Part shown: in pieces, positions 1 through 64,000 of the stretch
Layout: each line of letters starts with the position of its first letter
How positions within the stretch are numbered: position 1 is the first letter of the stretch
NCBI GenBank assembly: GCA_022824805.1
Contig: JAJDZE010000004.1
Coordinates: 3,577-67,576, forward strand
Length of the DNA stretch: 64,000 nt
Reading direction: 5' to 3'
Source: Acidimicrobiia bacterium
Lineage (GTDB): Bacteria; Actinomycetota; Acidimicrobiia; Acidimicrobiales; Poriferisodalaceae
The notes under the pieces: generated by a model
The model's input: only the letters and a program-made list of their open reading frames with translations
Database searches by the model: none
Told to the model about the DNA's origin: nothing
Program-made: the position numbers and the translations under genes

Positions 1-238
1 CTGGAGCCTCGCCTCGGTTGAGTTGCCGCCACGACTCCGCGAGTTCGGTCCGGTGGAGCTCGGCCCATTCAGCAACGAGATTGCGCGCTCGGCGTGGCAG
101 GTCCCCGCGAATCATCCGGAGTGTTGCGATTTCCACGAGAGCTGATCGGTCTGCGTAGATGGCATGAAAATGAGGCGGCGCGTGATCGTTGCCGTACATC
201 CGGATGACGATTCCGTAGAAGCGGCTGAGTTCGGCCAT
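1..238 (-). CDS. DUF4160 domain protein (3' end runs off the window start)
   Basis: Absent from the ORF track because it is open at the window edge. Minus-strand ATG at 238-236 reads MAELSRFYGIVIRMYGNDHAPPHFHAIYADRSALVEIATLRMIRGDLPRRARNLVAEW..., which carries the FYGI.I.MY..DH.PPHFH signature of DUF4160. It lies 18 nt downstream of its usual DUF2442 partner. Confidence 0.75.
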   Translation of the reverse strand, partial: MAELSRFYGIVIRMYGNDHAPPHFHAIYADRSALVEIATLRMIRGDLPRRARNLVAEWAELHRTELAESWRQLNRGEAP

Positions 239-256
239 GAGGGGACTGCGATGATC

Positions 257-559
257 TCAGCCAACCAGTTCGGGCCACGGTTTCGGGTGCAGGTCTTCGA
301 AGCTCTTGCCGGTGAGGTCCAAGTACATGGCCGTGGGATCGAGTTCGAGCGCATCGTCTTCGCCCCAAGCGATGGCGCCATATGGACGCAGATGCGCAGT
401 CTTGAAGAAAGAGGCGTCCGACCAGGCAGCGAAGTTCCCTCGGTTTGACCACCGGGTGAGGTCCACGATGCCGCTCACGCCATCGTCGAACCTGATCCAC
501 AGCTTGAACGGCTGCCGCGCGTCAACCTCGACAGCCTGTGGCGGCAGCGACACGTGCAT
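257..559 (-). CDS. DUF2442 domain protein
   Basis: 100-aa ORF with ...FKLWIRFDDGVSGIVDLTRW...GAIAWGEDDALELDPTAMY, typical of DUF2442. Paired with DUF4160 as a TA-like two-gene module. Confidence 0.8.
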   Translation of the reverse strand: MHVSLPPQAVEVDARQPFKLWIRFDDGVSGIVDLTRWSNRGNFAAWSDASFFKTAHLRPYGAIAWGEDDALELDPTAMYLDLTGKSFEDLHPKPWPELVG

Positions 560-678
560 GCCACGAACTCTAGGTGAGTTGGAGGCCTGCCGAACTGACC
601 AGGCCTTGTGGTCGGCCCGCGCGAATCATGCTGGGCCTTGGAGGCCTCTTGGGTCTGAGAGGGCCTTCGTGGTTGTAT

Positions 679-695
679 GTACGTATAATACGTAC
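679..695 (+). promoter_or_regulatory. Perfect 8-1-8 palindrome GTACGTAT-A-ATACGTAC containing TATAAT; putative operator/-10 of the RHH-MazF operon
   Basis: Read directly from the sequence. TATAAT at 684-689 lies 6 nt before the GTG at 696, which suggests a leaderless, autoregulated TA transcript. Confidence 0.45.
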
Positions 696-926
696 GTGCC
701 CAATAAGACGATCAGTGTGCCTGATGATGTCGTGCCGGTTATCGAGAGCTTGCACGTCCCATTCTCGAGGTGGGTGACCGATCAGCTGCGGCGCCATGCG
801 GCCAAGTCGACCATGTCATTCGCCGATCAGCTTGTTGCGGATGCGGCCCTGGCCGCTCCGGAGGGATTGACGTCTGCGGACTCCTCGGCAGTCGGCGAGC
901 GGATGGAGCGATCCGCGCCGTGGTAG
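696..926 (+). CDS. Ribbon-helix-helix type antitoxin (MazE-position partner of MazF)
   Basis: GTG start at 696 in the frame of ORF 306..926: VPNKTISVPDDVVPVIESLHVPFSRWVTDQLRRH... (beta-strand plus helices, RHH-like). The stop at 924-926 overlaps the toxin GTG at 920. Confidence 0.6.
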   Translation: MPNKTISVPDDVVPVIESLHVPFSRWVTDQLRRHAAKSTMSFADQLVADAALAAPEGLTSADSSAVGERMERSAPW

Positions 927-1237
927 TGCGCGGCGGGGTGTACTGGATCGATCTCGACAAGCGTCGGCCGTGCGTGGTCGTCTCGTCCGACGACGTTCTG
1001 GGTGTTGACGTCTGGCAAACCCATGTTGTGCCGCTGACCACGAATCTCGATCGGGCAGGTCTCGCCGGCAACGTCCTGCTCGACGCTGCGGTGACCGGTT
1101 TGCCCTACGACTCTGTGGCCGTGCCACTCGGACTGGAGCTGGTCGAACGCACTTGGCTGGAGGAGCGTGCGGGCTTGCTCCCGAAGGTCTTAGTCGATGC
1201 CATCGACGACGGAGTGCGAGCCGTCCTGGGTCTGTGA
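920..1237 (+). CDS. mazF: MazF/PemK family type II toxin endoribonuclease
   Basis: VVVRGGVYWIDLDKRRPCVVVSSDDVLGVDVWQTHVVPLTTN...GNVLL...TGLPYDSVA is a PemK/MazF-like pattern. The start overlaps the stop of the upstream antitoxin by 7 nt. Confidence 0.8.
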   Translation: MVVRGGVYWIDLDKRRPCVVVSSDDVLGVDVWQTHVVPLTTNLDRAGLAGNVLLDAAVTGLPYDSVAVPLGLELVERTWLEERAGLLPKVLVDAIDDGVRAVLGL

Positions 1238-1297
1238 CTATGTGTGGTCAGCCGAGCTCATCGGCTGGCGATACCCGGCAAGCGGGAGAGGAACCGC

Positions 1298-1981
1298 ATG
1301 ACATCACCGCTGCATGATCCTGTGCTGGAGGGGCTGCTCGACCGGCTGCACGCCCAGAGCGACGAGCAAGTTGCCGAGACGTCGGCGTTCACTGCGTCCC
1401 AACGGCGTTTGAGCGGCCGGGACCGCAGCCAGCGCGGCTTCGACGACAACATGCGCCGTTTCTATAGCGACAAGCTCGTCGCGCTCGATCGTGACAAGGC
1501 GGCGTTCTGCTACCAGGTCTGCCGTGCTCTGGGCGCTCGCCGTGTTGTGGAGGCCGGTACGTCACACGGCGTGTCGACGCTGTATCTGGCTGCCGCGGTG
1601 CGGGACAACGGTCACGACGACGGCGTGGTGATCGCCACCGAGTACGAGCCGGCCAAGGCTGCCATTGCTCGGGCCAACTTCGCCGAGGCGGGTCTCGCGC
1701 CGTGGATCGAGCTTCGGGAGGGTGATCTGCGCGAAACGCTGGTCGACTGCGGGGGACCGGTCGACGTCCTGCTCGTCGACATCTGGCATGTCGCGCTCGA
1801 CGCGCTTGAGCTGGTCGCGCCAGCCCTGCGTCCCGGCGCGGTCGTCGTCACCGACAACACCATCGCGTCTGCTGAGGGCTACGCGCCCTACTTCGAATTC
1901 CTCAACGATCCCGCCAACAAGCTCCGCACGATGACCCTGCCCTTCACGGGAGGCCTCGAATTCACCGTCCGCATCGACTAG
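1298..1981 (+). CDS. Class I SAM-dependent O-methyltransferase (family 3-like)
   Basis: ATG at 1298 preceded by GGGAGAGG. Contains VVEAGTSHGVSTLYLAAAV, LLVDIWH and VVVTDN, typical of the O-methyltransferase family. Confidence 0.8.
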   Translation: MTSPLHDPVLEGLLDRLHAQSDEQVAETSAFTASQRRLSGRDRSQRGFDDNMRRFYSDKLVALDRDKAAFCYQVCRALGARRVVEAGTSHGVSTLYLAAAVRDNGHDDGVVIATEYEPAKAAIARANFAEAGLAPWIELREGDLRETLVDCGGPVDVLLVDIWHVALDALELVAPALRPGAVVVTDNTIASAEGYAPYFEFLNDPANKLRTMTLPFTGGLEFTVRID

Positions 1982-2071
1982 CCGATCTCAGGCTCAAACG
2001 CCAACCTAAACATTTGCTTTCAAAGTTAAGGTAATTACTGTTAACCTTACACATATTGTTCCGGCGTTAAG

Positions 2072-3358
2072 GTGCGGAGGCGGCAAGTGTCCCGATGGCC
2101 GGCAGCGCAATTCCAGACCGCGACCGTAGAGAACGAGCTGTGGCGGTCATGGGACGACGAGAGCCCGCGCACTATCACGGTCTCCCAGACCGTGCCCCCA
2201 CACATCGGCGATCTTGGGATTCCCGCACTTGAGCCGGCCACGGGTGAGGCGCTGGACAACGCAACGCGCGCGGTGGGCGACCTTCGTGACCGCGCCGCCG
2301 AAACGGCCGGTGTCCTCGGGCACCTCAGCGCCGTGCTCATCCGGGCCGATGCAGTCGCGTCGTCTCAGATCGAGCACATCACGACCTCAAGCGAGGCACT
2401 GGCGGTCGCTCTCGCCGATCTTGGCGACGACGATGCCGACCAGAGCCCGTACCTGGTCGCGACCGAGTTGGTCGCTGCGAACGTCACCGTTGCGCTGAGC
2501 GCTCAACGTGGCGGCGAGGATCTGACCGAGGATTGGTTCCACCGGCGGCACCGCAGCTTGCTCTCGGCGGATCCGGAAATCGAGCGGCGACACCTCGGCG
2601 CGTGGCGGGATTGTGCGGTGTGGATCGGTCAGACCCGCCAGAGCGCCGAATTCGAAGCCCCGCCGTGGAAGCAAGTTCCCGCGTTGATGGCCGACCTTGT
2701 GCGCTTCGCCACCCGAAGAGACGTGCATCCCGTAGTGCACGCTGCCATCGCGCACGCCCAGTTTGAAACGATCCACCCGTACGTCGACGGCAACGGCCGC
2801 GTCGGTCGGCTGTTGATCCACCGGTTGCTCGAAGCTAGGCCCGCAGCGGCGACGGCACCGGTGCCGGTCGCGCATGGCCTGCTGCACAATCCAGATGGCT
2901 ACATCAGCGGCCTGACCGCGTACCGCCGGGGCGATCTTGACGACTGGATCAGCGTGTTTGCGACAGCGGTGATTGACGGGGCACACGCTGCTGTCCGTCT
3001 CGTTGACCGAATCGCCGGCATCGCGCGCGACTACCGCCTGCGGGTTCGTACCCGCCGGGGGTCCGCGGTTTCGCAGATCCTTGACGGGCTGCTGCACACC
3101 CCCGCGATCACGGCAGGCGAGATCCAATTCAGCTACAAGCTGACACCGGCTCGTGCTTCGCAGATCCTGCACCAGCTCGCCGATGCCGGGATCGTGCGGC
3201 TCAGCGAACACCGCGCCGGTCGATCCCGCGTGTGGGTGGCCCACGACGTCATCGACGCAATCGACACCATCAACGCCACCATCCCCCGACGCCTCATCGA
3301 CACCCCCGACCCCAACGACCCCGATTCCGCGGGAGCAAAAGGGTTGGGTGATGGATGA
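2072..3358 (+). CDS. Fic family protein (AMPylase-type) with Fic_N-like inhibitory motif and C-terminal winged helix
   Basis: Fic motif HPYVDGNGRVGRLL. N-terminal SSQIEH matches the (S/T)xxxE(G/N) inhibitory helix but has H at the last position. C-terminal SQILHQLADAGIVRL is wHTH-like. GTG start at 2072; the exact start is uncertain. Confidence 0.9.
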   Translation: MRRRQVSRWPAAQFQTATVENELWRSWDDESPRTITVSQTVPPHIGDLGIPALEPATGEALDNATRAVGDLRDRAAETAGVLGHLSAVLIRADAVASSQIEHITTSSEALAVALADLGDDDADQSPYLVATELVAANVTVALSAQRGGEDLTEDWFHRRHRSLLSADPEIERRHLGAWRDCAVWIGQTRQSAEFEAPPWKQVPALMADLVRFATRRDVHPVVHAAIAHAQFETIHPYVDGNGRVGRLLIHRLLEARPAAATAPVPVAHGLLHNPDGYISGLTAYRRGDLDDWISVFATAVIDGAHAAVRLVDRIAGIARDYRLRVRTRRGSAVSQILDGLLHTPAITAGEIQFSYKLTPARASQILHQLADAGIVRLSEHRAGRSRVWVAHDVIDAIDTINATIPRRLIDTPDPNDPDSAGAKGLGDG

Positions 3359-3382
3359 CGAGCGGGCGTTGTCCCAGTGGGG

Positions 3383-4027
3383 TCAGAGGACGCCGGCGAG
3401 CCACTCGCGGGCGTCGATCATCATTTCGATGGTCTGGCTGTGGGCCATGTCGTAGGCGTGGTGCCGCAGGTTCCACCCGCCGTCGCCAAGGGCTGCGATC
3501 ACCTCTTTGGGCTGCTCTTGGCCGATGAAGATGTCGCGGGTTCCCCACTGGAAGAGCACCGGTCGACCGTCGCCGTCGGACAGGTCGAGGTTGAGCCCCG
3601 GCGCGCTCGGAAGGCCGCAGCAGATGGCCCACACGCCGGCGTAGCGGGGCGCACCAGCCCTGCCGGCGAGCGCCAGCGACAGGTAGCCGCCTTGGCTGAA
3701 CCCCCCCACGATGCATCGTTCGAGCGGCACGCCGGCCTTGCCGGCCTCGTCCGCGATGAACGACTCGAGCATCTCGAGCGAGGGAACGAACTGCGAGATG
3801 TCTTGTTCGAACGTCTCGAGGTCGATCGACCACCAACCTGCACCGTCGCCGTCGGGCATGTCGATCGGTCCCCGTGGCGCGATAGCGGTGAAGCGTTCGT
3901 CAGGGTCGACGAGCGGCACGTACGACGCGAGGTGGTGCTGCTCGGCGGTGTAGCCGTGCATGAGGAAGAGCAGACGGTCTGCGCCGTCACGGTCAATCCG
4001 GTACTGGGTCAGTGGCATGGAATGCAA
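3383..4027 (-). CDS. Phospholipase/carboxylesterase family alpha/beta hydrolase
   Basis: 214 aa, GFSQGG nucleophile elbow, LFLMHGY motif. Confidence 0.8.
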   Translation of the reverse strand: MHSMPLTQYRIDRDGADRLLFLMHGYTAEQHHLASYVPLVDPDERFTAIAPRGPIDMPDGDGAGWWSIDLETFEQDISQFVPSLEMLESFIADEAGKAGVPLERCIVGGFSQGGYLSLALAGRAGAPRYAGVWAICCGLPSAPGLNLDLSDGDGRPVLFQWGTRDIFIGQEQPKEVIAALGDGGWNLRHHAYDMAHSQTIEMMIDAREWLAGVL

Positions 4028-4133
4028 CGCTCCTGTGCTGCTCGCTGTGCGTTGGATGAACCTATGCGCTCACCGCACCTATGGCATGGGTTGGAGCGTG
4101 TAGCTGCTCATCTGTCGCGGAATCGCTCTGCTG

Positions 4134-4976
4134 TTGTTTTCGCGCAGGGCGCTGGTGTGCGGGAGTGCTAGAACCGCACCCGTGCCTATGTTCGCCGGGT
4201 CCGAGGGGTCGATTCACTACGAGCGATGGGCACCCGACGGCCCCGCGCGCCGCATCGTGGTGGTGGTGCACGGCTACGCCGAGTACGCGGCCCGGTATGG
4301 CCACCTGGCCGAGCGGCTGATGGCCGACGGCGCAGTGATCTACGGCGAGGATCACATGGGGCACGGTCGCAGCGACGGCGAGCAGGCCCTCATCACCGAC
4401 TTCGAGCACGTGGTCGACGACCTGCGGACGCTCGTCGACCTAGCACAGGCCGAGCACCCGGGGCTGCCGGTGGTGATGATCGGGCATTCGATGGGCGGGC
4501 TGCTCACTTCCAGGTTCGCGCAGGAGTACCCCGACGATGTCGCCGGCATCACCTTGCTCGGTGCAGTGATCGGCGACTGGAACTGGGCCCGGGAGGCCTT
4601 GGCGCAGCCAGAGTTGCCTCCCGCCACGACCGACTTCTCGGGCATGTCCCGTGACACGGCCGCAGTCGAGGCCTACGCCACCGATCCGCTCATCTATCGA
4701 GGCAGGTACAAGCGGCCCTTGCTCGAAGCCGAGGTCATCGCCCTCGACCGATTCCGGGCTCAAGTCAGCACCCTCACGATGGCCGTGCTGTTCTGCCACG
4801 GCACCGATGATCCCTTTGTGGACTACCGCACCTCGCTCGAGGCGGTGCAGTCGATGCCCAGCGACGACAAGACTGTCCGCCTCTACGAGGGCGCCCGCCA
4901 CGAGCTCGTGAACGAGACCAATCGGGACGAGGTGATCGAAGAGATCGCCGCATTCGTCGCCCGTGTCACCGAATAG
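4134..4976 (+). CDS. Alpha/beta hydrolase, lysophospholipase/monoacylglycerol lipase-like
   Basis: VVVHGYAEYAARYGHLAERL and the GHSMGG nucleophile motif. An alternative start at 4188 (MFAGSEG) is possible. Confidence 0.8.
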   Translation: MFSRRALVCGSARTAPVPMFAGSEGSIHYERWAPDGPARRIVVVVHGYAEYAARYGHLAERLMADGAVIYGEDHMGHGRSDGEQALITDFEHVVDDLRTLVDLAQAEHPGLPVVMIGHSMGGLLTSRFAQEYPDDVAGITLLGAVIGDWNWAREALAQPELPPATTDFSGMSRDTAAVEAYATDPLIYRGRYKRPLLEAEVIALDRFRAQVSTLTMAVLFCHGTDDPFVDYRTSLEAVQSMPSDDKTVRLYEGARHELVNETNRDEVIEEIAAFVARVTE

Positions 4977-5186
4977 CGGCGATGCAGTGCCGTACTGCGT
5001 CGACCTCATCGGCGGGCCGTACATCTCGACCGACGCCGAGCACATAGACGCGTTCCGGCCGGCTTCAGCCATCCGACCAGCCGCAGTGGACTAACGGCAG
5101 AAACCGCCGACAGCGAGGCGTCTCGGCAGGGATCGGCTTCCGACACCCCAGCGACGGTGTCGTGCGCGGCTGAGAAATAGGGTCGG

Positions 5187-5981
5187 GTGATGGGTGACGA
5201 GCGGGTGATGCACTTGGGCGTGACTGCCGCCGATCTGGGTGGGGCCACGCTGGCGATCGTGCCTGGCGACCCTGCCCGGGTGGCGAGGATCGCCGAGACG
5301 ATGGACGAGCCGGCGCACCTGGCCTCCGTCCGGGAGTTCACGACCTGTCGAGCGTCGATCGGCGGGCAACCGGTGGTGGTCTGCTCGACCGGCGTCGGCG
5401 GGCCGTCCACCTCGGTTGCGGTCGAGGAGCTGGCGCAGCTCGGCGTGCGGACGTTCCTGCGGGTCGGCACCACCGGGTCGATCCAACCTGATCTGCGGAT
5501 CGGTGACCTGGTCATCACCCAAGCCGCGGTCCGTCTCGACGGTGCGAGCCGGCATTTCGCTCCGCTGGAGTACCCGGCCGCGTCCTCGTTCGAGTGCACC
5601 CGGGCTCTGGTCGATGCCGCAGTCGCCCTCGACGCTTCCCATCAGGTGGGGATCACGGCGTCGAGCGACACCTTCTATCCCGGCCAGGAGCGCTACGACA
5701 CCGTGGCCGGCGACGTCGTCGGGTGGCTGCGGGGCAGCCTGGCCGAGTGGCGCCGGATCGGCGTGCTCAACTACGAGATGGAATCGGCGACGCTGTTCAC
5801 GATGTGTGCGGCCAACGGCTGGCGGGCCGGGTGCGTCGCCGGGGTGATCGCCCAGCGCACCGAGTCCGAGGCCGTCGTCGACGAGGCCCGCATCGCCGCC
5901 ACCGAGGAGCGGGCAGTCGGCGTGGTCGTCGAGGCCGCCCGCCGCCTGCTTCAACAGGAATCTCAGCGAGGTGAACCATGA
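5187..5981 (+). CDS. udp: Uridine phosphorylase
   Basis: Near-colinear with my recollection of E. coli Udp: ATLAIVPGDP.RV..IA, REFTT, VVVCSTGVGGPSTSVAVEELAQLGVRTFLRVGTTG, VRLDGAS.HFAPLE.PA, SSDTFYPGQERYDT, NYEMESATLFTMC. Confidence 0.9.
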   Translation: MMGDERVMHLGVTAADLGGATLAIVPGDPARVARIAETMDEPAHLASVREFTTCRASIGGQPVVVCSTGVGGPSTSVAVEELAQLGVRTFLRVGTTGSIQPDLRIGDLVITQAAVRLDGASRHFAPLEYPAASSFECTRALVDAAVALDASHQVGITASSDTFYPGQERYDTVAGDVVGWLRGSLAEWRRIGVLNYEMESATLFTMCAANGWRAGCVAGVIAQRTESEAVVDEARIAATEERAVGVVVEAARRLLQQESQRGEP

Positions 5982-7141
5982 GCAAGATCAGCCGCATCGT
6001 CGTTCAGGCCTACACGTATCAGCTTCGCGATGTCGGTCCGACGATCTGGACCTACTCACCGGGGGCAGAGACGAGCGTCTCGAAGTTCGTGGTGTCGATC
6101 GAGTCCGACGACGGGCTCACGGGCAGCTACGCACCCCACTACGGCGCAACCGAGCACGCCATGGCGCAGGTCTGCGACATGGCGCCGCTGCTGATCGGCA
6201 GGGACCCAGCGCAGCGCGAACGGATCTTCGAACTCCTCAAAATCCAGTTCCGGCACTTCGACAAGGTCGGCATCGCCGCACTCGACACCGCCCTGTGGGA
6301 CCTCGCAGGCAAGAAGCACGGCGCGTCGGTCAGCCAGTTGCTGGGCGGGTACCGGGAGCGGCTGCCGACGTACGCGAGCACGACTCCGGGCCAGCAGACT
6401 CCCGGCGGCCTCGACAGCATCGAGAAGTACGCAGACTTCGCCGAGGAATGCCAGGAACGCGGATTGCCGGGTTACAAGATTCACGGCTTCTTCGACGGCA
6501 GCGTGAGCAACGAGGTCGGCATCATGACCGCGGTTCGCGACCGTGTCGGGTCCTCGATGAAGCTGATGACCGACCCCGCATCGTCCTTGGGGTCGTTCAT
6601 GGATGCCGTGGAAGTCGGTCGGGCGTGCGACGACTTGGGATTCTTCTGGTACGAAGACCCCTACCGCGATGCCTCTTCGAGCGCCGCCGCTCACCAGCGC
6701 CTGCGGGAATTCATCCGCACGCCGATGCTCATCGCCGAGCACATCCGGGGATTCGAGCACAAGGCCGACTTCGTGCTGGCTCGTGGCACCGACATCATGC
6801 ACGTCGATCCCGAGTTGGACGGCGGCATCACCGGCACGATGAAGCTGGCCCACTTCTGCGACGCCATCGGCATGGAGGTTCAGCTCCACACGGCCGGCCC
6901 GATGCACCGGCACTGCATGTCGGCGATTCCCAACACGCTGTTCTACGAGCTCGGCCTGGTCAATCCCGACACATCGCAGAACTGCCTGCAGCCGCCGATC
7001 TACGCCGACGGCTACGGCGATGGCCTCGACGACGTGGGTGCCGACGGATGCGTCGCGGTGCCCACCGGCCCGGGGCTGGGCGTGGAATACGACTGGGACA
7101 AGATCAACGCCTGGGAAACGGCCAGGCGCACCTTCGAGTAA
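5978..7141 (+). CDS. Enolase-superfamily enzyme (mandelate racemase/muconate lactonizing family)
   Basis: 387 aa; GYKIHG, MKLMTDPAS, FWYEDP and IAEH are consistent with the metal-ligand and acid/base positions of MR/MLE enzymes. The ATGA start overlaps the udp stop. Confidence 0.85.
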   Translation: MSKISRIVVQAYTYQLRDVGPTIWTYSPGAETSVSKFVVSIESDDGLTGSYAPHYGATEHAMAQVCDMAPLLIGRDPAQRERIFELLKIQFRHFDKVGIAALDTALWDLAGKKHGASVSQLLGGYRERLPTYASTTPGQQTPGGLDSIEKYADFAEECQERGLPGYKIHGFFDGSVSNEVGIMTAVRDRVGSSMKLMTDPASSLGSFMDAVEVGRACDDLGFFWYEDPYRDASSSAAAHQRLREFIRTPMLIAEHIRGFEHKADFVLARGTDIMHVDPELDGGITGTMKLAHFCDAIGMEVQLHTAGPMHRHCMSAIPNTLFYELGLVNPDTSQNCLQPPIYADGYGDGLDDVGADGCVAVPTGPGLGVEYDWDKINAWETARRTFE

Positions 7142-7160
7142 CCCGGCCCGCCGTTTCGTC

Positions 7161-8333
7161 TCAGCGACTTCGCTGTCGGGGGCGGGCCGTCGGGGACTCG
7201 GTGCCGAGGCCTCGCCCGCCGGGCTCGGGCGCTCGGCCGGCGGGAACGTGCTGGAACTCGCGGTTCACCCTGCGGACTGCCGGTGTGATGGCCACGGCGT
7301 AGCCGACCAGAGCGAGCAGGACCCGGCGAGCCGGCAGGAGCACGAAGCAGATGGCCCACGCCGCGGCGAACCCAATGAGTCGTGGTTTCATCGCGGACAC
7401 GCGAGCGGACGGCTTGTCGTCGGGGCGGCCGAGCGGGAATCGCTTCGGCTTGATGAACCATCCATGGGCGAACAGCTGAGCGACGAAGTACGGCCAGAAG
7501 GCGTCTGGGGCGTCGAGTGGGGGATCGGTGTCCCAAGCGGCGTCGGTGTCGCTGGCTAGCCCGGCCCGGACGCGAGACCACACATGCGGGGCGGTGACTC
7601 GACCAGAAGCGCCACCGCGGTTCTGATGGGTCGGGCGACAGTGCCACCGGTACAGCACTCGGCCGTCCTGGGCCAAGGCCAGAACGCCGGCCTGGAAGAG
7701 GCCGTTTGGGTGCGACGACCAGTGTCGTTCCAGCACCCCGGTGTCGCCGATATAGAGGTCGAACCGGTCATTCTCACGGCATTCGTCGAGGATCTCGTGG
7801 TGCGGATCGCCGACCGCTTGATATTCCAGTTCCCATGTGTCCTGCGCTTCGCTCGCAAGACTCTGGGGTTCACTGGTGACGGCGAAGATCTCGCCGCCCG
7901 CGGCCCGGATCTCCTCGATGACTCCCGATTTGCCGAAGCCACGCAACTCGCGGCGGCATGGAGGTCACCACAGCCCGCGGTAGAACACCAAGACGACAAA
8001 CTTGTGCTTGTCGAGTTGGGCGTTGAGCCACCCGGTGCGTACTCCGATCGGCGGGTCGAGCAGCGGCGGGATCAGCGGATCGTCAACTTCGGCGGCCGAC
8101 ACTCGGAAGCCCTCAGCTGATCTTTCGATCACCACCTGCTCACGGGCACAGACGTCGCCGTCGCACAGCACCAAACCCAGTTCGAAGGACCCAGCTCGCG
8201 CTCGTGCCACGGTGTCCTCGGCGTCGATAACTCCGGTGATCTCGAAGTGAGACTCTCGCGTTGCGTTGATCCACTCGAGCGCGGCTTCCGAAGCGGCCTG
8301 AAGCTCAGTGGGGATTTCTTCGCTCACGTTCAT
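7161..8333 (-). CDS. PRX_like2 (AhpC/TSA-type) thiol oxidoreductase, probable selenoprotein with in-frame UGA (Sec) at 7967-7965; C-terminal membrane segment
   Basis: ORFs 7965..8333 and 7161..7946 are in the same frame, separated only by TGA at 7967-7965. Read-through gives KFVVLVFYRGLW-U-PPCRRELRGFGKSGV..., the FYRG.WCP.C redox motif with TGA at the first Cys. The track start of the lower ORF is an artificial TTG. A stem-loop follows the TGA. Confidence 0.65.
7938..7957 (-). promoter_or_regulatory. Candidate bacterial SECIS hairpin of selenoprotein 1
   Basis: mRNA reads UGA CCUCCAU GCCGC(C)GC GAGUU GCGUGGC: 7 bp (one G-U, one bulged C) and a 5-nt loop starting with G. The stem begins 8 nt after the UGA and the loop 15 nt after it. 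Folded by eye only. Confidence 0.4.
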
Positions 8334-8395
8334 GCGTCGCAGTGCCCCAGATTCCTCGGGTCGAATCGGCGTCAGGCCATATCGCGTCGGGGACT

Positions 8396-8668
8396 CTAGG
8401 TGTGGTCGAAGCCAGCGCTGATGGCCGCCCGGACGCGGTCATCGACGACCCGGACCGCTGCCACACCCGCGATTGACTCAAGTTCGGCAACCGCGGACTG
8501 GACGGCATCTTCGAGAGTGTCGGCCTCGCGATCGAAATCGGCTAGCTGGACGCCGTCGGCCCAGCCGATCAGAGCGTCATCGCAGCCAGCCTCGAACACG
8601 TGGTCGGCGAGTTCGCCCGCTTGAAGATCAGGGCCGTCAACGATCAGGGTGAAGGTGTGGGTGGTCAT
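8396..8668 (-). CDS. Hypothetical acidic 90-aa protein
   Basis: ORF with coding-like GC3, divergent from the BrnT-like gene. I recognise no motif. Confidence 0.45.
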   Translation of the reverse strand: MTTHTFTLIVDGPDLQAGELADHVFEAGCDDALIGWADGVQLADFDREADTLEDAVQSAVAELESIAGVAAVRVVDDRVRAAISAGFDHT

Positions 8669-8817
8669 AGTCAGGAGTCATTGTCGCGCCCGGGAACGTG
8701 ATTGCGTCGGCTCAGCCTGTGTCCTCGAGTTCAGCCAATGCAGCTTGCTCTCGCGACTCAAGACTGCGGTCGCTACAGGGTTGTATGAGGTCAAGATTCG
8801 TATTACGATATTTGTAT

Positions 8818-9081
8818 GTGGAGTTCCACCGCTCGGCGTTCAAGCACAGCCACAGCGAGCGAGACATCCTGCATGCCGTCGAGCACGCCTTCGTTATCGT
8901 CGATCTCGATCCGGACGCCGACCCGCCCAGAGTGCTCGCGATCGGGCCAGACGCCGCCGGCAACTTCCTCGAAGTCATATGGCTCGAGCTCGCCGGGCAT
9001 GTTGAACTCGTGATCCACGCCATGCACCTGCGACCAGTGTTCTACGGCCTGCTCACGCCAGGCGAGGGTCCGACACCATGA
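8818..9081 (+). CDS. BrnT-like (DUF497) toxin
   Basis: GTG at 8818: VEFHRSAFKHSHSERDILHAVEHAFVIVD...RVLAIGPDAAGNFLEVIWLE..VELVIHAMHLR resembles the BrnT layout (KHG.s.eE...vf; core beta-sheet; ...I.A). Toxin-first order with an ATGA overlap to an RHH gene, as in BrnTA. Confidence 0.55.
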   Translation: MEFHRSAFKHSHSERDILHAVEHAFVIVDLDPDADPPRVLAIGPDAAGNFLEVIWLELAGHVELVIHAMHLRPVFYGLLTPGEGPTP

Positions 9082-9350
9082 CTATTCGCGTGACCAAGAC
9101 GGGACTGACCCTCACAGACACCGATCTCGATGCCATCGCGGAGGAAGTCGAATCGACTGACTTCGACGTCGAGGCGCTGAAGACCCGTCGGCGTGGCCGC
9201 CCCGCTATGGGTTCGGGCCCCGCTGACGTCGTACCGGTGCGGATCGATCCTGAGCTGAAGGCGGCGATTGAGTCCCGAGCCGAAGCCGATCACACCACTA
9301 CCAGCGAGATTATCCGAACAGCTCTCCGCGAGTTCCTCGACGTCGCCTGA
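9078..9350 (+). CDS. CopG/RHH antitoxin (BrnA-like)
   Basis: C-terminal VVPVRIDPELKAAIESRAEADHTTTSEIIRTALREFL is a ribbon-helix-helix motif. The start overlaps the toxin stop (ATGA). Confidence 0.7.
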   Translation: MTIRVTKTGLTLTDTDLDAIAEEVESTDFDVEALKTRRRGRPAMGSGPADVVPVRIDPELKAAIESRAEADHTTTSEIIRTALREFLDVA

Positions 9351-9391
9351 CTTCGGCAGGGCTGGCGCCCCGGATGAGCCCCCAGCCGCCG

Positions 9392-10057
9392 CTAGAAGAC
9401 GGGGAAGATGGTTCCTGTTGAGCGTTCGGTTCGGGTCAGGGCGTAGAGGACGCCCCAGTCGCCGTTGCGGTCTCGGGCGATGTTGATGCAGATGTCGATG
9501 ATGATCGCTGCGCCCTCTGGGTCGGTGGCTGGGCGGGGCTGGCCGATGCTGACGGCAAGGTCGTCGAGATGGAGGAGCACTTCGATCAGCCTGGTGCGGC
9601 AGAAGTCGTCAAGCGTGAGGAGTCGGCCTCCCAGCGCGGCCACGAGGCGGTCGGCGGGTTCCTCGGCCAGCCGTGTTTCGAGGTCGGCGGCCAGTTGGAG
9701 GCATTTGGCAACGGTGGCTTCGTGACCGATGGCCGATTCGGTGGCGGAGACGTCCTTGATCTGGTCGTGGATGGGGGAGTCGACCGCGGCGTGAAAGTAG
9801 GTGACCGCCGTGAGCAAGTCGCCGTCGGGGCGCCGGTCGGGCGGGGTGCGGTCGAGGTAGGCGATGGTGGCGCCGGCGGCGCGTACGAGGTGGGCCGAGA
9901 GCGCCCCGACCGTCATACCGTCAAGAGCCGAAGGCTGGTCCCACCGTTCTGCTGCGGCCGGAGTGGCGATGAGTTCGGTTGCTTGGGCGACAGCCTCGAC
10001 CACGAGCGCTCTGACCCGGGCCGAGTCGTTCGACGGTTCGGTGGCGGGCGTGCTCAT
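9392..10057 (-). CDS. Maleylpyruvate isomerase-family mycothiol-dependent enzyme (DinB/TIGR03083-like)
   Basis: N-terminal WDQPSALDGMTVGALSAHLV pattern typical of the actinobacterial DinB-like MDMPI_N domain. Confidence 0.65.
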   Translation of the reverse strand: MSTPATEPSNDSARVRALVVEAVAQATELIATPAAAERWDQPSALDGMTVGALSAHLVRAAGATIAYLDRTPPDRRPDGDLLTAVTYFHAAVDSPIHDQIKDVSATESAIGHEATVAKCLQLAADLETRLAEEPADRLVAALGGRLLTLDDFCRTRLIEVLLHLDDLAVSIGQPRPATDPEGAAIIIDICINIARDRNGDWGVLYALTRTERSTGTIFPVF

Positions 10058-10069
10058 GTCAGATCTCCT

Positions 10070-11413
10070 TCAGCGGGGGCGGGGGTAGGTGGGGTGCAGG
10101 TGGCGTTGGCCGGGGCCGAAGAAGTTCTCCCGGAAGGTGGTGCCCTCGTAGCTGGTGCGGAACCGGCCTCGCCGCTGGAGCTCGGGCACGAGGAAGTCGA
10201 CGATCTGGGAGAAACCCCAGGGGACGGGTGCCGTTGTCACGTTGAATCCGTCGACTCCTGTGGTCTCCATGAACGCCTCGAGCTGGTCGGCGACAGTGCT
10301 GGGCGAACCCACGAACCCCAGCCCGCCCGCGGTGTCGGACAGCCGCCGGGCGACATCGCCGACGGTCCAGACCTTGTCGGGGTCCTCCAGCTTCCAGCGC
10401 TCGACCTGGGTGCGGATCGCGTTCGCCTGGATGTCGTCGATGGGCGTGTCGGGCGGGTGGCCGCCCAGGTCGATGCCCGTCCAGCCGCAGTACAGGGCCA
10501 GGTAGCCGTCGACCGAGAACAGCCGTGACCACTCGTCGCGCATCGCCCGCGCCTCGGCGTCGGTCTCGGCAACCACCACCCGCGCCACCTGCAAGGCCCG
10601 GATGTGCTCGGGGTCGCGGCCGGCCGCTGCCGCCTGCTCGCGCAGCGACGCCACGACGGCGGCGCCCTTGTCGTTGCCCGGCACCGACATGAACACGACC
10701 TCGCCGGTGTTGGCTGCGAACTCGACGCCGCGTGCCGAGTTCCCCGCCTGGTACAGCACCGGCGTGCGCTGCGGCGAGGGCTCGACCATGTGTGGGCCTT
10801 GCACCGTGAACCAGTCGCCGGCATGGTCGATCTCGTGCACCTTGGCCGGGTCCGTGAACGTGTCGGCGGCGGCATCGCGCACGATCGCCCCCTCGTCCCA
10901 GCTCTGCTCCCACAGCTTCAGGCAGACATCGACGTACTCGTCGGCCCGGTCGTACCGGGTGTCGTGGGCGAGGATCTGACCGAGCCCTTGACGTTCGGCA
11001 TCGGACAGGTACGAGGTCACGATGTTCCAGCCGACACGGCCGCCGGTGAGGTGGTCGAGCGTCGAGAACAGCCGGGCCGTGTGGTACGGCGCGTGGTGGC
11101 TCGTTGAGAAGGTCACGGCGAAGCCAAGGTGCTCGGTGCATGCCGCCAGCGCCGGGATCAGCAGCGTGGGGTCGATGCCGGGAATCTGGACCGCGCCGCG
11201 CAACGCCGCCTCGCGACTCTCCCCGTACACGTCGTAGGTGCCCAGCACATCTGCGAAGAAGATCCCGTCGAAGCAGCCCCGCTCCAAGGTGCGAACCAGG
11301 TCCTGCCACCAGCTCAGCGTCCGGTACCCCCACGACGTCTCGTCGGCAGGGTGCTTCCACATCCCCTTGATCTGATGATTCGGAGACGCCTGGATGAATG
11401 CGCTCAGGTGCAT
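10070..11413 (-). CDS. NtaA/SnaA/DmoA-family FMN-dependent LLM monooxygenase
   Basis: MHLSAFIQASPNHQIKGMWKHP...GRVGWNIVTSY...VLYQAGNSARG is typical of the nitrilotriacetate monooxygenase component A family. ATG at 11413 chosen because the longer ORF would overlap vapC. Confidence 0.85.
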   Translation of the reverse strand: MHLSAFIQASPNHQIKGMWKHPADETSWGYRTLSWWQDLVRTLERGCFDGIFFADVLGTYDVYGESREAALRGAVQIPGIDPTLLIPALAACTEHLGFAVTFSTSHHAPYHTARLFSTLDHLTGGRVGWNIVTSYLSDAERQGLGQILAHDTRYDRADEYVDVCLKLWEQSWDEGAIVRDAAADTFTDPAKVHEIDHAGDWFTVQGPHMVEPSPQRTPVLYQAGNSARGVEFAANTGEVVFMSVPGNDKGAAVVASLREQAAAAGRDPEHIRALQVARVVVAETDAEARAMRDEWSRLFSVDGYLALYCGWTGIDLGGHPPDTPIDDIQANAIRTQVERWKLEDPDKVWTVGDVARRLSDTAGGLGFVGSPSTVADQLEAFMETTGVDGFNVTTAPVPWGFSQIVDFLVPELQRRGRFRTSYEGTTFRENFFGPGQRHLHPTYPRPR

Positions 11414-11424
11414 AGCGCCACGGC

Positions 11425-11826
11425 TCATCGGTCCGCTGGCTCGAATATGGGGAGATCCATGGCGTCGGCAGCCGCAACGAGTCGACGGTCGTAGCTGGCG
11501 AGCGTCACCGACTGGCCGAGGCCGACCAAGTAAGCGCACGAGGCGAGATGCAAGGCGTCGAGCGTGCGCACAGGGTGTGAGCCGGGGAAGGGCTCCAGGG
11601 CGCGCGCCAGAACCGTCGGGGTCAGCTCAAGAATGGCGATCCGACCGATGAGCGAACGGGCCGCGTCGCCATGGGACTCGGCCAGGCCACGCCGATGCAG
11701 CGGCGTCCACAGTTCGTATTCCAGCAGCCGGCTCGAGACCAGCGTCTCCTGCCAGATCTCACCGGGCGGTCGATGGTCTTCGGCGAGCAAATGGGCGAGC
11801 GCGACCGAGGTGTCGAGGTAGATCAA
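11425..11826 (-). CDS. vapC: PIN-domain type II toxin VapC
   Basis: MIYLDTSVALAHLL..., LDALHLASC. 4-nt overlap with the upstream antitoxin. Confidence 0.85.
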   Translation of the reverse strand: MIYLDTSVALAHLLAEDHRPPGEIWQETLVSSRLLEYELWTPLHRRGLAESHGDAARSLIGRIAILELTPTVLARALEPFPGSHPVRTLDALHLASCAYLVGLGQSVTLASYDRRLVAAADAMDLPIFEPADR

Positions 11827-12116
11827 CGGTCGCTTCGGCTCTGGTCAAGCTCGGCGAGGAGCTGCTCCAGCGGAGCGATGGGCTTGGGGACAGGTGGCGG
11901 TGCAGAGCCGCTGAGCGTCGGTGGGGTCAACGCCCCGCTCCGAACTGACTCGGCGAGGTATGCGTCGGCGAGGATCGGGCTCCGAGACTCCCTGATCGGT
12001 CCGAGCTCGGCGACTACCCGGTCTCTATCCGTTACGAGAATCGTCTCGCCGGATGCCGCGAGCCGCACATACTCGCTCAGACGGCTGTTCAATATCTTGA
12101 TGCCAACCGATCTCAT
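11823..12116 (-). CDS. Phd/YefM-type antitoxin (VapB position)
   Basis: LNSRLSEYVRLAASGETILVTDRDRVVAELGP is a Phd/YefM N-terminal fold signature. Confidence 0.8.
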   Translation of the reverse strand: MRSVGIKILNSRLSEYVRLAASGETILVTDRDRVVAELGPIRESRSPILADAYLAESVRSGALTPPTLSGSAPPPVPKPIAPLEQLLAELDQSRSDR

Positions 12117-12121
12117 GACTT

Positions 12122-12147
12122 CAAAGTAGCTACTAGTAGTTACTTTG
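12122..12147. promoter_or_regulatory. 26-bp near-perfect palindrome CAAAGTAGCTACTAGTAGTTACTTTG immediately upstream of the antitoxin start; putative operator
   Basis: Read directly: 24 of 26 positions are self-complementary. It lies 6 nt upstream of the minus-strand ATG at 12116. Confidence 0.5.
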
Positions 12148-12191
12148 GCAACACGAGCCTACACGCGGTTCGTCGACGGGTGCGCTGCTCG

Positions 12192-12605
12192 CTAGGCGGC
12201 TGCTACGGCCGGTTGTGTGGTCAGCAGGTCTTGGCAGAGCAATCCGGCGGCGCGGTGGCGGTGCATCTCGGCGTAGTCGGCATGGTTCAGGGTCGCGATG
12301 AACGCAGCCCGGTTGGGGAAGTGCATGATCAGCACGGCGTCCCAGTCTCCCTGGCCGATGAAGTAGCGCTCGGCGTGGCCGTAGAGCAGGCAGCTCCCGC
12401 CGACCTCGGCTGCGGCGGCCCGGAAGGCATCGACGTAACGCTGGTAGGCGGCGACGCCGGACTCGTCGTTGTCGTGCTCGGGCTCATCGGGCCCGTAGGC
12501 GGCCTTGACCCGGAACTTCAGCAGGTTGACCTGCGCGATGGGCCCGTCGTGGGGGTCATCGCGGAAGGCGCGGAACTGGTCGGCGGTCGGCTGCATTGCA
12601 GGCAT
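12192..12605 (-). CDS. DUF1330 domain protein
   Basis: GPIAQVNLLKFR...AVLIMHFPNRAAFIATLNHADYAEMHRHRAAGL, typical of DUF1330. Confidence 0.8.
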   Translation of the reverse strand: MPAMQPTADQFRAFRDDPHDGPIAQVNLLKFRVKAAYGPDEPEHDNDESGVAAYQRYVDAFRAAAAEVGGSCLLYGHAERYFIGQGDWDAVLIMHFPNRAAFIATLNHADYAEMHRHRAAGLLCQDLLTTQPAVAAA

Positions 12606-12692
12606 GGCACCTCGCTGTCGGTTCGGGGCAGTCGCACGGGCCGTGCGAAGCGAGCCCCCTCAGTGAAGCGCACGACGCTCGCCGCCGCCGAC

Positions 12693-12727
12693 GGCGACCC
12701 GCAGGTCTGGCAACAATGGCGAACCCT
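12693..12727 (+). pseudogene. Stub of a paralogue of the 3' end of gene 13081..13833
   Basis: ggcgacccgcaggtctggcaacaatggcgaaccct versus 13762-13796 ggcgacccgcaggtttggcagcactggcggaccct (31/35 identical; both encode GDPQVWQ.WRTL). There is no intact ORF around it. Confidence 0.6.
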
Positions 12728-13080
12728 AGATGCGGCGGGCGGCTATGTCGTTGATGTTCGACATGGAATGTCTCCCTCGGTCGCTCGTGCTCCCGTCGGC
12801 GCAAGCCTTTCAGACCGCGTCACACATGTCCATGTGCGACCCGGCGGCCAGCCGAATCGCCCGTGGGGCCGGGCAGCTGGCCCGGGGCTCACACCAGGAA
12901 CCTGCTGGTGGGCTGGTCGAGCAGGATGCGTCCGTAGTCGGCGTAGCGGACCTCGCGGTCGAAGATGAGGTGATTGGAATCGGTTGTGATGTCGCGCAGC
13001 GCCCGCTCCTGACAGACTGCGGCGGGCATATCCACGCTGTGCTGACGACGGGGAACGAATGCGAACGCTGGGACTGGACA

Positions 13081-13833
13081 ATGCTTGATCATTCCGAACG
13101 GGTCGCGGCAGCGCGGTCCGCCATCGACTACATCTGCGACCGCAATGATGAAGAGCAGGCGGTGCCGGTTCCGAACTGCCCGGGATGGACGGTCTACAAC
13201 GCGGCGTCGCACATCGGCCGGGTCGGGATCGCGTGGGAGGAGATGATCACCTCCACACCCGACGACCCCGAGTCTCGGGCACGGGGTTACGAGCGCGCCG
13301 GTCGCCAACCGGCCGGAACCTCGACGGCAGAGCTCGCAGCGTGGGCCCGCTCAGCTATCGATCAACTCGTCGACGACCTCGACCGGCGTTGCTACTTCTC
13401 GATGACCGGAGGCGAAGGCAATCCGCGGTTGTGGGCTTGGCACGCGGCCTCCGAGCTCGGCATGCACCGCCTCGACGTCGAGGCGGCGCTGGGCCATGAG
13501 CACCCCATGACGCCGTCGCAAGCACTCGACGCCGCCGACTACACGTGCCAGTTCTTCCTGCAGGCGATGCGCCGCGTCCTCGAACGAGACCCCGGCAGGC
13601 TCACCGCCCGGCTCGTCGATGCCGGCGGCGAGGTCGGCAGCGTGACCATCGAGCCCCTGCCCGAGTCCGAGTCGCCTGCATCGGTCATCGTCGAGGGCCC
13701 GCCGATCCAAGTGCTGCTCGCACTCTGGGGCCGCCCCCACGTCGGTGTCGAGATCACCGAAGGCGACCCGCAGGTTTGGCAGCACTGGCGGACCCTGCCC
13801 AGCGAAGCCTTCCAGTTCGGCACCTGGGATTGA
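13081..13833 (+). CDS. Maleylpyruvate isomerase-family/DinB-like (TIGR03083-type) protein
   Basis: ATG at 13081: MLDHSERVAAARSAIDYI...CPGWTVYNAASHIGRV. The upstream part of ORF 12730.. does not look coding. Confidence 0.7.
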   Translation: MLDHSERVAAARSAIDYICDRNDEEQAVPVPNCPGWTVYNAASHIGRVGIAWEEMITSTPDDPESRARGYERAGRQPAGTSTAELAAWARSAIDQLVDDLDRRCYFSMTGGEGNPRLWAWHAASELGMHRLDVEAALGHEHPMTPSQALDAADYTCQFFLQAMRRVLERDPGRLTARLVDAGGEVGSVTIEPLPESESPASVIVEGPPIQVLLALWGRPHVGVEITEGDPQVWQHWRTLPSEAFQFGTWD

Positions 13834-13854
13834 CCGCGACGGAGAAGAGGCACG

Positions 13855-14082
13855 ATGGATGGCACGACGTCAATCGGGGATCTCTCAGGCCTCGACATGG
13901 CTATGAGTTCGGAGGGGGCAGCGCTCAACGTCGTTCGCAGGCTGACCAGCCAAAAGGAAGACTTGGCATCGCAGTGGGCGACTGCGATCCGGCTCGCCCA
14001 GGCAAATGGAGCATCGCTGCGGGACATCGGCGCTGTAGCTAACGCCTCGCCGCAGACGATTGCCAAGATCTGCGACGAGTGA
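13855..14082 (+). CDS. Small putative HTH protein
   Basis: 75 aa; ASLRDIGAVANASPQTIAKI resembles a helix-turn-helix. Weak support. Confidence 0.4.
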   Translation: MDGTTSIGDLSGLDMAMSSEGAALNVVRRLTSQKEDLASQWATAIRLAQANGASLRDIGAVANASPQTIAKICDE

Positions 14083-14113
14083 TGCAGCACCCGGATGCTG
14101 GCGGGAGGATTGT

Positions 14114-14467
14114 CTAGTAGGCCTCGAAGCGGGCGCTCAGCCTGGTCATGTCGTCGCGGTCGGTCGTGAGAATGAAGGTACCGAGGCGTTCTGCGACCAC
14201 AACGAGATGGGCGTCGACGACGTCAGCTGTTCCGGAACTCGCGAGGCGGCGGCCCACCGTCACGGATTCGTCGAGGGGGTGGACGTCGAAGTGCCGTAGC
14301 GCTCGAGCGAGATTCGCCTGTCTTGGGGGATCTCGCCATACCTGGGCGAGCACCGGATGGGTGGTGTGCAGCTCATCGCCCCGTTCGGTGGCCCGCTTCA
14401 CTAGTGCCCACAGGCGGGAATTCACGCTCTCGGCATCTGCGATGAATGGGCCTGCGTCGACTATCAA
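14114..14467 (-). CDS. PIN-domain toxin (VapC-like)
   Basis: MIVDAGPFIA..., VVDAHLVVVAERL, ILTTDRDD. 4-nt overlap with the upstream small gene. Confidence 0.75.
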   Translation of the reverse strand: MIVDAGPFIADAESVNSRLWALVKRATERGDELHTTHPVLAQVWRDPPRQANLARALRHFDVHPLDESVTVGRRLASSGTADVVDAHLVVVAERLGTFILTTDRDDMTRLSARFEAY

Positions 14468-14709
14468 GGTCCGACGCCCTGGCGGTCTAGCACCGCATCA
14501 GCCCAGGCAAGGTGCTCACGGTCAATGGGGCCTTCGTCTGCTTCCCAAGACGCGATCAGGTCGAGCATCGCCTGGCTGCGGCGCCGGCGCTTGACCTCGG
14601 CAAGGAGTGATCGCTTGACCGCCAGCTTCTTCGTGCCGTCCATCTCGACGAGTTCGGCGAGCGCCATTTCCATCTCATCATCGAAGTCGATGGTTGTCTT
14701 GATTGCCAT
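14464..14709 (-). CDS. Putative antitoxin of the PIN toxin
   Basis: 81 aa; N-terminal MAIKTTIDFDDEMEMAL (RHH/VapB-like beta-strand). Operon position is upstream of the PIN gene. Confidence 0.6.
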   Translation of the reverse strand: MAIKTTIDFDDEMEMALAELVEMDGTKKLAVKRSLLAEVKRRRRSQAMLDLIASWEADEGPIDREHLAWADAVLDRQGVGP

Positions 14710-14713
14710 AGTT

Positions 14714-14751
14714 ATACGGTAATCAGCCCGTACTTATGTTGACAACCGTAT
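14714..14751. promoter_or_regulatory. Inverted repeat ATACGGT-N24-ACCGTAT upstream of the antitoxin gene
   Basis: Read directly; an extra CCGTA copy sits in the spacer. Lies in the 45-bp gap between 14709 and the cysC stop. Confidence 0.3.
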
Positions 14752-14754
14752 TTC

Positions 14755-15366
14755 TCAGGCGTCGAGCCCCAACGGGAGTGTGGCGAGGAGTTGGGTTATG
14801 CAGTCTTGTAGAGGTTGGGTGGTGTCGATGGTGATCTCGGGTGCGGGCGGTGGCTCGTAGGGGGCGGAGATGCCGCTGAAGTCGGGGATCTCGCCAGCGC
14901 GGGCCTTGCTGTAGAGGCCCTTGGGGTCGCGGGCCTCGCAGACTTCGAGCGGGGTGTCGACGAATACTTCGATGAAGGCGCCTTCGGGATGGATCGCCCG
15001 TACTTGCTCACGGTCGGCCACGTAGGGGGAGATAAACGCCGTCAGTACGACGATGCCGGCGTCTTGGAACAGGCGGCACACTTCGCCGATGCGGCGGATG
15101 TTCTCGGTGCGGTCGTCTGGCGAGAAGCCGAGATCGCGGTTGAGGCCGAAGCGGACGTTGTCGACGTCGAGCACGTAGGCAGCGATACCGCGTTCGAGCA
15201 GGACCGCTTCGAGGGCGAATGCGAGGGTGGACTTGCCGCTGCCCGAGAGCCCAGTGAACCAAACCGTCACCGCACGGTGGCCGAAGTGTGCCTCGCGGTC
15301 GGCGCCGGTGACGTGCCCCTCGGCGCGCACGATGTTGCGCGACACCGGCCGTTCTGCGGCGCTCAT
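14755..15366 (-). CDS. cysC: Adenylylsulfate (APS) kinase
   Basis: [43 protein letters not shown] and LTAFISPY are a near-canonical CysC pattern. Confidence 0.9.
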
Positions 15367-15475
15367 AGCGTGCTCGGGCCGTGGGACGGACGTGCCGAGA
15401 GGCGCAGCAGGGACCTGAGCGGTTGGCGGGCGAGGCGCACGAGAGCGGGAGGCATGTGGGGGTGAGGCGAGAGGT

Positions 15476-17419
15476 TCATGCGTTGGGAAGCCCTCGCAGG
15501 AAGCCGCGCTCGGTCAGCTTGCGCACGATGGCGTCGATGCACTCGTCGACGTCCTGGGCTGAGGTGTCGACGCGCAGGTCGGCATCGGTCGGCTTGTCGA
15601 AGTCTGCGGAGACGCCGGGGAATCGGGGGATCTCGCCGCTGTCGGCCATCGCGTACAGGCCGTGGGGGTCACGCTCGCGGCACACCTCGATGGGTGTGTC
15701 CACGAAGACCTCGACATAGCGGTCCACGCCCACTAGGTCACGGGCTCGTTGCCGCACGTCACGGTCGGGGGCCACCATTGCGGCGATCGCGATCAGGCCC
15801 TGGCCGTTGACGAGCCGTGCCACTTCCGAAACCCGGCGCAGGTTCTCCGAGCGTTCCTGGGTGCTGAAGCCCAAGTCACGGGAGATGCCCATGCGCACGT
15901 TTTCGCCGTCGAGACGGATCGACACCTTGCCCCGATCGAACAGCTCCCGCTCGAGTGCTGTGGCAAGGGTGGACTTGCCGGCGGCCGTGAGCCCCGTGAG
16001 CAGGATGGTGCACGGCTGCTGGCCGAAGCGGATGGCCCGCTCCGCATCGCTGATCTCCGAGCGCTGGCGAACCAGTGCCGCATCGGGTGTGCGATCCCAC
16101 GCAGATGCCGCGCCCAGGATCATGCCTGCGCCCACTGTCGCGTTCGTGAGCCGGTCGACGAGCACGAACGAACCGGTCGCCCGGTTGGCGCTGTAGGGGT
16201 CGAAGGCGAGCTCCCGGTCTGAGGTGATGACGCAGTGCCCGATGTCGTTGAGCCCGAGTCCCGGGGCCTGCTCGTGTGCGCCGGTATTGATGTCGACGCG
16301 GTGCCGGAGGCTCCGGATGGCGCAGTTGGAAACCGTGTTGGCCGTCTGCAGCAGGTAGGAGCTGCCGGGCTCGGCGCCGGTTTCCGACATCCACACCACC
16401 ATGGCGTCGAGGTCGTGCGCTCGCTGCGGTTCGCTTCCTGGGGTCACCAGCAGATCGCCCCGGCTGACGTCGATGTCGTCGTCGAGCGTCACCGTGACCG
16501 CCCGACCCGGCCCGGCCACATCGAGGTCGCCGTCGAAGGTCGCAATCCGCTCCACCGTCGAGCTGAGCCCCGACGGCAGCGCCACCACCTCATCACCGGG
16601 CCGGAGCACTCCCGAGGCGATGGTGCCCGCGTACCCGCGGAAGTCTGCATCGGGGCGGGAGACCAGCTGCACCGGCATGCGGAAGTGCTCCAGGTCGACG
16701 CTGGCATCGATGTCCACCGTCTCGAGGTGCTCCAGCAGCGGCGGACCGTCGAACCAGCCCAGATTGCCGCTGGCGTCGACGACGTTGTCACCTGCCAGCG
16801 CGGACATCGGCAGGAAGTACGGCTGTCCGAACCCGAGCTCCTTGGCGAATGAGCGGTAGTCCTCGCAGATCTCGGTAAAGCGATCCTGCGACCAGCCGAC
16901 GAGATCCATCTTGTTGACCGCCACGACGACTCGACCGATGCCCAGCAGGCTGGCGATGTAGCTGTGGCGCTTGGTCTGTGCCAGCACGCCGTGGCGGGCG
17001 TCGATGAGGATGACCGCCAGATCGCAGGTCGACGCACCCGTCGCCATGTTGCGGGTGTACTGGGGGTGCCCCGGAGTGTCGGCGATGATGAACGTGCGGC
17101 GGGCCGTGGAGAAGTAGCGGTAGGCCACGTCGATGGTGATGCCCTGCTCGCGCTCGGCGCGCAGGCCGTCCATGAGCAGAGCCAAGTCGACCCCGTCGCC
17201 CGCCGAGCCGTGGGCAGCCGAGTCGGCTTCGAGGCTGGCGAGCACGTCCTCGTAGATCAACTGCGCGTCGTGCAGCAGCCGCCCGATCAGCGTCGATTTT
17301 CCGTCGTCGACGCTGCCGCACGTCAGCAGGCGCAGCAGGTCCTTCTGCCGATGGGAGGCCAGGTACGCCTCGACATCCGACACGTCGAAGCCGTCACGAG
17401 CGGGCAGCTCGGCGGCCAT
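15476..17419 (-). CDS. cysNC: Sulfate adenylyltransferase subunit 1 fused to an APS-kinase-like domain (CysNC)
   Basis: GTPase motifs [14 protein letters not shown] and NKMD, plus a C-terminal kinase-like domain [14 protein letters not shown]...DGENVR...[14 protein letters not shown]. Confidence 0.9.
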
Positions 17420-18342
17420 CAGAAGTACCCCTCACGCTTCTTCTGCTCCATGGAGCCCGACTGGTCGAAGTCGATCACCCGGCCTTCCCGCTCGGAGCGG
17501 GTTGCCACCAGCATCTCGTCGATGATCTCGGGCAGCGTGGTGGCCGTCGATTCGATGGCCCCCGACAGCGGGTAGCAGCCCAATGTGCGGAAACGCACCA
17601 GCCGCTGTTCGGCCACCTCGCCCTCGTCGAACACGAACCGGTCGTCGTCCACCATGATCAGCACGCCGTCGCGTTCCACCACCGGCCGTTCGGCCGCAAA
17701 GTACAGCGGCACGATGGGGATCTGCTCGACGTGGATGTACTGCCACACGTCGAGCTCGGTCCAGTTGCTCATCGGGAACACCCGGATCGACTCGCCCTGG
17801 TTGACCCGGCCGTTGTAGAGATTCCACAGCTCGGGCCGCTGGTTCTTGGGATCCCAGCGATGATGGGCATCGCGGAAGCTGAACACCCGCTCCTTGGCCC
17901 GCGACTTCTCCTCGTCGCGCCGGGCGCCGCCGAACGCCGCATCGAACCGGCCGGCGTCGAGCGCCTGGCGCAGCGCCTGAGTCTTCATGATGTCGGTGTA
18001 GTTCTTCGACCCGTGGTCGAAGGGGTTGATGCCCTGCGCGACCCCCTCCGCGTTGGTGTGCACGATCAGCTCGAAGCCGATCTCGTCGGCCATGCGCTGG
18101 CGGAAGACGATCATCTCGCGGAACTTCCACGTCGTGTCCACGTGCAGCAGCGGGAACGGGATCTTGCCGGGGAAGAAGGCCTTGCGGGCGAGATGCAGCA
18201 GCACCGAGGAGTCCTTGCCGATCGAGTACAGCATGACCGGCCGCTCGCACTGGGCGACCACTTCGCGCATGATCCCGATCGCCTCGGATTCGAGCTGCTG
18301 CAGGTGGGTCAGCCGCAGCTCGGCGGGCAGCGTCGCGCTCAT
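17419..18342 (-). CDS. cysD: Sulfate adenylyltransferase subunit 2
   Basis: Start [28 protein letters not shown] at 18342. Contains [15 protein letters not shown] (PAPS reductase/ATP-PPase fold). The stop overlaps the cysNC ATG (TGATG). Confidence 0.9.
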
Positions 18343-20798
18343 TGCGTACCCCTCGATTGCTCCACCATGGCCTGGCTGGTTTCCCACAGCATGGCCCCGT
18401 TTGCGGGGTCCGCGGCGCTCTCGGACACCTGCTTGCGGTGCATCAGGTGCAGGTAGAGCCCGGTGGAACTGCCGGCCTCGGGCGCGCAGCACAACCAGAC
18501 GACGGGCTCGACGGCTTCTTCGGGCGACCGGAACAGCCGTCGAAGCAGCGGGTCGACGACCGATCGGAGAGGCGCAGGCGCACCGCGGGTGATGTTCGTG
18601 GCGACGCCGCCCGGGCACAGTGCATGCACCGCCACCTCGACCCCGTCACCGTCGGGGCCGTCGCCGTCGAGGCCCTCCACGCCATCGCCATCGCCAACGC
18701 CAACGTCGCCTTCGCCGGGGCGATGCAGCCGACGCGACAGCTCCGTGGCGTAGGTGCACAGCACAAGCTTGCTCAAGCCGTAGTGCCGCATGCTGTCTTT
18801 CATGCCATAGGGGGCGAACTCGCCGAGGTGATCGAAATCGATGGCGGCACTGGATCGGTGGGCTTCCGAAGAGACGAACACGATCCGTGGCGGGTCACCC
18901 TCTGGAACTGCCGGAACAACGACACCGTCGGACAGCCAGCGGTCGATCATCACCCGGTTGGCCAGGAAATGGACGGCGAACATCTCGTCGTAGCCCTGCG
19001 CTGTCTGCCTCGCAGCGGGGGTCATGAGGCCCGCGTTCATCAGCGCGATGTCGACGCGGACGCCACGATCACGCAGTTCGTCGCAGCAGCGGTGCACCGA
19101 CCGGAGATCGGCAAGGTCGACCTCGACCAGCTCCACGGTCTCCGAACCGGATTCGCGCGTGATCTCCTCGCAGATGCCGTGATGGCCGGGGCGGCAGGCC
19201 AGGATCATGCGGCCGCCGCGCCGCGCGAGCTCTACAGCGGCTGCCCTGCCGAGGCCGCTGTTGGCCCCGGTCACCAGGCAGGTCTTGCCGTCGATCCTCA
19301 CGTCGTCGGGGACTGGCTCGATGTCTGGCGACTTGGGATTTCGGAGGTCACGGAAGGCGGTTGCGACAGCACCGATGAAGCCGGTGTCGCCTATAGCGCG
19401 TGCCGGCTGTTCGCCGACCCAAGGCGTCTCGGCAGAGCGAACCACGACGGCCTGCTCACCAGCCGCGTGCATCTTGCGCTCTGTCGAAGGTGGCGACGGG
19501 GGATCGGCGCTGGGCGACGGGTGCTGGTCGTCTTCGAACTGCACGGCAAAGGCGTCGCGGTATGCAGCGAACGTCTCGTCGATGTCGGGTCCCGTCAGCC
19601 CGAAGTCTTCGAGCCGGTAGTCGTGCTTGCCGAATCGGTTCTGAGGGTTCGCCGCCATGAACTGCGCGGCCGCCCGCTCGGCCGTCTCGTCGAAGCCGAT
19701 GCCGGCCGTCTCGCAGATCTGCCGAGCTTCGTTGATCGGATCGGCGATCAGGTCGTAGTACGACACATCGACAAATGAAGCACCGCCAGGCTCGTCGGCC
19801 GGCTGCCTCGCCTGAGCTTCGGCCCGAGCCTGCATGGCCCGCTCGACCATCCGGTGCGTCTTGTAGTGCCAGTGCCGCCCGATCTCGACAGCATCGACCG
19901 AATCGCTGAAGATGCCGTGGCCGTGGGCGACCATGCTGCAGAACGACGCCAACGTGACACGGGGGTCACGGTGGGCTTGGACCACGGTGGCGCCCCCGAA
20001 CACCCTGCAGAACGCGTCGAGGAACTCCAGGTGATGCGGCGTCTTGAGCACCCACGCGCCGGCAGGCCGCTGCCATGCCAGCACCTGCAGGACCCGGCGG
20101 AGGAACTCGTAGTTCTGGGTGTGGTCTTGTTCTTCCAGCCAGCGGGAATAGCTCGGCACCGTCATGGTGGCTTCGGCTGTCTGGCTCATGAAGTTCAGGT
20201 CGAGCAGCAGGACGTCCTCTTCGGCCTGGTCGTGGCCCACCGGATGGATCGCCTGAAAGTCGGGTGCCAGGTACGAGACGGTTCGCTGGGCGAGCATCGC
20301 ACGCCACCTGCGGGACCGCTCGGAGCGTTCTGCGGTCTCGCCCCTCGCCACCGGAACGAGCGCTTCGGCGCCGGTGATGCCCCGGATCTGCGGGTGCGAG
20401 CACAACAGCCGCTGCAACAGGGTTGTGCCGGCGCGCTGCAATCCGGTGATCAGGATGATCGTGCCCAGATCGATGTTCTCGATCTCGGGGTGCCGCGTCA
20501 CCAAATCCTGAATCCGCAAGCGCTGCACCAGCGCATCGGTGAGCCGTGATTTCTGGATCAGGCGGCCGGCCGCACTCAGGCGGGCTTCGGCGTTGATCGA
20601 GGTGACCAGCACCTCGAGAGCTTCGGCGTGACCGTCGTCGCCGAAGTCGCTGAGACCGGTCTTGCGCCGTGCGGCGCTGCGCAGTGCGCCGATCTCGAGA
20701 CGTTCTGACAGTCCAAAGTTCGCCCCGGCCCTGCCGAGCCGGTTGAAGGCTCGCACCCCCAGCGGCCGGTAGGGGTGCTCGTAGTCCGTGGAAGTCAC
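18339..20798 (-). CDS. Sulfotransferase (N-terminal) fused to a short-chain dehydrogenase/reductase (C-terminal)
   Basis: The N-terminal half has [19 protein letters not shown] (5'-PSB-like P-loop of sulfotransferases). The C-terminal half has [21 protein letters not shown] and YGLSKL (SDR). ATGA overlap with cysD. Confidence 0.8.
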
Positions 20799-20897
20799 TT
20801 CGCCCCCTGAAGATCGCAGGGAGGCGTTGTGAGTGTGGATGAGCCGCGTCCGGCGGCAACGACACCTTCAAAACGGGCGAAGTCAGCGGACACGGGC

Positions 20898-22082
20898 CTA
20901 GCCCCGCAGGCTGGCGTGCTTGACCACCCGGCAGCTCGGCTGGGGATGCTCGGCGGCTCGAACCCAGCGGAAGCACATTGTTCCCGAAGAGTGGCCTGCG
21001 GTGTCGATCCAGTTCGGCAGGCCGGGATCGTCGTGAGCCACCACGATGCGCACCGAGCCGTCGGCTTCGTAGCTTGCGAGGTGGTTGTTGGTGTGGATGG
21101 TGAAGTGCCGGTAGTCCAGCGATTCCATCCAGTAGTTGTTGAGCTGGAAGTTCCAGAGCTCGCACTCCGGCGGCATGGCTTCGATCACCAATGCTTCGTC
21201 GGGCTCGAGCGCCCAGTGGCTGTGGTAGTACGCGATGTTGGGATCGCCGCCGGCAGCGAGCGAAACGTCCGGGTTGAACCGGGGCAGCTCGTTGGTGTGC
21301 TGCTGGAAGTCGCGCGCCCACTTCGCAAACAGCAACGGCGCCCCGATCACCAGCGAGCCGGCATTGCGGAGCCCCGCATCGAGCGCCGCAGCTGTCAGGT
21401 GCGAAGGACGGGCCTCGCTGGGGGCGCAGTTGACGCGCTCGATGGTGAGCTCGGCGGGAGTCTCCGTGTTCCGGTCGCCGAAGGTCTGGCGCACCACAAG
21501 AGCGCCGGTCTCGGGCGTCATCGGCAGCCAATTGCCGTCATGCCGGGTGCTGCTGAGGACCAGCTCGAAGCACCCGTCGGCGTCCATGTCGATGTCGTCA
21601 GACTCGATGTAGCCGGTCGGCGGCAGGCCGCCGCCTTGCCCATAGTGCCCCGCTTGGGTTCCGAAGCTCAGGTAGGCGATGTCGTTGCGGCGGCCTGTGA
21701 TCTTGTAGTCGAACGACCCGTCCAGCGTGGCCATGAGGTAGAAGTTGTCGGGGTTGTCTGCGCCCATCTTGGTGGTCTCGCCGACCACGCGGTGCAGTGT
21801 CGGGGCCTTGGGATCGGCGTGCTCGACGAAGGCCATCAGCCCCGCTCGGGCGATGCGGCTCAGGTACCGGTAGCCCTCGGCCTGGTTGAACGCATCCCTC
21901 GGCGCCCCGGGGAAATGCAGCGCAGCTCCGGCTGCCTTGAGCGAATCGCAGAACTCATCCCACGACTGCCCGGTCGTGATCCGCTGCTCGGCCATGTCGT
22001 CGGGCGACTTGCCCCGGAGTTTCCACACCCACCTCGAGATGCCCCGAATCGCAGCCAGCAGACCGATGACGATTCTTCGCAT
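20898..22082 (-). CDS. DUF1214-type protein (N-terminal membrane anchor)
   Basis: 394 aa; EGYRYLSRIARAGL...DNPDNFYL pattern as I recall for DUF1214 proteins. First gene of the sulfotransferase operon. Confidence 0.6.
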   Translation of the reverse strand: MRRIVIGLLAAIRGISRWVWKLRGKSPDDMAEQRITTGQSWDEFCDSLKAAGAALHFPGAPRDAFNQAEGYRYLSRIARAGLMAFVEHADPKAPTLHRVVGETTKMGADNPDNFYLMATLDGSFDYKITGRRNDIAYLSFGTQAGHYGQGGGLPPTGYIESDDIDMDADGCFELVLSSTRHDGNWLPMTPETGALVVRQTFGDRNTETPAELTIERVNCAPSEARPSHLTAAALDAGLRNAGSLVIGAPLLFAKWARDFQQHTNELPRFNPDVSLAAGGDPNIAYYHSHWALEPDEALVIEAMPPECELWNFQLNNYWMESLDYRHFTIHTNNHLASYEADGSVRIVVAHDDPGLPNWIDTAGHSSGTMCFRWVRAAEHPQPSCRVVKHASLRG

Positions 22083-22284
22083 GGCCTACATCTACTGACT
22101 CCGACGGCTCAGCGGCAACGGGCGCTGCTACTACGGCGCGGGCCGGAGGCGATGGGTGGCCATGGCCTCGCACAAGGGCCGGCTGCGCTCGTACATTTCC
22201 GCCAGGCGCGGGGTGGCCCACAGTGTCAGGAACATCGGCCCGCCGTTCGGCGGCACTCATGCTGACTCACGCCGGTCTCCCGTC

Positions 22285-22824
22285 TCACGATGTTCCGGCC
22301 CGCTTACGGGCGCGATGGACCAGCACCTCAGCACCCTTCGGCGTTCCGTCGTGCCAGGCGCCGAGCAGCTCGTCCAGCGGCGACTCGTAGCCCCCGTAGT
22401 TGCATTCGATGAACCGGTGGTGGATCTGGTGGTGGAAATCGCCCAGCTCGAACCGCGCTTGGCGGCCGGCCCGCGGCCCCAGCAGCAGGGCGTCTCCTTG
22501 GCGACGCACGACGTAGAACCAGACATGCAGCCCGCCGGCGACCAGCGTCACCAAGATCAGATTGCGAAGCCAGATCCCGAAGATCCAGCTGAACTCGAAG
22601 CTCTCCGTGCGTTCGAGCGACGGCATGAACCACGCCCAGACGGCGAACGAGACGGCCAGCATGAAGAACCGCGACCGCAGCGGCAGCCATGTGCGCCCGA
22701 TGTGCCTTGCGATGGGGCTCGGCCGCAGGGGCCAGTGCAGGAATGGCGCTGAGCGCAACGGCAGTTCAGGCGTGTAGTTCCACGCTGCCCGCCCGCCTTC
22801 GGGCGACGATGACATCAAGGGCAT
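22285..22824 (-). pseudogene. Fatty-acid hydroxylase/sterol desaturase family remnant (only the last His box retained)
   Basis: Ends with DFHHQIHHRFIECNYGGYESPLDELLGAWHDG (third His box plus the NYG motif). Only about 90 aa of TM region precede it and the HxxxH and first HxxHH boxes are absent. There is no room for them between the neighbouring genes. Confidence 0.5.
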
Positions 22825-22955
22825 CGCATCACCCCCGAGCAGCCCCACGCTGCTGCCGTCAGGCCTGTCAGCCTGCTGCCCACACCAGTGTATGTTCGAA
22901 AATGAGGTGGCAGAACGCAATATCACCGCCATTTCACCGCCCGAAACGGGACAGC

Positions 22956-23384
22956 ATGAGCAATCTGCAGTTCAACGAGCACGGGGCCGAGATCACGCGC
23001 CGGCGAATCTTCGGCTGGGACGAACTCGACACGACGCGCTGGGATGCCGACCAAGTGGAGGCGCAGATTCTGACCGGCGAGCACATGCACCTGATCCGGG
23101 CGATGTACGAGCCGGGCGCCACCTATGAGATGCACAGCCATCCCCACGAGCAGTTCAGCCTGCTGCTGGCGGGTCGCATGCTGCTGACGGTGGGTGAGGA
23201 GACCCGCGAGATCGGGCCGGGTGATGGCTGGTACGCGCCAGGCGGTGTTCCCCACGGTGGTGAAGTCCTCGGTGACGAACCGGCCGTGTTCATCGATGTC
23301 TATGCGCCGGCAACCACCTGGATCCTGGACGTGTTCGCCCAGGGCCGGTGTATTGAGGGCGATCGGGCGCAGCCCGCTGGGTGA
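22956..23384 (+). CDS. Cupin domain protein
   Basis: ATG at 22956. YEMHSHPHEQFSLLLAGRMLLTVGEE...GDGWYAPGGVPHG is a cupin two-motif pattern. Confidence 0.75.
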   Translation: MSNLQFNEHGAEITRRRIFGWDELDTTRWDADQVEAQILTGEHMHLIRAMYEPGATYEMHSHPHEQFSLLLAGRMLLTVGEETREIGPGDGWYAPGGVPHGGEVLGDEPAVFIDVYAPATTWILDVFAQGRCIEGDRAQPAG

Positions 23385-23516
23385 TTCGGTGGCTCGACGA
23401 CAATCAGTCGGCGAAAGTCCGAAAAGCTAAGGGGATGGGCGAGCAGACGACGCTCGGATTGTGCTGGTCGAGGCAGTTGACTGGTGGGCCGCCGCCCACG
23501 ACAGGAGCGTGACCCG

Positions 23517-23939
23517 ATGGAGGTCGTCAACGAAGTGGTGCCCACGAGCCCCGAGCGCATCGACGAGATGATGCAGCCCGGGCCTGACGGGCCGATCTAC
23601 ATGGTCAACCTGCTGAAGTTCAAGGACAAGGCCGAGTATGAGGACGGCCGCGAGACCGATCTGACCGGCTTCGAGGCGTACCAGCTGTACGGCCGGGCGG
23701 TGTCGAGGATCATCCGCGACTACGGCGGCGAGATCCAGTTCGCAGCGAACGTGACGTTCCTGTCGCTCGGCCAGGTCGAGGAATTGTGGGACGAGATCGC
23801 CATCGCCAAGTACCCGAACCGGGGAGCGCTGCTGGCGATGTCGTCGTCACCGGAATGGCGCGAGGCAGCGGTGCATCGCACGGCCGGGCTGGCCGGTCAG
23901 TTGAACATCGAGACGGTCGCCCAGTTCGTCCGCGAGTGA
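23517..23939 (+). CDS. DUF1330 domain protein
   Basis: GPIYMVNLLKFK...IAIAKYPNRGALLAMSSSPEWREAAVHRTAGL; paralogue of 12192..12605. Confidence 0.8.
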   Translation: MEVVNEVVPTSPERIDEMMQPGPDGPIYMVNLLKFKDKAEYEDGRETDLTGFEAYQLYGRAVSRIIRDYGGEIQFAANVTFLSLGQVEELWDEIAIAKYPNRGALLAMSSSPEWREAAVHRTAGLAGQLNIETVAQFVRE

Positions 23940-24027
23940 GCCCGAGGCGGCTCGGCTGCACAGACTCTTGCTGGCCGGCCATGCGCTGACTTGCCTCCGG
24001 CAGGCACGGCGAATTTAGAGTGGTCAT

Positions 24028-26175
24028 GTGACGGCGGCGACCGCTCGATCCGACTTGGCAATCGACGGCATGACGTGCGCAGCGTGCGCGAGCCGGATCC
24101 AGCACCGGCTCGACGAGCTGGACGCCGTGGCGGCGGCGCAGGTGAACTTCGCCACCGGGCGGGCTTCAGTCACCCACGACGGGTCGCTCGACGAAGCCTT
24201 CGTCGCGGCGGAGATCGCAGCGCTGGGCTACGCGGTCATCGAAGAAGGCGAAAGCGAGGCGGCCGAGCGGCGCCGCCAGGCCGACCTGCTGGCCCGGCTG
24301 GTCACCGGCGCAGTGCTGACGGTGCCGTCAGTGCTGATCTCGATGATCCCGGCGCTGCAGTTCAGCGGCTGGGAATGGCTGGTCGCCGTGCTGGCGGCCG
24401 TGGTGGTCGTGGGAGCGGGCTGGCCGTTCCATCGAGCCGCAGCGGTCAACCTGCGACACGGCGCCACCACCATGGACACGCTCGCGTCGATGGGGTCGAT
24501 TGCGGCGCTGGCGTGGTCGCTGACGGTGTCGATCACCGGCATCGGCGACGGCCACGTGTACTTCGAGACCGGCGCCGTGATCGTCACGCTGATCCTGCTG
24601 GGCAAGTGGCTGGAGCTGCGGGCCAAGCGCCGCTCGGGCGACGCCATCCGGGCGCTGGCAGATCTGGGCGTGAGGACCGCCCGCTTGGTCGATGGCCGCG
24701 AGATCGCGCTTGACGATCTGGCAGTCGGCATGCGGTTCGTGGTGCGGCCCGGTGAGCGTATCGCCACCGACGGCGTGATCACCGACGGCCGCTCGGCAGT
24801 CGATGCGTCGATGGTGACCGGCGAGCCGGTGCCGACCGAGGTCGGGCCCGGCGACGAGGTGATCGGTGCCACGATCAACGCCAACGGAGCGCTCGTCGTG
24901 GAGGCGACCAAGGTGGGCGCAGACACGGCGCTGGCGCAGATCATCCGTTTGGTTGACGAAGCCCAAGGCAGCCGCGCAGAAGTGCAGCGGCTCGCCGACC
25001 GGGTGTCGGCGGTGTTCGTGCCCATTGCCATCGTCATCGGGATCCTCACGCTGGCGGCGTGGTTGTTGCTCGGCAACGAGGCCAGTGCGGCATTCAGTGC
25101 GGCGGTGGCGGTGCTGATCATCGCTTGCCCGTGTGCTCTGGGGCTGGCGACGCCGCTCGGGATCATGGTGGGGACCGGTCGGGGCGCCCAGCTCGGCGTG
25201 ATCATCAAGGGGGGCGAGGTGCTCGAGGACACTCGCTCGGTGGACGTGGTGCTGGTGGACAAGACCGGCACGATCACCGAGGGCGCCATGACGCTCGCCG
25301 ATGTCCAGGCGGGACAGCTTCCGGCCGCCGAGCGCGACGAGGTGCACCGGCTTGCAGCATCGGCTGAGGCCCTGTCGTCGCATCCGATCGCTGAAGCCAT
25401 CGCGGGCTCGGTCGATGAGCTGGCCGGCGTGGACGAGTTCGAGACTGCGCCGGGCTCGGGCGTGACCGCAACGGTCGACGGGGTCGAGGTAAGGGTGGGC
25501 CGGCGCAGCCTCTTCGACGCTGTGCCGGCCGACGTGGCGGCACTGGCTGCCGATGCTGAGGCCACCGGGGCCACGGCTGTGCTTGCTGGCCGCGATGGCA
25601 CCGCGGAGATCGTTCTGGTAGTTGCCGATCGCATCAGGCCGACCTCGGCGGAGGCGATAGCGGCGCTTCGAGACCAGGGTCTGGCGGTGACGCTGCTCAC
25701 CGGCGACAACGAGCGCACTGCACGGACGGTCGCCGCCGAAGCCGGCATCGAGTCGGTGATCGCCGAGGTCTATCCCGACGACAAGGCCGCCGCCGTGCAG
25801 CGTCTTCAGGCCGCCGGCAAGCGAGTGGCGATGGTGGGAGATGGCATCAACGATGCTCCCGCGCTGGCGCAGGCCGACCTGGGCATTGCCGTCGGCACCG
25901 GTACGGATGTGGCCATCGAGGCGTCCGACCTCACCGTCGTGAGCGGCGATCTGCGGGCTGTTGCGGATGCCATCGCGCTGTCACGTCGCACCCTGTCGAC
26001 GATCAAGGGAAACCTGTTCTGGGCCTTCGCCTACAACGCCGCCGCGATCCCGCTCGCGGCGCTCGGCATCCTGAATCCCATGATTGCTGCGGGTGCGATG
26101 GGTGTCTCGTCGCTGTTCGTGGTGACGAACAGCCTCCGCCTGCGGCGATTCACAGGCTGCCGCCAGACTGTCTGA
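24028..26175 (+). CDS. copA: Copper-translocating P1B-type ATPase
   Basis: N-terminal [15 protein letters not shown], transmembrane [10 protein letters not shown], phosphorylation site DKTGTIT, hinge [10 protein letters not shown]. Confidence 0.9.
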
Positions 26176-26179
26176 CTGA

Positions 26180-27094
26180 GTGAGCGGCGACACGTGGACA
26201 GCTGAGGACATTCCCGATCAGTCGGGCCGGGTCGCGGTGGTGACCGGGGCCAACTCGGGGAACGGATTCGAAACGGCGCGGGTGCTTGCCGGCCGCGGTG
26301 CGCTGGTGGTGCTGGCGGTCCGCGACCTCGCCAAGGGCGCTGCAGCCGCCGACGCCATACGCGCCGAGCATCCCGGCGCTGAACTGGCGCTGCAGGAGGC
26401 GGACCTGGCATCGCTCGAATCGGTGCGGGAAGCGGCTGCGGCCATCGCAGACCGGTACGAGCGCATCGACCTGCTCGTCAACAATGCGGGGGTCTTCCAC
26501 ACGCCTCGACGAGAGACCTCCGACGGGTTCGAGATCCGCTTCGGCACCAATCACCTCGGACACTTCGCATGGACTGGCCTGCTGCTGGATCGCCTGCTGC
26601 CTGTCGCCGGCTCGCGAGTCGTCTCCGTGAGCAGCAACGCCCACCGGTATCGCGCTCGGATCGACTTCGAACGCTTCGGGGCGGCCCAAGGTCGCAGCCA
26701 GTCGGCCGCCTACGGTCGTTCAAAGCTGGCGAACCTGCTGTTCACCCACGAACTGCAGCGCCGGTTGGCCGCAGCCGAGGCGGAGACCATCGCATTGGCG
26801 GCCCATCCCGGATGGGCCGAAACGGAGATCCTGCGCGACTTCCCGCTCATCGGGCTGATGCGGCCGCTGATCCGTCCGCTGCAGCACAGCGCGGCCGGCG
26901 GGGCTTTGGCCACCCTGCGGGCTGCGACCGATCCGGCCGCTGCCGGGGGCGAGTTCTACGGCCCCGACGGACTGTGGGAGATGCGAGGCCATCCGGTGCT
27001 GGTGGGATCCAGCGACCGCTCACGCGATCCAGAGCTGCAGCGGCAGACGTGGGAGGCGTCAGAACAGGTCACCGGGATCAGCTTCGAGGTGTGA
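26180..27094 (+). CDS. SDR family oxidoreductase (retinol dehydrogenase-like)
   Basis: VVTGANSGNGFETA, NNAG, YGRSKLAN. Confidence 0.85.
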   Translation: MSGDTWTAEDIPDQSGRVAVVTGANSGNGFETARVLAGRGALVVLAVRDLAKGAAAADAIRAEHPGAELALQEADLASLESVREAAAAIADRYERIDLLVNNAGVFHTPRRETSDGFEIRFGTNHLGHFAWTGLLLDRLLPVAGSRVVSVSSNAHRYRARIDFERFGAAQGRSQSAAYGRSKLANLLFTHELQRRLAAAEAETIALAAHPGWAETEILRDFPLIGLMRPLIRPLQHSAAGGALATLRAATDPAAAGGEFYGPDGLWEMRGHPVLVGSSDRSRDPELQRQTWEASEQVTGISFEV

Positions 27095-27105
27095 CCCGCT
27101 GCGTT

Positions 27106-27345
27106 CTATGCGGGTGATCCCACCAATGCGAAGCCCTCGTCGAGCCAGCCGATAGCGCCGCCGATCATCTTCTTGACTGGCCGGCCCAGTCGGGCGAGCC
27201 GGACAGCCGCCTTGTCTGCCGCGTTGCAGTGCGGTCCGGCGCAGTACACGACATGCTGCCGGCCCAGGAGGTCCTCGAACGCAGTCGCGTGGGAGCGGCG
27301 TGGGTACGATCTCGCCGGACTTCTTCCCGTCAGGAGAGCACTCAT
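27106..27345 (-). pseudogene. Rhodanese-domain fragment (C-terminal half only)
   Basis: VVYCAGPHCNAADKAAVRLARLGRPVKKMIGGAIGWLDEGFAL is the active-site-loop half of a rhodanese domain. The N-terminal half is missing. Its only ATG (27345-27343) overlaps the divergent SRPBCC ATG (27344-27346). Confidence 0.45.
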
Positions 27346-27787
27346 GGTCGAGACCACCGCCAGCACCAGCATCGATATTGCCGCTAGCCCCGAGGCCGTG
27401 TACGGGATCCTGACCGATCTGTCCCGGGTCAGCGAGATCAGCCCCGAGTGCTACCGGTCCGAATGGGAAGACGGCGCGACCGGTCCCGAGGTCGGGGCGA
27501 AGTTCCGTGGCTACAACCAGGCCGGCGACATGAAGTGGGATGCCGGCTGCGTCGTCGTGGCTGCCGAGCCCGGCCGGGAATGGGCATTCGAGGTGCCTGC
27601 CCCAGACGGACGCAAGACGCTCTGGCGCTACGAGATCGAGGCAACCGGCGATGGCTGCCGGGTCACCGAGAGCTTCGACTCGCCGATCCTCGACCAGGAG
27701 TTCTTCCAGAAGATGAACCGCCACAGCCTGCTGGCCAACAACATCGCCCAGTCGCTGCAGAATCTCAAGGCTGTCGCCGAGGCCTGA
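27344..27787 (+). CDS. SRPBCC family protein
   Basis: MVETTASTSIDIAASPEAVYGILTDLSRVSEISPE... is a typical SRPBCC/polyketide-cyclase-like N-terminus. Confidence 0.75.
   Translation: MVETTASTSIDIAASPEAVYGILTDLSRVSEISPECYRSEWEDGATGPEVGAKFRGYNQAGDMKWDAGCVVVAAEPGREWAFEVPAPDGRKTLWRYEIEATGDGCRVTESFDSPILDQEFFQKMNRHSLLANNIAQSLQNLKAVAEA
27728..27787 (+). repeat. Direct repeat copy A (functional 3' end of the SRPBCC gene)
   Basis: 60 nt encoding LLANNIAQSLQNLKAVAEA*; 52/60 identical to 30107-30166. Confidence 0.8.
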
Positions 27788-27930
27788 GGGGCGTCAGGCT
27801 CTCGGCCTGCTCACATCGAGCCAGAGAGGCGCTCACGGCATCGATGTGCTCATGCAATCGCCGCTGTTCAGAGGGTTGATGCAGTGGTCGTCGCGGCGTA
27901 CGTGTCACAGGGTCTACGTACGGTGGACAC

Positions 27931-29184
27931 GTGGCCGGTTCTCTCTTCGATGTCCAAGCGAGCAGCGGTGCTTCAGCCAGTGCCGAGTTGCAAGCATGTA
28001 GTTTGAGTGGCGTGGAGACGCGCAGCTCATTGAGCGTGGCTGGCTTGTTCGCTGGCATCGGCGGGATCGAACTGGGTCTGCACGATGCAGGCGCGAGAAC
28101 CGAATTGCTGTGCGAGTCGTGGGCGCCTGCCCAGGAAGTGCTGGCCAATCGGTTCCCAGGCGTGCCGATTGCGGGAGATGTGCGGGATCTGGACCGCCTC
28201 CCCGACGTGGATCTGGTGACTGCAGGGTTTCCCTGCACCGACCTCACCCAAGCCGGGCGGATGCAAGGCATCGGGGGCGAGGCCTCGGGGCTCGTCGCCG
28301 AGGTGTTCCGGCTTCTTCGGGGCCGTCGAGTGCCGCTGCTGATGCTTGAGAACGTGCGCAACATGCTCGTGCTCAACAAGGGCGAGGCCATGCGGTATCT
28401 GGTCGATGAGATCGAAGCGCTCGGTTACCGCTGGGCATACCGACTCGTCGACTCGCGATTCACGGGGGTGCCGCAGCGCCGTCAGCGGGTCATCTTCATC
28501 GCGTCCCTCGATCTTGACCCTCGCTCGGTGCTGTTCGCTGATGAGGCTGGGGAGCCCAGCGATGACCATTTCCGAGACGACGCATTCGGCTTCTACTGGA
28601 CTGAAGGCCACCGCGGCCTCGGCTGGGCGAAAGACGCCGTACCGACACTCAAGAACGGCTCGACCATCGGCATCCCGTCACCGCCGGCCATTTGGAACCC
28701 GGCGGGCCTTGCTGGTGGGCGAATCCTCACGCCTTCCATCGAGGAAGCGGAGCAGATGCAGGGTTTCGAGCGCGGCTGGACTGCGCCTGCGGCGCTGGCG
28801 TCCAATCGGAAGGGCACCCGCTGGAAGCTGGTCGGCAATGCTGTCACCGTGGGAGTGTCACGGTGGGTCGGCGAACGGCTTGCGAGTCCGGGATCACCCG
28901 TGTCCGAGGGCCAACCGCTGCAACGAGGCCAGCGGTGGCCTACGGCTGCCCATGGCGACCGGGGGGCTGTGCGAGCTATGGACCTCTCGCTGTGGCCACG
29001 TCACGAGCGGTATCAGCACCTGTCGGAGGCCGTCGATTTCGCAAGTGCCACGCCGCTTTCTGCCCGTGCGACCGCCGGCTTCTACGGCCGAACTCAGAAG
29101 GGTTCGCTGCGATTCGTCGATCAGTTCCTCGTCGACGTCGCCGAGCACGCAGCCTGCATGGCCGGAAAACTCGCCGCCGCCTGA
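27931..29184 (+). CDS. DNA (cytosine-5)-methyltransferase
   Basis: Motif I LFAGIGG, motif IV GFPCTDLTQAG, motif VI LMLENV, motif VIII QRRQRVIFIAS, motif X LVGNAVTVGV. Start uncertain (GTG 27931, or GTG 28012 closer to motif I). Confidence 0.85.
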   Translation: MAGSLFDVQASSGASASAELQACSLSGVETRSSLSVAGLFAGIGGIELGLHDAGARTELLCESWAPAQEVLANRFPGVPIAGDVRDLDRLPDVDLVTAGFPCTDLTQAGRMQGIGGEASGLVAEVFRLLRGRRVPLLMLENVRNMLVLNKGEAMRYLVDEIEALGYRWAYRLVDSRFTGVPQRRQRVIFIASLDLDPRSVLFADEAGEPSDDHFRDDAFGFYWTEGHRGLGWAKDAVPTLKNGSTIGIPSPPAIWNPAGLAGGRILTPSIEEAEQMQGFERGWTAPAALASNRKGTRWKLVGNAVTVGVSRWVGERLASPGSPVSEGQPLQRGQRWPTAAHGDRGAVRAMDLSLWPRHERYQHLSEAVDFASATPLSARATAGFYGRTQKGSLRFVDQFLVDVAEHAACMAGKLAAA

Positions 29185-29242
29185 CGATGATCGGCCGCAC
29201 CGTTAGCTCGGTGCTGGGGTGCTACGATGTACGCTCGCGAGA

Positions 29243-30085
29243 ATGGATGGGGCGGAGATTCTTGTTGCTTCGCTGCGGCGAGCGCTGATCGCTGACAAGT
29301 ACGGCAACAACTGGCAGTATCACTCGCGTAGCGATCGTCACTCCAAGGTCGCCTGCTGGGGCATAGCGTTCGACCTGCTTCAGACATCCTCGCTGCTGCG
29401 GCACCATGTCGCCGAGGGCAAGGTTGTGATCGGCGTCAACCACACGATGAGGGACTTCGGCACCGGGCGAAAGAAGGATCTGGACTTGGTGCTGGCCCGA
29501 CCGGCAGGCCAGATCGATGAGGGTGTGACGCTCTCAGGACTGGCTCAGCACTATGACGTCGAACTCAGCGGTGATCAACGTCGCCAACTGAACGCGCTGC
29601 CCGACTGCCGGGTGGGACCCGTCGGGGCAGTACTCGTGGCGCTGGAAGCCAAGGCAACGATGACGGCCCACATCAGGGCGTTGCCGCGTTTGTATGACGA
29701 ACTGAACTCGTCGCACCTGTGCGTCCACGGCGCTAGCAAGCAGGCGCTGGCCGTGGGATTCGTGATGGTGAATGCCTCCGACGCCTTCGCTTCCTCAGAC
29801 ATGAACAAGGGTGATATCTCGCAGGGGCTCGCCTTCACGACGGAGCCTCAACCACGCTCCGTGGAGCGAGTGCTGGCGAAGGTGGCGGAGATTCCTCGGC
29901 GGTCGAACGTCAGGGACAACGGCTTCGACGGCATCGGCGTCGTCGTGGTCAATGGCAGAAACGATGGAACGCCGTACACGCTTGAGGACGGCGCGCCAGC
30001 GCCGCGGCCCGGAGAGCCGTTCCACTACGACGGCATGATCGCCCGCATGGCCAACGAGTACGACACCACCTTCGCCAGCATCTGA
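29243..30085 (+). CDS. Putative PD-(D/E)XK restriction endonuclease partner of the MTase
   Basis: I recognise no family, but KKDLDLVLARP ... VLVALEAKATM fits a D...E-x-K nuclease core. Lies immediately downstream of the C5-MTase inside the same insert. Confidence 0.45.
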   Translation: MDGAEILVASLRRALIADKYGNNWQYHSRSDRHSKVACWGIAFDLLQTSSLLRHHVAEGKVVIGVNHTMRDFGTGRKKDLDLVLARPAGQIDEGVTLSGLAQHYDVELSGDQRRQLNALPDCRVGPVGAVLVALEAKATMTAHIRALPRLYDELNSSHLCVHGASKQALAVGFVMVNASDAFASSDMNKGDISQGLAFTTEPQPRSVERVLAKVAEIPRRSNVRDNGFDGIGVVVVNGRNDGTPYTLEDGAPAPRPGEPFHYDGMIARMANEYDTTFASI

Positions 30086-30106
30086 AATGAGATGCACAGC
30101 CACACC

Positions 30107-30166
30107 TTGCTGGCCAACAACATCGCCCCGTCGCTGGAGAACCTCGATGCTGTCGCAGCGGCCTGA
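30107..30166 (+). repeat. Direct repeat copy B (orphan, diverged stub of an SRPBCC 3' end)
   Basis: Encodes ...HTLLANNIAPSLENLDAVAAA* with no upstream gene body; 87 % identical to 27728-27787. Confidence 0.8.
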
Positions 30167-30181
30167 AGGGGACGCTGGCGG

Positions 30182-30826
30182 TCAGCACGCGCCTTCGATG
30201 AGCGCAGCGTCGGCCACCACTTCGCCGGTCCAGCAGTAGAGCAGCACCGTCGGCGTCGCGCCGAAGTCCTGCTGATGCGGCTGCCACGGTGCGTGATGCA
30301 CGGCGTCGCCGGGCTGCGCGGTTCGAGGCACGCCTTCGCCGCTGGTGAACGTCGGCTCGCCGGCCAGCACGTGATACAGCTCCTCGGCCTCATGGTGGTG
30401 GCTGGGGTAGTGCAGGTTCGGTCCCCAGACGCCGATGCCGACTCGCACCGAGCGGTGCTCGACAATTGATGTCGGGCCGATGAGTTGTACGTAGCCGTAG
30501 TTGTCGTGAAAGTCCTGGCTCAGCGCGCCCCTATAGCCGGCGGTCTGGATCCACGGCAGCGCTGGCGCGAGCGACAGGAACTCCTTGAGCACGGCATCCA
30601 CAGCGCCGTCGCCACAGAGCTGGACTGCGTCGAGATGCCGCAGCACCGGCAAGTGCCGGGCTTCGACCACCGCCGGACTGCGGGCGTCGTCGAGTGCATC
30701 GAGCACCGTGGCAACCATCGGGTACTCCGGGACAACCGCTCGGCTGCGATGAAACTCAGCAATCCGCCCCAGCAGCTCATCAATGACGCCCGCCACGCCG
30801 CAATTGTCCCAGCCGCAGCCAGTCAT
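30182..30826 (-). CDS. DMSP lyase (DddL-like) family cupin protein
   Basis: C-terminal part of the 707-aa track ORF from ATG 30826. Contains NLHYPSHHHEAEELYHVLAGE...GDAVHHAPWQPH (cupin metal motifs), as in proteins annotated dimethylsulfoniopropionate lyase family. Confidence 0.6.
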   Translation of the reverse strand: MTGCGWDNCGVAGVIDELLGRIAEFHRSRAVVPEYPMVATVLDALDDARSPAVVEARHLPVLRHLDAVQLCGDGAVDAVLKEFLSLAPALPWIQTAGYRGALSQDFHDNYGYVQLIGPTSIVEHRSVRVGIGVWGPNLHYPSHHHEAEELYHVLAGEPTFTSGEGVPRTAQPGDAVHHAPWQPHQQDFGATPTVLLYCWTGEVVADAALIEGAC

Positions 30827-30936
30827 TAGTGCGCATACGGCTTCACCGGTTCCGCCTTCCGTCGAGTGGGCGGCACCGGTCAGCACACCCAAGACGCGCT
30901 CGCTGGCGGCTGGGCGATTTTTGTCCGGTAGTGGTT

Positions 30937-30964
30937 TTGGACTTTGTCCAGAACCTGATATGGT
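30937..30964 (+). promoter_or_regulatory. Putative furA promoter (TTGGAC-N16-TATGGT) giving a leaderless transcript
   Basis: The -10-like hexamer ends 6 nt before ATG 30971. The short palindrome GGACTTTGTCC overlaps the -35. Mycobacterial furA is known to be essentially leaderless and autoregulated. Confidence 0.35.
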
Positions 30965-30970
30965 CGCCAC

Positions 30971-31411
30971 ATGCCTCGGGACACCGTGCAGATGTTGCGG
31001 GAGCGTGGGATCCAGGTGACCGCGCAGCGGTTGGCGGTGTTCAACGCCGTTGGTGGCCGGCCGCATGCAACTGCTGACGATCTCATCGACGATGTGCGTG
31101 CCAGTATCGGGTCTGTATCCAGACAGGCAGTGTTCGACGCCTTGGCCATGTTGACCGAAGAGGGTCTGATCCGTCGCATCCAGCCGGCACGGTCGGCAGC
31201 CCGATACGAGGACCGGGTCGACGACAACCATCACCACCTGGTGTGTCGGGCCTGCGGCCGGATGGTCGACGTCGACTGCGCCGTGGGGTACCGGCCGTGC
31301 CTTGAGGCCGCCGAAGACCACGGCTTCACGATCGACGAGGCCGAGGTCATCTATTGGGGTATCTGCCCGGTCTGCCAAACAGAGCCCGTCGCCGCCGAGA
31401 GCTCGACATGA
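30971..31411 (+). CDS. furA: Fur family regulator FurA (peroxide-responsive)
   Basis: QRLAVFNAV..., [10 protein letters not shown]...CPVC, located directly upstream of katG. Confidence 0.85.
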
Positions 31412-33679
<2,268 letters not shown>

Positions 33680-33727
33680 GCCACGCCGCCGAGCGCGGCA
33701 CTACGTTGGGCGGCAGGGGATGATCCC

Positions 33728-34561
33728 ATGACCCAGCGCCAGCGACCGCTCATGATCGGTGCCACGGCCGCCGATCCGAAGCGTGCCGTCTTCATCTGGA
33801 ACGCCATCCGCAAGTACTTCAACGAGGCTGGCCTCGAGACGGAGTACGCGCTGTATTCCACCTACGACGCCCTGTGCGGAGCGGTGCTCGACGGCCACGT
33901 CGACATTGCCTGGAACGCCCCGATGGCTCACGCACAGCTGCTGCTGCACGCGCCGGGAACCTGCCGGACGCTGGCGATGCGAGACACCGATGAGGACGTC
34001 CACTCGCTGATCGTCGCCAGGCCGGACGCCGCCATTGCCGATCTCGACGATCTGCGTGGGCGGCGTCTGGCATTGGGTGTGGACATCTCCAGCGAGCTAT
34101 ACCTGCTGCCGTCGGCCCAGCTCGCCGCAGACGGCTTCGACATCAAATCGGACTGTGAACTCGTCGAGCTCGAGCCCACCGAGTACTCCAACCTGCAGAT
34201 GTGGGTGGACGACCGAACGATCTTCGGGGCCGTCATGGACGGCCGTGCCGACGCTGGAGTGATCTTCGAGCCATGGCTCGGGTACCTGCTGCGCCGCCAC
34301 GAGCTGGCCCCCGAAGACATCGTCGAGGTGTGGCGCACCCGCCCGTACTGCCACTGCGCCTTCACGTCCAGTCCTGGCCTGAGTGATGAGAGCAGCGAAC
34401 GGTTCACCGAGCTGCTGGTTGCCATGGACCCCGATGATCCCGAGATCGCCGAGATGATGCGCATGGAGCACCTCACCAAGTGGGTGCGCGCCACCGACGA
34501 CGGTTGGACCGACCTCATGACTGCCGTCCAGAACGCCGACCTCGTCGGCAAGATCTTCTAG
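33728..34561 (+). CDS. PhnD-like (phosphonate/phosphite-type) substrate-binding-fold protein, no obvious signal peptide
   Basis: YDALCGAVLDGHVDIAWNAPMAH and RGRRLALGVDISSELYLLP resemble the PF12974 family. Confidence 0.6.
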   Translation: MTQRQRPLMIGATAADPKRAVFIWNAIRKYFNEAGLETEYALYSTYDALCGAVLDGHVDIAWNAPMAHAQLLLHAPGTCRTLAMRDTDEDVHSLIVARPDAAIADLDDLRGRRLALGVDISSELYLLPSAQLAADGFDIKSDCELVELEPTEYSNLQMWVDDRTIFGAVMDGRADAGVIFEPWLGYLLRRHELAPEDIVEVWRTRPYCHCAFTSSPGLSDESSERFTELLVAMDPDDPEIAEMMRMEHLTKWVRATDDGWTDLMTAVQNADLVGKIF

Positions 34562-34583
34562 GCCTATCAGAGAGGAATCTGAC

Positions 34584-35609
34584 ATGTCGAAACCCGCGCT
34601 TGGACTGTTGCTTGGCTTTGAGGACACGATGGCCGACTTTGTCGAGCTGGCCCGTGAGGGCGAGGCCGCGGGGATGGACTCGATGTACACGGTCGAGGCC
34701 GGGCGCAGCGCGTTCGTGTCGGCTGCCGCGGTCATCGCGGCGACCGAGCGGGTCACCGTCGGCACCTACATCGCGAATGCGTATGCCCGGGAGCCGTGGC
34801 TCACGGCGATCGCTGCCCGAGATCTCGACGAGATGAGCGGCGGGCGGTTCACCCTCGGCCTCGGCACGGGCAACCGCCACTTCAACGAGTGGTACATGGG
34901 CGTCGACGACTTCCGGCCGCTCGGCAAGCTGCGCGACTACATCGAGATCGTGCGCGGCGCCGTGGCTGGCCGTGCGGGAGAGCCGGTGCGCTACGAGGGC
35001 GAGCACCACCGGATCCGCTGGCGGGCGAGCTGGGAGCCGACCCGGCCGTCGATACCGGTGTACCTGTCGGCATCGGGACCCAAGATGGTGCGGCTCGCGG
35101 GCGAGGTGGCCGACGGGGTCGGCGTCGGCGTGATGTCGTCGGTCGAATTCATGCGCGACATCGTCCGCCCCGCAGCCCAGCAGGCCGCCGGGGAGGCAGG
35201 CCGAGACCCCGACGGCGTGGGGTTCCTGATGGGGTCGTTCCTGAGCGTCAACGACGACGAAGGGCTGGCCCGCAATGCCGCCAAGGCCACCATCTGCGGG
35301 CTGTTCCACCCGGTACCTCACCCGTACTACGACTCACAGCTGCGTCAGCTCGGCTACGCCGAGTTTGCTGACGCCGCAACCCGGCTGATGCCCGAAGGCC
35401 ACATGCGCGAGGCGATCAGCCTGGTGCCCGACGAGGTGGTCGACACCATGACCATCACCGGGACGCCCGCCCAGTGCGCCAACCGCATCGCCGACTACAG
35501 CGGCCTGATCGCAGAGATCATCCTGTTCCGAGTCCCGCAACGCACCGACCGGCCAGGCCTCGCCGGCTACGAGTCCATGTTCGAGGTCATCTCACTCGCC
35601 AGCACCTGA
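34584..35609 (+). CDS. LLM class (F420/FMN-dependent) oxidoreductase
   Basis: GMDSMYTVEAGRSAF...GRFTLGLGTG is typical of the luciferase-like family. Confidence 0.8.
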   Translation: MSKPALGLLLGFEDTMADFVELAREGEAAGMDSMYTVEAGRSAFVSAAAVIAATERVTVGTYIANAYAREPWLTAIAARDLDEMSGGRFTLGLGTGNRHFNEWYMGVDDFRPLGKLRDYIEIVRGAVAGRAGEPVRYEGEHHRIRWRASWEPTRPSIPVYLSASGPKMVRLAGEVADGVGVGVMSSVEFMRDIVRPAAQQAAGEAGRDPDGVGFLMGSFLSVNDDEGLARNAAKATICGLFHPVPHPYYDSQLRQLGYAEFADAATRLMPEGHMREAISLVPDEVVDTMTITGTPAQCANRIADYSGLIAEIILFRVPQRTDRPGLAGYESMFEVISLAST

Positions 35610-36764
35610 GTCGGTACCGGCACGGCGGTCGATCAGACGTTGGAAGTGGTGTGCCCCGTTCATCGCGGGCACCCGGCCGACGCCGGGGCCCATGTCGCCG
35701 AGCACCGGGAAGCCCGCCTCGACGCGGAAGCTGAAGGGCATCGACTCGGGGAGGAAGCACTCGACGTCGTCACAGGCTTGCCAGCGGACCAGGCCGCTGA
35801 TGGTGACGAAGCGCCCGTCGTCGTCCTTCTGCATGTTCCGTGCGTTCTGTGCAACCGGCAGCCGCAGGACGACATCGCCCTCGTACACGGCGAGGGTGTC
35901 GCCCGAACCAGACAGCGTCAACGGTGAGGTCGGCGGCATCACCGGCTCGTAGGACAGGATCCCGTCGTTGTCGTCGAGCTCGATTGCGGCGGCCACCAAG
36001 CCGTCGGGTACGGGCTCGCTGTACAGATGCTGACCCTCGGGAACCCGGAACGTGGCGACGATCTGGCGTGTGACGCCCATCGGCAGGCGATCGCCGTCGA
36101 TGGCCACGTCCACTGACATCCGATCGGGCGGCCGCTCGATTTCCGGTACATCGAACTCGGTGCCCAGGGCTGCAGCGAGCAGCTGCTCGGGGCCCGGCCG
36201 GATGGCGAAGTTGTGCTCGAAGAACTTCGCCACAACGATGCCGTCTGCATCGACGACGTACGACCCCGGGAACGGCAGGCCGTACCACGGGTGGTCATCG
36301 GGCGGGATCAGCGTGTTGAGAATCCCGAACGACCGGATCACCTCGCTGTCGGGATCCGACAGCAGCGTGAACGTGGTGCCGTGAGCCTCCGCGTAGTCAG
36401 CCAGCGCATCAGGTTCGTCGTAGCTCAGCGCATACAGCCGGACTCCCGCTGCCCGGTAGGCGTCCATGCCTCGTTCCAGCTCGACCAGCTGGGTGCGGCA
36501 GGGCGGTCACCACACAGCCGAGCGATAGAACACCACCACCGCCGGCTGTCCATCGCGGTCGTCGTGCAGGTCCAGCTGACGACCGGTGTGGTCGGTGGCC
36601 ACGATGTCGGGCAGTCGGGTACCGACCTCAGGACCAGTGGGGAAGTCTCCACGCGGGATCCGTCGGCTTCCATGACCTGGCGCCTCAGGCATGTTGAAGC
36701 CTTCGACGTCCTCGTAGTACGGCCCGCTTGTCGGGCCGCCCCTGGTGTCGAGTTCGATTTCCAT
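35592..36764 (-). CDS. PRX_like2 thiol oxidoreductase with DsbD-N-like C-terminal domain, probable selenoprotein with in-frame UGA (Sec) at 36509-36507
   Basis: ORFs 36507..36893 and 35592..36467 share a frame, separated by TGA plus 13 sense codons. Read-through gives PAVVVFYRSAVW-U-PPCRTQLVELERGMDAYRAAGVRLYALSYDEP... A perfect hairpin follows the TGA. The C-terminus VRWQACDDVECFLPE resembles a DsbD N-terminal-type domain. Start at 36764 (MEIELD) chosen over 36893, whose extension looks non-coding. Confidence 0.65.
36467..36500 (-). promoter_or_regulatory. Candidate bacterial SECIS element of selenoprotein 2
   Basis: mRNA reads UGA CCGCCC UGCC GCAC CCAGCU GGUCG AGCUGG AACGA GGCA. It has a perfect 6-bp upper stem, a 5-nt loop GGUCG (G in the first positions, loop starting 20 nt after the UGA), a 4-bp lower stem and an internal loop. 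Folded by eye only. Confidence 0.5.
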
Positions 36765-36900
36765 TTCCCGTTCCGATCGTCTTCCCGCAAGTGCCGAGTC
36801 TCGGCATCGATCATGGCACGCCGATCTTCGACGCTCCCGGTTCGCATGGCTCGCCCCGATCGCGGGGGTTGCCGTCCGGAGTGTTGCGGTCATCTGAGGG

Positions 36901-39183
36901 TTGGGGCGCTACGTTGCGGCGGTGGCCGACACACCATTCGAGGGACGGCGGGAAGACGAGCCGCTGCTGCGCGGACAGAGCACCTACATCGACGGGCTGG
37001 ATACCCCTGAGCTCGCGGGTGCAGCGCATGCCGTTTTCGTGCGATCGGCTGAAGCCCATGCACGCCTCGCCTCCGTCGACGTGACCGACGCCCGGAAGGC
37101 GGCCGGGGTGATCGCTGTGTATCTCGGACCGGAGGTAGACGGCTGGCCATTCCCGCCTCGGCTGCCGTCGATGAACCGCGACCTGTGGCGACCGCTCATG
37201 GCCTACGACACCGTCCGCTTTGTCGGCGAGCCCATTGCGATGGTGATTGCCGAAACCCGTGTCGCAGCAACCGACGCCGCCGAACTCGTGATCGTCGACT
37301 ATGAGCCGCTGCCACCGGTGGTGGATCTGGATTCCAGTCTCGGCGGTGAGACCTTGGTGCACGAACACGCCGGCACCAACGTGGCCTTGGCCTGGGAGCT
37401 CGACCCAGTCCCCAACGAGGTGTGGGACGGCTGCGACGTGACGGTGGAATTCGATCTGGCACATGCGCGCCTCGGGCCGCACCCCATCGAACCCTTGGCC
37501 GGCGCTTCGTCTTGGGGTGACGACGGGCGTTGCACGGCATGGGTGTGCTCGCAGCGGCCAGCCGGCGCCAAGCACGTCATCGAGACGCTGCTCGGTCTCG
37601 AACCTGGCACCGTGCGAGCCATCTCGCCCGATGTCGGTGGTGGCTTCGGCGCCAAGGGCGGCTGGGGCTGCTACCCCGAGGATGTCGCTGTGGCGTGGGC
37701 GGCCCGCGAGCTGGGCAGACCGATCCGCTGGGCGCAGACTCGCTCGGAAGCGTCCCTCGCCATGGGTCACGGTCGGGCATCCCGCCATCGCATCCGCATC
37801 GGCGGCAATCGTGACGGCGCCATCGTGGCCTACGCCGTCGACGCCCTCCAGGACAGCGGGGCGTACCCGGCAATGGGCACCAACGTCACTACCAATCTTC
37901 GCAACAGCGGTACCGGTGTCTACGACATCGCGCACGCCACGCTGCGCGGCACGTCGGTGGTGACGAACACCACGCCCACGGTGGCGTTCCGGGGCGCCGG
38001 CCGACCCGAAGCGGCGTGCTCCATTGAGCGGGCGGTCGATCGGTTTGCTGCAGCGATCGGCCGCGATCCGCTTGAGGTCCGCCTCGCCAATCTCGTGCCA
38101 GCCGACCGGTTCCCGTACCGCACCGCGGTGGGGGCCACCTACGACAGCGGCAACTATCCCGAAGCGCTGGCCATGGCGGCGCATCTGGCCGATTACGAGG
38201 GGCTGCGAGCCGAACAGGCCGCCCGTCGCGTAAGCGGCGACGGCGACACCCTGCTCGGCATCGGCGTGAGCTGCACCACCGAGGTCACCGGCGGCGGCGA
38301 GGGTGAGCGGGCGACAGCGCTGCTGCTCGAAGACGGCACCGTCGACGTGGTCGTGGGAACTTCACCGCACGGGCAAGGGCATGAGACCACCTTCGCCCCG
38401 ATCGTGGCCGACCAGCTCGGCCACGATGTCGATCAGATCGTCATCTCCCACGACGACTCGGACCGCTCGCCTGTGGGCGGGGGCACCATCGGGTCCCGTT
38501 CTGCGCAGCTCGGCGGTTCGGCCGCCCACGGCGCCGCCATCGACCTAGTGGCAGCCGCCCGCGAGCGTGCAGCCGAGATGCTTGAAGCCGACCTCGATGA
38601 CGTCGTGCTCGACTCCGGCCGTGGGCTGTTCCATGTCGTGGGAACGCCGGCCCGGTCGCTCGGCTGGGCCGATGTCGCCACGGGGGGCGAACTCCGCGTC
38701 GATCACCACTTCCGAACCGAGGGCGGAGCTGGATCATTCTCCTTCGGTGCCTGCGTGGCTGCTGTGGAGATCGACCCGGCTACCGGCGAGGTGCAGGTGC
38801 GGCGCTTGCTCAGCGTCGACGACGCCGGCGTGATCCTGCAGCCGGTGCTGGCCCATGGGCAGGTGCACGGCGGCCTCGCACTGGCCGTCGGGGCGGCGTT
38901 GTACGAGGAGATGTACTACGACGACGATGGCATCCCGATGACGGTCGGGCTGGCCGACTACGCCTTGCCGTCCGCTGCGGAGCTGCCGCACTTCGAGACC
39001 CACGAGACGGTGACGCCCTCGCCGCTCAATCCGCTGGGCGTCAAGGGCCTCGGCGAGTCTGGGACGGTAGTGGCAACCCCGGCTATCCACAGTGCAGTGC
39101 TCGATGCGCTGGCGCCGTTCGGCGTCGAGCATCTGGATCTGCCGCTGACCCCCGAGAAGATCTGGCGCGCTCTGCGGACCTAG
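36901..39183 (+). CDS. Xanthine dehydrogenase/aldehyde oxidase family molybdopterin-binding (large) subunit
   Basis: 760 aa; EDEPLLRGQSTYIDGL N-terminus, DVGGGFGAKGG, two a/b-hammerhead plus Mo-binding domains. TTG start is uncertain. Confidence 0.85.
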   Translation: MGRYVAAVADTPFEGRREDEPLLRGQSTYIDGLDTPELAGAAHAVFVRSAEAHARLASVDVTDARKAAGVIAVYLGPEVDGWPFPPRLPSMNRDLWRPLMAYDTVRFVGEPIAMVIAETRVAATDAAELVIVDYEPLPPVVDLDSSLGGETLVHEHAGTNVALAWELDPVPNEVWDGCDVTVEFDLAHARLGPHPIEPLAGASSWGDDGRCTAWVCSQRPAGAKHVIETLLGLEPGTVRAISPDVGGGFGAKGGWGCYPEDVAVAWAARELGRPIRWAQTRSEASLAMGHGRASRHRIRIGGNRDGAIVAYAVDALQDSGAYPAMGTNVTTNLRNSGTGVYDIAHATLRGTSVVTNTTPTVAFRGAGRPEAACSIERAVDRFAAAIGRDPLEVRLANLVPADRFPYRTAVGATYDSGNYPEALAMAAHLADYEGLRAEQAARRVSGDGDTLLGIGVSCTTEVTGGGEGERATALLLEDGTVDVVVGTSPHGQGHETTFAPIVADQLGHDVDQIVISHDDSDRSPVGGGTIGSRSAQLGGSAAHGAAIDLVAAARERAAEMLEADLDDVVLDSGRGLFHVVGTPARSLGWADVATGGELRVDHHFRTEGGAGSFSFGACVAAVEIDPATGEVQVRRLLSVDDAGVILQPVLAHGQVHGGLALAVGAALYEEMYYDDDGIPMTVGLADYALPSAAELPHFETHETVTPSPLNPLGVKGLGESGTVVATPAIHSAVLDALAPFGVEHLDLPLTPEKIWRALRT

Positions 39184-39256
39184 CGGCCGTCAGGATCGTC
39201 CAGCAGCTCCCGAGCCTTTTCGAATCTTGAGTTGGCGATGCCGTCCGTGCCTGGCA

Positions 39257-40474
39257 TCAGTCGGCTTCGGCTGCGGTGCCCACGTTGGGTGTGAAGCCTG
39301 ACTTGGGCGTCCCCACACCCTTCAGCGCCGCAGCGGCCCGTTCGTTCTCGAAGATCTTCGCCAGGATCGCCTTGCCGGCCCGGTCGAAGTACTCCCGGTT
39401 CTCGATCACGAACTCGTTGGACTCAGCCATCGACGCGAGCTGTCCGTTGACCGCAGGCATGACGTGACGCGCCACCAGGTCCCAGCTGCGGAACATGGCC
39501 TCGGGCTCGGCCCAGTCGTTGACGAAGCCCATCATCACGCCGAACCCGCCCGTGATCTCCTGCATCCGCAGGATGTTCTCGATGAGGTCGTCGGGGGTGC
39601 CGATGACGCCGGCTGCGGAGTCGGCGTCGGCGTAGAAGTCGATGGCCTCTGCCGTCGAGGCCAGCGGCTCCAGCCCCGGTCGCTGCAGCGTGGCGACGTT
39701 GTAGTCGTTGTGCCAGCGCAGCAGCCCGTGCTCGACGTCACGCCGAGCCTGGTCGCGGGTGAGCGCCACGTGGAAGTTGAACATCACCCGCCAGTCGGCC
39801 CGGTCCACGACTCGGTCGTGCTTGGCGGCAGCCTCCTCGGCGAAGCTCCACTGCAGCGGCAGCGACGCCAGGCCCTCGGTGGACATGGAGCCGATTGAGA
39901 GCACGCCCATGCCGTGCTTGCCGGCCAGCGTCATGCCCGACGGGCTGATCATCGACGCCGTCACCATCGGGATCTTGTGCTGATAGGGCAGGATCTGCAG
40001 CTTCGCGTCGTATAGCGAGAACCAGTCGCATTCGTAGGTGAAGCGCTCGCCGCCCGCCAGCAGGCGCTGGATGACCGGGATTGCCTCGTCCTGGCGGTCG
40101 CGCAGCAACATCGGGTCGATGCCCAGCGTGTGTGCATCAGAGGGCAGCGCACCCGGCCCGGTGCCGAGGATCGCCCGCCCGAAGCTCATCTGGTCGAGCT
40201 GGACGATGCGCTGGGCGACCATGAACGGATGGTGATAAGGGATCGAGGTCACCCCGGTGCCCAGCTTGATGCGGCCGGTGCGCACCGCGGCGGCAGCCAG
40301 GAACATCTCGGGCGAGCCGATGGTCTCCCAACCTGTCGAGTGATGCTCGCCACACCAGAACTCGTCGTACCCCAGCCGGTCGAGGAGGGTGACCAGGTCG
40401 AGGTCACGCTGCAGTTGCAGCGCCGGGCTCTCCCCAGGCAGATGATGCGGTGCCAGAAACGCTGCGAACTTCAC
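39257..40474 (-). CDS. LLM class flavin-dependent monooxygenase (limonene monooxygenase-like)
   Basis: MKFAAFLAPHH...YDEFWCGEHHS...IKLGTGV. Confidence 0.8.
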   Translation of the reverse strand: MKFAAFLAPHHLPGESPALQLQRDLDLVTLLDRLGYDEFWCGEHHSTGWETIGSPEMFLAAAAVRTGRIKLGTGVTSIPYHHPFMVAQRIVQLDQMSFGRAILGTGPGALPSDAHTLGIDPMLLRDRQDEAIPVIQRLLAGGERFTYECDWFSLYDAKLQILPYQHKIPMVTASMISPSGMTLAGKHGMGVLSIGSMSTEGLASLPLQWSFAEEAAAKHDRVVDRADWRVMFNFHVALTRDQARRDVEHGLLRWHNDYNVATLQRPGLEPLASTAEAIDFYADADSAAGVIGTPDDLIENILRMQEITGGFGVMMGFVNDWAEPEAMFRSWDLVARHVMPAVNGQLASMAESNEFVIENREYFDRAGKAILAKIFENERAAAALKGVGTPKSGFTPNVGTAAEAD

Positions 40475-40858
40475 GGTGTGGACCCTACTGACGCGCTGCT
40501 GTCGCCCAATGAGCGACCGCGCGGATAGGTGGAGCAGATTTCAGCGCATTTCATGCGGAGCATCGACCTCGGCCGCGAACTTGCAGGTCAGAGGATCGGC
40601 TAGCGAGTCAACGGTCACAGCATTTCCGCGGATCAGCGCCTATCCGCTCATCCTCTATGCGACGAGTGCCAGCTGATGCTGCGACCCCCGTCGACGTCGA
40701 GGCAGACGCCGGTGAGGAAGCCGGCCGGTTACGCTCGCACTCAGAGGCCAGCCACCCCGGAGTTGGCAGAGCAACCCACTTGGGTAGCCGCCGGGGGGCT
40801 GGCCCTTTCGCGACGGTAGTCACGTTCCGCTGCGCACAGGCCTGAATTTCGATGCATT

Positions 40859-42049
40859 TCAAGGCGCTGTCAGCACGTCGTCGCCGATGAGGCTGTCGAT
40901 GGCTGTGGCGTCGTAGCCGATCTCGCTCAGTATCTGCCGGCCGTGCTCACCGATGTCCGGGGCGGGCCGCCGGACGCTGGGCGGCGTCTCGGAGAACTGC
41001 TCGGGGGGTGGGATGACCCGGTACGGGCCCGCAACCGGGTGCTCGTCGATCGGAAGATCCGACACAAGTCCGTCGAGCGTCGCCGCCTCGGTTGCGGGGA
41101 TGCCGTGTTCCTCGCACAGCTCCAGCCACTCGGCCGTGGTGCGCTGGCCCAGCACCGAGGCCACGTCGCGGTACAGGCTGTCGCTGTGGGTGACGCGCTC
41201 GATGGGTGTCGCGAAGCGCTCGTCGGCGGCGAGATCGTGCCGACCCCCGGCTTCGAACAGCGCGACGTAGTGCTCGTGGTCGTAGGGGAGGATGTTGATC
41301 CAGCCGTCCGCAGTCCGCTGGGGCTTGCGCTCGGGTGTGAGGATGCGGGCATACCCGGCGCTCGCCACCGGCGGCTCGGAGATGGCGCCCGCACCGTGCT
41401 CGGCGAGCACGAAGGCGCGCATCACATCGATCATCGGGATCTCGATGCACTGGCCTTGGCTGGTCTGTGCCCGGTGGTACAGCGCCGCGGTCACCGAGTT
41501 GGCGATCGTCAGCCCGCAGAACTTGTCGGCGACGAGGCTGGGCAGCAGCATCGGCTCGGCGCCCATGCGGCGGAACAGGTCGCCGATGCCGCTGGCGGAC
41601 TGGATGATGTCGTCGTATGCGGGTGCATCGGCCTGCTCGCTGGCAGACGGGTAGCCGTGCGCCCGGCAGAACACGATGTCGGGCCGAACCTGCTGCACGG
41701 CCTCGTAGTGCAACCCGAGGCGACGCAGCGGTCCCGGGCGCAGGTTGGTGATCATCACGTCGCACGTGGCGACGATGTCGAGAAATGCCTGGCGGCCCCG
41801 CTCGTGCTTGAGATCCAACGAGATGCTGCGCTTGTTGCGCAGCAGGTTGAGCGAGACGCCCGAGAACCCGTCCACCGGGCCTGAGCCCATGCTCCGATTC
41901 CGGTCGCCAGCGGCCGATTCGACCAAGATGACGTCAGCGCCGAAGTCGCCGAGCGTCCGTGTCGCCGCGGGCCCCATGAGCACCGACGACAGGTCCAGCA
42001 CCCGGACGCCCGCCAGCGGCCCCGCCGCTCCCTCGCTCTCGCTCATCAC
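40859..42049 (-). CDS. CaiB/BaiF family (class III) CoA-transferase
   Basis: PLAGVRVLDLSSVLMGPAATRTLGDFGADVILVE is the typical N-terminus. Confidence 0.85.
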   Translation of the reverse strand: MMSESEGAAGPLAGVRVLDLSSVLMGPAATRTLGDFGADVILVESAAGDRNRSMGSGPVDGFSGVSLNLLRNKRSISLDLKHERGRQAFLDIVATCDVMITNLRPGPLRRLGLHYEAVQQVRPDIVFCRAHGYPSASEQADAPAYDDIIQSASGIGDLFRRMGAEPMLLPSLVADKFCGLTIANSVTAALYHRAQTSQGQCIEIPMIDVMRAFVLAEHGAGAISEPPVASAGYARILTPERKPQRTADGWINILPYDHEHYVALFEAGGRHDLAADERFATPIERVTHSDSLYRDVASVLGQRTTAEWLELCEEHGIPATEAATLDGLVSDLPIDEHPVAGPYRVIPPPEQFSETPPSVRRPAPDIGEHGRQILSEIGYDATAIDSLIGDDVLTAP

Positions 42050-42121
42050 ACTCCCGTTACGTTGCGAAGCAAGCCCGCAGGCCTATCAGATGTTCTTGCT
42101 GCTCCGAGCCCGGTCGAGCCT

Positions 42122-42781
42122 TCAGGCACTTGGCGTCAATCCCCACAGCGCGACGCTGACGCTCTCTTGCAACTGGAGCACCATGTCGTCGTAGTCGAGC
42201 CGATCGGTGACGAGACGCCGCATGAGCACCTGCCACTGCGCGTAGAGGTTGTGGGCAAGCATCATCTTGGGAACGTCGGCGTCGAGCTTGCCGCTTGCGC
42301 TCGCGGCACTGAGCACCGATGAAAGCCCGCTCAGAAACCAGTCGGTGAACTCTTCGACGCCGGCGCGTCCAGAGTCGCTGGCGAAAGGAAGCTCCTTGAA
42401 GAACGAGCGAGCGAGGCGGCGATCTGCCCTGTGGTGGTCGGTGACATGCATCAGCAACGTCATGATCTGGCTGACAGCGTCGGTCGAGGGGTCGACGAGG
42501 TCGAAGGCCTCCCGCCACGCATCGCCCGCCACGTTCACGAATGCGCTGACTAGCAGGTCCTCCTTGGACTCCACGTAGAGGTAGAGCGTCCCGGCACCGA
42601 TCCCCGCAGCCGAGGCGATCTCAGCCGTGGTGGTGTCGTCGAAGCCTTTCTCCTGGAACAGCGCCGTGGCAGCAGCCACGATGCGCCTCCGCTTGTCGAG
42701 CTTGTTCCGCTCGCGCTTGCCCAACTCGGTCTCATCGAAAGCGGCGTCGCCGCGCAGGAGCGTGGGGTAGGCAACTGACAT
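42122..42781 (-). CDS. TetR family transcriptional regulator
   Basis: RRRIVAAATALFQEKGFDDTTTAEIASAAGIGAGTLYLYVESKEDL is the HTH signature. Confidence 0.85.
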   Translation of the reverse strand: MSVAYPTLLRGDAAFDETELGKRERNKLDKRRRIVAAATALFQEKGFDDTTTAEIASAAGIGAGTLYLYVESKEDLLVSAFVNVAGDAWREAFDLVDPSTDAVSQIMTLLMHVTDHHRADRRLARSFFKELPFASDSGRAGVEEFTDWFLSGLSSVLSAASASGKLDADVPKMMLAHNLYAQWQVLMRRLVTDRLDYDDMVLQLQESVSVALWGLTPSA

Positions 42782-43003
42782 CGCCGAACAACGCTAGCCG
42801 CAGCAAAATGGGCGCCTCTCCGGCGGGAATCCAAGGACTCGAGCGGGCAGGCGGCGAGGCGTCGGCAGGAGGCCCGCATTTGCACCTCGCTTGCCTGGTG
42901 ATGTCCAGCTACCCGAGCGGCTCCTCAGTCGGTGCGTTCTCACCGCAGCGAGCGGTTCGGCGGTCGTTTGACGGCGCGGGGTGTTCTCGGTAGACCATCG
43001 CCT

Positions 43004-43843
43004 ATGGGGATTGACATCGAACCGACCGGCGCTGCGCTCGGAGCGTTCGTGTCGGGTCTGGAATTGGGCAAGCTCGACGCGGAGCAATCCGCCACGGTGA
43101 TCGAGGCGCTCGGCGAGCACGGGGTGCTGTTCTTCCGCGACCAAGATGTGTCGCCCGAAGGGCACATCGCATTCGCTGAGTCGTTCGGGGAGATCGACGT
43201 CAACGCGTACTTCGCGCCGAACGGGACCTATCCCCAGATCGCCGAGGTGCGCACCCGACCGGAGAACACCTACGTGATCGGGGAGGCGTGGCACACCGAT
43301 CATTCCTACGAGGAAGCTCCTGCGCTCGGCTCGATCCTCGTCGCCCGGGAGCTGCCGTCACACGGCGGCGACACCGCCTTCAGCTCGATGTACGCCGCCT
43401 ACGACGCGTTGTCCGACGGCATGAAGGAGACGCTGCGGGGCCTGCGAGCGGTGCATTCGTCGTACGAGGCGTTCGGCGTGGGGTTGTCGAAGCTGCCAGA
43501 GGCCGAGCGGGCTGATCGATTCACAGACGAATTCCCCTTCGGGCCCGACATCGTGCATCCGGTGGTGATCTCCCACCCGGTGAGCGGCCGCCCGGTGCTG
43601 TACGTCAATCGCTCGTTCACGACCCGCATCGACGGGTGGACGGCGGCCGAGAGCCGACCCCTGCTCGAGTTCCTGTTCGAGCACGGTTCGAGCGTGGAAT
43701 TCACCTACCGCTTCGGTTGGGAGCCCGGCTCGGTCGCCATGTGGGACAACCGCTGCACCTGGCACAAGGCGCTCAACGACTACCGCGGGCAGACCCGCCT
43801 GATGCACCGCATCACGGTGAAAGGCTGCCCGATCGCAGCCTGA
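43004..43843 (+). CDS. TauD/TfdA family Fe(II)/2-oxoglutarate dioxygenase
   Basis: ATG at 43004. WHTDHSYEEAP (HxD), GGDTAFSSM and WDNRCTWHKA are typical of TauD. Confidence 0.85.
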   Translation: MGIDIEPTGAALGAFVSGLELGKLDAEQSATVIEALGEHGVLFFRDQDVSPEGHIAFAESFGEIDVNAYFAPNGTYPQIAEVRTRPENTYVIGEAWHTDHSYEEAPALGSILVARELPSHGGDTAFSSMYAAYDALSDGMKETLRGLRAVHSSYEAFGVGLSKLPEAERADRFTDEFPFGPDIVHPVVISHPVSGRPVLYVNRSFTTRIDGWTAAESRPLLEFLFEHGSSVEFTYRFGWEPGSVAMWDNRCTWHKALNDYRGQTRLMHRITVKGCPIAA

Positions 43844-43916
43844 TGTTGCGGCGACAGTTGGCGTTCGTCGCCGGCCGGGCTTTATCACATGAGCCACCAT
43901 CGCGAGAGCGTGCCTG
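43782..43916 (+). repeat. Direct repeat copy 1 (last 62 nt of tauD plus 73 nt downstream)
   Basis: 43782-43845 is identical over 64 nt to 46160-46223. The next approx. 70 nt are a diverged match ending in the shared block ccaccatcgcgagagcgtgcctg. Confidence 0.9.
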
Positions 43917-43917
43917 G

Positions 43918-43967
43918 CTAGCCCTGATTGGGGCCTGTCGAATCTGACAGAACTCAATCAGGGCTAG
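43918..43967 (+). other. 13-bp perfect inverted repeat CTAGCCCTGATTG-N24-CAATCAGGGCTAG at the left island junction
   Basis: Read directly. It starts exactly where repeat copy 1 ends. No T-tract follows, so it could be a terminator for tauD or a recombination-site remnant. Confidence 0.45.
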
Positions 43968-44124
43968 GCGCCGCGACCTGCCACGGCAGCACTCCCGTGC
44001 TAGCGCCTCGCTTGGGGCGGGCCGCTCATGCTGCTCGGGACGCGCCCGCTCGCCCGCGCGGCCCTACACTTGAACACCTCCGACCGACCCCGTAGCACAG
44101 CCATCGAATCCTTGAGGTGCACTC

Positions 44125-45552
44125 ATGTTCACGTCAATGAGACTCCGGGATTTCAAATCTTGGTCGAATACCGGACGAATCCGCCTTGCCCCCATCACTG
44201 GCTTCTTCGGTGCCAACAGCTCCGGAAAGTCAAGTCTTCTCCAATCGCTGGTCTTGATGAAGCAAACAGCTCAATCGAGCGACCAGAAGACGCTCTTGAA
44301 CATTTCCGGTCATGACAGCATCATTGATTTTGGCAACTATGGGCACATAGGGCATCAGGACAGCTTCAGTTTTCTCCTCATGGAGTTCCAGTGGCAGCAG
44401 GCTCACTATGCGGACGTGCTGGACCCAAGCCTCCTTGGCGCGATATATGACTCCGAGTCCAGCACTGAGGTTGCCGTCAGCAAAGAGCCGGCCCAGGAAC
44501 TCCGGTTCCGACTCGGGGTCCTGCTTCAAAAGGGGTGGCCTGAACTCTCCGATCTGGCCCAGATCGAATATGAGACAGGATCAGCAAAAGTCAGCTATTT
44601 GCCATCGGACCTTCAGTTATCAAATTGGAGCCGGGGTCATCGGCTCCAGATTGAAGCAAAGTCCTCTGGCTCGGACGCACCGCATATCTACCATGCTCTC
44701 GCCGAACTGCCTCGGCCTGCGAAGTGCTATGGCTTTCCGAACACTGCCGACATCGATGCGGACACGAAAGGCCTGCTCAGGCTGCTGGAAGTCAGCTTTG
44801 AGCAGCAGTTTCTCGACAAGCTTTTCTACCTTGGCCCGCTGCGTCAGAGCGCTTCGCGGACCTATCTCTGGAGGCAGTCAGCCCCGGCCGATGTTGGCAC
44901 TGACGGGTCGAATGCAATTCAAGCGCTGCTCGCTGCGCGGGATCGCGGCAAGACCAACACACGAAAACTTGCTGCAGACCGAACACCTGCCGAACCGATC
45001 ACCATTGAAGAACATGTCTCGCAATGGCTGCAGGAACTCGGGCTTGCCTCGGTATTCGAGACTCGAAGGCTGAGCGACGAGGATTATTTCTATGAGGTGA
45101 TCCTGCGAGCTGCTCCAGGCGCTCGCCAGATTCCGCTTGTTGACGTGGGCTTCGGTCTCTCTCAGGTGCTCCCCGTGCTCGTGCTTTTGGCCTACGTACC
45201 GGAACATACGACTGTGCTGCTTGAACAACCTGAGATGCATCTCCATCCTGCGGCTCAAGCGGGACTCGCTGACATCTTGATCGAAGTCGCCAAGGTGCGG
45301 AAGCTGCAAATAATCGTCGAGAGCCATAGCGAACACCTGCTGGCGCGTCTCCAGCGACGGATGGCGGAAGAAAGGATCGACGGCGACGATGTGGCGCTGT
45401 ACTTCTGCGAGCACGATGGGTACAAGTCCGAGATCACCTCGCTCGAACTCAACGAGTTCGGGGAAATCCGGAACTGGCCGAAACACTTCTTCGGAGATGC
45501 GATGGGCGAAGCGGTGGCCATGATCGAAGCGCGGGCGCGCCGCGAAGACTGA
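44125..45552 (+). CDS. ABC/AAA_15-21-type ATPase with DUF3696-like C-terminus
   Basis: Walker A GANSSGKSS (K35), YLGPLRQSASRTY motif, signature-like GFGLSQVLPVL, Walker B VLLEQPEMHLHP, H-loop ESHSEHLL, C-terminal EIRNWPKHFFGD. RBS GAGGTG lies upstream of the ATG. Confidence 0.8.
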   Translation: MFTSMRLRDFKSWSNTGRIRLAPITGFFGANSSGKSSLLQSLVLMKQTAQSSDQKTLLNISGHDSIIDFGNYGHIGHQDSFSFLLMEFQWQQAHYADVLDPSLLGAIYDSESSTEVAVSKEPAQELRFRLGVLLQKGWPELSDLAQIEYETGSAKVSYLPSDLQLSNWSRGHRLQIEAKSSGSDAPHIYHALAELPRPAKCYGFPNTADIDADTKGLLRLLEVSFEQQFLDKLFYLGPLRQSASRTYLWRQSAPADVGTDGSNAIQALLAARDRGKTNTRKLAADRTPAEPITIEEHVSQWLQELGLASVFETRRLSDEDYFYEVILRAAPGARQIPLVDVGFGLSQVLPVLVLLAYVPEHTTVLLEQPEMHLHPAAQAGLADILIEVAKVRKLQIIVESHSEHLLARLQRRMAEERIDGDDVALYFCEHDGYKSEITSLELNEFGEIRNWPKHFFGDAMGEAVAMIEARARRED

Positions 45553-45581
45553 TCTACTGATCGCCTACAGCACCACTGGGC

Positions 45582-46067
45582 ATGGATCTCCAAGTCATCG
45601 ACACGAATGTGCTGGTTGCCGCCAACGGCACCGAGACGCACGCTGACCAGGCGTGCACGCTGGCTTGTGCACGACGGTTGCAGGAGACTCAGGACAACGC
45701 CGTTCTCGTCCTGGACGCGCAGCGGAACATCATGAGGGAATACCAGCGAAGAATCGGATCCGAAAGTCGCAACACAGCAGCCAAGAGGTTCTTCGTGTGG
45801 GCATCAAGGACCGCTCCGGGACTCGACGTGCAGCTCACACCCCATGCGAACCGGGTGTTCGAGGAATTCCCACCGAGCGATCGTCTTCGAGACTTCGACG
45901 AAGATGATCGGATGTTCGTTGCGGCGGCTGCTGTTGCTTCACAGTCCCGCCCGACAGTTCTTGCCAACGCGCTCGATAATGACTACGCCGAACACCGAGC
46001 AGCTCTTCAAGAGGCAGGCATCCCGGTTGAAGAACTCTGTCCGCATCACCTACGGGTCGAGTCATAG
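45582..46067 (+). CDS. PIN-like nuclease domain protein
   Basis: MDLQVIDTNVLVAANG (first acidic residue D7), EY, DFDEDDRMFVAAA and NALDND give a PIN-like acidic-residue arrangement. Starts 29 nt after the ATPase stop. Confidence 0.6.
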   Translation: MDLQVIDTNVLVAANGTETHADQACTLACARRLQETQDNAVLVLDAQRNIMREYQRRIGSESRNTAAKRFFVWASRTAPGLDVQLTPHANRVFEEFPPSDRLRDFDEDDRMFVAAAAVASQSRPTVLANALDNDYAEHRAALQEAGIPVEELCPHHLRVES

Positions 46068-46159
46068 CTGCGCCGCCACACGGCGTCTGCCACATCGCGG
46101 CCACCGCTGCGTTGTGCGATGTCGCTTGTGTCGTGTAGCCGAGGCTGTCAGATGCCAGC

Positions 46160-46293
46160 ACCGCGGGCAGACCCGCCTGATGCACCGCATCACGGTGAAA
46201 GGCTGCCCGATCGCAGCCTGATGCTGGAGCGACGGCCGGTCCTCGTCGTCGGCCGGGCGCTTCGCATACGCCACCATCGCGAGAGCGTGCCTG
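46160..46293 (+). repeat. Direct repeat copy 2 (orphan tauD 3' stub plus ancestral tauD-arylsulfatase spacer)
   Basis: Encodes ...RGQTRLMHRITVKGCPIAA* without a gene body. It runs straight into the arylsulfatase start at 46307. Confidence 0.9.
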
Positions 46294-46306
46294 CTAGACG
46301 AAGGCG

Positions 46307-48568
46307 ATGCGCGACCGCGAACGCCCTGGAACCACCGCCGCAGAGCTGAAGCCGCACTGGGACCCGAGCCCCGCGCCGCCCCACGGCGCGCCCAACGTCG
46401 TAGTGATCGTGCTCGACGACACGGGATTTGCGCACCTCGGCTGCTACGGCAGCGACATCGACACGCCCAACATCGATCGGCTCGCCGCGGGCGGGCTCCG
46501 TTACACCAACTTCCACACGACAGCATTGTGCTCGCCGACACGGGCCTGCCTGCTCAGCGGCCGCAACCATCACTCGGTGGGCATGCGGTTCCTGTCGAAT
46601 GTCGACACGGGTTTCTCGAACTGCCGCGGCGTGATCGCGCCGTCGGCGGCCACCTTCGCCGAAGTGCTCTCCAGTTACGGCTACGCGAACTTCGCCCTGG
46701 GCAAATGGCACCTCGCCAACCTCGCGGACTGCGGCCCGGCGGGCCCGTTCGATCATTGGCCGCTAGGCCGCGGCTTCGACCGCTTCTACGGCTTCCTGGG
46801 CGGGGCAACCGACCAGTTCTCGCCCGAGCTCGTCATCGACAACCACCCGGTGGCCCCTCCGAGCACGCCCGGCTATCACCTGTCCGAGGACCTTGTCGAG
46901 CAGGCGATCGCCATGATCGCTGCACAGCAGGCCACAGCGCCGTCGCGCAGATTCCTGACCTACTTCGCATTCGGTGCCACGCACTCGCCACATCAAGCTC
47001 CGCAGGACTACTTGGACAAGTACCGGGGCCGCTACGACGACGGCTGGGACGTGGCGCGGGCGCGTTGGTTCGAACGCCAGCGGGAGCTGGGCGTGGTGCC
47101 GGCCGACGCCGAGCTGTCGCCGCGGAACCCCGGGGTGCAGGCATGGGACGAGCTCGACGACGACCAGCGGTTGCTCTATTGCCGTATGCAGGAGACCTTC
47201 GCCGCATTCTTGGACCACACCGACGATCAGATCGGCCGGCTCGTCGACTACCTGGAGCGCACCGGCCTGCTGGACGACACCCTCATCGTGCTGCTGTCCG
47301 ACAACGGCGCCTCGCAGGAGGGCGGCCGACACGGCCTAACCAACGAGAACATCTTCTTCAATCGCCAGCGGCTCAGCGTCGCCGACATGGTGCCGTTCGT
47401 GGACCAGATCGGCGGCCCCAACCTCTACAACAACTACCCGTGGGGCTGGGCGCAGGCCGGCAACACGCCGCTTCGCTTCTACAAGCAGAACACCTACGAG
47501 GGCGGCATCCGAGACCCGCTGATCGTGCACTGGCCGGCCGGCATCGACGACGCCGGGGGGATCCGCGACCAGTACCACCATGTCATCGACGTGATGCCGA
47601 CGATCCTCGAGGTGGTCGGGGTCGAAGCACCCCAAGTGCACAACGGCGTGCCGCAGCAGCCCGTCGAAGGCATCTCGATGCTCCCCACGTTCGCAGCAGG
47701 AAGCGCAGATGCCCCGTCGTCTCGCACCACGCAGTACTACGAGATGCTCGGCCACCGGGCCGTATACCACGATGGCTGGAAAGCGGTGACGTTGCACCGC
47801 CAGGGGACGCCGTTCGGCGAGGACGAATGGGCGCTGTATGACACCCGCAGCGATTTTGCTGAGATCCATGACGTGTCTGAGACCCACCCGGACAAGCTGC
47901 GCGAGCTGATCGAGCTGTGGTGGGACGAGGCCGACACCTACAACGTGCTGCCGCTCGACGATCGGGGGGTCGAACTGTTCGTACTGCGTCAGCCCGGTCC
48001 CGAGTCCTCAGCGGGACTGCTGCGCTACCCGGCCGGCATGCCACACCTGGAGCGCTTCAAATGCCCCGATGTGCGGAACCGCTCCTTCGAGATCGCAGTT
48101 TCGGCCGATACCTCGACAGGAACCGACGGTGTGCTGGTGGCCTACGGGTCACGCACCGGCGGGCTCGTGCTGTGGGTCGCCGACGGGAGGCTGTGCTTCG
48201 AATACAACTACCTCGGCCGTCCGACCGGGATGCGGGCCAGCGCGCCGGTGCCGCTCGGCGACGTCGAGTTGGGCGTGCGTTACGCGAAGACGGCCGAGCA
48301 TGCCGGCACGGCCACACTGTGGCAGCGCGCCGGCGACGGGCCCGAGCAGGAACTCGCAACGGCCGACCTCGTGACCATGCCATACCGCCAATCGCTGTAC
48401 GGGATGGACGTGGGGCGCGACCTCGGCCCCACCGTGAGTGCCGCCTACACCGGACCGAACGAGTTCCACGGACTGTTGCGGTACGTGGAGTTCCGCTTGG
48501 AGAACGACCGCGACGACCTGCGCGCAGCAGCAGCCGTCGAAGCCGAGAACGCGCTGGTCGACCAGTAG
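46307..48568 (+). CDS. Arylsulfatase (Cys-type, formylglycine-dependent)
   Basis: VVVIVLDDTGFAHLGCYGS...TALCSPTRACLLSGRNHH (CxPxR), DNGAS. 753 aa with a C-terminal extension. Confidence 0.85.
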   Translation: MRDRERPGTTAAELKPHWDPSPAPPHGAPNVVVIVLDDTGFAHLGCYGSDIDTPNIDRLAAGGLRYTNFHTTALCSPTRACLLSGRNHHSVGMRFLSNVDTGFSNCRGVIAPSAATFAEVLSSYGYANFALGKWHLANLADCGPAGPFDHWPLGRGFDRFYGFLGGATDQFSPELVIDNHPVAPPSTPGYHLSEDLVEQAIAMIAAQQATAPSRRFLTYFAFGATHSPHQAPQDYLDKYRGRYDDGWDVARARWFERQRELGVVPADAELSPRNPGVQAWDELDDDQRLLYCRMQETFAAFLDHTDDQIGRLVDYLERTGLLDDTLIVLLSDNGASQEGGRHGLTNENIFFNRQRLSVADMVPFVDQIGGPNLYNNYPWGWAQAGNTPLRFYKQNTYEGGIRDPLIVHWPAGIDDAGGIRDQYHHVIDVMPTILEVVGVEAPQVHNGVPQQPVEGISMLPTFAAGSADAPSSRTTQYYEMLGHRAVYHDGWKAVTLHRQGTPFGEDEWALYDTRSDFAEIHDVSETHPDKLRELIELWWDEADTYNVLPLDDRGVELFVLRQPGPESSAGLLRYPAGMPHLERFKCPDVRNRSFEIAVSADTSTGTDGVLVAYGSRTGGLVLWVADGRLCFEYNYLGRPTGMRASAPVPLGDVELGVRYAKTAEHAGTATLWQRAGDGPEQELATADLVTMPYRQSLYGMDVGRDLGPTVSAAYTGPNEFHGLLRYVEFRLENDRDDLRAAAAVEAENALVDQ

Positions 48569-48574
48569 GCCCCC

Positions 48575-48607
48575 TCAGGGCTCGATCAGACGTGCCGCGG
48601 GTGACCG
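48575..48607 (-). pseudogene. Stub resembling the 3' end of the alkylsulfatase gene
   Basis: tcagggctcgatcagacgtgccgcgggtgacc versus 50006-50036 tcagggctcgatcaaacgtgccgtggtgaac (about 28/32). On the minus strand it reads ...AARLIEP* versus TTARLIEP* of the intact gene. Confidence 0.55.
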
Positions 48608-48694
48608 GCTGCAGGCTCGTGTTGCCGCCCGTGCTGGGCGTCGTGTTATGGCGCGGCAGCCGCATCAGGCGTTGCCTCGGATACAGTTCGGGAT

Positions 48695-49315
48695 ATGCGT
48701 AATCTCCGTATTGCGTCCATTGCGGGTCCATTCGACGATGTCGGACTGGCGACGCGTGCTGCTGCGGCATTGAGCCGTGCCGACGCAATGGGCCTGCTGA
48801 GCGGGGCGATCACCTGCCTGGACTACTCCGCGCTTGAAGAGCTTCGGTCGGGCATGGCTGACGCCGGTATCGGTCGTGTATTCGTCACCGAGCTCGATCA
48901 ACTTGGCGCTCGTGAGCCGGAGCGGCTTTCGGCACTGGTGGCGAAGATCATCGAGGCCTTGGAGCAGTCGCCTGCGCCAGCCCACGAATGGCCCGCTGTG
49001 GCACAGATGCTCGGGCTCGACCTGCTGGTTCGGCTCCTCGGCATCTCGCTGTCGAGCGCTCGGCGGTACCTCTCGGGCGAGCGGGCGACACCCGACGCGG
49101 TGGCCGCTCGCTTGCACTTCTTGGCTCTCGTTGCGGGCGACTTGGCGGGTGCGTACAACGACATCGGTGTCCGGCGATGGTTCGACCGACCACGGTCACG
49201 GCTGGGTGGTGCCGCCCCCGCCGAAGAGCTCGGTCAGGACTGGTCGCCCGACGACCCCGCAGCGCAAGGGGTTCGCGAACTCGCCGCTGCACTGGTCTCG
49301 TCACCGGCGACATGA
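48695..49315 (+). CDS. Xre-like antitoxin with DUF2384 (MbcA/ParS-type) C-terminal domain
   Basis: C-terminal GVRRWFDRPRSRLGGAAPAEEL matches the DUF2384 pattern (W...P...LgG..P..ll). ATGA overlap with the RES gene. Confidence 0.7.
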   Translation: MRNLRIASIAGPFDDVGLATRAAAALSRADAMGLLSGAITCLDYSALEELRSGMADAGIGRVFVTELDQLGAREPERLSALVAKIIEALEQSPAPAHEWPAVAQMLGLDLLVRLLGISLSSARRYLSGERATPDAVAARLHFLALVAGDLAGAYNDIGVRRWFDRPRSRLGGAAPAEELGQDWSPDDPAAQGVRELAAALVSSPAT

Positions 49316-49830
49316 TCGCCTTCCGTCACACTGATCCGCGCTTTCCTTTTCTTTGGGAGGGCGTGTTGCAGCCCGCGGCCCGTTGGAACGACGACGGTGA
49401 CCTCACTCACTACTTCTGCGACACGCCCGACGGCGCGTGGGCCGAGTTACTGCGTCACGAAGAGATCAGTGACCCGGCCGATGTCGAAACGATCCGACGT
49501 GCGCTGTGGGCGGTCGAGATCGGAGAACCTCCGTCGCTTCGGCCCGATCTGCCACAGGCGACGATGACCGGCGATCCGTCGACCTGGCCGGAGTGCAGAG
49601 AGTTCGCGCGTTCGCGCCGAGACGAGGCCGCCGGCCTCACCGCGCCGTCAGCGGCGTTGAAACCAGGTGGAGCTCGGGGCTGGCGGGTCGACAACGGCCT
49701 GCAGTCCGGACCCGAACGGGACGGAGGCGTCTTCGTCCTCTTCGGTCCCCGGCCGGATCTTGTGGGATGGGCTGCGACCGCCGAGGGTTGCCCCGACCAG
49801 ACGTTGCTGGACAGCGTGGCCCATTTCTGA
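49312..49830 (+). CDS. RES domain toxin (NAD+-targeting family)
   Basis: ATG at 49312: MIAFRHTDPRFPFLWEGVLQPAARWNDDG..YFCDTPDGAWAELLRHE...LTAPSAAL has the R...E...S arrangement of RES domains. Confidence 0.75.
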   Translation: MIAFRHTDPRFPFLWEGVLQPAARWNDDGDLTHYFCDTPDGAWAELLRHEEISDPADVETIRRALWAVEIGEPPSLRPDLPQATMTGDPSTWPECREFARSRRDEAAGLTAPSAALKPGGARGWRVDNGLQSGPERDGGVFVLFGPRPDLVGWAATAEGCPDQTLLDSVAHF

Positions 49831-50005
49831 AGCACCGCCACGATGTGGCGCTTCGTATTTTGCCGGGGTGAAGAGGATCGGGGGTCCGCAGGTCACCCCC
49901 AAGATCTCCGACCGTCTTCGCACGGCACCTGCCGTTTGACCGCTGCTGCCGCATTCTGATCATCAGGACCTGCGTCCTCCGACGTGACCGGTCGCCATCT
50001 CGCCG

Positions 50006-51904
50006 TCAGGGCTCGATCAAACGTGCCGTGGTGAACGCAGTGAGGCCGGCCAGCAGCGACTGCAGCAGGGCCCGATCGCCGGTGATCTCGGCACCGTCGA
50101 GCGCGCTGGCGTCGTTGAGTGCAGCGAAGAGGGTGGCACGGTCGGTCCGGACCGAGGCGACGGCAGCAGGATCGACCGCATTGGCCCGGTGGTGCACAGC
50201 GGAACGGCCGACACCGAGTACGTGATCCTCACCGAGGTCGGTGAACCGGAAGTTGAACGTAATCGGCCCCGCATCGAAGACGTCGGGATCGAACCGAACG
50301 CCGATCACGTCGAACAGGTGCTCAGCGCTCATGGCCTGGGACATGTCGCGGGTGGGCACGCGGCCCCAGTCGGGCGTGCCTTCACGCAGTTCCTTGGCGC
50401 CCATCAGGTAGGCGTTGCGCCACGTCGCCGACTCCGACTGGTAGCCGAGCTGTTCGAGCGCGTCGGCCTGCAGGCTGCGAGCTTCGCGGTTCGCCGGGTC
50501 GGCAAAGACCACGTGGTTGACCACTTGGGCCACCCAGCGGTACTCGCCCCGCTCGTAGCACGCGCGGGCTCTGGCCAGCACGGCACTTGCGCCGCCCATG
50601 AACTCGACGTAGTTGGCGCCCGCCTCAGCCGGCGGCAGCGGATTGAGATTGGCCGGGTTGCCGTCGTACCAGCCGAGGTAGCGGTTGTACACCGAGCGGC
50701 AGTTGTGCGACACCGTGCCGTAGTAGCCCTGCACATGCGACTCGCTGAACTCAGCCGGCAGCCGCAGCCGGGCGGCGATCTCGGTCGGTCGCAGTCCTTG
50801 GTTGGCCAGGCGCATCGTCTGGTCGTGCATCCAGCGGTACAGGTCGCGCTGCATCGACAGGAAGCCCCGCACGTCGGCGTTGCCGAACCGGGGCCAGTGG
50901 TGGCTGGCGAACATGACGTCGGTGTCGTCGCCCCACATTTCGAGCGCCTCGCCGATGTACTTGCTCCACGCCAGCGCGTCGCGGGTCTGCGCACCCCGGA
51001 TCGGGTAGAGGTTGTGCATCGTGTGCGTGCAGTTCTCGGCCATGCACAGCAGGTTCTTGTCTGGGAAGAAGAAGTTCATCTCCGCGGGCGCTTCGGCGTC
51101 GGGCGTGTTCTGGAACACGATCCGGATGCCGCTGAGCTCGCGCTCCTCCCCGGTGCGGGTGATGACGTCGGTGGGCGCCAGCAGATCCGATCGGGCCAGA
51201 CACATCGCCGAGCCCAAGCCGCAGTCGACGTGGCCCAGCGGCCCCGGAGGCAGCAGCGGCCCGAACTGGTACGCGGCCCGCCTGCCCATGATCGGGCCGG
51301 CAATGACGAACTCGCTGACCACCTCTTCGAGGAATCCGTCAGGCGCCACGATCTCCACCTCGCCGCGGGCCACCGACTCGGCGTCGGTCACGCCGAGCAC
51401 GCCGCCGAAATGGTCTGCGTGCGAATGCGTGTAGATGATTGCCCGCACCGGCCGCTCGCCCAGCGTGCGATTGGCCAGGTCCAGCGCTGCCGCCGCCGAG
51501 GGCCGGGTGGTGAGGGGATCGATGATCAGCCAACCGTCGGCGCCCGCCAGGAACGTGATGTTGGCAATGTCGTAACCACGCACCTGCCAGACACCGTCGG
51601 CCACCTCGAACAGTCCGTGATGGACGTTGAGCCGTGCCTGCCGCCACAGGCTCGGATGCACCGACGGGGGCGCCTCGGCTGATTCGTCGACGAAGGCGTG
51701 CCGGGCCACGTCGAACACGACGTGGTTGCCCATCGTGACGCGACCGTCGTCAATCTGGGCGATGAGTCCACGAGAAGCTCGTTCAAAATCTCCCGGGTCG
51801 TCGAATCGAATCACCGCGCCGGCTCGGGACGCCGCTTCATTCGCCGCAACGGTGAACTGCGTCGGGGGCTTCGACGCTTCGGGCCCGGCGTTGTCGGTGG
51901 TCAT
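50006..51904 (-). CDS. MBL-fold alkyl/aryl-sulfatase (SdsA1/Bds1-like) with C-terminal SCP2-like domain
   Basis: Start MTTDNAGPEA at 51904. IIYTHSHADHFGG metallo-beta-lactamase motif and the dimerisation/SCP2-like tail typical of alkyl sulfatases. Confidence 0.85.
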   Translation of the reverse strand: MTTDNAGPEASKPPTQFTVAANEAASRAGAVIRFDDPGDFERASRGLIAQIDDGRVTMGNHVVFDVARHAFVDESAEAPPSVHPSLWRQARLNVHHGLFEVADGVWQVRGYDIANITFLAGADGWLIIDPLTTRPSAAAALDLANRTLGERPVRAIIYTHSHADHFGGVLGVTDAESVARGEVEIVAPDGFLEEVVSEFVIAGPIMGRRAAYQFGPLLPPGPLGHVDCGLGSAMCLARSDLLAPTDVITRTGEERELSGIRIVFQNTPDAEAPAEMNFFFPDKNLLCMAENCTHTMHNLYPIRGAQTRDALAWSKYIGEALEMWGDDTDVMFASHHWPRFGNADVRGFLSMQRDLYRWMHDQTMRLANQGLRPTEIAARLRLPAEFSESHVQGYYGTVSHNCRSVYNRYLGWYDGNPANLNPLPPAEAGANYVEFMGGASAVLARARACYERGEYRWVAQVVNHVVFADPANREARSLQADALEQLGYQSESATWRNAYLMGAKELREGTPDWGRVPTRDMSQAMSAEHLFDVIGVRFDPDVFDAGPITFNFRFTDLGEDHVLGVGRSAVHHRANAVDPAAVASVRTDRATLFAALNDASALDGAEITGDRALLQSLLAGLTAFTTARLIEP

Positions 51905-51992
51905 TGCGCGCTCCTGCGTTGGGGTCGTGAGGCTTCCGGCTCGCCGCGGGCCACCGACTCGGCGTCTGTCGCGCCGAGGATGCTGGGCCGGA

Positions 51993-53231
51993 TCAGCCGG
52001 CCGACGGGAAGCGGATAGGCAGATGTCGCGGTCCTCGGACCTGACCACCCGCCCAGGTGACCTCGTCGGGTTCGCTCACTTCGAAGTCCGGGATGCGCCG
52101 GAACCACGTCCGCAGTGCGATGTCCATTTCGAGCCGAGCCAGGTTCGAGCCCGCGCAACGGTGGATGCCCGCGCCAAAGGCGACATGGCGGTTGTGCGGC
52201 CGGTCCAGGACGACCTCATCGGGCCGGTCGAAGACCTCCGGGTCGCGATTCGCGCCGGGGAAGTTCATCAGCACCTTGCTGCCCGCAGGGATCGTGACGC
52301 CGCCGTACTCCACGTCTTGGGCGGCTCGGCGCCCCATGGTGACCGGGGCGTAGAAGCGCAGCAGCTCCTCGATCGCCGACGGCCACAGCTGAGGCTCGGC
52401 CACCATGCGCTCACGGTCTGCGGGGTGCGTGCCGAAGTGCCACAGGGCCGAGCCGATCGAGCTCCATGTGGTGTCGATGCCCGCGATGAGCTGCAGATTG
52501 AGCATGCCCACCACCATGACGGGATCGATCGGGTTGCCCTGATCGTCGGTTCCGGCGAGCAGCGCCGAGACAAAGCCGTCGTCGGGATTGGCCCGCTTCT
52601 CCTCGACGACCTCGTAGAAGAACGCCCGGATCACCTTGCGGTATTTGATGCGGAGTTGGGGATCGGTCAGGCCCAGCTCCAGCAGGCAGCGCACCCAGTG
52701 GGTGAACTCCTCCACCCGGCCCTCGTCGATTCCCAGCAGGTGCGCGATGACCCGCGGCGGGATCTGCTGCGCGTAGTGCCCGGCACCATCGACCTTGCCG
52801 GCATCGATGAAGTCGTCGATCAGGCGATCCGTGAGTTCTTGGGTGTACTCGCGGTGCGACTCGACCGCCTTGGGCGAGAAGTGCGGCAGCAGCAGCCGGC
52901 GGGTCCAGCCGTGAATGGGCGGGTCTTCGGAGATCGGTGCGGCGTTGGTGCCGTACTTCTCGAACGTCGGGTCCGACAAGAGATCTTCGATCACCTCTGG
53001 CGGCGGGGAGGTCACCAAGGGGTCGCTGCTGGAGAGTTCGGGCACCATCTTGGCCATGGCCTGGACGTCCTCGTAGCGAGTCGGCAGGAACGAGCCGCCC
53101 CAGCGCTCTGTGTGAGCGATGGGGCAACGGCCCCGCAGCTCCTCCCACACCGGGGCGGGATCGCGGACGTAGCCCGGGTCGAAGATGTCGTAGTCGGTGT
53201 CCCAGTCGTCCACTGGTGCCGTGTCGGTCAT
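51993..53231 (-). CDS. Cytochrome P450
   Basis: Start MTDTAPVDDWDTDYDIFDP at 53231. AGIDTT I-helix, EELLR, heme loop FGAGIHRCAGSNLA. Confidence 0.9.
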   Translation of the reverse strand: MTDTAPVDDWDTDYDIFDPGYVRDPAPVWEELRGRCPIAHTERWGGSFLPTRYEDVQAMAKMVPELSSSDPLVTSPPPEVIEDLLSDPTFEKYGTNAAPISEDPPIHGWTRRLLLPHFSPKAVESHREYTQELTDRLIDDFIDAGKVDGAGHYAQQIPPRVIAHLLGIDEGRVEEFTHWVRCLLELGLTDPQLRIKYRKVIRAFFYEVVEEKRANPDDGFVSALLAGTDDQGNPIDPVMVVGMLNLQLIAGIDTTWSSIGSALWHFGTHPADRERMVAEPQLWPSAIEELLRFYAPVTMGRRAAQDVEYGGVTIPAGSKVLMNFPGANRDPEVFDRPDEVVLDRPHNRHVAFGAGIHRCAGSNLARLEMDIALRTWFRRIPDFEVSEPDEVTWAGGQVRGPRHLPIRFPSAG

Positions 53232-53280
53232 CGGAGTGCTCCTGTGTCGAGGGCGGGTTCGGTTCTGCCAGAGTGCATGA

Positions 53281-53304
53281 TCGTGTCGAATGTCGTGTCG
53301 AATG
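53281..53304. repeat. Tandem 12-mer TCGTGTCGAATG x2 in the TetR-P450 spacer
   Basis: Read directly, with TCATGA-like flanks. It produces the RHDIRHDIRHD artefact in the over-long P450 ORF. Confidence 0.6.
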
Positions 53305-54486
53305 TCATGACGAGGAGTGCTGCTCGAAGTTGAGCATGCGCGCGAGCAGGGTTGCTGCCATCGGCTCGAGTTCATTCAAGCTGCGGCGGAATGCGGTGGC
53401 GAACAGCGGCTCGAACAGCGACCACGCCAACTGGGCAGCGGCGACCTGCAAGTACCGGCAGCGCTGCTGCGGGTTCGGCTCGCCATGACGGCTGCGATGA
53501 CGGTCGAGCATCGCGCTCACCACCGGGAAATGGTCGCCCGCCAGCGCCAGCTTGGCGTCGAGCGCAACGTGGGTCAGCGCTCGCACATAGCCCGGATGGG
53601 CCTGCATGGAGAAGAAGCCCGGCAGCAGCCCCGGGCCGGCCTCGGCTGTGTAGTACTGGTCGCGAATGTGCCGGGATGCCTGCGCCAGCACCTCGCTTGC
53701 AGACCCGAAGTAATGATGGATGAGGCCGTAGTTGACGCCGGCTCGCGAGGCGAGCTGGCGCCCTGAGATGGAGTCCGGCGTCCTGCTGGCCAGGAGTTCG
53801 ACGGCGGCTGCCACGAGTCGCTCCTCGGCTCGAGCGCGCCCGGTGGCATGCGACGGTGCAGCGGGGCGTGGCCCGCGGACGCGCAATGTCCGGGGAGAAA
53901 TCTCGCCGCCGGCGAACGGCCCGCGCCCCGCGTGCAGCTGCTCGATCGTCAGCACCAGCTCGCGGTCGACGAGCTCGGCAGCATCTTCGAGCCCGACCGA
54001 GCGCACCAGCCCGGTGCGGTGGATGCTCACGCCCAGCTGCATGGCGCACGACAGGGCTACGGCAGTATCGACAGCATCAGGGGTCAGCTCGGGCCGCAGC
54101 GTGCGCAGCCCATCGCAGTAGCGGTGAATGATCGGTTGCTCGGGCCGCAGGTCGACCGTGGCCCGGTCGAGCTGGATCTGGGTCAGCACCCGCACGAACG
54201 AGTCGTGCCGTATCACCGTCCCCGGCGTGGGCACCAGGGCACCCGGTGGGAAGGCGTCAGCGACGAATGCATCGCTGAGCCGGTCGAGCACATGGCGGCA
54301 CAATTCCCGCTTGGAACCGAAGTGCCGGTGTATCTGCGCATAGTTGACACCGGCGGCCGTCGCGATGCGCCGACCTGAGACCGCGGAGGGCGGCTGGGCC
54401 GAGAGCATCTCGGTGGCTGCGGCGACCAGAGCGGCTGCAGGGTGGGCTTCGCGACCGTTTGCGTGGTCGGCGTCGATTGCAGCCAT
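53305..54486 (-). CDS. Tandem-duplicated (two-module) TetR family regulator
   Basis: Two HTH signatures: SGRRIATAAGVNYAQIHRHFGSKRELC (N-terminal half) and SGRQLASRAGVNYGLIHHYFGSASEVL (second half). Confidence 0.8.
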   Translation of the reverse strand: MAAIDADHANGREAHPAAALVAAATEMLSAQPPSAVSGRRIATAAGVNYAQIHRHFGSKRELCRHVLDRLSDAFVADAFPPGALVPTPGTVIRHDSFVRVLTQIQLDRATVDLRPEQPIIHRYCDGLRTLRPELTPDAVDTAVALSCAMQLGVSIHRTGLVRSVGLEDAAELVDRELVLTIEQLHAGRGPFAGGEISPRTLRVRGPRPAAPSHATGRARAEERLVAAAVELLASRTPDSISGRQLASRAGVNYGLIHHYFGSASEVLAQASRHIRDQYYTAEAGPGLLPGFFSMQAHPGYVRALTHVALDAKLALAGDHFPVVSAMLDRHRSRHGEPNPQQRCRYLQVAAAQLAWSLFEPLFATAFRRSLNELEPMAATLLARMLNFEQHSSS

Positions 54487-54550
54487 ACGGCTAATCTAGG
54501 GCCAGGGCGCAGCGGCGGAATGCCGCGAACTGCTGCAGAGGGGAACCGAC

Positions 54551-55396
54551 GTGCGTATCAACGCCGTGCTACCGAACGACTACAACCGCATCCGGGTCGA
54601 GCCGCTGACCGGCACGATCGGCGCCGAGATCCCCGATGTCGACCTGCGTGAAATCGACGACGAGCTGATCGCCGAGCTGCACGCTGCCTGGATGGACCAC
54701 AAGGTGCTGTTCTTCCGCGATCAGGACCTGACTCAGGCCCAGCATGTGGCGTACGTGCGGGCCTTCGGCGAGCTCGAGGTCCACCCCTTCACGCGCAACG
54801 CCGACGGGCACCCCGAGATCATCGTGCTCGAATCGACTGCCGAGAAGTTCCAGGCCGCCGAGACCTGGCATTCCGATGTCACCTTCCGGGAGTGCCCCCC
54901 GCTGGGCTCGGTGCTGCTGGGCCGCGTGATCCCGCCGCACGGCGGCGACACCTGCTGGGCGAACATGGAACTCGCCTACGAGACGCTGCCCGACAAGGTC
55001 AAAGAGCAGATCGACGGGCGCTACGCCATCCATTCCTATGTGAAGGCGTTCGGCAAGTCGATGAGCGAAGCCGAACGGGCCGAGACGGCCGAGCGCTTCC
55101 CCGACCAGAAGCACCCGATCGTGCGCACGCACCCGGTGACCGGCCGCAAGAGCCTCTATGTGAACCGGACGTTCACGCTCACCATCGACGGGATGACGCC
55201 CGCCGAGTGCCGCGACCTGCGGTACCTCCTCTACGACCAGGCCAGCACGCCGGAGTTCCAGTGCCGATTCCGCTGGCGTCGGGGGTCGATCGCCCAGTGG
55301 GACAACCGCTGCACCCAGCACTACGCGGTACCCGATCATGGCGGTCTGCATCGCCGGATGGAGCGGGTCACGCTGGCCGGCGACCGTCCGGTCTGA
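54551..55396 (+). CDS. TauD/TfdA family Fe(II)/2-oxoglutarate dioxygenase (second copy)
   Basis: WHSDVTFRECPP (HxD), GGDTCWANM, WDNRCTQHYA. GTG start. Confidence 0.85.
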   Translation: MRINAVLPNDYNRIRVEPLTGTIGAEIPDVDLREIDDELIAELHAAWMDHKVLFFRDQDLTQAQHVAYVRAFGELEVHPFTRNADGHPEIIVLESTAEKFQAAETWHSDVTFRECPPLGSVLLGRVIPPHGGDTCWANMELAYETLPDKVKEQIDGRYAIHSYVKAFGKSMSEAERAETAERFPDQKHPIVRTHPVTGRKSLYVNRTFTLTIDGMTPAECRDLRYLLYDQASTPEFQCRFRWRRGSIAQWDNRCTQHYAVPDHGGLHRRMERVTLAGDRPV

Positions 55397-55426
55397 GCCT
55401 GGGCATCTCTCGCTAGGAGCGTCGCC

Positions 55427-56653
55427 ATGACCTACACCGATGACTCGATCATCGACGATGCGGCGTCTGCCATCCCGCCCGTCGACGATTTCGCCACCGA
55501 CTGGGACTTCAACGATCCCGCGTGGGTGAACGACCCGTTCCCCATCTGGGAGGACCTGCGCGGACGCTGCCCGATGGGCCATTCGGAGCGGTTCAACGAG
55601 GGGGTGTGGCTGCCGTTGCAGTACGACGACATCGTCGAGATCGCCGGCGACACCGCGACGTTCTCCAACGTGCATCACGGCATCCGCCGCGGCGGGACCG
55701 TCGACCGGGGCCACTTCCCGCCGATCAACAGCGATCCGCCCGACCACATGGAGATTCGCCGCACGCTGCTGCCGTTCTTCGCTCCTAGGCGCATCGAGGG
55801 CTGGCGCAGCCACATTGCCGCCGACTGCGAGTCGCGGGCCGCCGCCATCGCCGAGCAGGGTCACGGCGACGCAGCCGTCGACTACAGCCAGCACATCCCG
55901 GTCGGCGCGATCGCAGCCATCCTGGGCATCGACCCCGCCGACGGCGACAAGTTCCGGGCCTGGATCTTCGACATCCTCTCCGTCGGGCCCAGCGACGGCG
56001 CCGTAATGCAGCAGGCGATCATCGCGGTGCGCGAGTACATGGCCAAGGTCATGGCGGAGCGGCGAGCAGTTCCCGGCGACGATCTGATCAGCCACTTGGT
56101 CACGACCGAGATGGGTGGCGAGCCGTTGCCCGATCACCTCATCGAGCGGATGCTGGTGCTGCAGCTCATCGCTGGCATCGACACCACGTGGAGCTCGATC
56201 GGCGCTGCGCTGTGGCACCTCGCCACCCATGACGACGACCGCCGCCGGCTTGTCGCCGAACCCGAGCTGCTGCCTACCGCCATGGAGGAGTTCCTGCGGG
56301 CGTACGCCCCGGTCAATGTCGTGCGGCGGGTCACCACTGACGCCGAGGTGAACGGCGTCGAGATGAAGGCGGGGGATCACGTCATGATGACGTTCCCCAT
56401 CGGGTGCCGCGATCCCGAGCGGTTCGAGCGGGCCGACGAGGTCGTGATCGACCGGGGCGAGAACCGTCACATCGCCTTCGGGGCCGGCATTCACCGCTGC
56501 ATCGGCTCGAACCTCGCCCGCCTCGAGATGGAGATTGCGCTCGAGACCTGGCTCCGGCACATCCCGGAGTACTCGATTGCTCCTGGGGCCGAGGTCACCT
56601 GGTCCACCGGTCAGATCCGAGGACCGCGGTCGATTCCCATCGTCGTCGATTGA
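55427..56653 (+). CDS. Cytochrome P450 (second copy)
   Basis: AGIDTT, EEFLR, FGAGIHRCIGSNLA. Clearly paralogous to 51993..53231. Confidence 0.9.
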   Translation: MTYTDDSIIDDAASAIPPVDDFATDWDFNDPAWVNDPFPIWEDLRGRCPMGHSERFNEGVWLPLQYDDIVEIAGDTATFSNVHHGIRRGGTVDRGHFPPINSDPPDHMEIRRTLLPFFAPRRIEGWRSHIAADCESRAAAIAEQGHGDAAVDYSQHIPVGAIAAILGIDPADGDKFRAWIFDILSVGPSDGAVMQQAIIAVREYMAKVMAERRAVPGDDLISHLVTTEMGGEPLPDHLIERMLVLQLIAGIDTTWSSIGAALWHLATHDDDRRRLVAEPELLPTAMEEFLRAYAPVNVVRRVTTDAEVNGVEMKAGDHVMMTFPIGCRDPERFERADEVVIDRGENRHIAFGAGIHRCIGSNLARLEMEIALETWLRHIPEYSIAPGAEVTWSTGQIRGPRSIPIVVD

Positions 56654-56801
56654 CGACCGATGCCCAATCGTCGCGTGTCGCGGCGCGCGGCACCTCGCAG
56701 TCTCACTAACGTGCAGCCAATTGGCTAGCGCCGTGAACATCAGGGGTCGGCGCGGAGGAATCTGGGAGGGCAATCTCGTGAGAGGGCCTACGCGGCGTGT
56801 G

Positions 56802-58475
56802 ATGCGCCTCATGACCGTGCTGTTGGCGTTCGTTCTTGCAGCAAGCGCCTGCGGCGGCGGCGATTCGGACTCCGGGTCGGGAACGGCGTCGGCGACGAGC
56901 GCAGCGCCGGCGACGACTGCTGCGGCAGCACCTGCGCCTGCCACCACCCAGGCACAGACACAGGTGACCATTGCGGCGGTCGAGCAGACCACCACCACCC
57001 AAGGCGCCGTGACCACGACCCAAGCGCCGCTGCCGGCACCCGAAGGCACGCTGCGCATGGTCGAGTTCTCCCCGGTGACGAGCTTCAACCCGGCCGCATC
57101 GCAGTCGGCGCAGAGCGCCTATCACTACCCGGCGTATGACACGCTCACCCGCCAGCGCAACGACTTCAGCCTGGCGCCGTCGCTGGCGACCTCATGGACG
57201 CAGCCGTCGCCGAACGTGTGGCGCTTCACCGTGCGCGACGACGTGGTGTTCCACGACGGCGCTGCATTCAACGCCCAGGTGGCCGCAGACAACATACTGT
57301 ACCACGCCAACTTCGCAGGCAATCCGAACGCGGCAACGTGGGCGGCATTCCTCGACGCCCGTGTGATCGACGACACCACCTTCGAGGTCGAGTTCTCGGT
57401 GCCGGCACCGCAGTTCCCTCTGGAGATGTCGATGGTGATGGGCATGATGATCAGCCCGAACGCGCTCGACGGCCGCGACCTCACCCGTGACCCGCAGGGT
57501 TCGGGGCCGTGGATCTGGTCTGACGCCGACAGCCAGGCCGGCGTGACCGAGGTGTACCACCTCAACCCGAACTACTGGAATCCGGCCGACCAGGGCGTCG
57601 AGACCGTGACGGTGACGGCCGTGCCCGACAACAACGCACGCCTGAACGCGCTGCTGACCGGCGAGGCAGACATCATGTCCACCACCCGTGACGCCCAGAT
57701 CGACGCAGGCGTCGAGGCCGGGAACGTGCTGATCTCGGTGCCGAACTTCTTCGCCTATCTCATCGTCACCGACCGTGCCGGCGAGTTCGACTCCCCGCTC
57801 GCCGACGAAAGGGTGCGCAGGGCGATCCTGCTCTCGCTGGACCGTGACGCGTATGCGGATGCGATGCACTTCGGCAAGGCGGACAGCCTCGGCGGCATCT
57901 ACCCACCGGCGTTCAGCCAGTTCAACGTTCCCGAGCTCGACACCAAGTACAACTACGATCCCGAAGAGGCCCGGCGCCTGCTGGCCGAAGCGGGCTACCC
58001 CGACGGGGTGACCATCCGCATGCCGATCATGCCGGCCATCAACCCGATCGTGGAGTTCGTGGTGCAGATGCTGGGAGCGTCGGGCATCAACATCGATCTG
58101 ATCCAGATCAACAACGGCGAGTTGGGCCCCGGCACCGCCACTGCGCAGTGGGGCATCTCGTGGTTCCGCGACCTGCTGGTGCACCCGGCGCGTGACCTGG
58201 GCAAGTTCATGGGCGAGAGCGGCCGCTTCAACGCATTCGGCCTCAGCGACCTCGACGATCTCGAAGCCACCCTGGTCGAAGCGCTGAATGCGCCGTCGCC
58301 CGAGGAGGGCTACGAGTTGTACGCGGCGGTCATGGAGGGTCTCATCGACCGCGGCGCGGTGATGCCGCTGGCCCACGGCGGTCAGAACGCCCTGTACGCA
58401 CCGTACGTGACCGGCGTGTCGCTGGGGCTGAACATGCAAGCGCCGATGCCCTATGGCGTCCGGATCGACGGCTAG
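56802..58475 (+). CDS. ABC transporter substrate-binding lipoprotein, family 5 (peptide/nickel/opine type)
   Basis: ATG at 56802: MRLMTVLLAFVLAASACGGG (lipobox), then a Thr/Ala-rich linker and an SBP_bac_5-like body. Confidence 0.85.
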   Translation: MRLMTVLLAFVLAASACGGGDSDSGSGTASATSAAPATTAAAAPAPATTQAQTQVTIAAVEQTTTTQGAVTTTQAPLPAPEGTLRMVEFSPVTSFNPAASQSAQSAYHYPAYDTLTRQRNDFSLAPSLATSWTQPSPNVWRFTVRDDVVFHDGAAFNAQVAADNILYHANFAGNPNAATWAAFLDARVIDDTTFEVEFSVPAPQFPLEMSMVMGMMISPNALDGRDLTRDPQGSGPWIWSDADSQAGVTEVYHLNPNYWNPADQGVETVTVTAVPDNNARLNALLTGEADIMSTTRDAQIDAGVEAGNVLISVPNFFAYLIVTDRAGEFDSPLADERVRRAILLSLDRDAYADAMHFGKADSLGGIYPPAFSQFNVPELDTKYNYDPEEARRLLAEAGYPDGVTIRMPIMPAINPIVEFVVQMLGASGINIDLIQINNGELGPGTATAQWGISWFRDLLVHPARDLGKFMGESGRFNAFGLSDLDDLEATLVEALNAPSPEEGYELYAAVMEGLIDRGAVMPLAHGGQNALYAPYVTGVSLGLNMQAPMPYGVRIDG

Positions 58476-58614
58476 GCCCGCACGTCACACGATCTTGAGC
58501 CGTCAAGTAGCTTTCGCGGACTTGGCGGCCCAGCGCAGACGGCACACCGACGTGGTAGCCGGGCCGCCACGGCACGGCCACCGCGACTGCCGTTGCCGAA
58601 CAGGGGGGTGCTAG

Positions 58615-59559
58615 GTGCTTCGACTGCTGGCCAGTCGAGTTCTCGCGGCGATCCCGCTGATGCTCATGGTGGCCACGCTGGTGTTCTTCTTGGCCCAGCT
58701 CAACCCGGTCGACCCGGCAGCCACCATCATGGGCGACGACGCCGACTTGGAGTCGCTGGCTGAGAAGCGCGCCGAGCTGGGCATCGATCGCCCGCTCGTA
58801 GTGCAGTACTGGGACTGGCTGAACAGCGCCGTCGTCGGAGATCTCGGCACCAACTGGTTCAACGGCGAGCAGATCACCACCGAACTGCGCGACCGCATCC
58901 CGGTCACGCTGTCGATGGTGTTCGGGTCGCTGATCGTGGCGCTGGCCATCGGCAGCGCGTTCGGCGTGCTGGCGGCGCTCAAGGCCGGCAGATGGCCCGA
59001 CCGCACCATCACGGTCGCCTCATCGCTGGGGCTCGCGGTGCCCAACTTCTGGATCGGCCTGGTGCTCGCCTACTACGTCGGCGTCAAGCTGCAGTGGCTG
59101 CCGGCCATCTGGCCCACGACCCGGCCTGATTCGCTCGCCAGGTGGGTCGAAGCACTGATCCTGCCGTGCGTGGCACTGGGAATCTCGGCATCGGCGGCCA
59201 TCGCCAGGCAGGCCCGCTCGTCGATGATCGGGGTGCTCCAGCGCGACTACGTGCGCACAGCACTGGCCAAGGGACTGCCAGTGCGCCGCGTGGTCTCGCG
59301 TCACGCCGTCCGCAATGCGGCGATTCCGGTGGTGACGCTGGCGGGCTTCCAGACCTCGGCGCTGATCGGCGGGTCGATCTTCGTCGAGTTCGTGTTCAAC
59401 GTGCCCGGGCTCGGCCGGTTCGGTGTCGACGCCATCCTGCGCCAGAACATGCCCGCACTGCTCGGCTTCGTGATGGTCACTGCCGCGGTGGTCGTCGTGG
59501 TCAACATCGTGCTGGATCTCAGTTACGCCTGGCTGAACCCGAAGGTGAGGCCGGAGTGA
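58615..59559 (+). CDS. ABC transporter permease (DppB/OppB-like)
   Basis: 314 aa, 6 TM segments, BPD_transp_1-like region ...YVRTALAKGLP. Confidence 0.85.
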   Translation: MLRLLASRVLAAIPLMLMVATLVFFLAQLNPVDPAATIMGDDADLESLAEKRAELGIDRPLVVQYWDWLNSAVVGDLGTNWFNGEQITTELRDRIPVTLSMVFGSLIVALAIGSAFGVLAALKAGRWPDRTITVASSLGLAVPNFWIGLVLAYYVGVKLQWLPAIWPTTRPDSLARWVEALILPCVALGISASAAIARQARSSMIGVLQRDYVRTALAKGLPVRRVVSRHAVRNAAIPVVTLAGFQTSALIGGSIFVEFVFNVPGLGRFGVDAILRQNMPALLGFVMVTAAVVVVVNIVLDLSYAWLNPKVRPE

Positions 59560-61652
59560 GCGACGCGCTGGCAGGACTGGGCGGCGCTGGCGACGCAGAC
59601 GAGATTGCGAGCCCTGCGCCTGTGCCTGAGGAGTCGGCCGCGGGGGCCAACCGGAGCCGCTTCTGGGCACGCCTGCGGCGCAACAAAGTCGCTATGACCG
59701 GAGCGATCTACCTGGTAATCGTGGTGATAGCGGCAGTCTTCGCACCGCTGCTCACCTCGCACGACGAGACGTTCGCCACCCGCTTCCAGGACATCCTGTT
59801 CAGCCCGGGCGAGGCGGGCTATGTGCTCGGCACCGACCACGTCGGGCGGGACATCCTGACGCGCATCTTCTTCGGGGCGCGGTACGCCCTCATCGCGGGG
59901 GCCGAAGCCGTGCTGGTGGCGCTGGTCATCGGCGTTCCATTCGGGCTGGCCATCGGCTACTTCCGTGGCTGGGCCGACCGGATCGGGATGCGGTTCGTCG
60001 AGATCGTGGTGGCCGTGCCTGCCGTCGTGATGGCGATGGCCATCATCACCGGGCTGGGCACGGGACTCACCAACGCCATGCTGGCGATCGGCTTGGTGTT
60101 CTCGATGATCATCACCCGCCTGGTGCGGGCGGAAGTGTTCGCTGCCCGCGAGGAGTTCTACGTGGACGGCGCCCGAGCGGCGGGCGCCTCGGACCGGCGT
60201 GTCATGTGGCGGCACATCCTGCCCAATGTGGCGCCCCCGCTGATCGTGCAGACCACGCTGCTGTTCGCCCAGGCGGTGCTGGCCGAGGCGGCACTCAGCT
60301 TCTTGGGCATCGGCGCCGATGCCAGCCAGGCGAGCTGGGGCCGGATGCTGCGCGATGCAGAGCTCAGCATCGATCGCACGATCTGGCCGGCCATCCCGCC
60401 GGGGATCGCCATCTTCCTCACGGTGGTGGCGTTCAACGTCTTCGGCGATGGCTTGCGTGACGCATTCGCCCGAGAGGCCCGCGGCGGGCGGGTCGGCGTC
60501 GGCGACGTCGTGCCCAAAGCGCGCAGCGCAGCAGCGGCGCCTCCATGGCCGCCCGGCAGCGACGACCCCCTGCTGAGCCTGCGAGGGCTCGACATCGTGT
60601 TTCCCAAGCCCGGCGAGGGCACCGACATGACGGTCGTGAGCGATGTCTACCTCGACATCGGCCGGGGTGAGGTGATGGCGCTCGTCGGCGAGTCGGGTTC
60701 GGGCAAGACCATCACGGGACTGTCACTGATGGGCTTGGTGCCCGACCCGGGTCAGGCCAGCGCCGAGTCGATCGTGCTGGACGGCCGGGAACTGGTCGGG
60801 ATGGACTTCAACGATCTCCGATGGATCCGCGGCCGTGAGATCGGCATCATCTTCCAGGAGCCCTCGGCGGCGCTGAACCCTGCCTACACGGTCGGCCGAC
60901 AGGTTGCCGAACCGCTGCGGGTCCACTTGGGCATGTCGAAGCGCGAAGCCCGCGAGCGTGTGATCGAGCTGTTCACCGAAGTCGGCATACCCGACCCCCA
61001 CAAGCGCATCGACGCGTTCCCGCACCAGTTCTCCGGCGGCATGGCCCAGCGGGTCATGATCGCGATGGCGCTGTCGTGCGAACCGAAGCTGCTGATCGCG
61101 GATGAGCCCACGACGGCGCTGGACGTGACCGTGCAGGGCCAGATGCTCGATCTGGTGGGCGAGTTGGCCCGCTCGCGTGGCGTGTCGGTGCTGCTGATCA
61201 CCCATGACCTGGGTGTCGTGGCCGACCTGGCCGACCGGGTTGCGGTCATGTATGCGGGCGAGATCGTCGAGACGGGCCGCCTCGCCGATGTCTTCGCCAC
61301 GCCGCGCCACCCCTACACCGAAGGCCTCATTGCGGCGATCCCGCGCAACGAGCCGCGCTCGGGCGACCTGCCCACCATTCCGGGCGTGGTGCCCCCGCCG
61401 TGGGAATGGCCCGACCGGTGCCACTTCGCAGACCGCTGCCCGTATGAGGCACTCGAGTGCCGGCGCGGCCCCGTGGAGCTGAGGTCCATGGGAGCATCGC
61501 TCACACGCTGCGAGCGCAGTCACGAACTTGAATTGCGCGGCGTGCAGCACGTCGCCGTTGTCGGGATCGCTGGTCGGGAACGGCTATCCGGCGAGCCGAC
61601 AGCCGGCGGTGTGACGCCCGGCCTCCAGGCAGGCGATGGAGAGCCGGCGTGA
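59556..61652 (+). CDS. Fused ABC permease (DppC-like) plus ATP-binding domain (DppD-like)
   Basis: GTG at 59556 (GTGA overlap). The permease part has GTDHVGRDILTR...DGARAAGAS. About 40-aa linker, then Walker A GESGSGKT, signature FSGGMAQR, Walker B LLIADEPTTALD, all in one uninterrupted frame. Confidence 0.8.
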   Translation: MSDALAGLGGAGDADEIASPAPVPEESAAGANRSRFWARLRRNKVAMTGAIYLVIVVIAAVFAPLLTSHDETFATRFQDILFSPGEAGYVLGTDHVGRDILTRIFFGARYALIAGAEAVLVALVIGVPFGLAIGYFRGWADRIGMRFVEIVVAVPAVVMAMAIITGLGTGLTNAMLAIGLVFSMIITRLVRAEVFAAREEFYVDGARAAGASDRRVMWRHILPNVAPPLIVQTTLLFAQAVLAEAALSFLGIGADASQASWGRMLRDAELSIDRTIWPAIPPGIAIFLTVVAFNVFGDGLRDAFAREARGGRVGVGDVVPKARSAAAAPPWPPGSDDPLLSLRGLDIVFPKPGEGTDMTVVSDVYLDIGRGEVMALVGESGSGKTITGLSLMGLVPDPGQASAESIVLDGRELVGMDFNDLRWIRGREIGIIFQEPSAALNPAYTVGRQVAEPLRVHLGMSKREARERVIELFTEVGIPDPHKRIDAFPHQFSGGMAQRVMIAMALSCEPKLLIADEPTTALDVTVQGQMLDLVGELARSRGVSVLLITHDLGVVADLADRVAVMYAGEIVETGRLADVFATPRHPYTEGLIAAIPRNEPRSGDLPTIPGVVPPPWEWPDRCHFADRCPYEALECRRGPVELRSMGASLTRCERSHELELRGVQHVAVVGIAGRERLSGEPTAGGVTPGLQAGDGEPA

Positions 61653-62725
61653 GCGAGCCGCTGCTGCACATCGACGACGTGACGATCGTCTTCCCGGGCG
61701 GGCGTGGAGCGCTGCCGTGGCAGAAGCTGCCCGACGTCCGGGCGGTGCAGCATGTGTCGTTGCAGATCGGCGCCGGCGACACGCTCGGGCTCGTCGGGGA
61801 GTCGGGGTCGGGCAAGACCACGCTCGGCCGTGCCGTGCTGCGCTTCCTGCGTCCCGAGAGCGGATCGATCCGGCTGGGCGACTTCGACGTCACCGGATTC
61901 GGCCGTCAGGTGCCGACCGAGTATCGCAAGACCGTGCAGGTGGTGTTCCAGGACCCGGTCGGCTCGTTGAATCCTTCCATGGTGATCGGCGCGATCATTG
62001 CCGAGCCCTTGCGCATCCACTTCGGCATGGATTCGAGCGCTGCGCGGGAGCGGGCCGGCGAACTGCTCGAGCAGGTCGGGCTGCAGCGTCATCACCTCGA
62101 CCGGTACCCCCATGAGTTCTCAGGCGGCCAACGGCAGCGGATCGCGGTCGCCCGAGCCCTGGCGACCGAGCCGGATCTGCTGGTGCTGGACGAGCCCGTC
62201 TCGGCGCTGGACGTCTCCACCCAGAGCCAGGTCATCAACCTGCTCGAACGCCTGCAACGCGAGACCGGTGCGGCCTACCTGCTGATCGCCCACGACTTGG
62301 CGGTGGTGCGCCATACGTGTCACCGCATCGCGGTCATGTACCACAGCCGCGTCGTCGAACTCGGCGAGTCCGACGACATCTGCGAGCGCCCGGCGCATCC
62401 CTACACCGAGCTGCTGCTGGCGTCGATTCCCGACCCCGACCCTGCCGTGCAGCACGTCAAGTCGCAACGCCGCCGTGAGCTGGCCCAAGGCGTGGCGGGG
62501 GCCAGCGGGCGAGCGCCCACCGACAGCTGCCCGTTCGCCGAGCGATGCCCGCATGTGATGGACGTGTGCCGGGAGTCCTTCCCCGAGCCGATCCCCACGG
62601 CCGCAGGCGGGACAGTGTGGTGCCACCTGCACACCTGCGGTCCCGGGCTCGGAGGGCGTCCCGTGAGCGAACTGACCACCGAGTCGCGACCCCCTCAAAC
62701 ACCGGCACCCGACGCTGATGGCTGA
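61649..62725 (+). CDS. ABC transporter ATP-binding protein (DppF/OppF-like)
   Basis: GESGSGKTT, FSGGQRQR, LLVLDEPVSALD, C-terminal oligopeptide-type extension. Confidence 0.85.
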   Translation: MSEPLLHIDDVTIVFPGGRGALPWQKLPDVRAVQHVSLQIGAGDTLGLVGESGSGKTTLGRAVLRFLRPESGSIRLGDFDVTGFGRQVPTEYRKTVQVVFQDPVGSLNPSMVIGAIIAEPLRIHFGMDSSAARERAGELLEQVGLQRHHLDRYPHEFSGGQRQRIAVARALATEPDLLVLDEPVSALDVSTQSQVINLLERLQRETGAAYLLIAHDLAVVRHTCHRIAVMYHSRVVELGESDDICERPAHPYTELLLASIPDPDPAVQHVKSQRRRELAQGVAGASGRAPTDSCPFAERCPHVMDVCRESFPEPIPTAAGGTVWCHLHTCGPGLGGRPVSELTTESRPPQTPAPDADG

Positions 62726-64000
62726 GCGCAGCGGGTCCGACACGGGCCGTCAGAGTGCCGGCCGTCCGAACATCTTGTTCGTGTTCGTCGACAACCTCGG
62801 CTACGGCGAGTTGGGCTGCTACGGCGGCGGCGAGGTGCGGGGAGTGCCGACGCCGAACATCGATCGTCTGGCCGCTGAGGGCATGCGCCTCACCAACATG
62901 AACATGGAGGCCCAGTGCACGCCGTCGCGTTCGGCGGTGATGACTGGCCGCCTGCCGATCCGGTCCGGGACGATCCGCATCCCGCTTCCGGGCCAGCCGA
63001 GCGGTCTGACGCGCTGGGAGATCACGCTGGCCGAGCTGCTGTCCTCGCAGGGCTACCGCTGCGGGCACTACGGGAAGTGGCATCTGGGTGACGGGCCGGG
63101 ACGCCATCCGCACGAGCGGGGCTTCGACGAGTGGTGGGGCTTGACCGAGACACATGATTCGTCGTTGTGGTCCACCGAGGCGGGTTACGACCCCGCTGTG
63201 GTGCCTGCCGAGCAGCTGTTCGAGGGGCGCCGCGGCGGGCCGAGCACGCCCGTGGGCGACTACGACGTCACTCAGCGAGCGTTGTTCGACGCTGAGGCGT
63301 TCGGGCGGGGCGAAGATTTCATGCGTCGCTGCGTCTCTGACGGGCAGCCGTTCTTCGTGTACCTGCCGCTGGCATTCCCGCATTTCCCGACGCTGCCGCA
63401 CCCCGACTACGCCGGCGTCACCGGTCTCGGCGATTTTGCCGATGCCTTCCGCGAGACCGACGACCGGATAGGCCGCTTGGTCGGGGTGCTTGACGAGCTC
63501 GACATTGCCGGCGACACCTTGGTGATCTTCACGAGCGACAACGGCGCGGAGGACGTTCTGCCGTGGAGAGGCTGGACCGGTCCGTGGGGCGGCTCGTACT
63601 TCACCGCCATGGAGGGCAGCCTGCGGGTGCCGTTCATCGTCCGGTGGCCGGGCCGCATTCCCGCAGGACGGTCGAGCAACGAGCTGGCACACGCGACCGA
63701 CATCTTCACCACGCTGGCGAGGGTGGCCGGCGCCGAGGCCCCGACTGACCGGCCCATCGACGGCATCGACCTGATGCCGCTGTTGGGGGGCGCGTCGGAC
63801 AGATCCGGCCGTGAATCGGTGCTGTGCTTCGTGGCAGATCGGCTGCACGCCGTCAAGTGGCGCCACTGGAAGCTCCACTTCATCTGGCAGGAGTACATGG
63901 GCGACCCGCCGGTCGAGCTCAGCATCCCGCGAGCGTTCAATCTCTATGACGATCCCCGGGAACGCCACGACGTGTTCCTGCCGTCCAACACCTGGGTCCA
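62718..64000 (+). CDS. Arylsulfatase (Cys-type), 3' end beyond the window
   Basis: Absent from the ORF track because it is open-ended. ATG at 62718: MAERSGSDTGRQSAGRPNILFVFVDNLGYGELGCYGGG...EAQCTPSRSAVMTGR (CxPxR) ...FTSDNGAE...GSLRVPFIVRWPGRI. 8-nt overlap with the upstream ATPase gene. Confidence 0.8.
   Translation, partial: MAERSGSDTGRQSAGRPNILFVFVDNLGYGELGCYGGGEVRGVPTPNIDRLAAEGMRLTNMNMEAQCTPSRSAVMTGRLPIRSGTIRIPLPGQPSGLTRWEITLAELLSSQGYRCGHYGKWHLGDGPGRHPHERGFDEWWGLTETHDSSLWSTEAGYDPAVVPAEQLFEGRRGGPSTPVGDYDVTQRALFDAEAFGRGEDFMRRCVSDGQPFFVYLPLAFPHFPTLPHPDYAGVTGLGDFADAFRETDDRIGRLVGVLDELDIAGDTLVIFTSDNGAEDVLPWRGWTGPWGGSYFTAMEGSLRVPFIVRWPGRIPAGRSSNELAHATDIFTTLARVAGAEAPTDRPIDGIDLMPLLGGASDRSGRESVLCFVADRLHAVKWRHWKLHFIWQEYMGDPPVELSIPRAFNLYDDPRERHDVFLPSNTWV

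What the first reader, a model, noticed from the sequence alone, without database searches (positions are those of the whole stretch)
7161..8333. In-frame TGA at the first Cys of a CxxC redox motif (W-U-P-P-C): probable selenocysteine-containing PRX_like2 protein split by ORF calling
ORF 7965..8333 ends ...KFVVLVFYRGLW-TGA. The next codons, in the same frame, read PPCRRELRGFGKSGVIEEIRAAGGEIFAVTSEP... This reconstitutes the FYRG.WC-P-x-C motif of peroxiredoxin-like-2/AhpC-TSA thioredoxin-fold proteins, with TGA exactly where the nucleophilic Cys belongs.

The downstream half has no credible start of its own; the track used a TTG. A stem-loop GCCGC(C)GC-GAGUU-GCGUGGC starts 8 nt after the UGA, with its apical loop (first base G) 15 nt downstream, which is compatible with bacterial SECIS spacing.

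TGA is clearly used as a normal stop elsewhere in the window, so this is site-specific recoding, not a variant genetic code. Prx-like UxxC selenoproteins are known from metagenomic surveys but are uncommon in Actinomycetota.
Basis: partly seen in the sequence, partly recalled or inferred. Interest (0 to 1): 0.75.

Follow-up and report, generated by a model that had tools for sequence, protein, structure and literature searches.

The report
Selenocysteine gene split by annotation
This is one gene for a membrane-anchored redox protein whose in-frame TGA almost certainly encodes selenocysteine; the family was already catalogued from ocean metagenomes in 2008, so the call is correct but not new.

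Summary
On the minus strand, one 390-codon frame (8333..7161) has a single in-frame TGA at 7967..7965, in the motif FYRGLW-TGA-PPC. Pfam AhpC/TSA matches across the TGA. Ten full-length homologues have Cys at that column. All 81 gene copies in the 80 closest genome loci, from at least seven phyla, keep TGA there. Both halves are under purifying selection (dN/dS about 0.1-0.2). A 6-bp hairpin (GCCGCG/AGUUG/CGUGGC) starts 10 nt after the UGA. It is paired in 99.6% of cells across 77 sequences and has compensatory changes, including at a synonymous Arg wobble position. TGA is the main ordinary stop in the window, so this is site-specific recoding.

The family is already known. Orthologues with the same N-terminal domain and WUPPCR motif are listed as "Prx-like 1" selenoproteins in the 2008 Global Ocean Sampling (GOS) selenoproteome dataset. 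This copy is from a sponge-associated Acidimicrobiia lineage (Ca. Poriferisodalis). Public records still split the gene into two hypothetical proteins. A second UGA-interrupted Prx-like gene lies at 35592..36764. The Sec machinery genes were not in the sequence I could reach.

The parts
7161..8333 (-). Complete selenoprotein gene: 390 codons plus the stop TGA at 7163..7161; start ATG at 8333..8331
   Evidence: Single open frame apart from one TGA. tblastn matches residues 1-390 in related genomes. dN/dS is 0.08-0.24 upstream and 0.10-0.17 downstream of the TGA.
7965..7967 (-). In-frame UGA read as selenocysteine (residue 123, first position of the U-P-P-C redox motif)
   Evidence: TGA in all 81 copies in 80 related loci. 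Cys in the 10 full-length Cys-form homologues.
7938..7954 (-). SECIS-like hairpin: 5' arm GCCGCG 7954..7949, loop AGUUG 7948..7944, 3' arm CGUGGC 7943..7938; it encodes part of C-R-R-E-L-R-G
   Evidence: 99.6% of cells paired in 77 distinct sequences. Pair 29-39 shows 6 pair types; pair 28-40 is UA 44 / CG 27. No shuffle (0/500) reaches the observed score, and slid registers pair in at most 56% of cells. Lower-stem extensions are not conserved.
7956..7958 (-). Resolving Cys126 of the UxxC motif
   Evidence: Invariant in 92/92 sequences.
8070..8333 (-). N-terminal alpha+beta domain (about residues 1-88) with invariant Cys57 (8165..8163) and Cys62 (8150..8148)
   Evidence: No Pfam hit. AF2 models show a helix plus a four-strand sheet. 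No significant PDB fold match. Both Cys are invariant in 92/92.
7548..8036 (-). Thioredoxin-fold (AhpC/TSA, Prx-like) domain, about residues 100-262, interrupted by the UGA
   Evidence: PF00578 E = 5e-10 over residues 107-183. The model's closest solved folds are PrxQ/BCP and ResA, TM 0.60-0.66.
7263..7394 (-). C-terminal hydrophobic helical hairpin (about residues 314-357), a predicted membrane anchor; it follows an amphipathic helix at about residues 279-296
   Evidence: Kyte-Doolittle score above 1.4 for 19-residue windows starting at residues 314-338. The homologue model has two long helices at 324-351 and 355-379.
7944..7946 (-). TTG used by ORF callers as the start of the downstream fragment: an artefact, not a start codon
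   Evidence: It lies in the hairpin loop and codes the conserved Leu of E-L-R. The six codons between the TGA and this TTG (PPCR.E) are conserved, with synonymous wobble variation.

Best explanation
Window 8333..7161 (minus strand) is one gene for a 390-residue selenoprotein. The UGA at 7967..7965 is recoded to selenocysteine. The signal is a short hairpin in the mRNA that starts 10 nt after the UGA. By analogy with characterised bacterial SECIS elements, this hairpin would recruit SelB carrying Sec-tRNA(Sec) to the ribosome (inferred).

The product has four parts: an N-terminal alpha+beta domain with two invariant cysteines; a thioredoxin-fold (AhpC/TSA, Prx-like) domain with a thioredoxin-type W-U-P-P-C motif; an amphipathic helix; and a C-terminal helical hairpin that probably anchors it in the membrane. 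There is no signal peptide, so the catalytic domain probably faces the cytoplasm.

The likely chemistry is thiol/selenol-disulfide exchange. The selenolate of U123 attacks an oxidised substrate (a disulfide, or possibly a hydroperoxide). A selenenylsulfide then forms with C126. It is re-reduced by a thioredoxin-type donor or through the C57/C62 pair.

Shown here: the recoding signature and the domain architecture. Inferred: topology, substrate and electron path.
For: - One open frame with a single TGA, and PF00578 spans that TGA.
- Cys occupies the TGA column in 10 full-length homologues.
- TGA is present in all 81 copies in the 80 closest genome loci: Acidimicrobiia, Alpha- and Gammaproteobacteria, Myxococcota, Binatia, Thermoanaerobaculia, Opitutales and Hydrogenedentota.
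- dN/dS is 0.08-0.24 upstream and 0.10-0.17 downstream of the TGA in 22 close relatives.
- The codons just after the TGA (PPCR.E) are conserved, with synonymous variation at wobble positions.
- The hairpin is paired in 99.6% of cells, with two covarying pairs; one involves the synonymous third base of an Arg codon.
- In four Cys-form genes that Arg is Leu, and the two invariant inner pairs, C30-G38 and G31-C37, do not survive intact in any of them.
- 24 of 32 confident ORFs in the window stop at TGA.
- Orthologous reads are listed as 'Prx-like 1' selenoproteins in GOS Dataset S1; 'WUPPCR' occurs 30 times.
- A second gene in the same window (35592..36764) shows the same signature.
- Architecture comes from AF2 (pLDDT 86).
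Against: - No selA, selB, selD or tRNA-Sec was found in the window or in about 1.5 Mb of flanks of related loci. The rest of this genome could not be searched.
- Support for the machinery is indirect. A sponge Acidimicrobiia bin has SelA/B/D (Slaby 2017, Table S4), and Actinomarina, in the same class, has selABCD.
- The hairpin is only 6 bp and is not significant in the single sequence (z = -1.2).
- No Rfam family matches.
- The 80 loci are those most similar to the query, so they under-sample the more distant Cys forms.
- Function, topology and reductant are not tested.
Confidence: 0.92

Rival explanations
1. The TGA is a true stop. The locus would then encode two separate proteins: a 122-aa N-terminal protein and a 261-aa protein started at TTG 7946. 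This is how public annotations call it.
For: Gene callers split the locus this way in all the Sec-form relatives. The C-terminal fragments are about 240 aa and the N-terminal fragments about 122 aa, for example adjacent 'hypothetical proteins' MK489_14450 and MK489_14445. No Sec machinery was seen in the reachable sequence.
Against: The split would cut a thioredoxin fold between strand beta-1 and its active-site helix, and would remove both redox residues from the downstream product. The six codons between the TGA and the TTG are conserved as protein, with synonymous changes. The TTG lies in the hairpin loop and is a conserved Leu codon. Full-length Cys forms exist as single proteins.
Confidence: 0.03
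2. The UGA is read through, but by a standard near-cognate tRNA (Trp, Cys or Arg) rather than Sec-tRNA, or the organism uses a variant genetic code.
For: Sec machinery was not demonstrated for this genome. Sequence alone cannot tell which residue is inserted.
Against: TGA ends 24 of 32 confident ORFs in the window, so the code is standard. The site is the nucleophilic position of a CxxC motif where homologues have Cys. It is followed by a covarying hairpin at SECIS spacing. Both are the classical selenoprotein signature. The family is already catalogued as a selenoprotein family.
Confidence: 0.03
3. The TGA is a sequencing or assembly error, or the gene is a recent pseudogene.
For: One related metagenome contig (L093) does carry an indel at exactly this site. 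This shows that errors or decay can occur here.
Against: The same TGA is present in 81 copies from independently assembled genomes, many of them long-read complete chromosomes. An identical protein fragment is found on an independent metagenome scaffold. dN/dS is about 0.1-0.2 on both sides.
Confidence: 0.01

Closest known systems
'Prx-like 1' selenoprotein family of the Sargasso Sea/GOS selenoproteomes (Zhang & Gladyshev; PMC2398784), also called 'Prx-like thiol:disulfide oxidoreductase' (PF00578, UxxC) in the 2026 review PMC13188914
   Same: It has a PF00578 hit and a UxxC motif with Sec first. GOS reads such as JCVI_READ_1056998 and JCVI_READ_3057796 share the N-terminal domain (LILCDGEICAREQ), the YYRGLWUPPCRFELRSY motif, GDPHHE, RVLYRW and the C-terminal hydrophobic region.
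   Different: The GOS family is a broad bin of many unrelated-looking Prx-like UxxC reads with no taxonomy or architecture given. This copy comes from a sponge-associated Acidimicrobiia genome (Ca. Poriferisodalis). Here the three-part architecture, the hairpin covariation and the taxonomic spread are worked out.
Thioredoxin-like thiol-disulfide oxidoreductases ResA/TlpA (W-C-x-P-C)
   Same: It shares the Trx fold and a W-[C/U]-x-P-C active-site motif on the first helix. ResA is among the best sequence and fold matches.
   Different: ResA and TlpA are extracytoplasmic, anchored by an N-terminal helix, and use Cys. This protein has no signal peptide, a C-terminal helical hairpin, an extra N-terminal Cys-pair domain, and Sec. 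The sequence match is not significant (E about 0.4).
Peroxiredoxin Q / BCP (true peroxiredoxins)
   Same: These are the best structural matches to the Trx-fold domain (TM 0.60-0.64 on the target). They belong to the same Pfam family.
   Different: The peroxidatic P-x-x-x-T/S-x-x-C motif is absent. Here the sequence is V-F-Y-R-G-L-W-U, with no Pro at -7 and no Thr/Ser at -3. The redox motif is of the thioredoxin CxxC type.
E. coli fdhF-type bacterial SECIS
   Same: It is a stem-loop in the coding sequence just 3' of the UGA. G is the second loop base, and 16 nt separate the UGA from the loop, at the lower edge of the range I recall being used by bSECISearch (from memory, not checked here).
   Different: It is much smaller: only a 6-bp stem and a 5-nt loop are conserved, with no bulged U. 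SelB binding is untested.

Membership tests
Bacterial selenoprotein gene (UGA-Sec recoding) | In-frame UGA inside a conserved ORF, with protein-level conservation on both sides | tested here: met
Bacterial selenoprotein gene (UGA-Sec recoding) | Homologues carry Cys (or Sec) at the same column | tested here: met
   Ten Cys forms and 82 TGA forms; the column is invariant C/U in 92/92.
Bacterial selenoprotein gene (UGA-Sec recoding) | Stem-loop immediately downstream of the UGA, with a G in the apical loop | tested here: met
   A 6-bp stem starts 10 nt after the UGA, with loop AGUUR. 99.6% of cells are paired and two pairs covary. It is degraded in the Cys forms. It is not significant from the single sequence alone.
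Bacterial selenoprotein gene (UGA-Sec recoding) | selA, selB, selC (tRNA-Sec) and selD present in the same genome | not testable with these tools
   They are absent from the 64-kb window and from the flanks of 90 related loci. Indirect support: a second Sec-type gene in the window, and SelA/B/D in a sponge Acidimicrobiia bin.
Bacterial selenoprotein gene (UGA-Sec recoding) | Selenium demonstrated in the protein | not testable with these tools
   This needs an experiment.
Prx-like 1 / Prx-like thiol:disulfide oxidoreductase selenoproteins (GOS) | pfam00578 domain with a UxxC motif | tested here: met
   PF00578 scores 39.8 bits (cutoff 26) across the TGA. The motif is U-P-P-C.
Prx-like 1 / Prx-like thiol:disulfide oxidoreductase selenoproteins (GOS) | Orthologues listed by the authors under that family | tested here: met
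   Dataset S1, section '#Prx-like 1': 'WUPPCR' occurs 30 times and 'GDPHHE' 6 times, with near-full-length orthologues.
Peroxiredoxin sensu stricto | Peroxidatic P-x-x-x-T/S-x-x-C(U) motif | tested here: not met
   The sequence is V-F-Y-R-G-L-W-U. The same holds in all homologues.
SelL-related redox protein (NCBIfam NF040769) | Score above the curated cutoff (120 bits) | tested here: not met
   23.8 bits.
   CDD is not available here. The related Pfam family AhpC-TSA_2 (PF13911) gives no hit for this protein.

The most novel reading that the evidence does not exclude
Within the loosely defined 'Prx-like 1' bin, this three-part protein would be a distinct subfamily that almost always uses Sec. 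It combines a Cys-pair N-domain, a W-U-P-P-C thioredoxin fold and a C-terminal membrane hairpin. It has not been described individually, has no NCBIfam model, and is split into two hypothetical proteins across public databases. Its minimal 6-bp SECIS would dictate the protein sequence: the invariant Arg in E-L-R, and covarying residue pairs R/L..G versus S/F..S. The protein would act on a membrane-associated oxidised substrate in marine and sponge-associated bacteria of many phyla.
Probability: 0.45. Interest if true: 0.4.

Novelty: new member of a known kind. Interest (0 to 1): 0.3.

Why it matters
The practical value is in annotation. Public protein databases hold this gene as two unrelated 'hypothetical proteins': over 100 clusters of C-terminal fragments and over 70 of N-terminal fragments. 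No NCBIfam model covers it. A family-specific model plus the hairpin would repair it in many marine and sponge-symbiont genomes.

Biologically, it adds sponge-associated Acidimicrobiia to the confirmed carriers of Prx-like UxxC selenoproteins. With the second such gene 28 kb away, it implies that this lineage keeps the Sec machinery. It is also a clean example of an mRNA hairpin constraining the encoded peptide.

It does not open a new question. The selenoprotein family has been known since the 2005-2008 metagenomic selenoproteome surveys.

Tried and rejected
- **Sec machinery.** I searched the window and all fetched flanks with tblastn, using E. coli SelA, SelB and SelD fetched as L081 and L082, and with ARAGORN for tRNA-Sec. 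The only hit was CysN/CysC at 15476..17419.
- **Rfam.** No match at gathering thresholds, and only a chance hit at E <= 10.
- **Lower-stem extensions of the hairpin.** Two registers were tested and neither is conserved; the added pairs are paired in about 60% of cells.
- **Conserved gene neighbourhood.** None is shared across phyla. Synteny holds only within Ca. Poriferisodalis.
- **Mixed alignment.** Aligning N-terminal and C-terminal fragments together misaligned (A3) and was discarded.
- **PDB searches.** The sequence search gave nothing significant. The N-domain fold search gave only weak cystatin/monellin-like topology matches (E > 0.1).
- **Literature.** A search for 'Poriferisodalis' found no paper.

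Full report
**Observation.** On the minus strand, the frame that starts at ATG 8333 runs for 390 codons to the stop at 7163..7161. It has one internal TGA. The TGA is at 7967..7965; the ORF end quoted as 7965 includes the stop codon. With Cys in place of the stop, Pfam AhpC/TSA (PF00578) matches residues 107-183 at E = 5e-10, which runs straight across the TGA. NCBIfam gives only sub-threshold hits, the best being SelL-related redox protein at 23.8 bits against a cutoff of 120. TGA is not reassigned in this genome: 24 of 32 long ORFs with high GC3 end in TGA.

**Homologues.**
- A search of the large protein collection returned about ten full-length proteins of 387-401 aa. They read FYRGFW-C-PPCR, so Cys sits at the TGA column.
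- More than a hundred clusters of about 240 aa begin just after the motif.
- A search with the upstream 122-aa ORF returned only proteins of about 122 aa, annotated as hypothetical.
- Both searches therefore show the same gene split at the same place in many assemblies.

**DNA census.**
- A scan of one genome per species returned 80 loci. The closest, at 85-95% amino-acid identity, are Ca. Poriferisodalis and other Acidimicrobiia MAGs, so the window comes from that sponge-associated lineage.
- The other loci are Alpha- and Gammaproteobacteria, Myxococcota, Binatia, Thermoanaerobaculia, Opitutales and Hydrogenedentota.
- All 81 gene copies carry TGA at the same column (one locus has a tandem pair).
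- The 80 loci are the best of 184 matches. They favour relatives of the query and under-sample the more distant Cys forms.
- Compared with the window, 22 close relatives give dN/dS of 0.08-0.24 upstream and 0.10-0.17 downstream of the TGA. Both halves are therefore translated and under selection in the same frame.
- The codons directly after the TGA (Pro-Pro-Cys-Arg-x-Glu) are conserved, while their third positions vary freely. This rules out initiation at the TTG that ORF callers use.

**RNA signal.**
- In an ungapped alignment of 77 distinct sequences, a 6-bp stem with a 5-nt loop (AGUUR) starts 10 nt after the UGA.
- In the window it is GCCGCG (7954..7949), AGUUG, CGUGGC (7943..7938).
- 99.6% of cells are paired. 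One pair shows six different pair types, and its 3' partner is the synonymous third base of an Arg codon. Another pair alternates U-A (44) and C-G (27).
- No shuffle out of 500 reaches the observed covariation, and slid registers pair in at most 56% of cells.
- Extensions of the stem are not conserved.
- From the single sequence alone the hairpin is unremarkable (z = -1.2), and Rfam has no match.
- In four Cys-form genes the Arg of E-L-R is Leu, and the homologous columns pair only 4, 4, 6 (three of them G-U) and 5 of 6. This fits a structure that is needed only for Sec decoding, though the sample is small.
- Because the stem lies in coding sequence, it ties residue +5 to residue +9: R or L goes with G, and S or F goes with S.

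**Already known.** The 2008 GOS selenoproteome paper (PMC2398784) lists 'Prx-like 1' (pfam00578, UxxC) as a major family, with 225 selenoprotein reads. Its Dataset S1 contains 'WUPPCR' 30 times under that heading. The reads include near-full-length orthologues with the same N-terminal domain, GDPHHE and RVLYRW motifs and C-terminal hydrophobic tail. A 2026 review lists 'Prx-like thiol:disulfide oxidoreductase' (PF00578; UxxC) among high-confidence predicted selenoproteins. The finding is therefore a correct detection of a member of a known selenoprotein family.

**What the protein looks like.**
- An AlphaFold model of the Cys homologue P0006 has mean pLDDT 86 and pTM 0.78.
- It shows an N-terminal helix packed on a four-strand sheet, then a poorly ordered linker, a thioredoxin fold, a short amphipathic helix and two long C-terminal helices.
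- The hydrophobic stretch in the window protein covers residues 314-357.
- The thioredoxin-fold domain is closest to PrxQ/BCP and ResA, with TM 0.60-0.66 on the target.
- The N-domain has no Pfam hit and no significant solved relative.
- Across 92 sequences, C57, C62, U/C123 and C126 are invariant.
- The peroxiredoxin motif PxxxT/SxxC is absent. The active site is the thioredoxin type, W-U-P-P-C.
- I infer a membrane-anchored, cytoplasm-facing selenol/thiol-disulfide oxidoreductase. Topology, substrate and reductant are untested.
- No gene neighbourhood is conserved across phyla.

**Sec machinery.**
- The window has no tRNA gene. tblastn with E. coli SelA, SelB and SelD found nothing in the window or in any fetched flank. 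The one GTPase hit is CysN/CysC.
- The rest of the genome was out of reach, so this refutation test remains open.
- A second gene in the window (35592..36764, minus strand) gives indirect support. It is AhpC/TSA plus DsbD_N, with VVVFYRSAVW-TGA-PPCRTQLVEL and a hairpin CCAGCU/GGUCG/AGCUGG. All 120 best homologues are truncated at that TGA. The TGA and the hairpin, with a G-C to A-U compensatory change, persist in marine Acidimicrobiales at 63% identity.
- The literature also gives indirect support. Slaby et al. 2017 found SelA and SelB enriched in sponge symbiont bins. Their Table S4 shows SelA, SelB and SelD in Acidimicrobiia bin76. Actinomarina, in the same class, carries selA, selB, selC and selD.

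**Verdict.** It is a new member of a known kind. Its value is mainly for annotation. Interest is modest.

Noticed in passing
window 35592..36764 (-); TGA 36509..36507; hairpin 36492..36476: This is a second UGA-interrupted Prx-like gene (AhpC/TSA plus a DsbD_N domain), reading VVVFYRSAVW-TGA-PPCRTQLVEL. A 6-bp hairpin (CCAGCU/GGUCG/AGCUGG) starts 14 nt after the UGA. All 120 best database homologues are truncated at the TGA. The TGA and the hairpin are kept in marine Acidimicrobiales relatives, with one compensatory G-C to A-U change.
   Followed up: partly
L043 9171 and 10364; L009 and L019 (both from NZ_OZ240249.1): The main gene is duplicated in some genomes. A Pseudomonadales MAG has a tandem pair, and one Ca. 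Poriferisodalis chromosome has two unlinked copies. Every copy has the TGA.
   Followed up: no
L093 2150..2215 (protein P0005): In this metagenome contig the A of the TGA is missing (tggtg-cccccc). The frame runs shifted through an intact hairpin sequence and is restored about 45 nt later (net -3 nt). The result is W-C-P-P-A-A-P-S-C instead of W-U-P-P-C-R. It is either a real Sec-loss variant or an assembly error.
   Followed up: partly
window 15476..18618 (-): These are sulfate-assimilation genes: a CysN/CysC fusion (647 aa) directly downstream of a CysD-like gene. The CysN GTPase domain was the only hit to the E. coli SelB probe.
   Followed up: partly
window 5978..7141 (+): An enolase-superfamily gene (MR_MLE_N/C) converges on the 3' end of the selenoprotein gene. 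This arrangement is conserved only within Ca. Poriferisodalis.
   Followed up: partly
GenBank annotations of relatives (e.g. Myxococcota MK489_14450 / MK489_14445; RefSeq 'redoxin domain-containing protein' on NZ_OZ241968.1): Both Sec-type genes are annotated in public records as truncated or split proteins. No NCBIfam model reaches its cutoff for the main family.
   Followed up: partly

What the first reader, a model, noticed from the sequence alone, without database searches (positions are those of the whole stretch)
35592..36764. Second, independent W-U-P-P-C in-frame TGA with a textbook hairpin: paralogous selenoprotein candidate fused to a DsbD-N-like domain
ORF 36507..36893 ends ...PAVVVFYRSAVW-TGA and continues in frame as PPCRTQLVELERGMDAYRAAGVRLYALSYDEPDAL..., joining ORF 35592..36467. 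That lower ORF otherwise lacks the whole redox-active N-terminus.

The mRNA after the UGA forms a perfect 6-bp stem CCAGCU/AGCUGG capped by GGUCG, with the loop starting 20 nt after the UGA. A 4-bp lower stem (UGCC/GGCA) and an internal loop follow, which is very similar in layout to known bacterial SECIS elements.

Finding the same TGA-for-Cys substitution in two diverged paralogues 28 kb apart argues strongly against a random nonsense mutation. The C-terminal domain (VRWQACDDVECFLPE) suggests an electron-relay role.
Basis: partly seen in the sequence, partly recalled or inferred. Interest (0 to 1): 0.75.

Follow-up and report, generated by a model that had tools for sequence, protein, structure and literature searches.

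The report
Known-family selenoprotein redoxin, DsbD-N fusion
This is one 390-codon gene whose in-frame TGA almost certainly encodes selenocysteine in the active site of a redox enzyme; its family was already listed in marine selenoprotein surveys, but public gene calls still split it into two fragments.

Summary
Window 35592..36764 (-) is a single 390-codon gene with an in-frame TGA at 36507..36509. One AhpC/TSA (Prx-fold) domain runs straight across the TGA, and a DsbD_N-like domain follows it.

- **TGA conservation:** all 80 related loci fetched, from at least four phyla and down to 40% identity, keep TGA in RSAVW-TGA-PPCR[TS]QLVEL.
- **Cys counterparts:** distant two-domain homologues (28-38% identity) carry Cys at that column.
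- **Hairpin:** the 6-bp stem 13 nt after the TGA is paired in 65 of 65 distinct sequences, shows compensatory changes at two pairs, and always has G-U in the loop. It meets every criterion of the published bacterial SECIS model. Seven Cys-form genes lack it.

The family is already known. Exact orthologues appear as 'Prx-like 1' (UxxC) selenoproteins in Zhang & Gladyshev 2008, so this is a new member of a known kind. Two points are modestly new: the papers read do not mention the DsbD_N fusion, and every close public gene call is truncated at the TGA.

The Sec machinery of this genome could not be checked here. The electron relay between the two domains is inferred, not shown. Interest is about 0.3.

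The parts
35592..36764 (-). Full coding sequence: 390 codons plus a TGA terminator. It encodes the two-domain selenoprotein (Prx-fold redoxin plus a DsbD_N-like domain).
   Evidence: Read-through translation. The conserved start MEIELDTRGG and conserved residues on both sides of the TGA appear in 80 loci. Public gene calls split it into an 85-aa ORF and a 291-aa ORF.
36507..36509 (-). In-frame TGA (codon 86), read as selenocysteine. It is the first residue of the W-U-P-P-C redox motif.
   Evidence: TGA is present in 80 of 80 related loci. It aligns with Cys in 12 of 14 distant full-length homologues and with the N-terminal Cys of the WCxPC motif of ResA.
36476..36492 (-). SECIS upper hairpin: 6-bp stem CCAGCU/AGCUGG (36487..36492 pairs with 36476..36481) and loop GGUCG (36482..36486).
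   Evidence: All cells are paired in 65 distinct sequences. Compensatory changes occur at two pairs: CG to GC in 25 sequences and GC to AU in 4. Loop positions G31 and U32 are invariant. Third-codon-position entropy is 0.48 bits here against 1.33 gene-wide. Seven Cys-form genes lack the hairpin.
36467..36500 (-). Extended SECIS region, including the lower stem UGCC (36497..36500) / GGCA (36467..36470) and an internal loop.
   Evidence: The MFE fold of the window sequence contains it. Across orthologues only 78.5% of lower-stem cells pair, so this part is weakly supported.
36228..36626 (-). AhpC/TSA (Prx-fold, thioredoxin-like) redoxin domain, residues 47-179. It spans the TGA.
   Evidence: Pfam PF00578 matches at E 1.4e-27, covering profile positions 1-123 of 124. 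The nearest PDB sequences are ResA and Bcp. The AF2 model of Cys homologue P0145 matches BcpB, Bcp4 and AhpE with TM about 0.8.
35742..36074 (-). DsbD_N-like domain, residues 231-341.
   Evidence: Pfam PF11412 scores 35.1 bits against a cut-off of 25, E 1.5e-08. It is all beta-strand in the confident model of the Cys homologue. A profile of this domain finds nDsbD structures only weakly, E 0.7-1.1.
35757..35774 (-). Cys331-x4-Cys336 (CDDVEC within the WQACDDVEC motif), the putative second redox centre.
   Evidence: Both Cys are invariant in the 19-sequence C-terminal-domain alignment A5 and at least 90% conserved in A3. They align to YQGC(103)ADAGFC(109)YPPE of E. coli nDsbD; the residue numbering is from my own knowledge.
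35622..35711 (-). Conserved C-terminal tail FPVLGDMGPGVGRVPAMNGAHHFQRLIDRR, specific to the Sec clade. Function unknown.
   Evidence: The motif DMGPGxG[RK]VPxMNGAxH is nearly invariant in A1. It is absent from the Cys-form homologues.

Best explanation
Window 35592..36764 (-) is one gene for a soluble 390-residue selenoprotein.

Decoding: the UGA at codon 86 is recoded to selenocysteine. A bacterial SECIS hairpin lies inside the coding sequence 13 nt downstream (6-bp stem, 5-nt loop with an invariant G-U). By analogy with E. coli fdhF, this hairpin would recruit SelB carrying Sec-tRNA(Sec) to the ribosome.

Chemistry: Sec86 and Cys89 form a U-x-x-C redox centre at the start of helix 1 of a Prx-fold, thioredoxin-like domain. 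This is the position of the nucleophilic Cys in ResA, CcmG and TlpA-type thiol-disulfide oxidoreductases. A C-terminal DsbD_N-like beta-sandwich carries a second centre, Cys331-x4-Cys336, which corresponds to the Cys103/Cys109 pair of nDsbD.

Most likely mechanism: an internal or intermolecular dithiol/selenylsulfide relay between the two centres. This mirrors the known nDsbD to CcmG/DsbC electron transfer, but with both partners in one polypeptide that has no export signal.

Shown here: one continuous coding region, a conserved recoded TGA, a conserved and covarying hairpin, a Sec/Cys pair with homologues, and the two domains.

Inferred only: Sec insertion itself, the direction of electron flow, the substrate (protein disulfide or peroxide), the upstream reductant, and the cytoplasmic location.
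For: (1) TGA conservation. TGA is kept in 80 of 80 loci from Acidimicrobiia, Acidobacteriota, Dehalococcoidia, Gammaproteobacteria and others, down to 40% identity, in the motif RSAVW-TGA-PPCR[TS]QLVEL.

(2) One translated unit. The 85 codons upstream and the 13 codons between the TGA and the first Met are conserved as protein. Their synonymous sites vary freely: third-position entropy is 1.73 and 1.91 bits at the invariant Pro-Pro. A single Pfam AhpC-TSA match covers residues 47-179 across the TGA.

(3) Sec/Cys pair. Full-length two-domain homologues at 28-38% identity carry WCP[YF]C at that column. ResA WCKPC aligns to W-U-P-P-C.

(4) SECIS. The upper stem is paired in 65 of 65 distinct sequences. 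The CG to GC swap occurs in 25 sequences and couples a synonymous third position (ACC to ACG) to a non-synonymous Glu to Gln change. The GC to AU swap occurs in 4 sequences, with GU in 3 more. No shuffle (0 of 500) reached the observed covariation score, and structures slid by 1-3 columns pair in only 25-38% of cells. G31 and U32 of the loop are invariant. All four criteria of the published bSECIS model are met. Synonymous entropy falls to 0.48 bits in codons +5 to +10, against 1.33 gene-wide.

(5) Negative control. Seven Cys-form genes (TGT or TGC) form only 2-5 of the 6 pairs, with hairpin energies from 0 to -6.0 kcal/mol against a mean of -8.7. This holds even where the amino-acid motif QLVEL is kept.

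(6) TGA is still a stop. It terminates this same gene in the window and in most orthologues, so there is no genome-wide reassignment.

(7) Prior literature. Exact orthologues are listed as selenoproteins ('Prx-like 1', UxxC) in PMC2398784 Dataset S1. The family is rated 'predicted with high confidence' in PMC13188914.

(8) Second domain. DsbD_N scores above the Pfam cut-off, the Cys pair is conserved and aligns to the nDsbD active-site motif. A confident two-domain model of a Cys homologue was obtained (pLDDT 95.7, pTM 0.91).
Against: - No tRNA-Sec, selA, selB or selD was found in the window or in 1.4 Mb of related loci. The rest of the genome could not be searched, so the Sec machinery of this organism is unverified.
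- In the single window sequence the hairpin is not statistically unusual (z = -1.14; 4.7% of TGAs have a comparable hairpin).
- The lower stem is only 78% conserved.
- No experiment shows selenium in any member of this subfamily.
- The DsbD_N assignment rests on a moderate Pfam score and a weak PDB profile match (E about 1). The Foldseek list was taken up by Prx-fold hits and says nothing about the second domain.
- The structure model is of a 38%-identical Cys homologue, not of this protein.
Confidence: 0.9

Rival explanations
1. The TGA is a nonsense mutation or assembly error, and the locus is a pseudogene of a Cys-containing redoxin.
For: All public gene calls stop at the TGA and restart at the next Met. 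A single sequence cannot separate the two cases.
Against: 80 of 80 independent loci from several phyla have TGA at this codon and none has TGC or TGT. Both flanks are under protein-level purifying selection. An RNA hairpin covaries next to the TGA.
Confidence: 0.01
2. There are two real genes. An 85-residue peptide ends at the TGA and a separate 291-residue protein starts at Met100. The hairpin would then be an intercistronic or translational-coupling structure.
For: This is how gene callers annotate the locus. A Met lies 13 codons after the TGA in nearly all orthologues.
Against: One Pfam domain model runs continuously through the TGA. The 13 codons between the TGA and the Met encode the invariant PPCR[TS]QLVEL, with free synonymous variation at Pro-Pro. 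L054 has Gln, not Met, at that position. Either fragment alone would lack half of the thioredoxin fold and the active-site motif. Cys homologues are single polypeptides.
Confidence: 0.03
3. The UGA is read through, but not as selenocysteine. It could be suppressed by a near-cognate tRNA (Trp or Cys) stimulated by the downstream hairpin, or read under a lineage-specific code change.
For: The Sec machinery was not found in the sequence available. One distant homologue has Trp (WWPFC) and another Ser (WSPYC) at this column.
Against: TGA also terminates this gene and is used as an ordinary stop, which excludes reassignment. The position is a redox-active Cys in homologues. The hairpin meets the SelB-type bSECIS consensus, including the invariant G-U in the loop. 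The class Acidimicrobiia includes a lineage with selA, selB, selC and selD (bioRxiv 10.64898/2026.04.03.716425). The same clade is catalogued as a selenoprotein.
Confidence: 0.05
4. The hairpin is a by-product of the conserved amino-acid motif QLVEL rather than a selected RNA element.
For: QLVEL is also conserved in Cys-form proteins such as P0176, P0188 and P0197, so part of the nucleotide conservation is protein-driven.
Against: Cys-form genes that encode the same QLVEL use other synonymous codons and do not form the stem (3-4 of 6 pairs, energies 0 to -1.3 kcal/mol). Synonymous sites are frozen only in TGA-containing genes. The CG to GC swap pairs a silent change with a Glu to Gln replacement.
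Confidence: 0.03

Closest known systems
'Prx-like 1' / 'Prx-like thiol:disulfide oxidoreductase' selenoproteins (PF00578, UxxC), from Zhang & Gladyshev 2008 (PMC2398784), Zhang et al. 2005 (PMC1088965) and the 2026 review (PMC13188914)
   Same: The Pfam domain, the UxxC motif and the marine distribution all match. Exact orthologues are in the published list: JCVI_READ_1095516003056 (...FTRSAVWUPPCRTQLVELEKGM...) and JCVI_READ_1092963245529, which includes the C-terminal ...WQTCDDDVCDLPQ domain.
   Different: None of the papers read here discusses the DsbD_N-like C-terminal domain, the Sec-clade C-terminal tail, or the absence of Cys orthologues above about 40% identity for this subfamily. Prx-like 1 is a broad bin; the first candidate at 7965..7967 falls in it too, at only 34% identity.
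ResA / CcmG (DsbE) / TlpA-type thiol-disulfide oxidoreductases
   Same: ResA gives the best PDB sequence match (4nmu, E 2.5e-09). Its W-C-x-P-C motif aligns with W-U-P-P-C, placing Sec on the N-terminal, nucleophilic Cys (the role of that Cys is from my own knowledge). CcmG is a natural redox partner of nDsbD (my own knowledge).
   Different: Those proteins are membrane-anchored or periplasmic, use Cys, and are single-domain. This protein has no signal peptide or transmembrane segment, uses Sec, and carries its own DsbD_N-like domain. By fold, the homologue model is closest to BCP and AhpE peroxiredoxins.
N-terminal domain of DsbD (nDsbD, PF11412; PDB 1L6P, 1JPE)
   Same: The Pfam match is above the gathering score. 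The domain is all beta-strand. The conserved YQAC-x4-C-x-x-P motif aligns to YQGC-ADAGF-CYPP of nDsbD.
   Different: The Cys spacing is C-x4-C instead of C-x5-C. The domain is not attached to the DsbD membrane and thioredoxin-like domains. It is predicted to be cytoplasmic here, whereas many Cys-form relatives have signal peptides. Sequence similarity to solved nDsbD structures is marginal (E about 1).
E. coli fdhF-type bacterial SECIS and the bSECISearch consensus
   Same: A hairpin inside the ORF just after the UGA. It has a 6-bp upper stem, a 5-nt loop with G then G/U in the first positions, 20 nt between the UGA and the loop, and an MFE of -17.9 kcal/mol. All consensus criteria are met.
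   Different: The primary sequence is unrelated to fdhF, and the upper stem has no bulged U. SelB binding has not been tested. Rfam has no model that detects it.
SelL and SelL-related redox proteins (NCBIfam NF040769)
   Same: A weak match over the redoxin core (46.7 bits, residues 52-151), with a Prx-like fold and a redox motif at the same place.
   Different: The score is far below the family cut-off of 120, so this is not a member. SelL has UxxU (PMC2398784).

Membership tests
Bacterial selenoprotein gene (Sec-UGA plus bSECIS) | In-frame UGA inside a continuous, conserved coding region, kept in orthologues | tested here: met
   80 of 80 loci keep TGA, with conserved protein sequence on both sides. 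One Pfam domain spans it.
Bacterial selenoprotein gene (Sec-UGA plus bSECIS) | Sec/Cys pair: homologues carry Cys at the UGA position | tested here: met
   12 of 14 full-length distant homologues have Cys at the column. Their codons are TGT or TGC in the 7 genes fetched.
Bacterial selenoprotein gene (Sec-UGA plus bSECIS) | bSECIS consensus: 3-9 nt loop, 4-16 bp upper stem, G in the first two loop positions, 16-37 nt from the UGA, MFE <= -7.5 kcal/mol (PMC13188914) | tested here: met
   Loop GGUCG, 6 bp, 20 nt spacing, -17.9 kcal/mol. The hairpin is conserved with compensatory changes and absent from Cys-form genes.
Bacterial selenoprotein gene (Sec-UGA plus bSECIS) | Genome encodes tRNA-Sec (selC), SelA, SelB and SelD | not testable with these tools
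   None were found in the 64-kb window or in 80 loci; the one SelB-like hit is CysN/CysC. Indirect support: another Acidimicrobiia lineage has the full set.
Bacterial selenoprotein gene (Sec-UGA plus bSECIS) | Selenium demonstrated in the protein | not testable with these tools
   This needs 75Se labelling or mass spectrometry.
Prx-like 1 / Prx-like thiol:disulfide oxidoreductase selenoproteins | [quoted passage not shown] | tested here: met
   PF00578 at E 1.4e-27, motif U-P-P-C. In the alignment to Bcp 2cx3, Sec falls on the Ser of FSPVC and Cys89 on the final Cys of that motif, which I take to be the peroxidatic Cys.
Prx-like 1 / Prx-like thiol:disulfide oxidoreductase selenoproteins | Orthology to sequences in the published family list | tested here: met
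   JCVI_READ_1095516003056 and JCVI_READ_1092963245529 under '#Prx-like 1' share the N-terminal region, the SAVWUPPCR[TS]QLVEL motif and the C-terminal domain.
DsbD N-terminal domain (PF11412) | Profile match above the Pfam gathering score | tested here: met
   35.1 bits against a cut-off of 25, residues 231-341, profile positions 18-112 of 119. The same domain is precomputed for nearly all homologues.
DsbD N-terminal domain (PF11412) | Redox-active Cys pair in the Y-Q-x-C...C-x-P-P region | tested here: met
   WQAC-DDVE-C-FLPE; both Cys are invariant in A5 and align to nDsbD YQGCADAGFCYPPE. The spacing is one residue shorter.
DsbD N-terminal domain (PF11412) | Immunoglobulin-like beta-sandwich fold matching solved nDsbD structures | tested here: inconclusive
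   The domain is all beta-strand in a confident model of the Cys homologue. The Foldseek list was filled by Prx-fold hits to the other domain, and the sequence-profile match to 1L6P/1JPE is weak (E 0.7-1.1).
DsbD N-terminal domain (PF11412) | Periplasmic location as part of the DsbD electron-transfer chain | tested here: not met
   There is no signal peptide or hydrophobic segment (maximum Kyte-Doolittle 19-residue mean 0.95). No DsbD membrane domain is conserved in the neighbourhood. Many Cys-form relatives do have signal peptides.
True peroxiredoxin (Prx/BCP) | PxxxT/SxxC active site with a peroxidatic Cys | tested here: inconclusive
   The fold of the homologue model is closest to BcpB, Bcp4 and AhpE. 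The motif is W-U-P-P-C, with Sec on the T/S position and Cys89 on the position I take to be the peroxidatic Cys. The conserved Pro and Arg were not checked, so peroxidase activity can be neither assigned nor excluded.
SelL-related redox protein (NCBIfam NF040769) | Score above the NCBIfam cut-off | tested here: not met
   46.7 bits against a cut-off of 120.

The most novel reading that the evidence does not exclude
The RSAVW-U-PPCR[TS]QLVEL clade may be a functionally distinct and so far undescribed subfamily. It would be an obligately Sec-dependent redox module with no export signal. In it, a CcmG/ResA-like redoxin has been fused to its usual periplasmic electron donor (an nDsbD-like domain) and has gained a conserved C-terminal docking tail (DMGPGxGRVPxMNGAxH). 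The clade has spread between marine and sponge-associated bacteria of at least four phyla. This would be the DsbD-to-CcmG hand-off rebuilt as one selenoenzyme in a new compartment, with a substrate of its own.
Probability: 0.3. Interest if true: 0.45.

Novelty: new member of a known kind. Interest (0 to 1): 0.3.

Why it matters
Biologically this is an expected kind of gene. UxxC Prx-like redoxins are among the most abundant selenoproteins in marine metagenomes.

The practical value is for annotation. All 120 closest public protein entries listed, including RefSeq entries for complete Candidatus Poriferisodalis genomes, are truncated at the TGA. No NCBIfam model recognises the family. Databases therefore hold two fragments in place of one 390-residue enzyme.

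The conserved motif and hairpin defined here would allow an automatic fix. The window carries two such genes, which marks this sponge-associated Acidimicrobiia lineage as a likely selenocysteine user.

The fusion of a Sec-redoxin with an nDsbD-like domain in a protein with no export signal is a compact model for studying the hand-off between these two folds. It is a modest point, not a surprise.

Tried and rejected
- **Sec machinery.** ARAGORN on the window and on 80 loci found no tRNA-Sec. That hit is a CysN/CysC GTPase-kinase fusion (ORF 15476..17419), not SelB.
- **Rfam.** No family matched at gathering thresholds. My understanding is that Rfam holds no bacterial SECIS model that would detect this element.
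- **Conserved neighbours.** Synteny (xanthine-dehydrogenase-family gene upstream, luciferase-like oxidoreductase downstream) holds only within Poriferisodalis-like genomes. An all-against-all clustering of flanking ORFs found no partner gene shared across phyla, so no operon clue to function emerged.
- **Other TGA-interrupted genes.** A GC3-based scan of the window was too unspecific in this 66.6% GC DNA. The W-TGA-P-P site at about 53004 lies in a junk frame.
- **Protein searches.** The 304 residues after the TGA were used instead.
- **Structure.** Single-sequence AF2 of P0145 gave an unusable model (pLDDT 44.7). It was repeated with a 150-sequence alignment. Model coordinates are not exposed, so the distance between the two redox centres could not be measured. 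Foldseek returned only Prx-fold hits.
- **PDB sequence search.** phmmer with the C-terminal domain alone found nothing meaningful. A profile reached nDsbD only weakly.
- **Literature.** A search for 'Poriferisodalis' returned no paper.
Full report
**1. The observation**

On the minus strand, ORF 36507..36893 ends ...PAVVVFYRSAVW and is followed by TGA at 36507..36509. The same frame continues PPCRTQLVELERGMDAY... to a TGA terminator at 35592..35594.

Orthologues place the true start at the ATG at 36764 (MEIELDTRGG...). The gene is therefore 390 codons, and the finding's coordinates are exactly the CDS.

The hairpin CCAGCU-GGUCG-AGCUGG lies at 36476..36492, with 20 nt between the UGA and the loop. 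In this sequence a UGCC/GGCA lower stem flanks it.

A second W-TGA-P-P-C site lies at 7965..7967 (-), 28.5 kb away. Its redoxin core is 34% identical to this one over 92 residues.

Taken alone, the hairpin is not unusual. The fold z-score is -1.14. In this 66.6% GC window, 4.7% of all 1586 TGA triplets are followed by a hairpin that meets the bacterial SECIS consensus with six perfect pairs. The case rests on comparative evidence.

**2. One gene, not two**

A single Pfam AhpC/TSA match (E 1.4e-27) covers residues 47-179, running across codon 86. A DsbD_N match above the gathering score (35.1 bits against 25) covers residues 231-341.

The closest solved sequences are ResA-type thiol-disulfide oxidoreductases. 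Their W-C-x-P-C motif aligns to W-U-P-P-C.

All 120 best hits in the 5.8-billion-protein collection are 199-330 residues long and cover at most 75% of the query. They start at the first Met after the TGA. The public call for this very contig has an 85-residue ORF with no domain, followed by a 291-residue ORF.

**3. Conservation of the TGA**

A scan of one genome per GTDB species gave 238 relatives, of which the best 80 loci were kept. They come from:
- Candidatus Poriferisodalis and other Acidimicrobiia;
- Acidobacteriota (Candidatus Multivorans, Thermoanaerobaculia);
- Dehalococcoidia;
- Gammaproteobacteria (Azotimanducaceae, Pseudomonadales);
- a few others.

All 80 have TGA in the motif RSAVW-TGA-PPCR[TS]QLVEL, at protein identities from 95% down to 40%.

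The 85 residues before the TGA are conserved as protein, for example FPTGPxVG. The Pro-Pro-Cys codons after the TGA are invariant as amino acids but vary freely at the third position (entropy 1.73 and 1.91 bits at the two Pro codons). Both sides are therefore translated.

TGA also terminates this gene in the window and in most orthologues. The in-frame TGA is thus a local recoding event, not a change of genetic code.

**4. The Sec/Cys pair**

An exhaustive HMMER search with the 304 residues after the TGA found full-length homologues of 329-377 residues at 27-39% identity, with the same two domains. In the alignment, 12 of 14 carry Cys at the Sec column, as WCP[YF]C. One has Ser and one has Trp.

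Many of these Cys forms have signal peptides. The Sec clade has no hydrophobic segment.

Many other cluster representatives start with M-TQLVELQ or M-ELQ, just after the motif. Sec forms therefore probably outnumber Cys forms in the wider family.

**5. The SECIS element**

I aligned 65 distinct sequences without gaps (alignment A2).

- All cells of the 6-bp upper stem are paired.
- The closing pair is C-G in 40 sequences and G-C in 25. This swap joins a silent ACC to ACG change to a Glu to Gln replacement.
- The fourth pair is G-C in 58 sequences, A-U in 4 and G-U in 3.
- By clade (reading), each swap occurred at least three times independently.
- No shuffle (0 of 500) reached the observed covariation score. 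Structures slid by 1-3 columns pair in only 25-38% of cells.
- The loop is GGUCG, CGUGG, CGUCG, AGUUG or CGUGC. G and U at loop positions 2-3 are invariant.
- All four criteria of the published bSECIS model are met: loop of 3-9 nt, stem of 4-16 bp, G in the first two loop positions, 16-37 nt spacing, and MFE at or below -7.5 kcal/mol (PMC13188914).
- Third-position entropy at conserved residues falls to 0.48 bits in codons +5 to +10, against 1.33 gene-wide.
- The lower stem is only 78% paired and should be treated as optional.

As a negative control I fetched seven Cys-form genes with TGT or TGC at the site. At the equivalent columns they form 2-5 of 6 pairs, with hairpin energies from 0 to -6.0 kcal/mol against a mean of -8.7 for the Sec forms. 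This holds even where the protein motif QLVEL is kept, because they use other synonymous codons. The hairpin therefore goes with the TGA, not with the protein sequence.

**6. What could not be shown**

No tRNA-Sec, selA, selB or selD lies in the window or in the 1.4 Mb of related loci. The only SelB-like hit is CysN/CysC. The rest of the genome was out of reach.

A recent preprint reports selA, selB, selC and selD in all complete Actinomarina genomes, which belong to the same class, Acidimicrobiia. That is supportive but indirect.

**7. The second domain and the mechanism**

The C-terminal domain has an invariant Q-A-C-x4-C-x-x-P motif. A profile of the domain retrieves nDsbD structures only weakly (E about 1). 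It aligns the motif to YQGCADAGFCYPPE, which holds the redox-active Cys103/Cys109 pair of E. coli DsbD (residue numbering from my own knowledge).

An AlphaFold model of the Cys homologue P0145, built with 150 aligned sequences, is very confident (pLDDT 95.7, pTM 0.91). It shows a Prx-fold domain followed by an all-beta domain. Foldseek places the first domain nearest BcpB, Bcp4 and AhpE.

In E. coli, nDsbD reduces thioredoxin-fold partners such as CcmG and DsbC (established knowledge). The most economical reading is therefore a fused relay between C331/C336 and U86/C89. The direction, substrate and reductant are inferences.

No gene neighbour is conserved across phyla.

**8. Comparison with what is known**

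Dataset S1 of Zhang & Gladyshev 2008 (PMC2398784) lists two exact orthologues under '#Prx-like 1' (pfam00578, UxxC, 225 GOS sequences):
- JCVI_READ_1095516003056 (MQIERDTRGAELGPNQ...FTRSAVWUPPCRTQLVELEKGM...);
- JCVI_READ_1092963245529 (FWUPPCRSQLVELQ...GEVLWQTCDDDVCDLPQ...).

The same section holds orthologues of the first candidate (YYRGLWUPPCRFELRSY). The family goes back to the 'Prx-like protein' of the Sargasso Sea study. The 2026 review rates it 'predicted with high confidence'.

The fusions described in the 2008 paper do not include this one. 'DsbD' does not occur in the main text of the 2008 paper. In the review it occurs once, for an unrelated protein, TsoB. No NCBIfam model reaches its cut-off.

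**9. Verdict**

This is a genuine selenoprotein gene of a known family: a new member, with an undiscussed domain fusion and a systematic annotation error in public databases. Interest is low to moderate (0.3).

Noticed in passing
window 7161..8333 (-), TGA at 7965..7967: The 'first candidate' is a second 390-codon Prx-like gene with FYRGLW-TGA-PPCRRELRGF. Pfam AhpC-TSA spans its TGA. Close orthologues with U at this position are in the same GOS 'Prx-like 1' list, for example JCVI_READ_1056998 and JCVI_READ_3057796. Its C-terminal half looks membrane-associated (a hydrophobic LIGFAAAWAICFVLLPA stretch), which differs from the DsbD_N fusion.
   Followed up: partly
window 35622..35711 (-), residues 352-381: The Sec clade has a nearly invariant C-terminal tail, DMGPGxG[RK]VPxMNGAxH. 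The Cys-form homologues lack it, and no Pfam family matched it. Its function is unknown; it may be a docking peptide.
   Followed up: no
L077 (NZ_CBDCEO010000013.1, match 10001..10894): One Candidatus Poriferisodalis genome carries a second, divergent copy of this selenoprotein (43% identity, FFRSAVW-TGA-PPCRTQLVELQ). By its SECIS variant (GCAGCU...AGCUGC) it is closer to the gammaproteobacterial type. The same genome also has the usual copy (L015). The 71% identity between the Acidimicrobiia and Acidobacteriota copies also suggests horizontal transfer among marine or sponge-associated bacteria.
   Followed up: no
L027, L028, L029 (Candidatus Multivorans): In these loci the reading frame after the TGA runs for 428 codons instead of about 296. 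This points to a C-terminal extension or a fusion with the next gene.
   Followed up: no
P0134, P0172, P0182 (distant homologues): P0134 (616 aa) holds two tandem copies of the redoxin-DsbD_N unit, the second with W-S-S-Y-C. P0172 has W-S-P-Y-C. P0182 has W-W-P-F-C; its Trp codon would be TGG, one base from TGA. These are natural variants or sequencing errors at the Sec/Cys column.
   Followed up: no
L080 and L004 (Poriferisodalis MAG chromosomes): L080 has only 215 codons after the TGA. L004 has a scrambled N-terminal region before GFNMPEPPG. These are probably frameshifts in long-read MAG assemblies rather than real gene decay. P0112 (223 aa, annotated 'DsbD domain-containing protein') may be another cut-down call of this kind.
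   Followed up: no
window 14755..20798 (-): This is a sulfate-activation cluster, judged from sequence motifs by eye. It holds a stand-alone APS kinase-like ORF (14755..15366), a CysN/CysC fusion (15476..17419), a CysD-like ORF (17419..18618), and an 819-residue ORF that appears to fuse a sulfotransferase-like domain to a short-chain dehydrogenase (18339..20798).
   Followed up: no
L084 1483..1815 (-): In one Cys-form locus (P0158) a thioredoxin gene lies immediately downstream in convergent orientation. It is a possible hint at the reductant, seen only once.
   Followed up: no

What the first reader, a model, noticed from the sequence alone, without database searches (positions are those of the whole stretch)
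43782..46293. 135-bp direct repeats (64-bp perfect core) duplicating the tauD 3' end flank the island: att-like junctions without any integrase
43782-43845 and 46160-46223 are identical over 64 nt (the last 62 nt of tauD including the stop, plus 2 nt). The following approx. 70 nt are homologous but diverged, re-converging on ccaccatcgcgagagcgtgcctg(g)ctag.

Copy 1 completes the functional tauD. Copy 2 is an orphan stub (...RGQTRLMHRITVKGCPIAA*) fused to the ancestral spacer 13 nt before the arylsulfatase ATG. This is the classic attL/attR picture of an element that integrates into a gene 3' end and carries a replacement 3' end.

However, the 2.2 kb between the repeats encodes no recombinase. 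The left junction also carries a perfect 13-bp inverted repeat (43918-43967). This suggests a trans-mobilised (CIME-like) cassette, a decayed element, or homology-facilitated cassette exchange.
Basis: seen in the sequence. Interest (0 to 1): 0.68.

Follow-up and report, generated by a model that had tools for sequence, protein, structure and literature searches.

The report
Integrase-free defence cassette with displaced tauD end
A two-gene anti-phage cassette sits between two sulfur-scavenging genes of an uncultured sponge-symbiont actinobacterium, flanked by a 139-bp repeat of the upstream gene's end, and it most likely arrived by ordinary homology-guided recombination from a related lineage, not by a self-mobile element.

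Summary
Window 43782-43845 and 46160-46223 are identical over 64 nt. The repeat continues to ~139 nt: a 47-nt middle part only 66% identical, then 27 nt identical apart from one extra G.

All 12 related Acidimicrobiia (Ca. Poriferisodalis) loci that span both flanks show the empty site, with tauD followed by a 73-85 nt spacer and then the arylsulfatase.

The 2.2-kb insert is a HEC-03 anti-phage system (ABC ATPase plus small partner, PIN per Payne 2024). Its GC3 is 0.65 against 0.87 in host genes. No recombinase domain was found in the insert, in homologous islands elsewhere, or in the large ORFs of the 64-kb window.

The att-like geometry recurs:
- Twice more in this window, around an R-M pair and a RES toxin pair.
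- Twice in relatives.
- Each case involves a different gene's 3' end, with repeat lengths of about 33-148 nt and no shared core.

This matches the described but mechanistically unsolved class "insertion with long target duplication" (Nobusato 2000; Furuta 2010), here with non-R-M cargo.

The repeat copies look like alleles from two lineages. I therefore favour homology-anchored import that displaced the resident tauD 3' end, over site-specific integration. The sequence alone cannot settle the mechanism. This is a new member of a known kind, of moderate interest.

The parts
43004..43843 (+). tauD (TauD/TfdA dioxygenase, 279 aa). Its last 62 nt lie in repeat copy 1.
   Evidence: Pfam TauD 3.4e-69. 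Orthologues at 78-95% aa identity in L001-L013.
43782..43921 (+). Direct repeat copy 1. It comprises the core 43782-43845 (tauD 3' end plus stop plus 2 nt), the hypervariable centre 43846-43892, and the conserved terminal part through CTAG, 43893-43921. It is proposed to be the imported, island-linked allele.
   Evidence: The centre matches copy 2 at only 31/47 and L001/L002 at 36-37/51.
43918..43967 (.). Imperfect palindrome bracketed by CTAG, lying exactly between the end of repeat copy 1 and the cassette-homologous DNA. It may be a hairpin or terminator-like insulator. Its origin is unexplained.
   Evidence: Fold -45.3 kcal/mol, z -5.8. Unique in the window and found only in same-strain loci. 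It is absent from homologous cassettes. Metagenome matches to its arms are unrelated hairpins.
43968..44124 (+). Cassette upstream (promoter/regulatory) region, conserved with homologous cassettes. Conserved motifs include CCTGCCACGGCA and CCTACACT.
   Evidence: Alignment with L048, L049, L051 and L053. BLAST homology starts at about 44046-44054.
44125..45552 (+). HEC-03 ABC-type ATPase (475 aa; AAA_21/AAA_15 plus DUF3696).
   Evidence: PADLOC model HEC-03B 1.1e-114. Pfam AAA_21 2e-22 and DUF3696 2e-12. GC3 0.65.
45582..46067 (+). HEC-03 small partner protein (161 aa). It is PIN-like according to Payne et al. 2024.
   Evidence: PADLOC model HEC-03A 5.2e-26. The paper describes HEC-03 as ATPase plus PIN, with both genes needed for defence. 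No Pfam or PDB sequence hit here.
46101..46138 (+). Degenerate orphan 3' end (ending ...GTGTAG) of a BD-FAE/Abhydrolase_3 gene. This is an older stub carried inside the cassette from its usual site next to Amidohydro_2.
   Evidence: Alignment with cassette right ends of L048, L049, L051 and L053 and with the functional BD-FAE 3' end in L049. A 44-nt repeat is present in L049.
46139..46159 (+). 21 nt of unassigned junction DNA (CCGAGGCTGTCAGATGCCAGC) between the old stub and repeat copy 2. It is the proposed illegitimate joint.
   Evidence: Homology to other cassettes ends near here. Homology to tauD starts exactly at 46160.
46160..46297 (+). Direct repeat copy 2. It comprises the orphan tauD 3' stub (46160-46221 including the stop) plus the spacer. 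It is proposed to be the displaced resident allele.
   Evidence: Its central part is closer to L001/L002 (39-40/50) than copy 1's is.
46307..48568 (+). Arylsulfatase, the ancestral downstream neighbour of tauD.
   Evidence: Pfam Sulfatase 4.6e-64. It directly follows tauD in L001-L007 and L009-L013.
48575..50038 (.). Second island with the same geometry. It contains an orphan stub of the alkylsulfatase 3' end (48575-48607, possibly to about 48620), a RES-domain toxin pair (48788-49315 and 49312-49830), and the functional alkylsulfatase 3' end (50006-50038).
   Evidence: Relatives have the empty site, TAG-6 nt-TCA. RES Pfam 1.6e-6. Gene calls come from L046.
27711..30170 (+). Third island with the same geometry. 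An 81-nt repeat (27711-27791 and 30090-30170, 85% identical) duplicates the last 77 nt of an SRPBCC/polyketide-cyclase gene. It flanks a C5 DNA methyltransferase (27931-29184) and a 288-aa ORF (29219-30085).
   Evidence: The empty site was not verified.

Best explanation
The 2.24-kb segment 43922-46159 is a horizontally acquired HEC-03 anti-phage cassette with no mobility machinery of its own.

Proposed history:
1. In a related Poriferisodalis-like donor lineage, the cassette lay in the tauD-sulfatase spacer, just after the CTAG.
2. Donor DNA entered this lineage and paired with the resident tauD through ordinary RecA-type homology. This was the anchor.
3. The far, non-homologous end was joined illegitimately to the resident chromosome 62 nt before the tauD stop.
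4. The donor's tauD end, spacer and cassette now complete tauD. The resident tauD end and spacer were pushed downstream as an orphan stub in front of the sulfatase.

A circularised fragment integrating by a single crossover would give the same sequence.

The direct repeats are therefore a recombination scar made of two alleles of one locus, not att sites. As a by-product, the 64-nt identical core would allow precise RecA-mediated loss or re-capture of the cassette.

Shown: the insertion, the empty site, the cargo, the absence of a detectable recombinase, the recurrence, and the allele-like divergence of the copies.
Inferred: the donor arrangement, which copy is imported, and the enzymology.
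For: 1. The empty site is present in all 12 relatives that span both flanks, and one ~139-nt stretch in them aligns to both copies.
2. The copies do not behave as a recent in-place duplicate.
   - The centre is 31/47 identical, less than copy 2 versus L001/L002 (39-40/50).
   - The unselected 64-nt stub has 0 differences, where drift scaled to the centre predicts about 7-13 (my calculation).
3. The cargo is foreign. GC is 0.59 against 0.67, and GC3 is 0.65 against 0.87. The cassette family stays at 0.54-0.59 GC in every host.
4. No recombinase or transposase domain was found.
   - Not in the insert.
   - Not in the homologous islands.
   - Not in the ORFs scanned across the window (about 40 of 170 aa or more, plus L046 gene calls).
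5. The same geometry (gene, functional 3' end, cassette, orphan 3' end, ancestral neighbour) occurs at four other sites with different genes and repeat lengths.
   - RES island: about 33 nt, empty site verified.
   - R-M island: 81 nt.
   - L048: 148 nt. L049: 44 nt.
6. In the RES case the longest identical run is 14 nt. That is too short for a crossover within the repeat, but compatible with an anchor further inside the gene.
7. The L048 stub differs from five functional alleles by 10-16 nt in 113, within the range those alleles differ among themselves (6-15). It looks like a displaced allele.
8. The cassette carries an older BD-FAE stub from its usual site, showing that earlier moves also dragged flanking gene ends along.
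9. Precedents exist.
   - Homology-facilitated illegitimate recombination (HFIR) and "C-terminal displacement" leave orphan 3' ends (PMC5361080).
   - Integrase-free insertions with long, variable repeats spanning stop codons are documented (PMC2853133).
Against: - No donor genome with the copy-1 spacer allele was found. The nearest other cassette is only about 75% identical.
- No closer empty-site relative was found among the TauD variants listed; the nearest is 95% aa identical.
- No mosaic breakpoint could be seen in tauD.
- The assignment of copy 2 as resident rests on about 3 nt of difference in a 50-nt segment.
- The terminal 27 nt and the core are identical between the copies. Gene conversion between in-place duplicates would also produce this.
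- These lineages are finely mosaic, which blurs allele-based arguments.
- The origin of the palindrome and of the primary insertion in the donor is unexplained.
- Why repeats are always short (150 nt or less) is explained only by an appeal to selection or survivorship.
Confidence: 0.52

Rival explanations
1. True long target duplication in place. The recipient's own 139-bp target was duplicated during insertion, for example through widely staggered breaks or two sister chromatids with fill-in. The hypervariable centre then diverged, while gene conversion kept the core and the terminal part identical.
For: - This is the literal model behind the published class "insertion with long target duplication".
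- The core and the terminal 27 nt are identical between the copies, while L001/L002 differ at 3-4 of 27.
- The repeat copies of the R-M and RES islands show many non-synonymous differences, as expected of a decaying stub.
- Fine-scale conversion tracts are common in these lineages.
Against: - The unselected stub has 0/64 differences against 16/47 in the adjacent centre. Without conversion, P is below 1e-3 (my calculation).
- In the centre the two copies are less alike than copy 2 is to another species.
- Conversion would have to stop sharply at both edges of the centre.
- All relatives, including the closest ones, lack the insertion. The required divergence would therefore need an event as old as the species split, yet the cargo is still unameliorated.
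Confidence: 0.2
2. Site-specific integration. The repeats are attL and attR of a decayed or trans-mobilised (CIME-like) element that targets the tauD 3' end and uses an integrase encoded elsewhere or since lost.
For: - Geometry is classic: a gene 3' end replaced by an element-borne copy, an identical 64-nt core, and a clean empty site.
- Only 64 kb of the genome could be inspected.
Against: - No recombinase in the insert, the window, or five homologous islands.
- Five analogous insertions use unrelated sequences and repeats of about 33-148 nt.
- The L048 repeat has no identical core.
- The homology covers the whole intergenic spacer (139 nt), not a compact att site.
- No element of any kind sits at tauD in 12 relatives.
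- Close relatives of the cassette lie in a different site and also have no integrase.
Confidence: 0.12
3. Assembly artefact, or a mixture of forms. The true state would be an empty chromosome plus a separate or circular molecule, or a strain chimera, mis-joined through the 64-nt repeat.
For: - The Logan unitig L047 spans exactly the unique part plus 30 nt of core at each end. This is equally compatible with a circle.
- L046 and L047 may derive from the same or sister samples.
Against: - Two assemblies give the integrated form across 17 kb with only 6 mismatches, none near the island.
- The repeat copies differ, and each has its own unique flank.
- A 2.4-kb circle with no replication gene would not persist.
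- The same geometry is seen at other sites and in other assemblies.
Confidence: 0.03

Closest known systems
Insertion with long target duplication (Nobusato et al. 2000, Gene 259:99; Furuta, Abe & Kobayashi 2010, NAR, PMC2853133)
   Same: - A small defence cassette of less than 20 kb with no mobility genes.
- Flanked by long (over 30 bp), variable-length direct repeats.
- The repeat sequence is single-copy at an empty site in related genomes.
- The repeat spans a stop codon, so the target gene stays intact.
- The class has been recorded in an actinobacterium (Clavibacter).
   Different: - The published cases are R-M genes, and the authors suspected cargo-made DNA breaks. Here the cargo is an ABC ATPase plus PIN system, and next door a RES toxin pair.
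- The two repeat copies are not duplicates of one target. They look like alleles from two lineages, which points to a homology anchor rather than a duplicated target.
Homology-facilitated illegitimate recombination and "C-terminal displacement" in rhs, CDI and T6SS effector-immunity arrays (Kirchberger et al. 2017, PMC5361080; Jackson et al. 2009 and de Vries & Wackernagel 2002, as cited there)
   Same: - Incoming DNA is anchored by homology in the conserved upstream part of a gene.
- It brings a new 3' end plus cargo.
- The resident 3' end is pushed downstream and kept as an orphan.
- Serial events leave nested orphans, as with the BD-FAE stub followed by the tauD stub here.
   Different: - The incoming 3' end here is an orthologous copy with the same protein end, not a new toxin domain.
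- The orphan has no function.
- The illegitimate joint lies inside the anchor gene, so a short duplication results rather than a deletion.
Integrase-borne genomic islands at gene 3' ends, and their integrase-less derivatives (CIMEs); named from general knowledge
   Same: - Direct repeats flank the island.
- The element-side copy restores the gene's 3' end.
- The empty site is clean.
   Different: - No integrase was detected anywhere.
- There is no common core among the sites.
- The homology is 139 nt and covers a whole spacer.
- No cognate element occupies this site in relatives.
HEC-03 defence system (Payne et al. 2024, bioRxiv 10.1101/2024.01.29.577857)
   Same: - The gene pair is an ABC ATPase (DUF3696) plus a small PIN-like protein.
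- Relatives of the cassette sit beside a ResIII helicase and a large methyltransferase, as in Hma-embedded loci (L048, L051, L053).
   Different: - Here the pair stands alone, outside any Hma-like system.
- It lies in a metabolic operon of an uncultured sponge symbiont.
- Its activity is untested.

Membership tests
Site-specific integrative element / CIME | A tyrosine or serine recombinase gene in the element, or a cognate element using the same site | tested here: not met
   No such Pfam domain in the insert, in the ORFs scanned across the window (about 40 of 170 aa or more), or in five homologous islands. No element at tauD in 12 relatives. The rest of the genome was not available.
Site-specific integrative element / CIME | A short identical core shared by attL and attR and by related elements at their sites | tested here: inconclusive
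   A 64-nt identical core exists here, but it coincides with the conserved coding part. Related islands use other genes, and the L048 repeat has no identical core.
Site-specific integrative element / CIME | Excision to a circle with restoration of the empty site | not testable with these tools
   No read data. The Logan unitig L047 is ambiguous.
Insertion with long target duplication | Direct repeats longer than 30 bp flank the insert | tested here: met
   140 and 138 nt.
Insertion with long target duplication | The repeated sequence is single-copy at an empty site in a related genome | tested here: met
   12 relatives. For example, L001 8779-8917 aligns to both copies.
Insertion with long target duplication | Insert under 20 kb with no other mobile-element genes | tested here: met
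   2,238 bp with two genes, neither mobility-related.
Insertion with long target duplication | Cargo is a restriction-modification system (the published screening criterion) | tested here: not met
   The cargo is HEC-03. A probable R-M island with the same geometry lies at 27.8-30.1 kb.
Insertion with long target duplication | Both repeat copies derive from the recipient's own target | tested here: inconclusive
   The centre is 31/47 identical, and the copies are no closer to each other than to other species. This argues against the feature, but gene conversion is not excluded.
Homology-facilitated illegitimate recombination | One joint in homologous DNA, the other at a non-homologous or microhomology site | tested here: inconclusive
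   Homology to tauD starts abruptly at 46160, with no extended similarity to the left. The donor sequence is unknown, so microhomology cannot be scored. No tauD mosaic breakpoint was found.
HEC-03 defence system | ABC ATPase matching the HEC-03 profile, next to the small partner matching its profile | tested here: met
   1.1e-114 over the full length and 5.2e-26 over the full length. The genes are 29 nt apart on the same strand.
HEC-03 defence system | Protection against phage that needs both genes | not testable with these tools
   Shown for the tested homologue in Payne et al. 2024, not for this one.

The most novel reading that the evidence does not exclude
"Insertion with long target duplication" may not be a property of restriction enzymes. 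It may be a general, cargo-independent, integrase-free route by which small defence and toxin cassettes enter gene 3' ends.

Three unrelated cargos (HEC-03, a RES toxin pair, an R-M pair) show it within 64 kb of one genome.

In the strongest form of this reading, the imported gene end acts as a portable homology arm. Host RecA can then excise, lose and re-capture the cassette across related lineages, which would be a recombinase-free mobile life cycle.
Probability: 0.3. Interest if true: 0.65.

Novelty: new member of a known kind. Interest (0 to 1): 0.45.

Why it matters
How defence systems move when they carry no mobility genes is an open question. The "long target duplication" class has had no accepted mechanism since 2000.

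This locus adds three things:
- The same scar forms around cargos that do not cut DNA, which argues against a cargo-driven mechanism.
- The repeat copies look like alleles from two lineages, which points to a homology anchor with displacement of the resident gene end.
- An uncultured sponge-symbiont clade (Ca. Poriferisodalis) has many sequenced relatives, several independent events and clean empty sites. The competing models can be tested there by comparative genomics alone.

For annotation, it is a warning that att-like repeats at a gene's 3' end do not by themselves indicate an integrative element.

Tried and rejected
Searches for closer relatives or a donor:
- A closer empty-site relative: exact-protein look-ups of TauD and the sulfatase returned only the same scaffold. 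The nearest of the 15 listed members (38 in all) of the 90% TauD cluster is 95% identical.
- The donor arrangement: exact look-ups of the ATPase and the PIN partner found only this strain. Close relatives of the ATPase are absent from viral contigs.
- A scan of the JGI metagenome collection with the core gave 0 hits.

Tests of specific ideas:
- Palindrome as a repeat family: it is unique in the window and the loci. The 27 metagenome matches to its arms are unrelated terminator-like hairpins. Viral contigs gave none. Rfam gave nothing.
- A circle inferred from the 2,374-nt Logan contig: rejected. Its ends are exactly k-1 = 30 nt into each core copy, which is a de Bruijn unitig break.
- A mosaic breakpoint in tauD: not detectable.
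- Co-inheritance of island and proximal gene end, L048 versus L049: blurred by fine-scale mosaicism.
- Similar repeat-flanked islands in the relatives' 17-kb loci: none.
- The 5-6 kb segment that relatives carry between the CoA-transferase and TetR genes has no flanking repeats.

Failed or wasted calls:
- The empty site for the R-M island could not be checked. My last protein search used an over-long ORF and too strict a threshold, and returned nothing.

Considered and dropped:
- An integron attC site: no R'/R'' motifs.
- IS200/IS605-type hairpin ends: this would not explain the 139-nt repeat.
- Terminal inverted repeats: only a 9-nt match.

Full report
**1. The observation**

The sequence is as described.
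- Window 43782-43845 and 46160-46223 are identical over 64 nt.
- A 45-nt piece of this core occurs only at these two places in 64 kb, and none of 100 shuffles gave any match.
- The repeat extends to 43921 and 46297 once the shared CTAG is counted.
- It has three parts:
  - the identical 64-nt core;
  - a central 47 nt with only 31 identities;
  - a terminal GCCACCATCGCGAGAGCGTGCCTG(G)CTAG, identical apart from one extra G.
- Copy 1 completes tauD (43004-43843; Pfam TauD 3e-69).
- Copy 2 is an in-frame orphan, RGQTRLMHRITVKGCPIAA*. It lies just upstream of the arylsulfatase ATG at 46307 (Pfam Sulfatase 5e-64).
- The palindrome at 43918-43967 is real and folds strongly (-45.3 kcal/mol, z -5.8).

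**2. It is an insertion, and the empty site exists**

The window comes from an uncultured Acidimicrobiia lineage close to sponge-associated Candidatus Poriferisodalis MAGs. TauD is 78-95% identical to theirs.

In all 12 relatives whose locus spans both flanks, tauD is followed by a 73-85 nt spacer and then the sulfatase. One ~139-nt stretch in them aligns to both repeat copies; in L001 it is 8779-8917.

The extra DNA in the window is therefore 43922-46159 (2,238 bp) plus one repeat copy.

An ENA scaffold (L046) matches 17.3 kb of the window with 6 mismatches, none near the island, and has the same arrangement.

A 2,374-nt Logan contig (L047) covers exactly the unique part plus 30 nt of core at each end. 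That is what a k=31 graph produces at a 64-nt repeat, and I do not count it as evidence for a circle.

**3. The cargo**

- ORF 44125-45552 (475 aa) carries AAA_21, AAA_15 and DUF3696. It matches the PADLOC HEC-03 ATPase profile over its full length (1e-114).
- ORF 45582-46067 (161 aa) matches the partner profile (5e-26).
- Payne et al. 2024 describe HEC-03 as an ABC ATPase plus a PIN-domain protein that protects E. coli from phages, with both genes required.
- The A/B labels of the PADLOC profiles are the reverse of those in the paper.
- The cassette is compositionally foreign. Its GC is 0.59 against 0.67 for the window, and its GC3 is 0.65 against 0.87 for the neighbouring genes.

**4. Where the cassette comes from**

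The nearest other cassettes are about 75% identical in DNA over window 44046-46125. They come from other sponge metagenome contigs: L048, L049, L051 and L053, with L058 more distant.

There they sit between a BD-FAE/Abhydrolase_3 gene and a convergent Amidohydro_2 gene. They are often next to a ResIII helicase and a large Type III-like methyltransferase, or next to VapBC, PemK or HepT/MNT modules. That gap is a variable defence hotspot.

Alignment of the cassette ends shows two things.
- The conserved unit in the window runs from about 43968, taking in the whole upstream intergenic region.
- It ends at about 46140 and includes a degenerate orphan 3' end of the BD-FAE gene at 46101-46138.

The cassette therefore carries an older stub from its usual site, nested just before the tauD stub.

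Only two pieces are specific to this insertion: the palindrome (43922-43967) and 21 nt at the right end (46139-46159).

**5. No recombinase**

Neither cassette gene is a recombinase. None of the genes in the homologous islands is one either.

No integrase, resolvase or transposase domain was found in the ORFs scanned across the window (about 40 of 170 aa or more, plus gene calls on L046). There is no tRNA gene in the window.

**6. The geometry recurs, at unrelated sites**

The pattern is: gene, then its functional 3' end, then a cassette, then an orphan copy of that 3' end, then the ancestral neighbour. I found it four more times.

| Site | Cargo | Gene end duplicated | Repeat | Empty site |
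|---|---|---|---|---|
| Window 48575-50038 | RES-domain toxin pair | Convergent alkylsulfatase | About 33 nt (perhaps 46); longest identical run 14 nt | Verified in ten relatives, where the two stop codons are 6 nt apart |
| Window 27711-30170 | C5 methyltransferase plus a 288-aa ORF | SRPBCC gene, last 77 nt | 81 nt, 85% identical | Not verified |
| L048 | 9.3-kb helicase, methylase and HEC-03 island | Amidohydro_2 end | 148 nt, 89% identical; mismatches spread evenly | Not checked |
| L049 | Island at the same hotspot | BD-FAE end | 44 nt | Not checked |

The five repeats share no sequence.

The relatives' own 17-kb loci around tauD contain no such structures.

**7. Two alleles or one duplicated target**

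The central spacer is hypervariable between species. L001 and L003 match at only 32/51.

In that segment the two window copies match at 31/47. That is less than copy 2 matches L001/L002 (39-40/50) or copy 1 matches them (36-37/51).

If the repeat had arisen in place after this lineage split from relatives that all have the empty site, the copies should be each other's closest relatives. The unselected 64-nt stub should also have drifted by about 7-13 positions. It has none.

The simplest reading is that the copies are orthologous alleles from two related lineages. They are identical where the locus is conserved (the coding end and the segment before the sulfatase start) and different where it is free to vary.

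Copy 2, next to the ancestral neighbour, is slightly more like the nearest relatives, so it is probably the resident copy.

In L048 the stub differs from five functional Amidohydro_2 alleles by 10-16 of 113 nt. Those alleles differ among themselves by 6-15. The stub again looks like a displaced allele rather than a decayed duplicate.

These are small numbers. Gene conversion between the copies is a real alternative, and the lineages are finely mosaic. I could not detect a breakpoint in tauD.

**8. Proposed mechanism**

I favour homology-anchored import with displacement of the resident 3' end.
1. In a donor lineage the cassette lay harmlessly in the spacer after the CTAG.
2. Donor DNA paired with the resident tauD by homology.
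3. Its far end was joined illegitimately 62 nt before the resident stop.
4. Selection tolerates this outcome because the incoming DNA supplies an intact gene end.

A circularised fragment integrating by one crossover gives the same product, and the two cannot be told apart from the sequence.

For the RES island the repeat is too short and too mismatched for a crossover within it. That fits an anchor deeper in the gene.

The steps that are shown are the insertion, the empty site, the cargo, the lack of a detectable recombinase, the recurrence, and the allele-like divergence. The donor structure, the direction of import and the enzymes are inferred.

The palindrome is unexplained. It is unique to this strain. 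It has no relatives in Rfam or in the collections searched. It may act as a hairpin insulator between tauD and the cassette.

**9. Comparison with what is known**

The closest described class is "insertion with long target duplication". It was defined for R-M genes from genome comparisons (Nobusato 2000; Furuta 2010, PMC2853133).

The defining features are repeats over 30 bp, a single-copy empty site in relatives, and no mobility genes. The repeats often span a stop codon. The mechanism is unknown, and the authors suggested that it depends on DNA breakage by the cargo.

This locus meets the structural criteria but not the cargo criterion. The neighbouring RES island shows the same.

The closest mechanistic analogue is homology-facilitated illegitimate recombination, as invoked for "C-terminal displacement" in rhs, CDI and T6SS loci (PMC5361080).

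It is not a member of the integrase-borne island or CIME family, because the recombinase criterion was tested and not met.

**10. Verdict**

This is a new example of a known but poorly understood kind of insertion, with different cargo and a hint about mechanism. It lies in a clade where the question could be settled by comparative genomics. Interest is moderate.

Noticed in passing
window 48575-50038: A RES-domain toxin pair (48788-49315 and 49312-49830) is inserted between the sulfatase stop and the convergent alkylsulfatase stop. It is flanked by a repeat of about 33 nt (perhaps 46) of the alkylsulfatase 3' end. Ten relatives have the empty site, with the two stops 6 nt apart.
   Followed up: yes
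window 27711-30170: A C5 DNA methyltransferase plus a 288-aa ORF (a probable R-M pair) is flanked by an 81-nt, 85%-identical repeat of the last 77 nt of an SRPBCC gene. The repeat spacing is 2,379 nt, by coincidence almost the same as at tauD (2,378). The empty site was not verified.
   Followed up: partly
window 46101-46138; L049 7468-7511 and 11735-11778: The cassette carries a degenerate orphan 3' end of a BD-FAE/Abhydrolase_3 gene. This is a scar of an earlier residence next to Amidohydro_2.
   Followed up: yes
L048 2546-12175; L049, L051, L053, L058: The gap between the BD-FAE and Amidohydro_2 genes is a variable defence and toxin hotspot in related genomes. Its contents include ResIII helicase plus Type III-like methylase, HEC-03, VapBC, PemK and HepT/MNT. 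L048 has a 148-nt repeat of the Amidohydro_2 end.
   Followed up: partly
window 42050-42122, versus L001 1188-7207: Relatives carry 5-6 kb of genes between the CoA-transferase and TetR genes that the window lacks. The junction is clean, with no flanking repeats. This is probably a deletion or a plain replacement.
   Followed up: partly
window 43943-43951 and 46146-46154: A 9-nt inverted match (ATCTGACAG and its reverse complement) lies in the palindrome and near the right end of the insert. It is not terminal and may be chance.
   Followed up: no
L047 (Logan SRR16351687 contig, 2,374 nt): The contig length equals the unique part plus 30 nt of core at each end. Repeat-bounded unitigs of this kind can mimic excised circles in k=31 assemblies.
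   Followed up: yes
L057 (Logan SRR33343638 contig): This is another HEC-03 variant. It has a shorter ATPase call (431 aa) and directly abuts an MFS gene 3' end, with no BD-FAE stub.
   Followed up: no
L011 6647-6856: A perfect tandem duplication of 105 nt (two copies) lies in a relative's TetR-side region.
   Followed up: no
window 12688-12727 and 13757-13796: A 40-nt direct repeat, 88% identical and 1,069 nt apart, surrounds an MDMPI/DinB-like gene. It could be tandem paralogues or another small insertion.
   Followed up: no
window 14755-20798, 42932-48568 and 50006-55396: The neighbourhood is rich in organosulfur genes: APS kinase, CysN/C-like protein, sulfotransferase, two TauD paralogues, an arylsulfatase and an alkylsulfatase. 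The cassette splits what looks like a tauD-sulfatase operon.
   Followed up: no
window 44125-46067: The PADLOC-DB v2 profile names are the reverse of the naming in the Payne et al. preprint. In PADLOC, HEC-03B is the ATPase and HEC-03A the small protein; in the preprint, A is the ATPase and B the PIN protein.
   Followed up: yes
window 41624-41696: Four of the six mismatches between the window and scaffold L046 cluster within 73 nt of the CoA-transferase gene. This may be a strain-level recombination patch.
   Followed up: no
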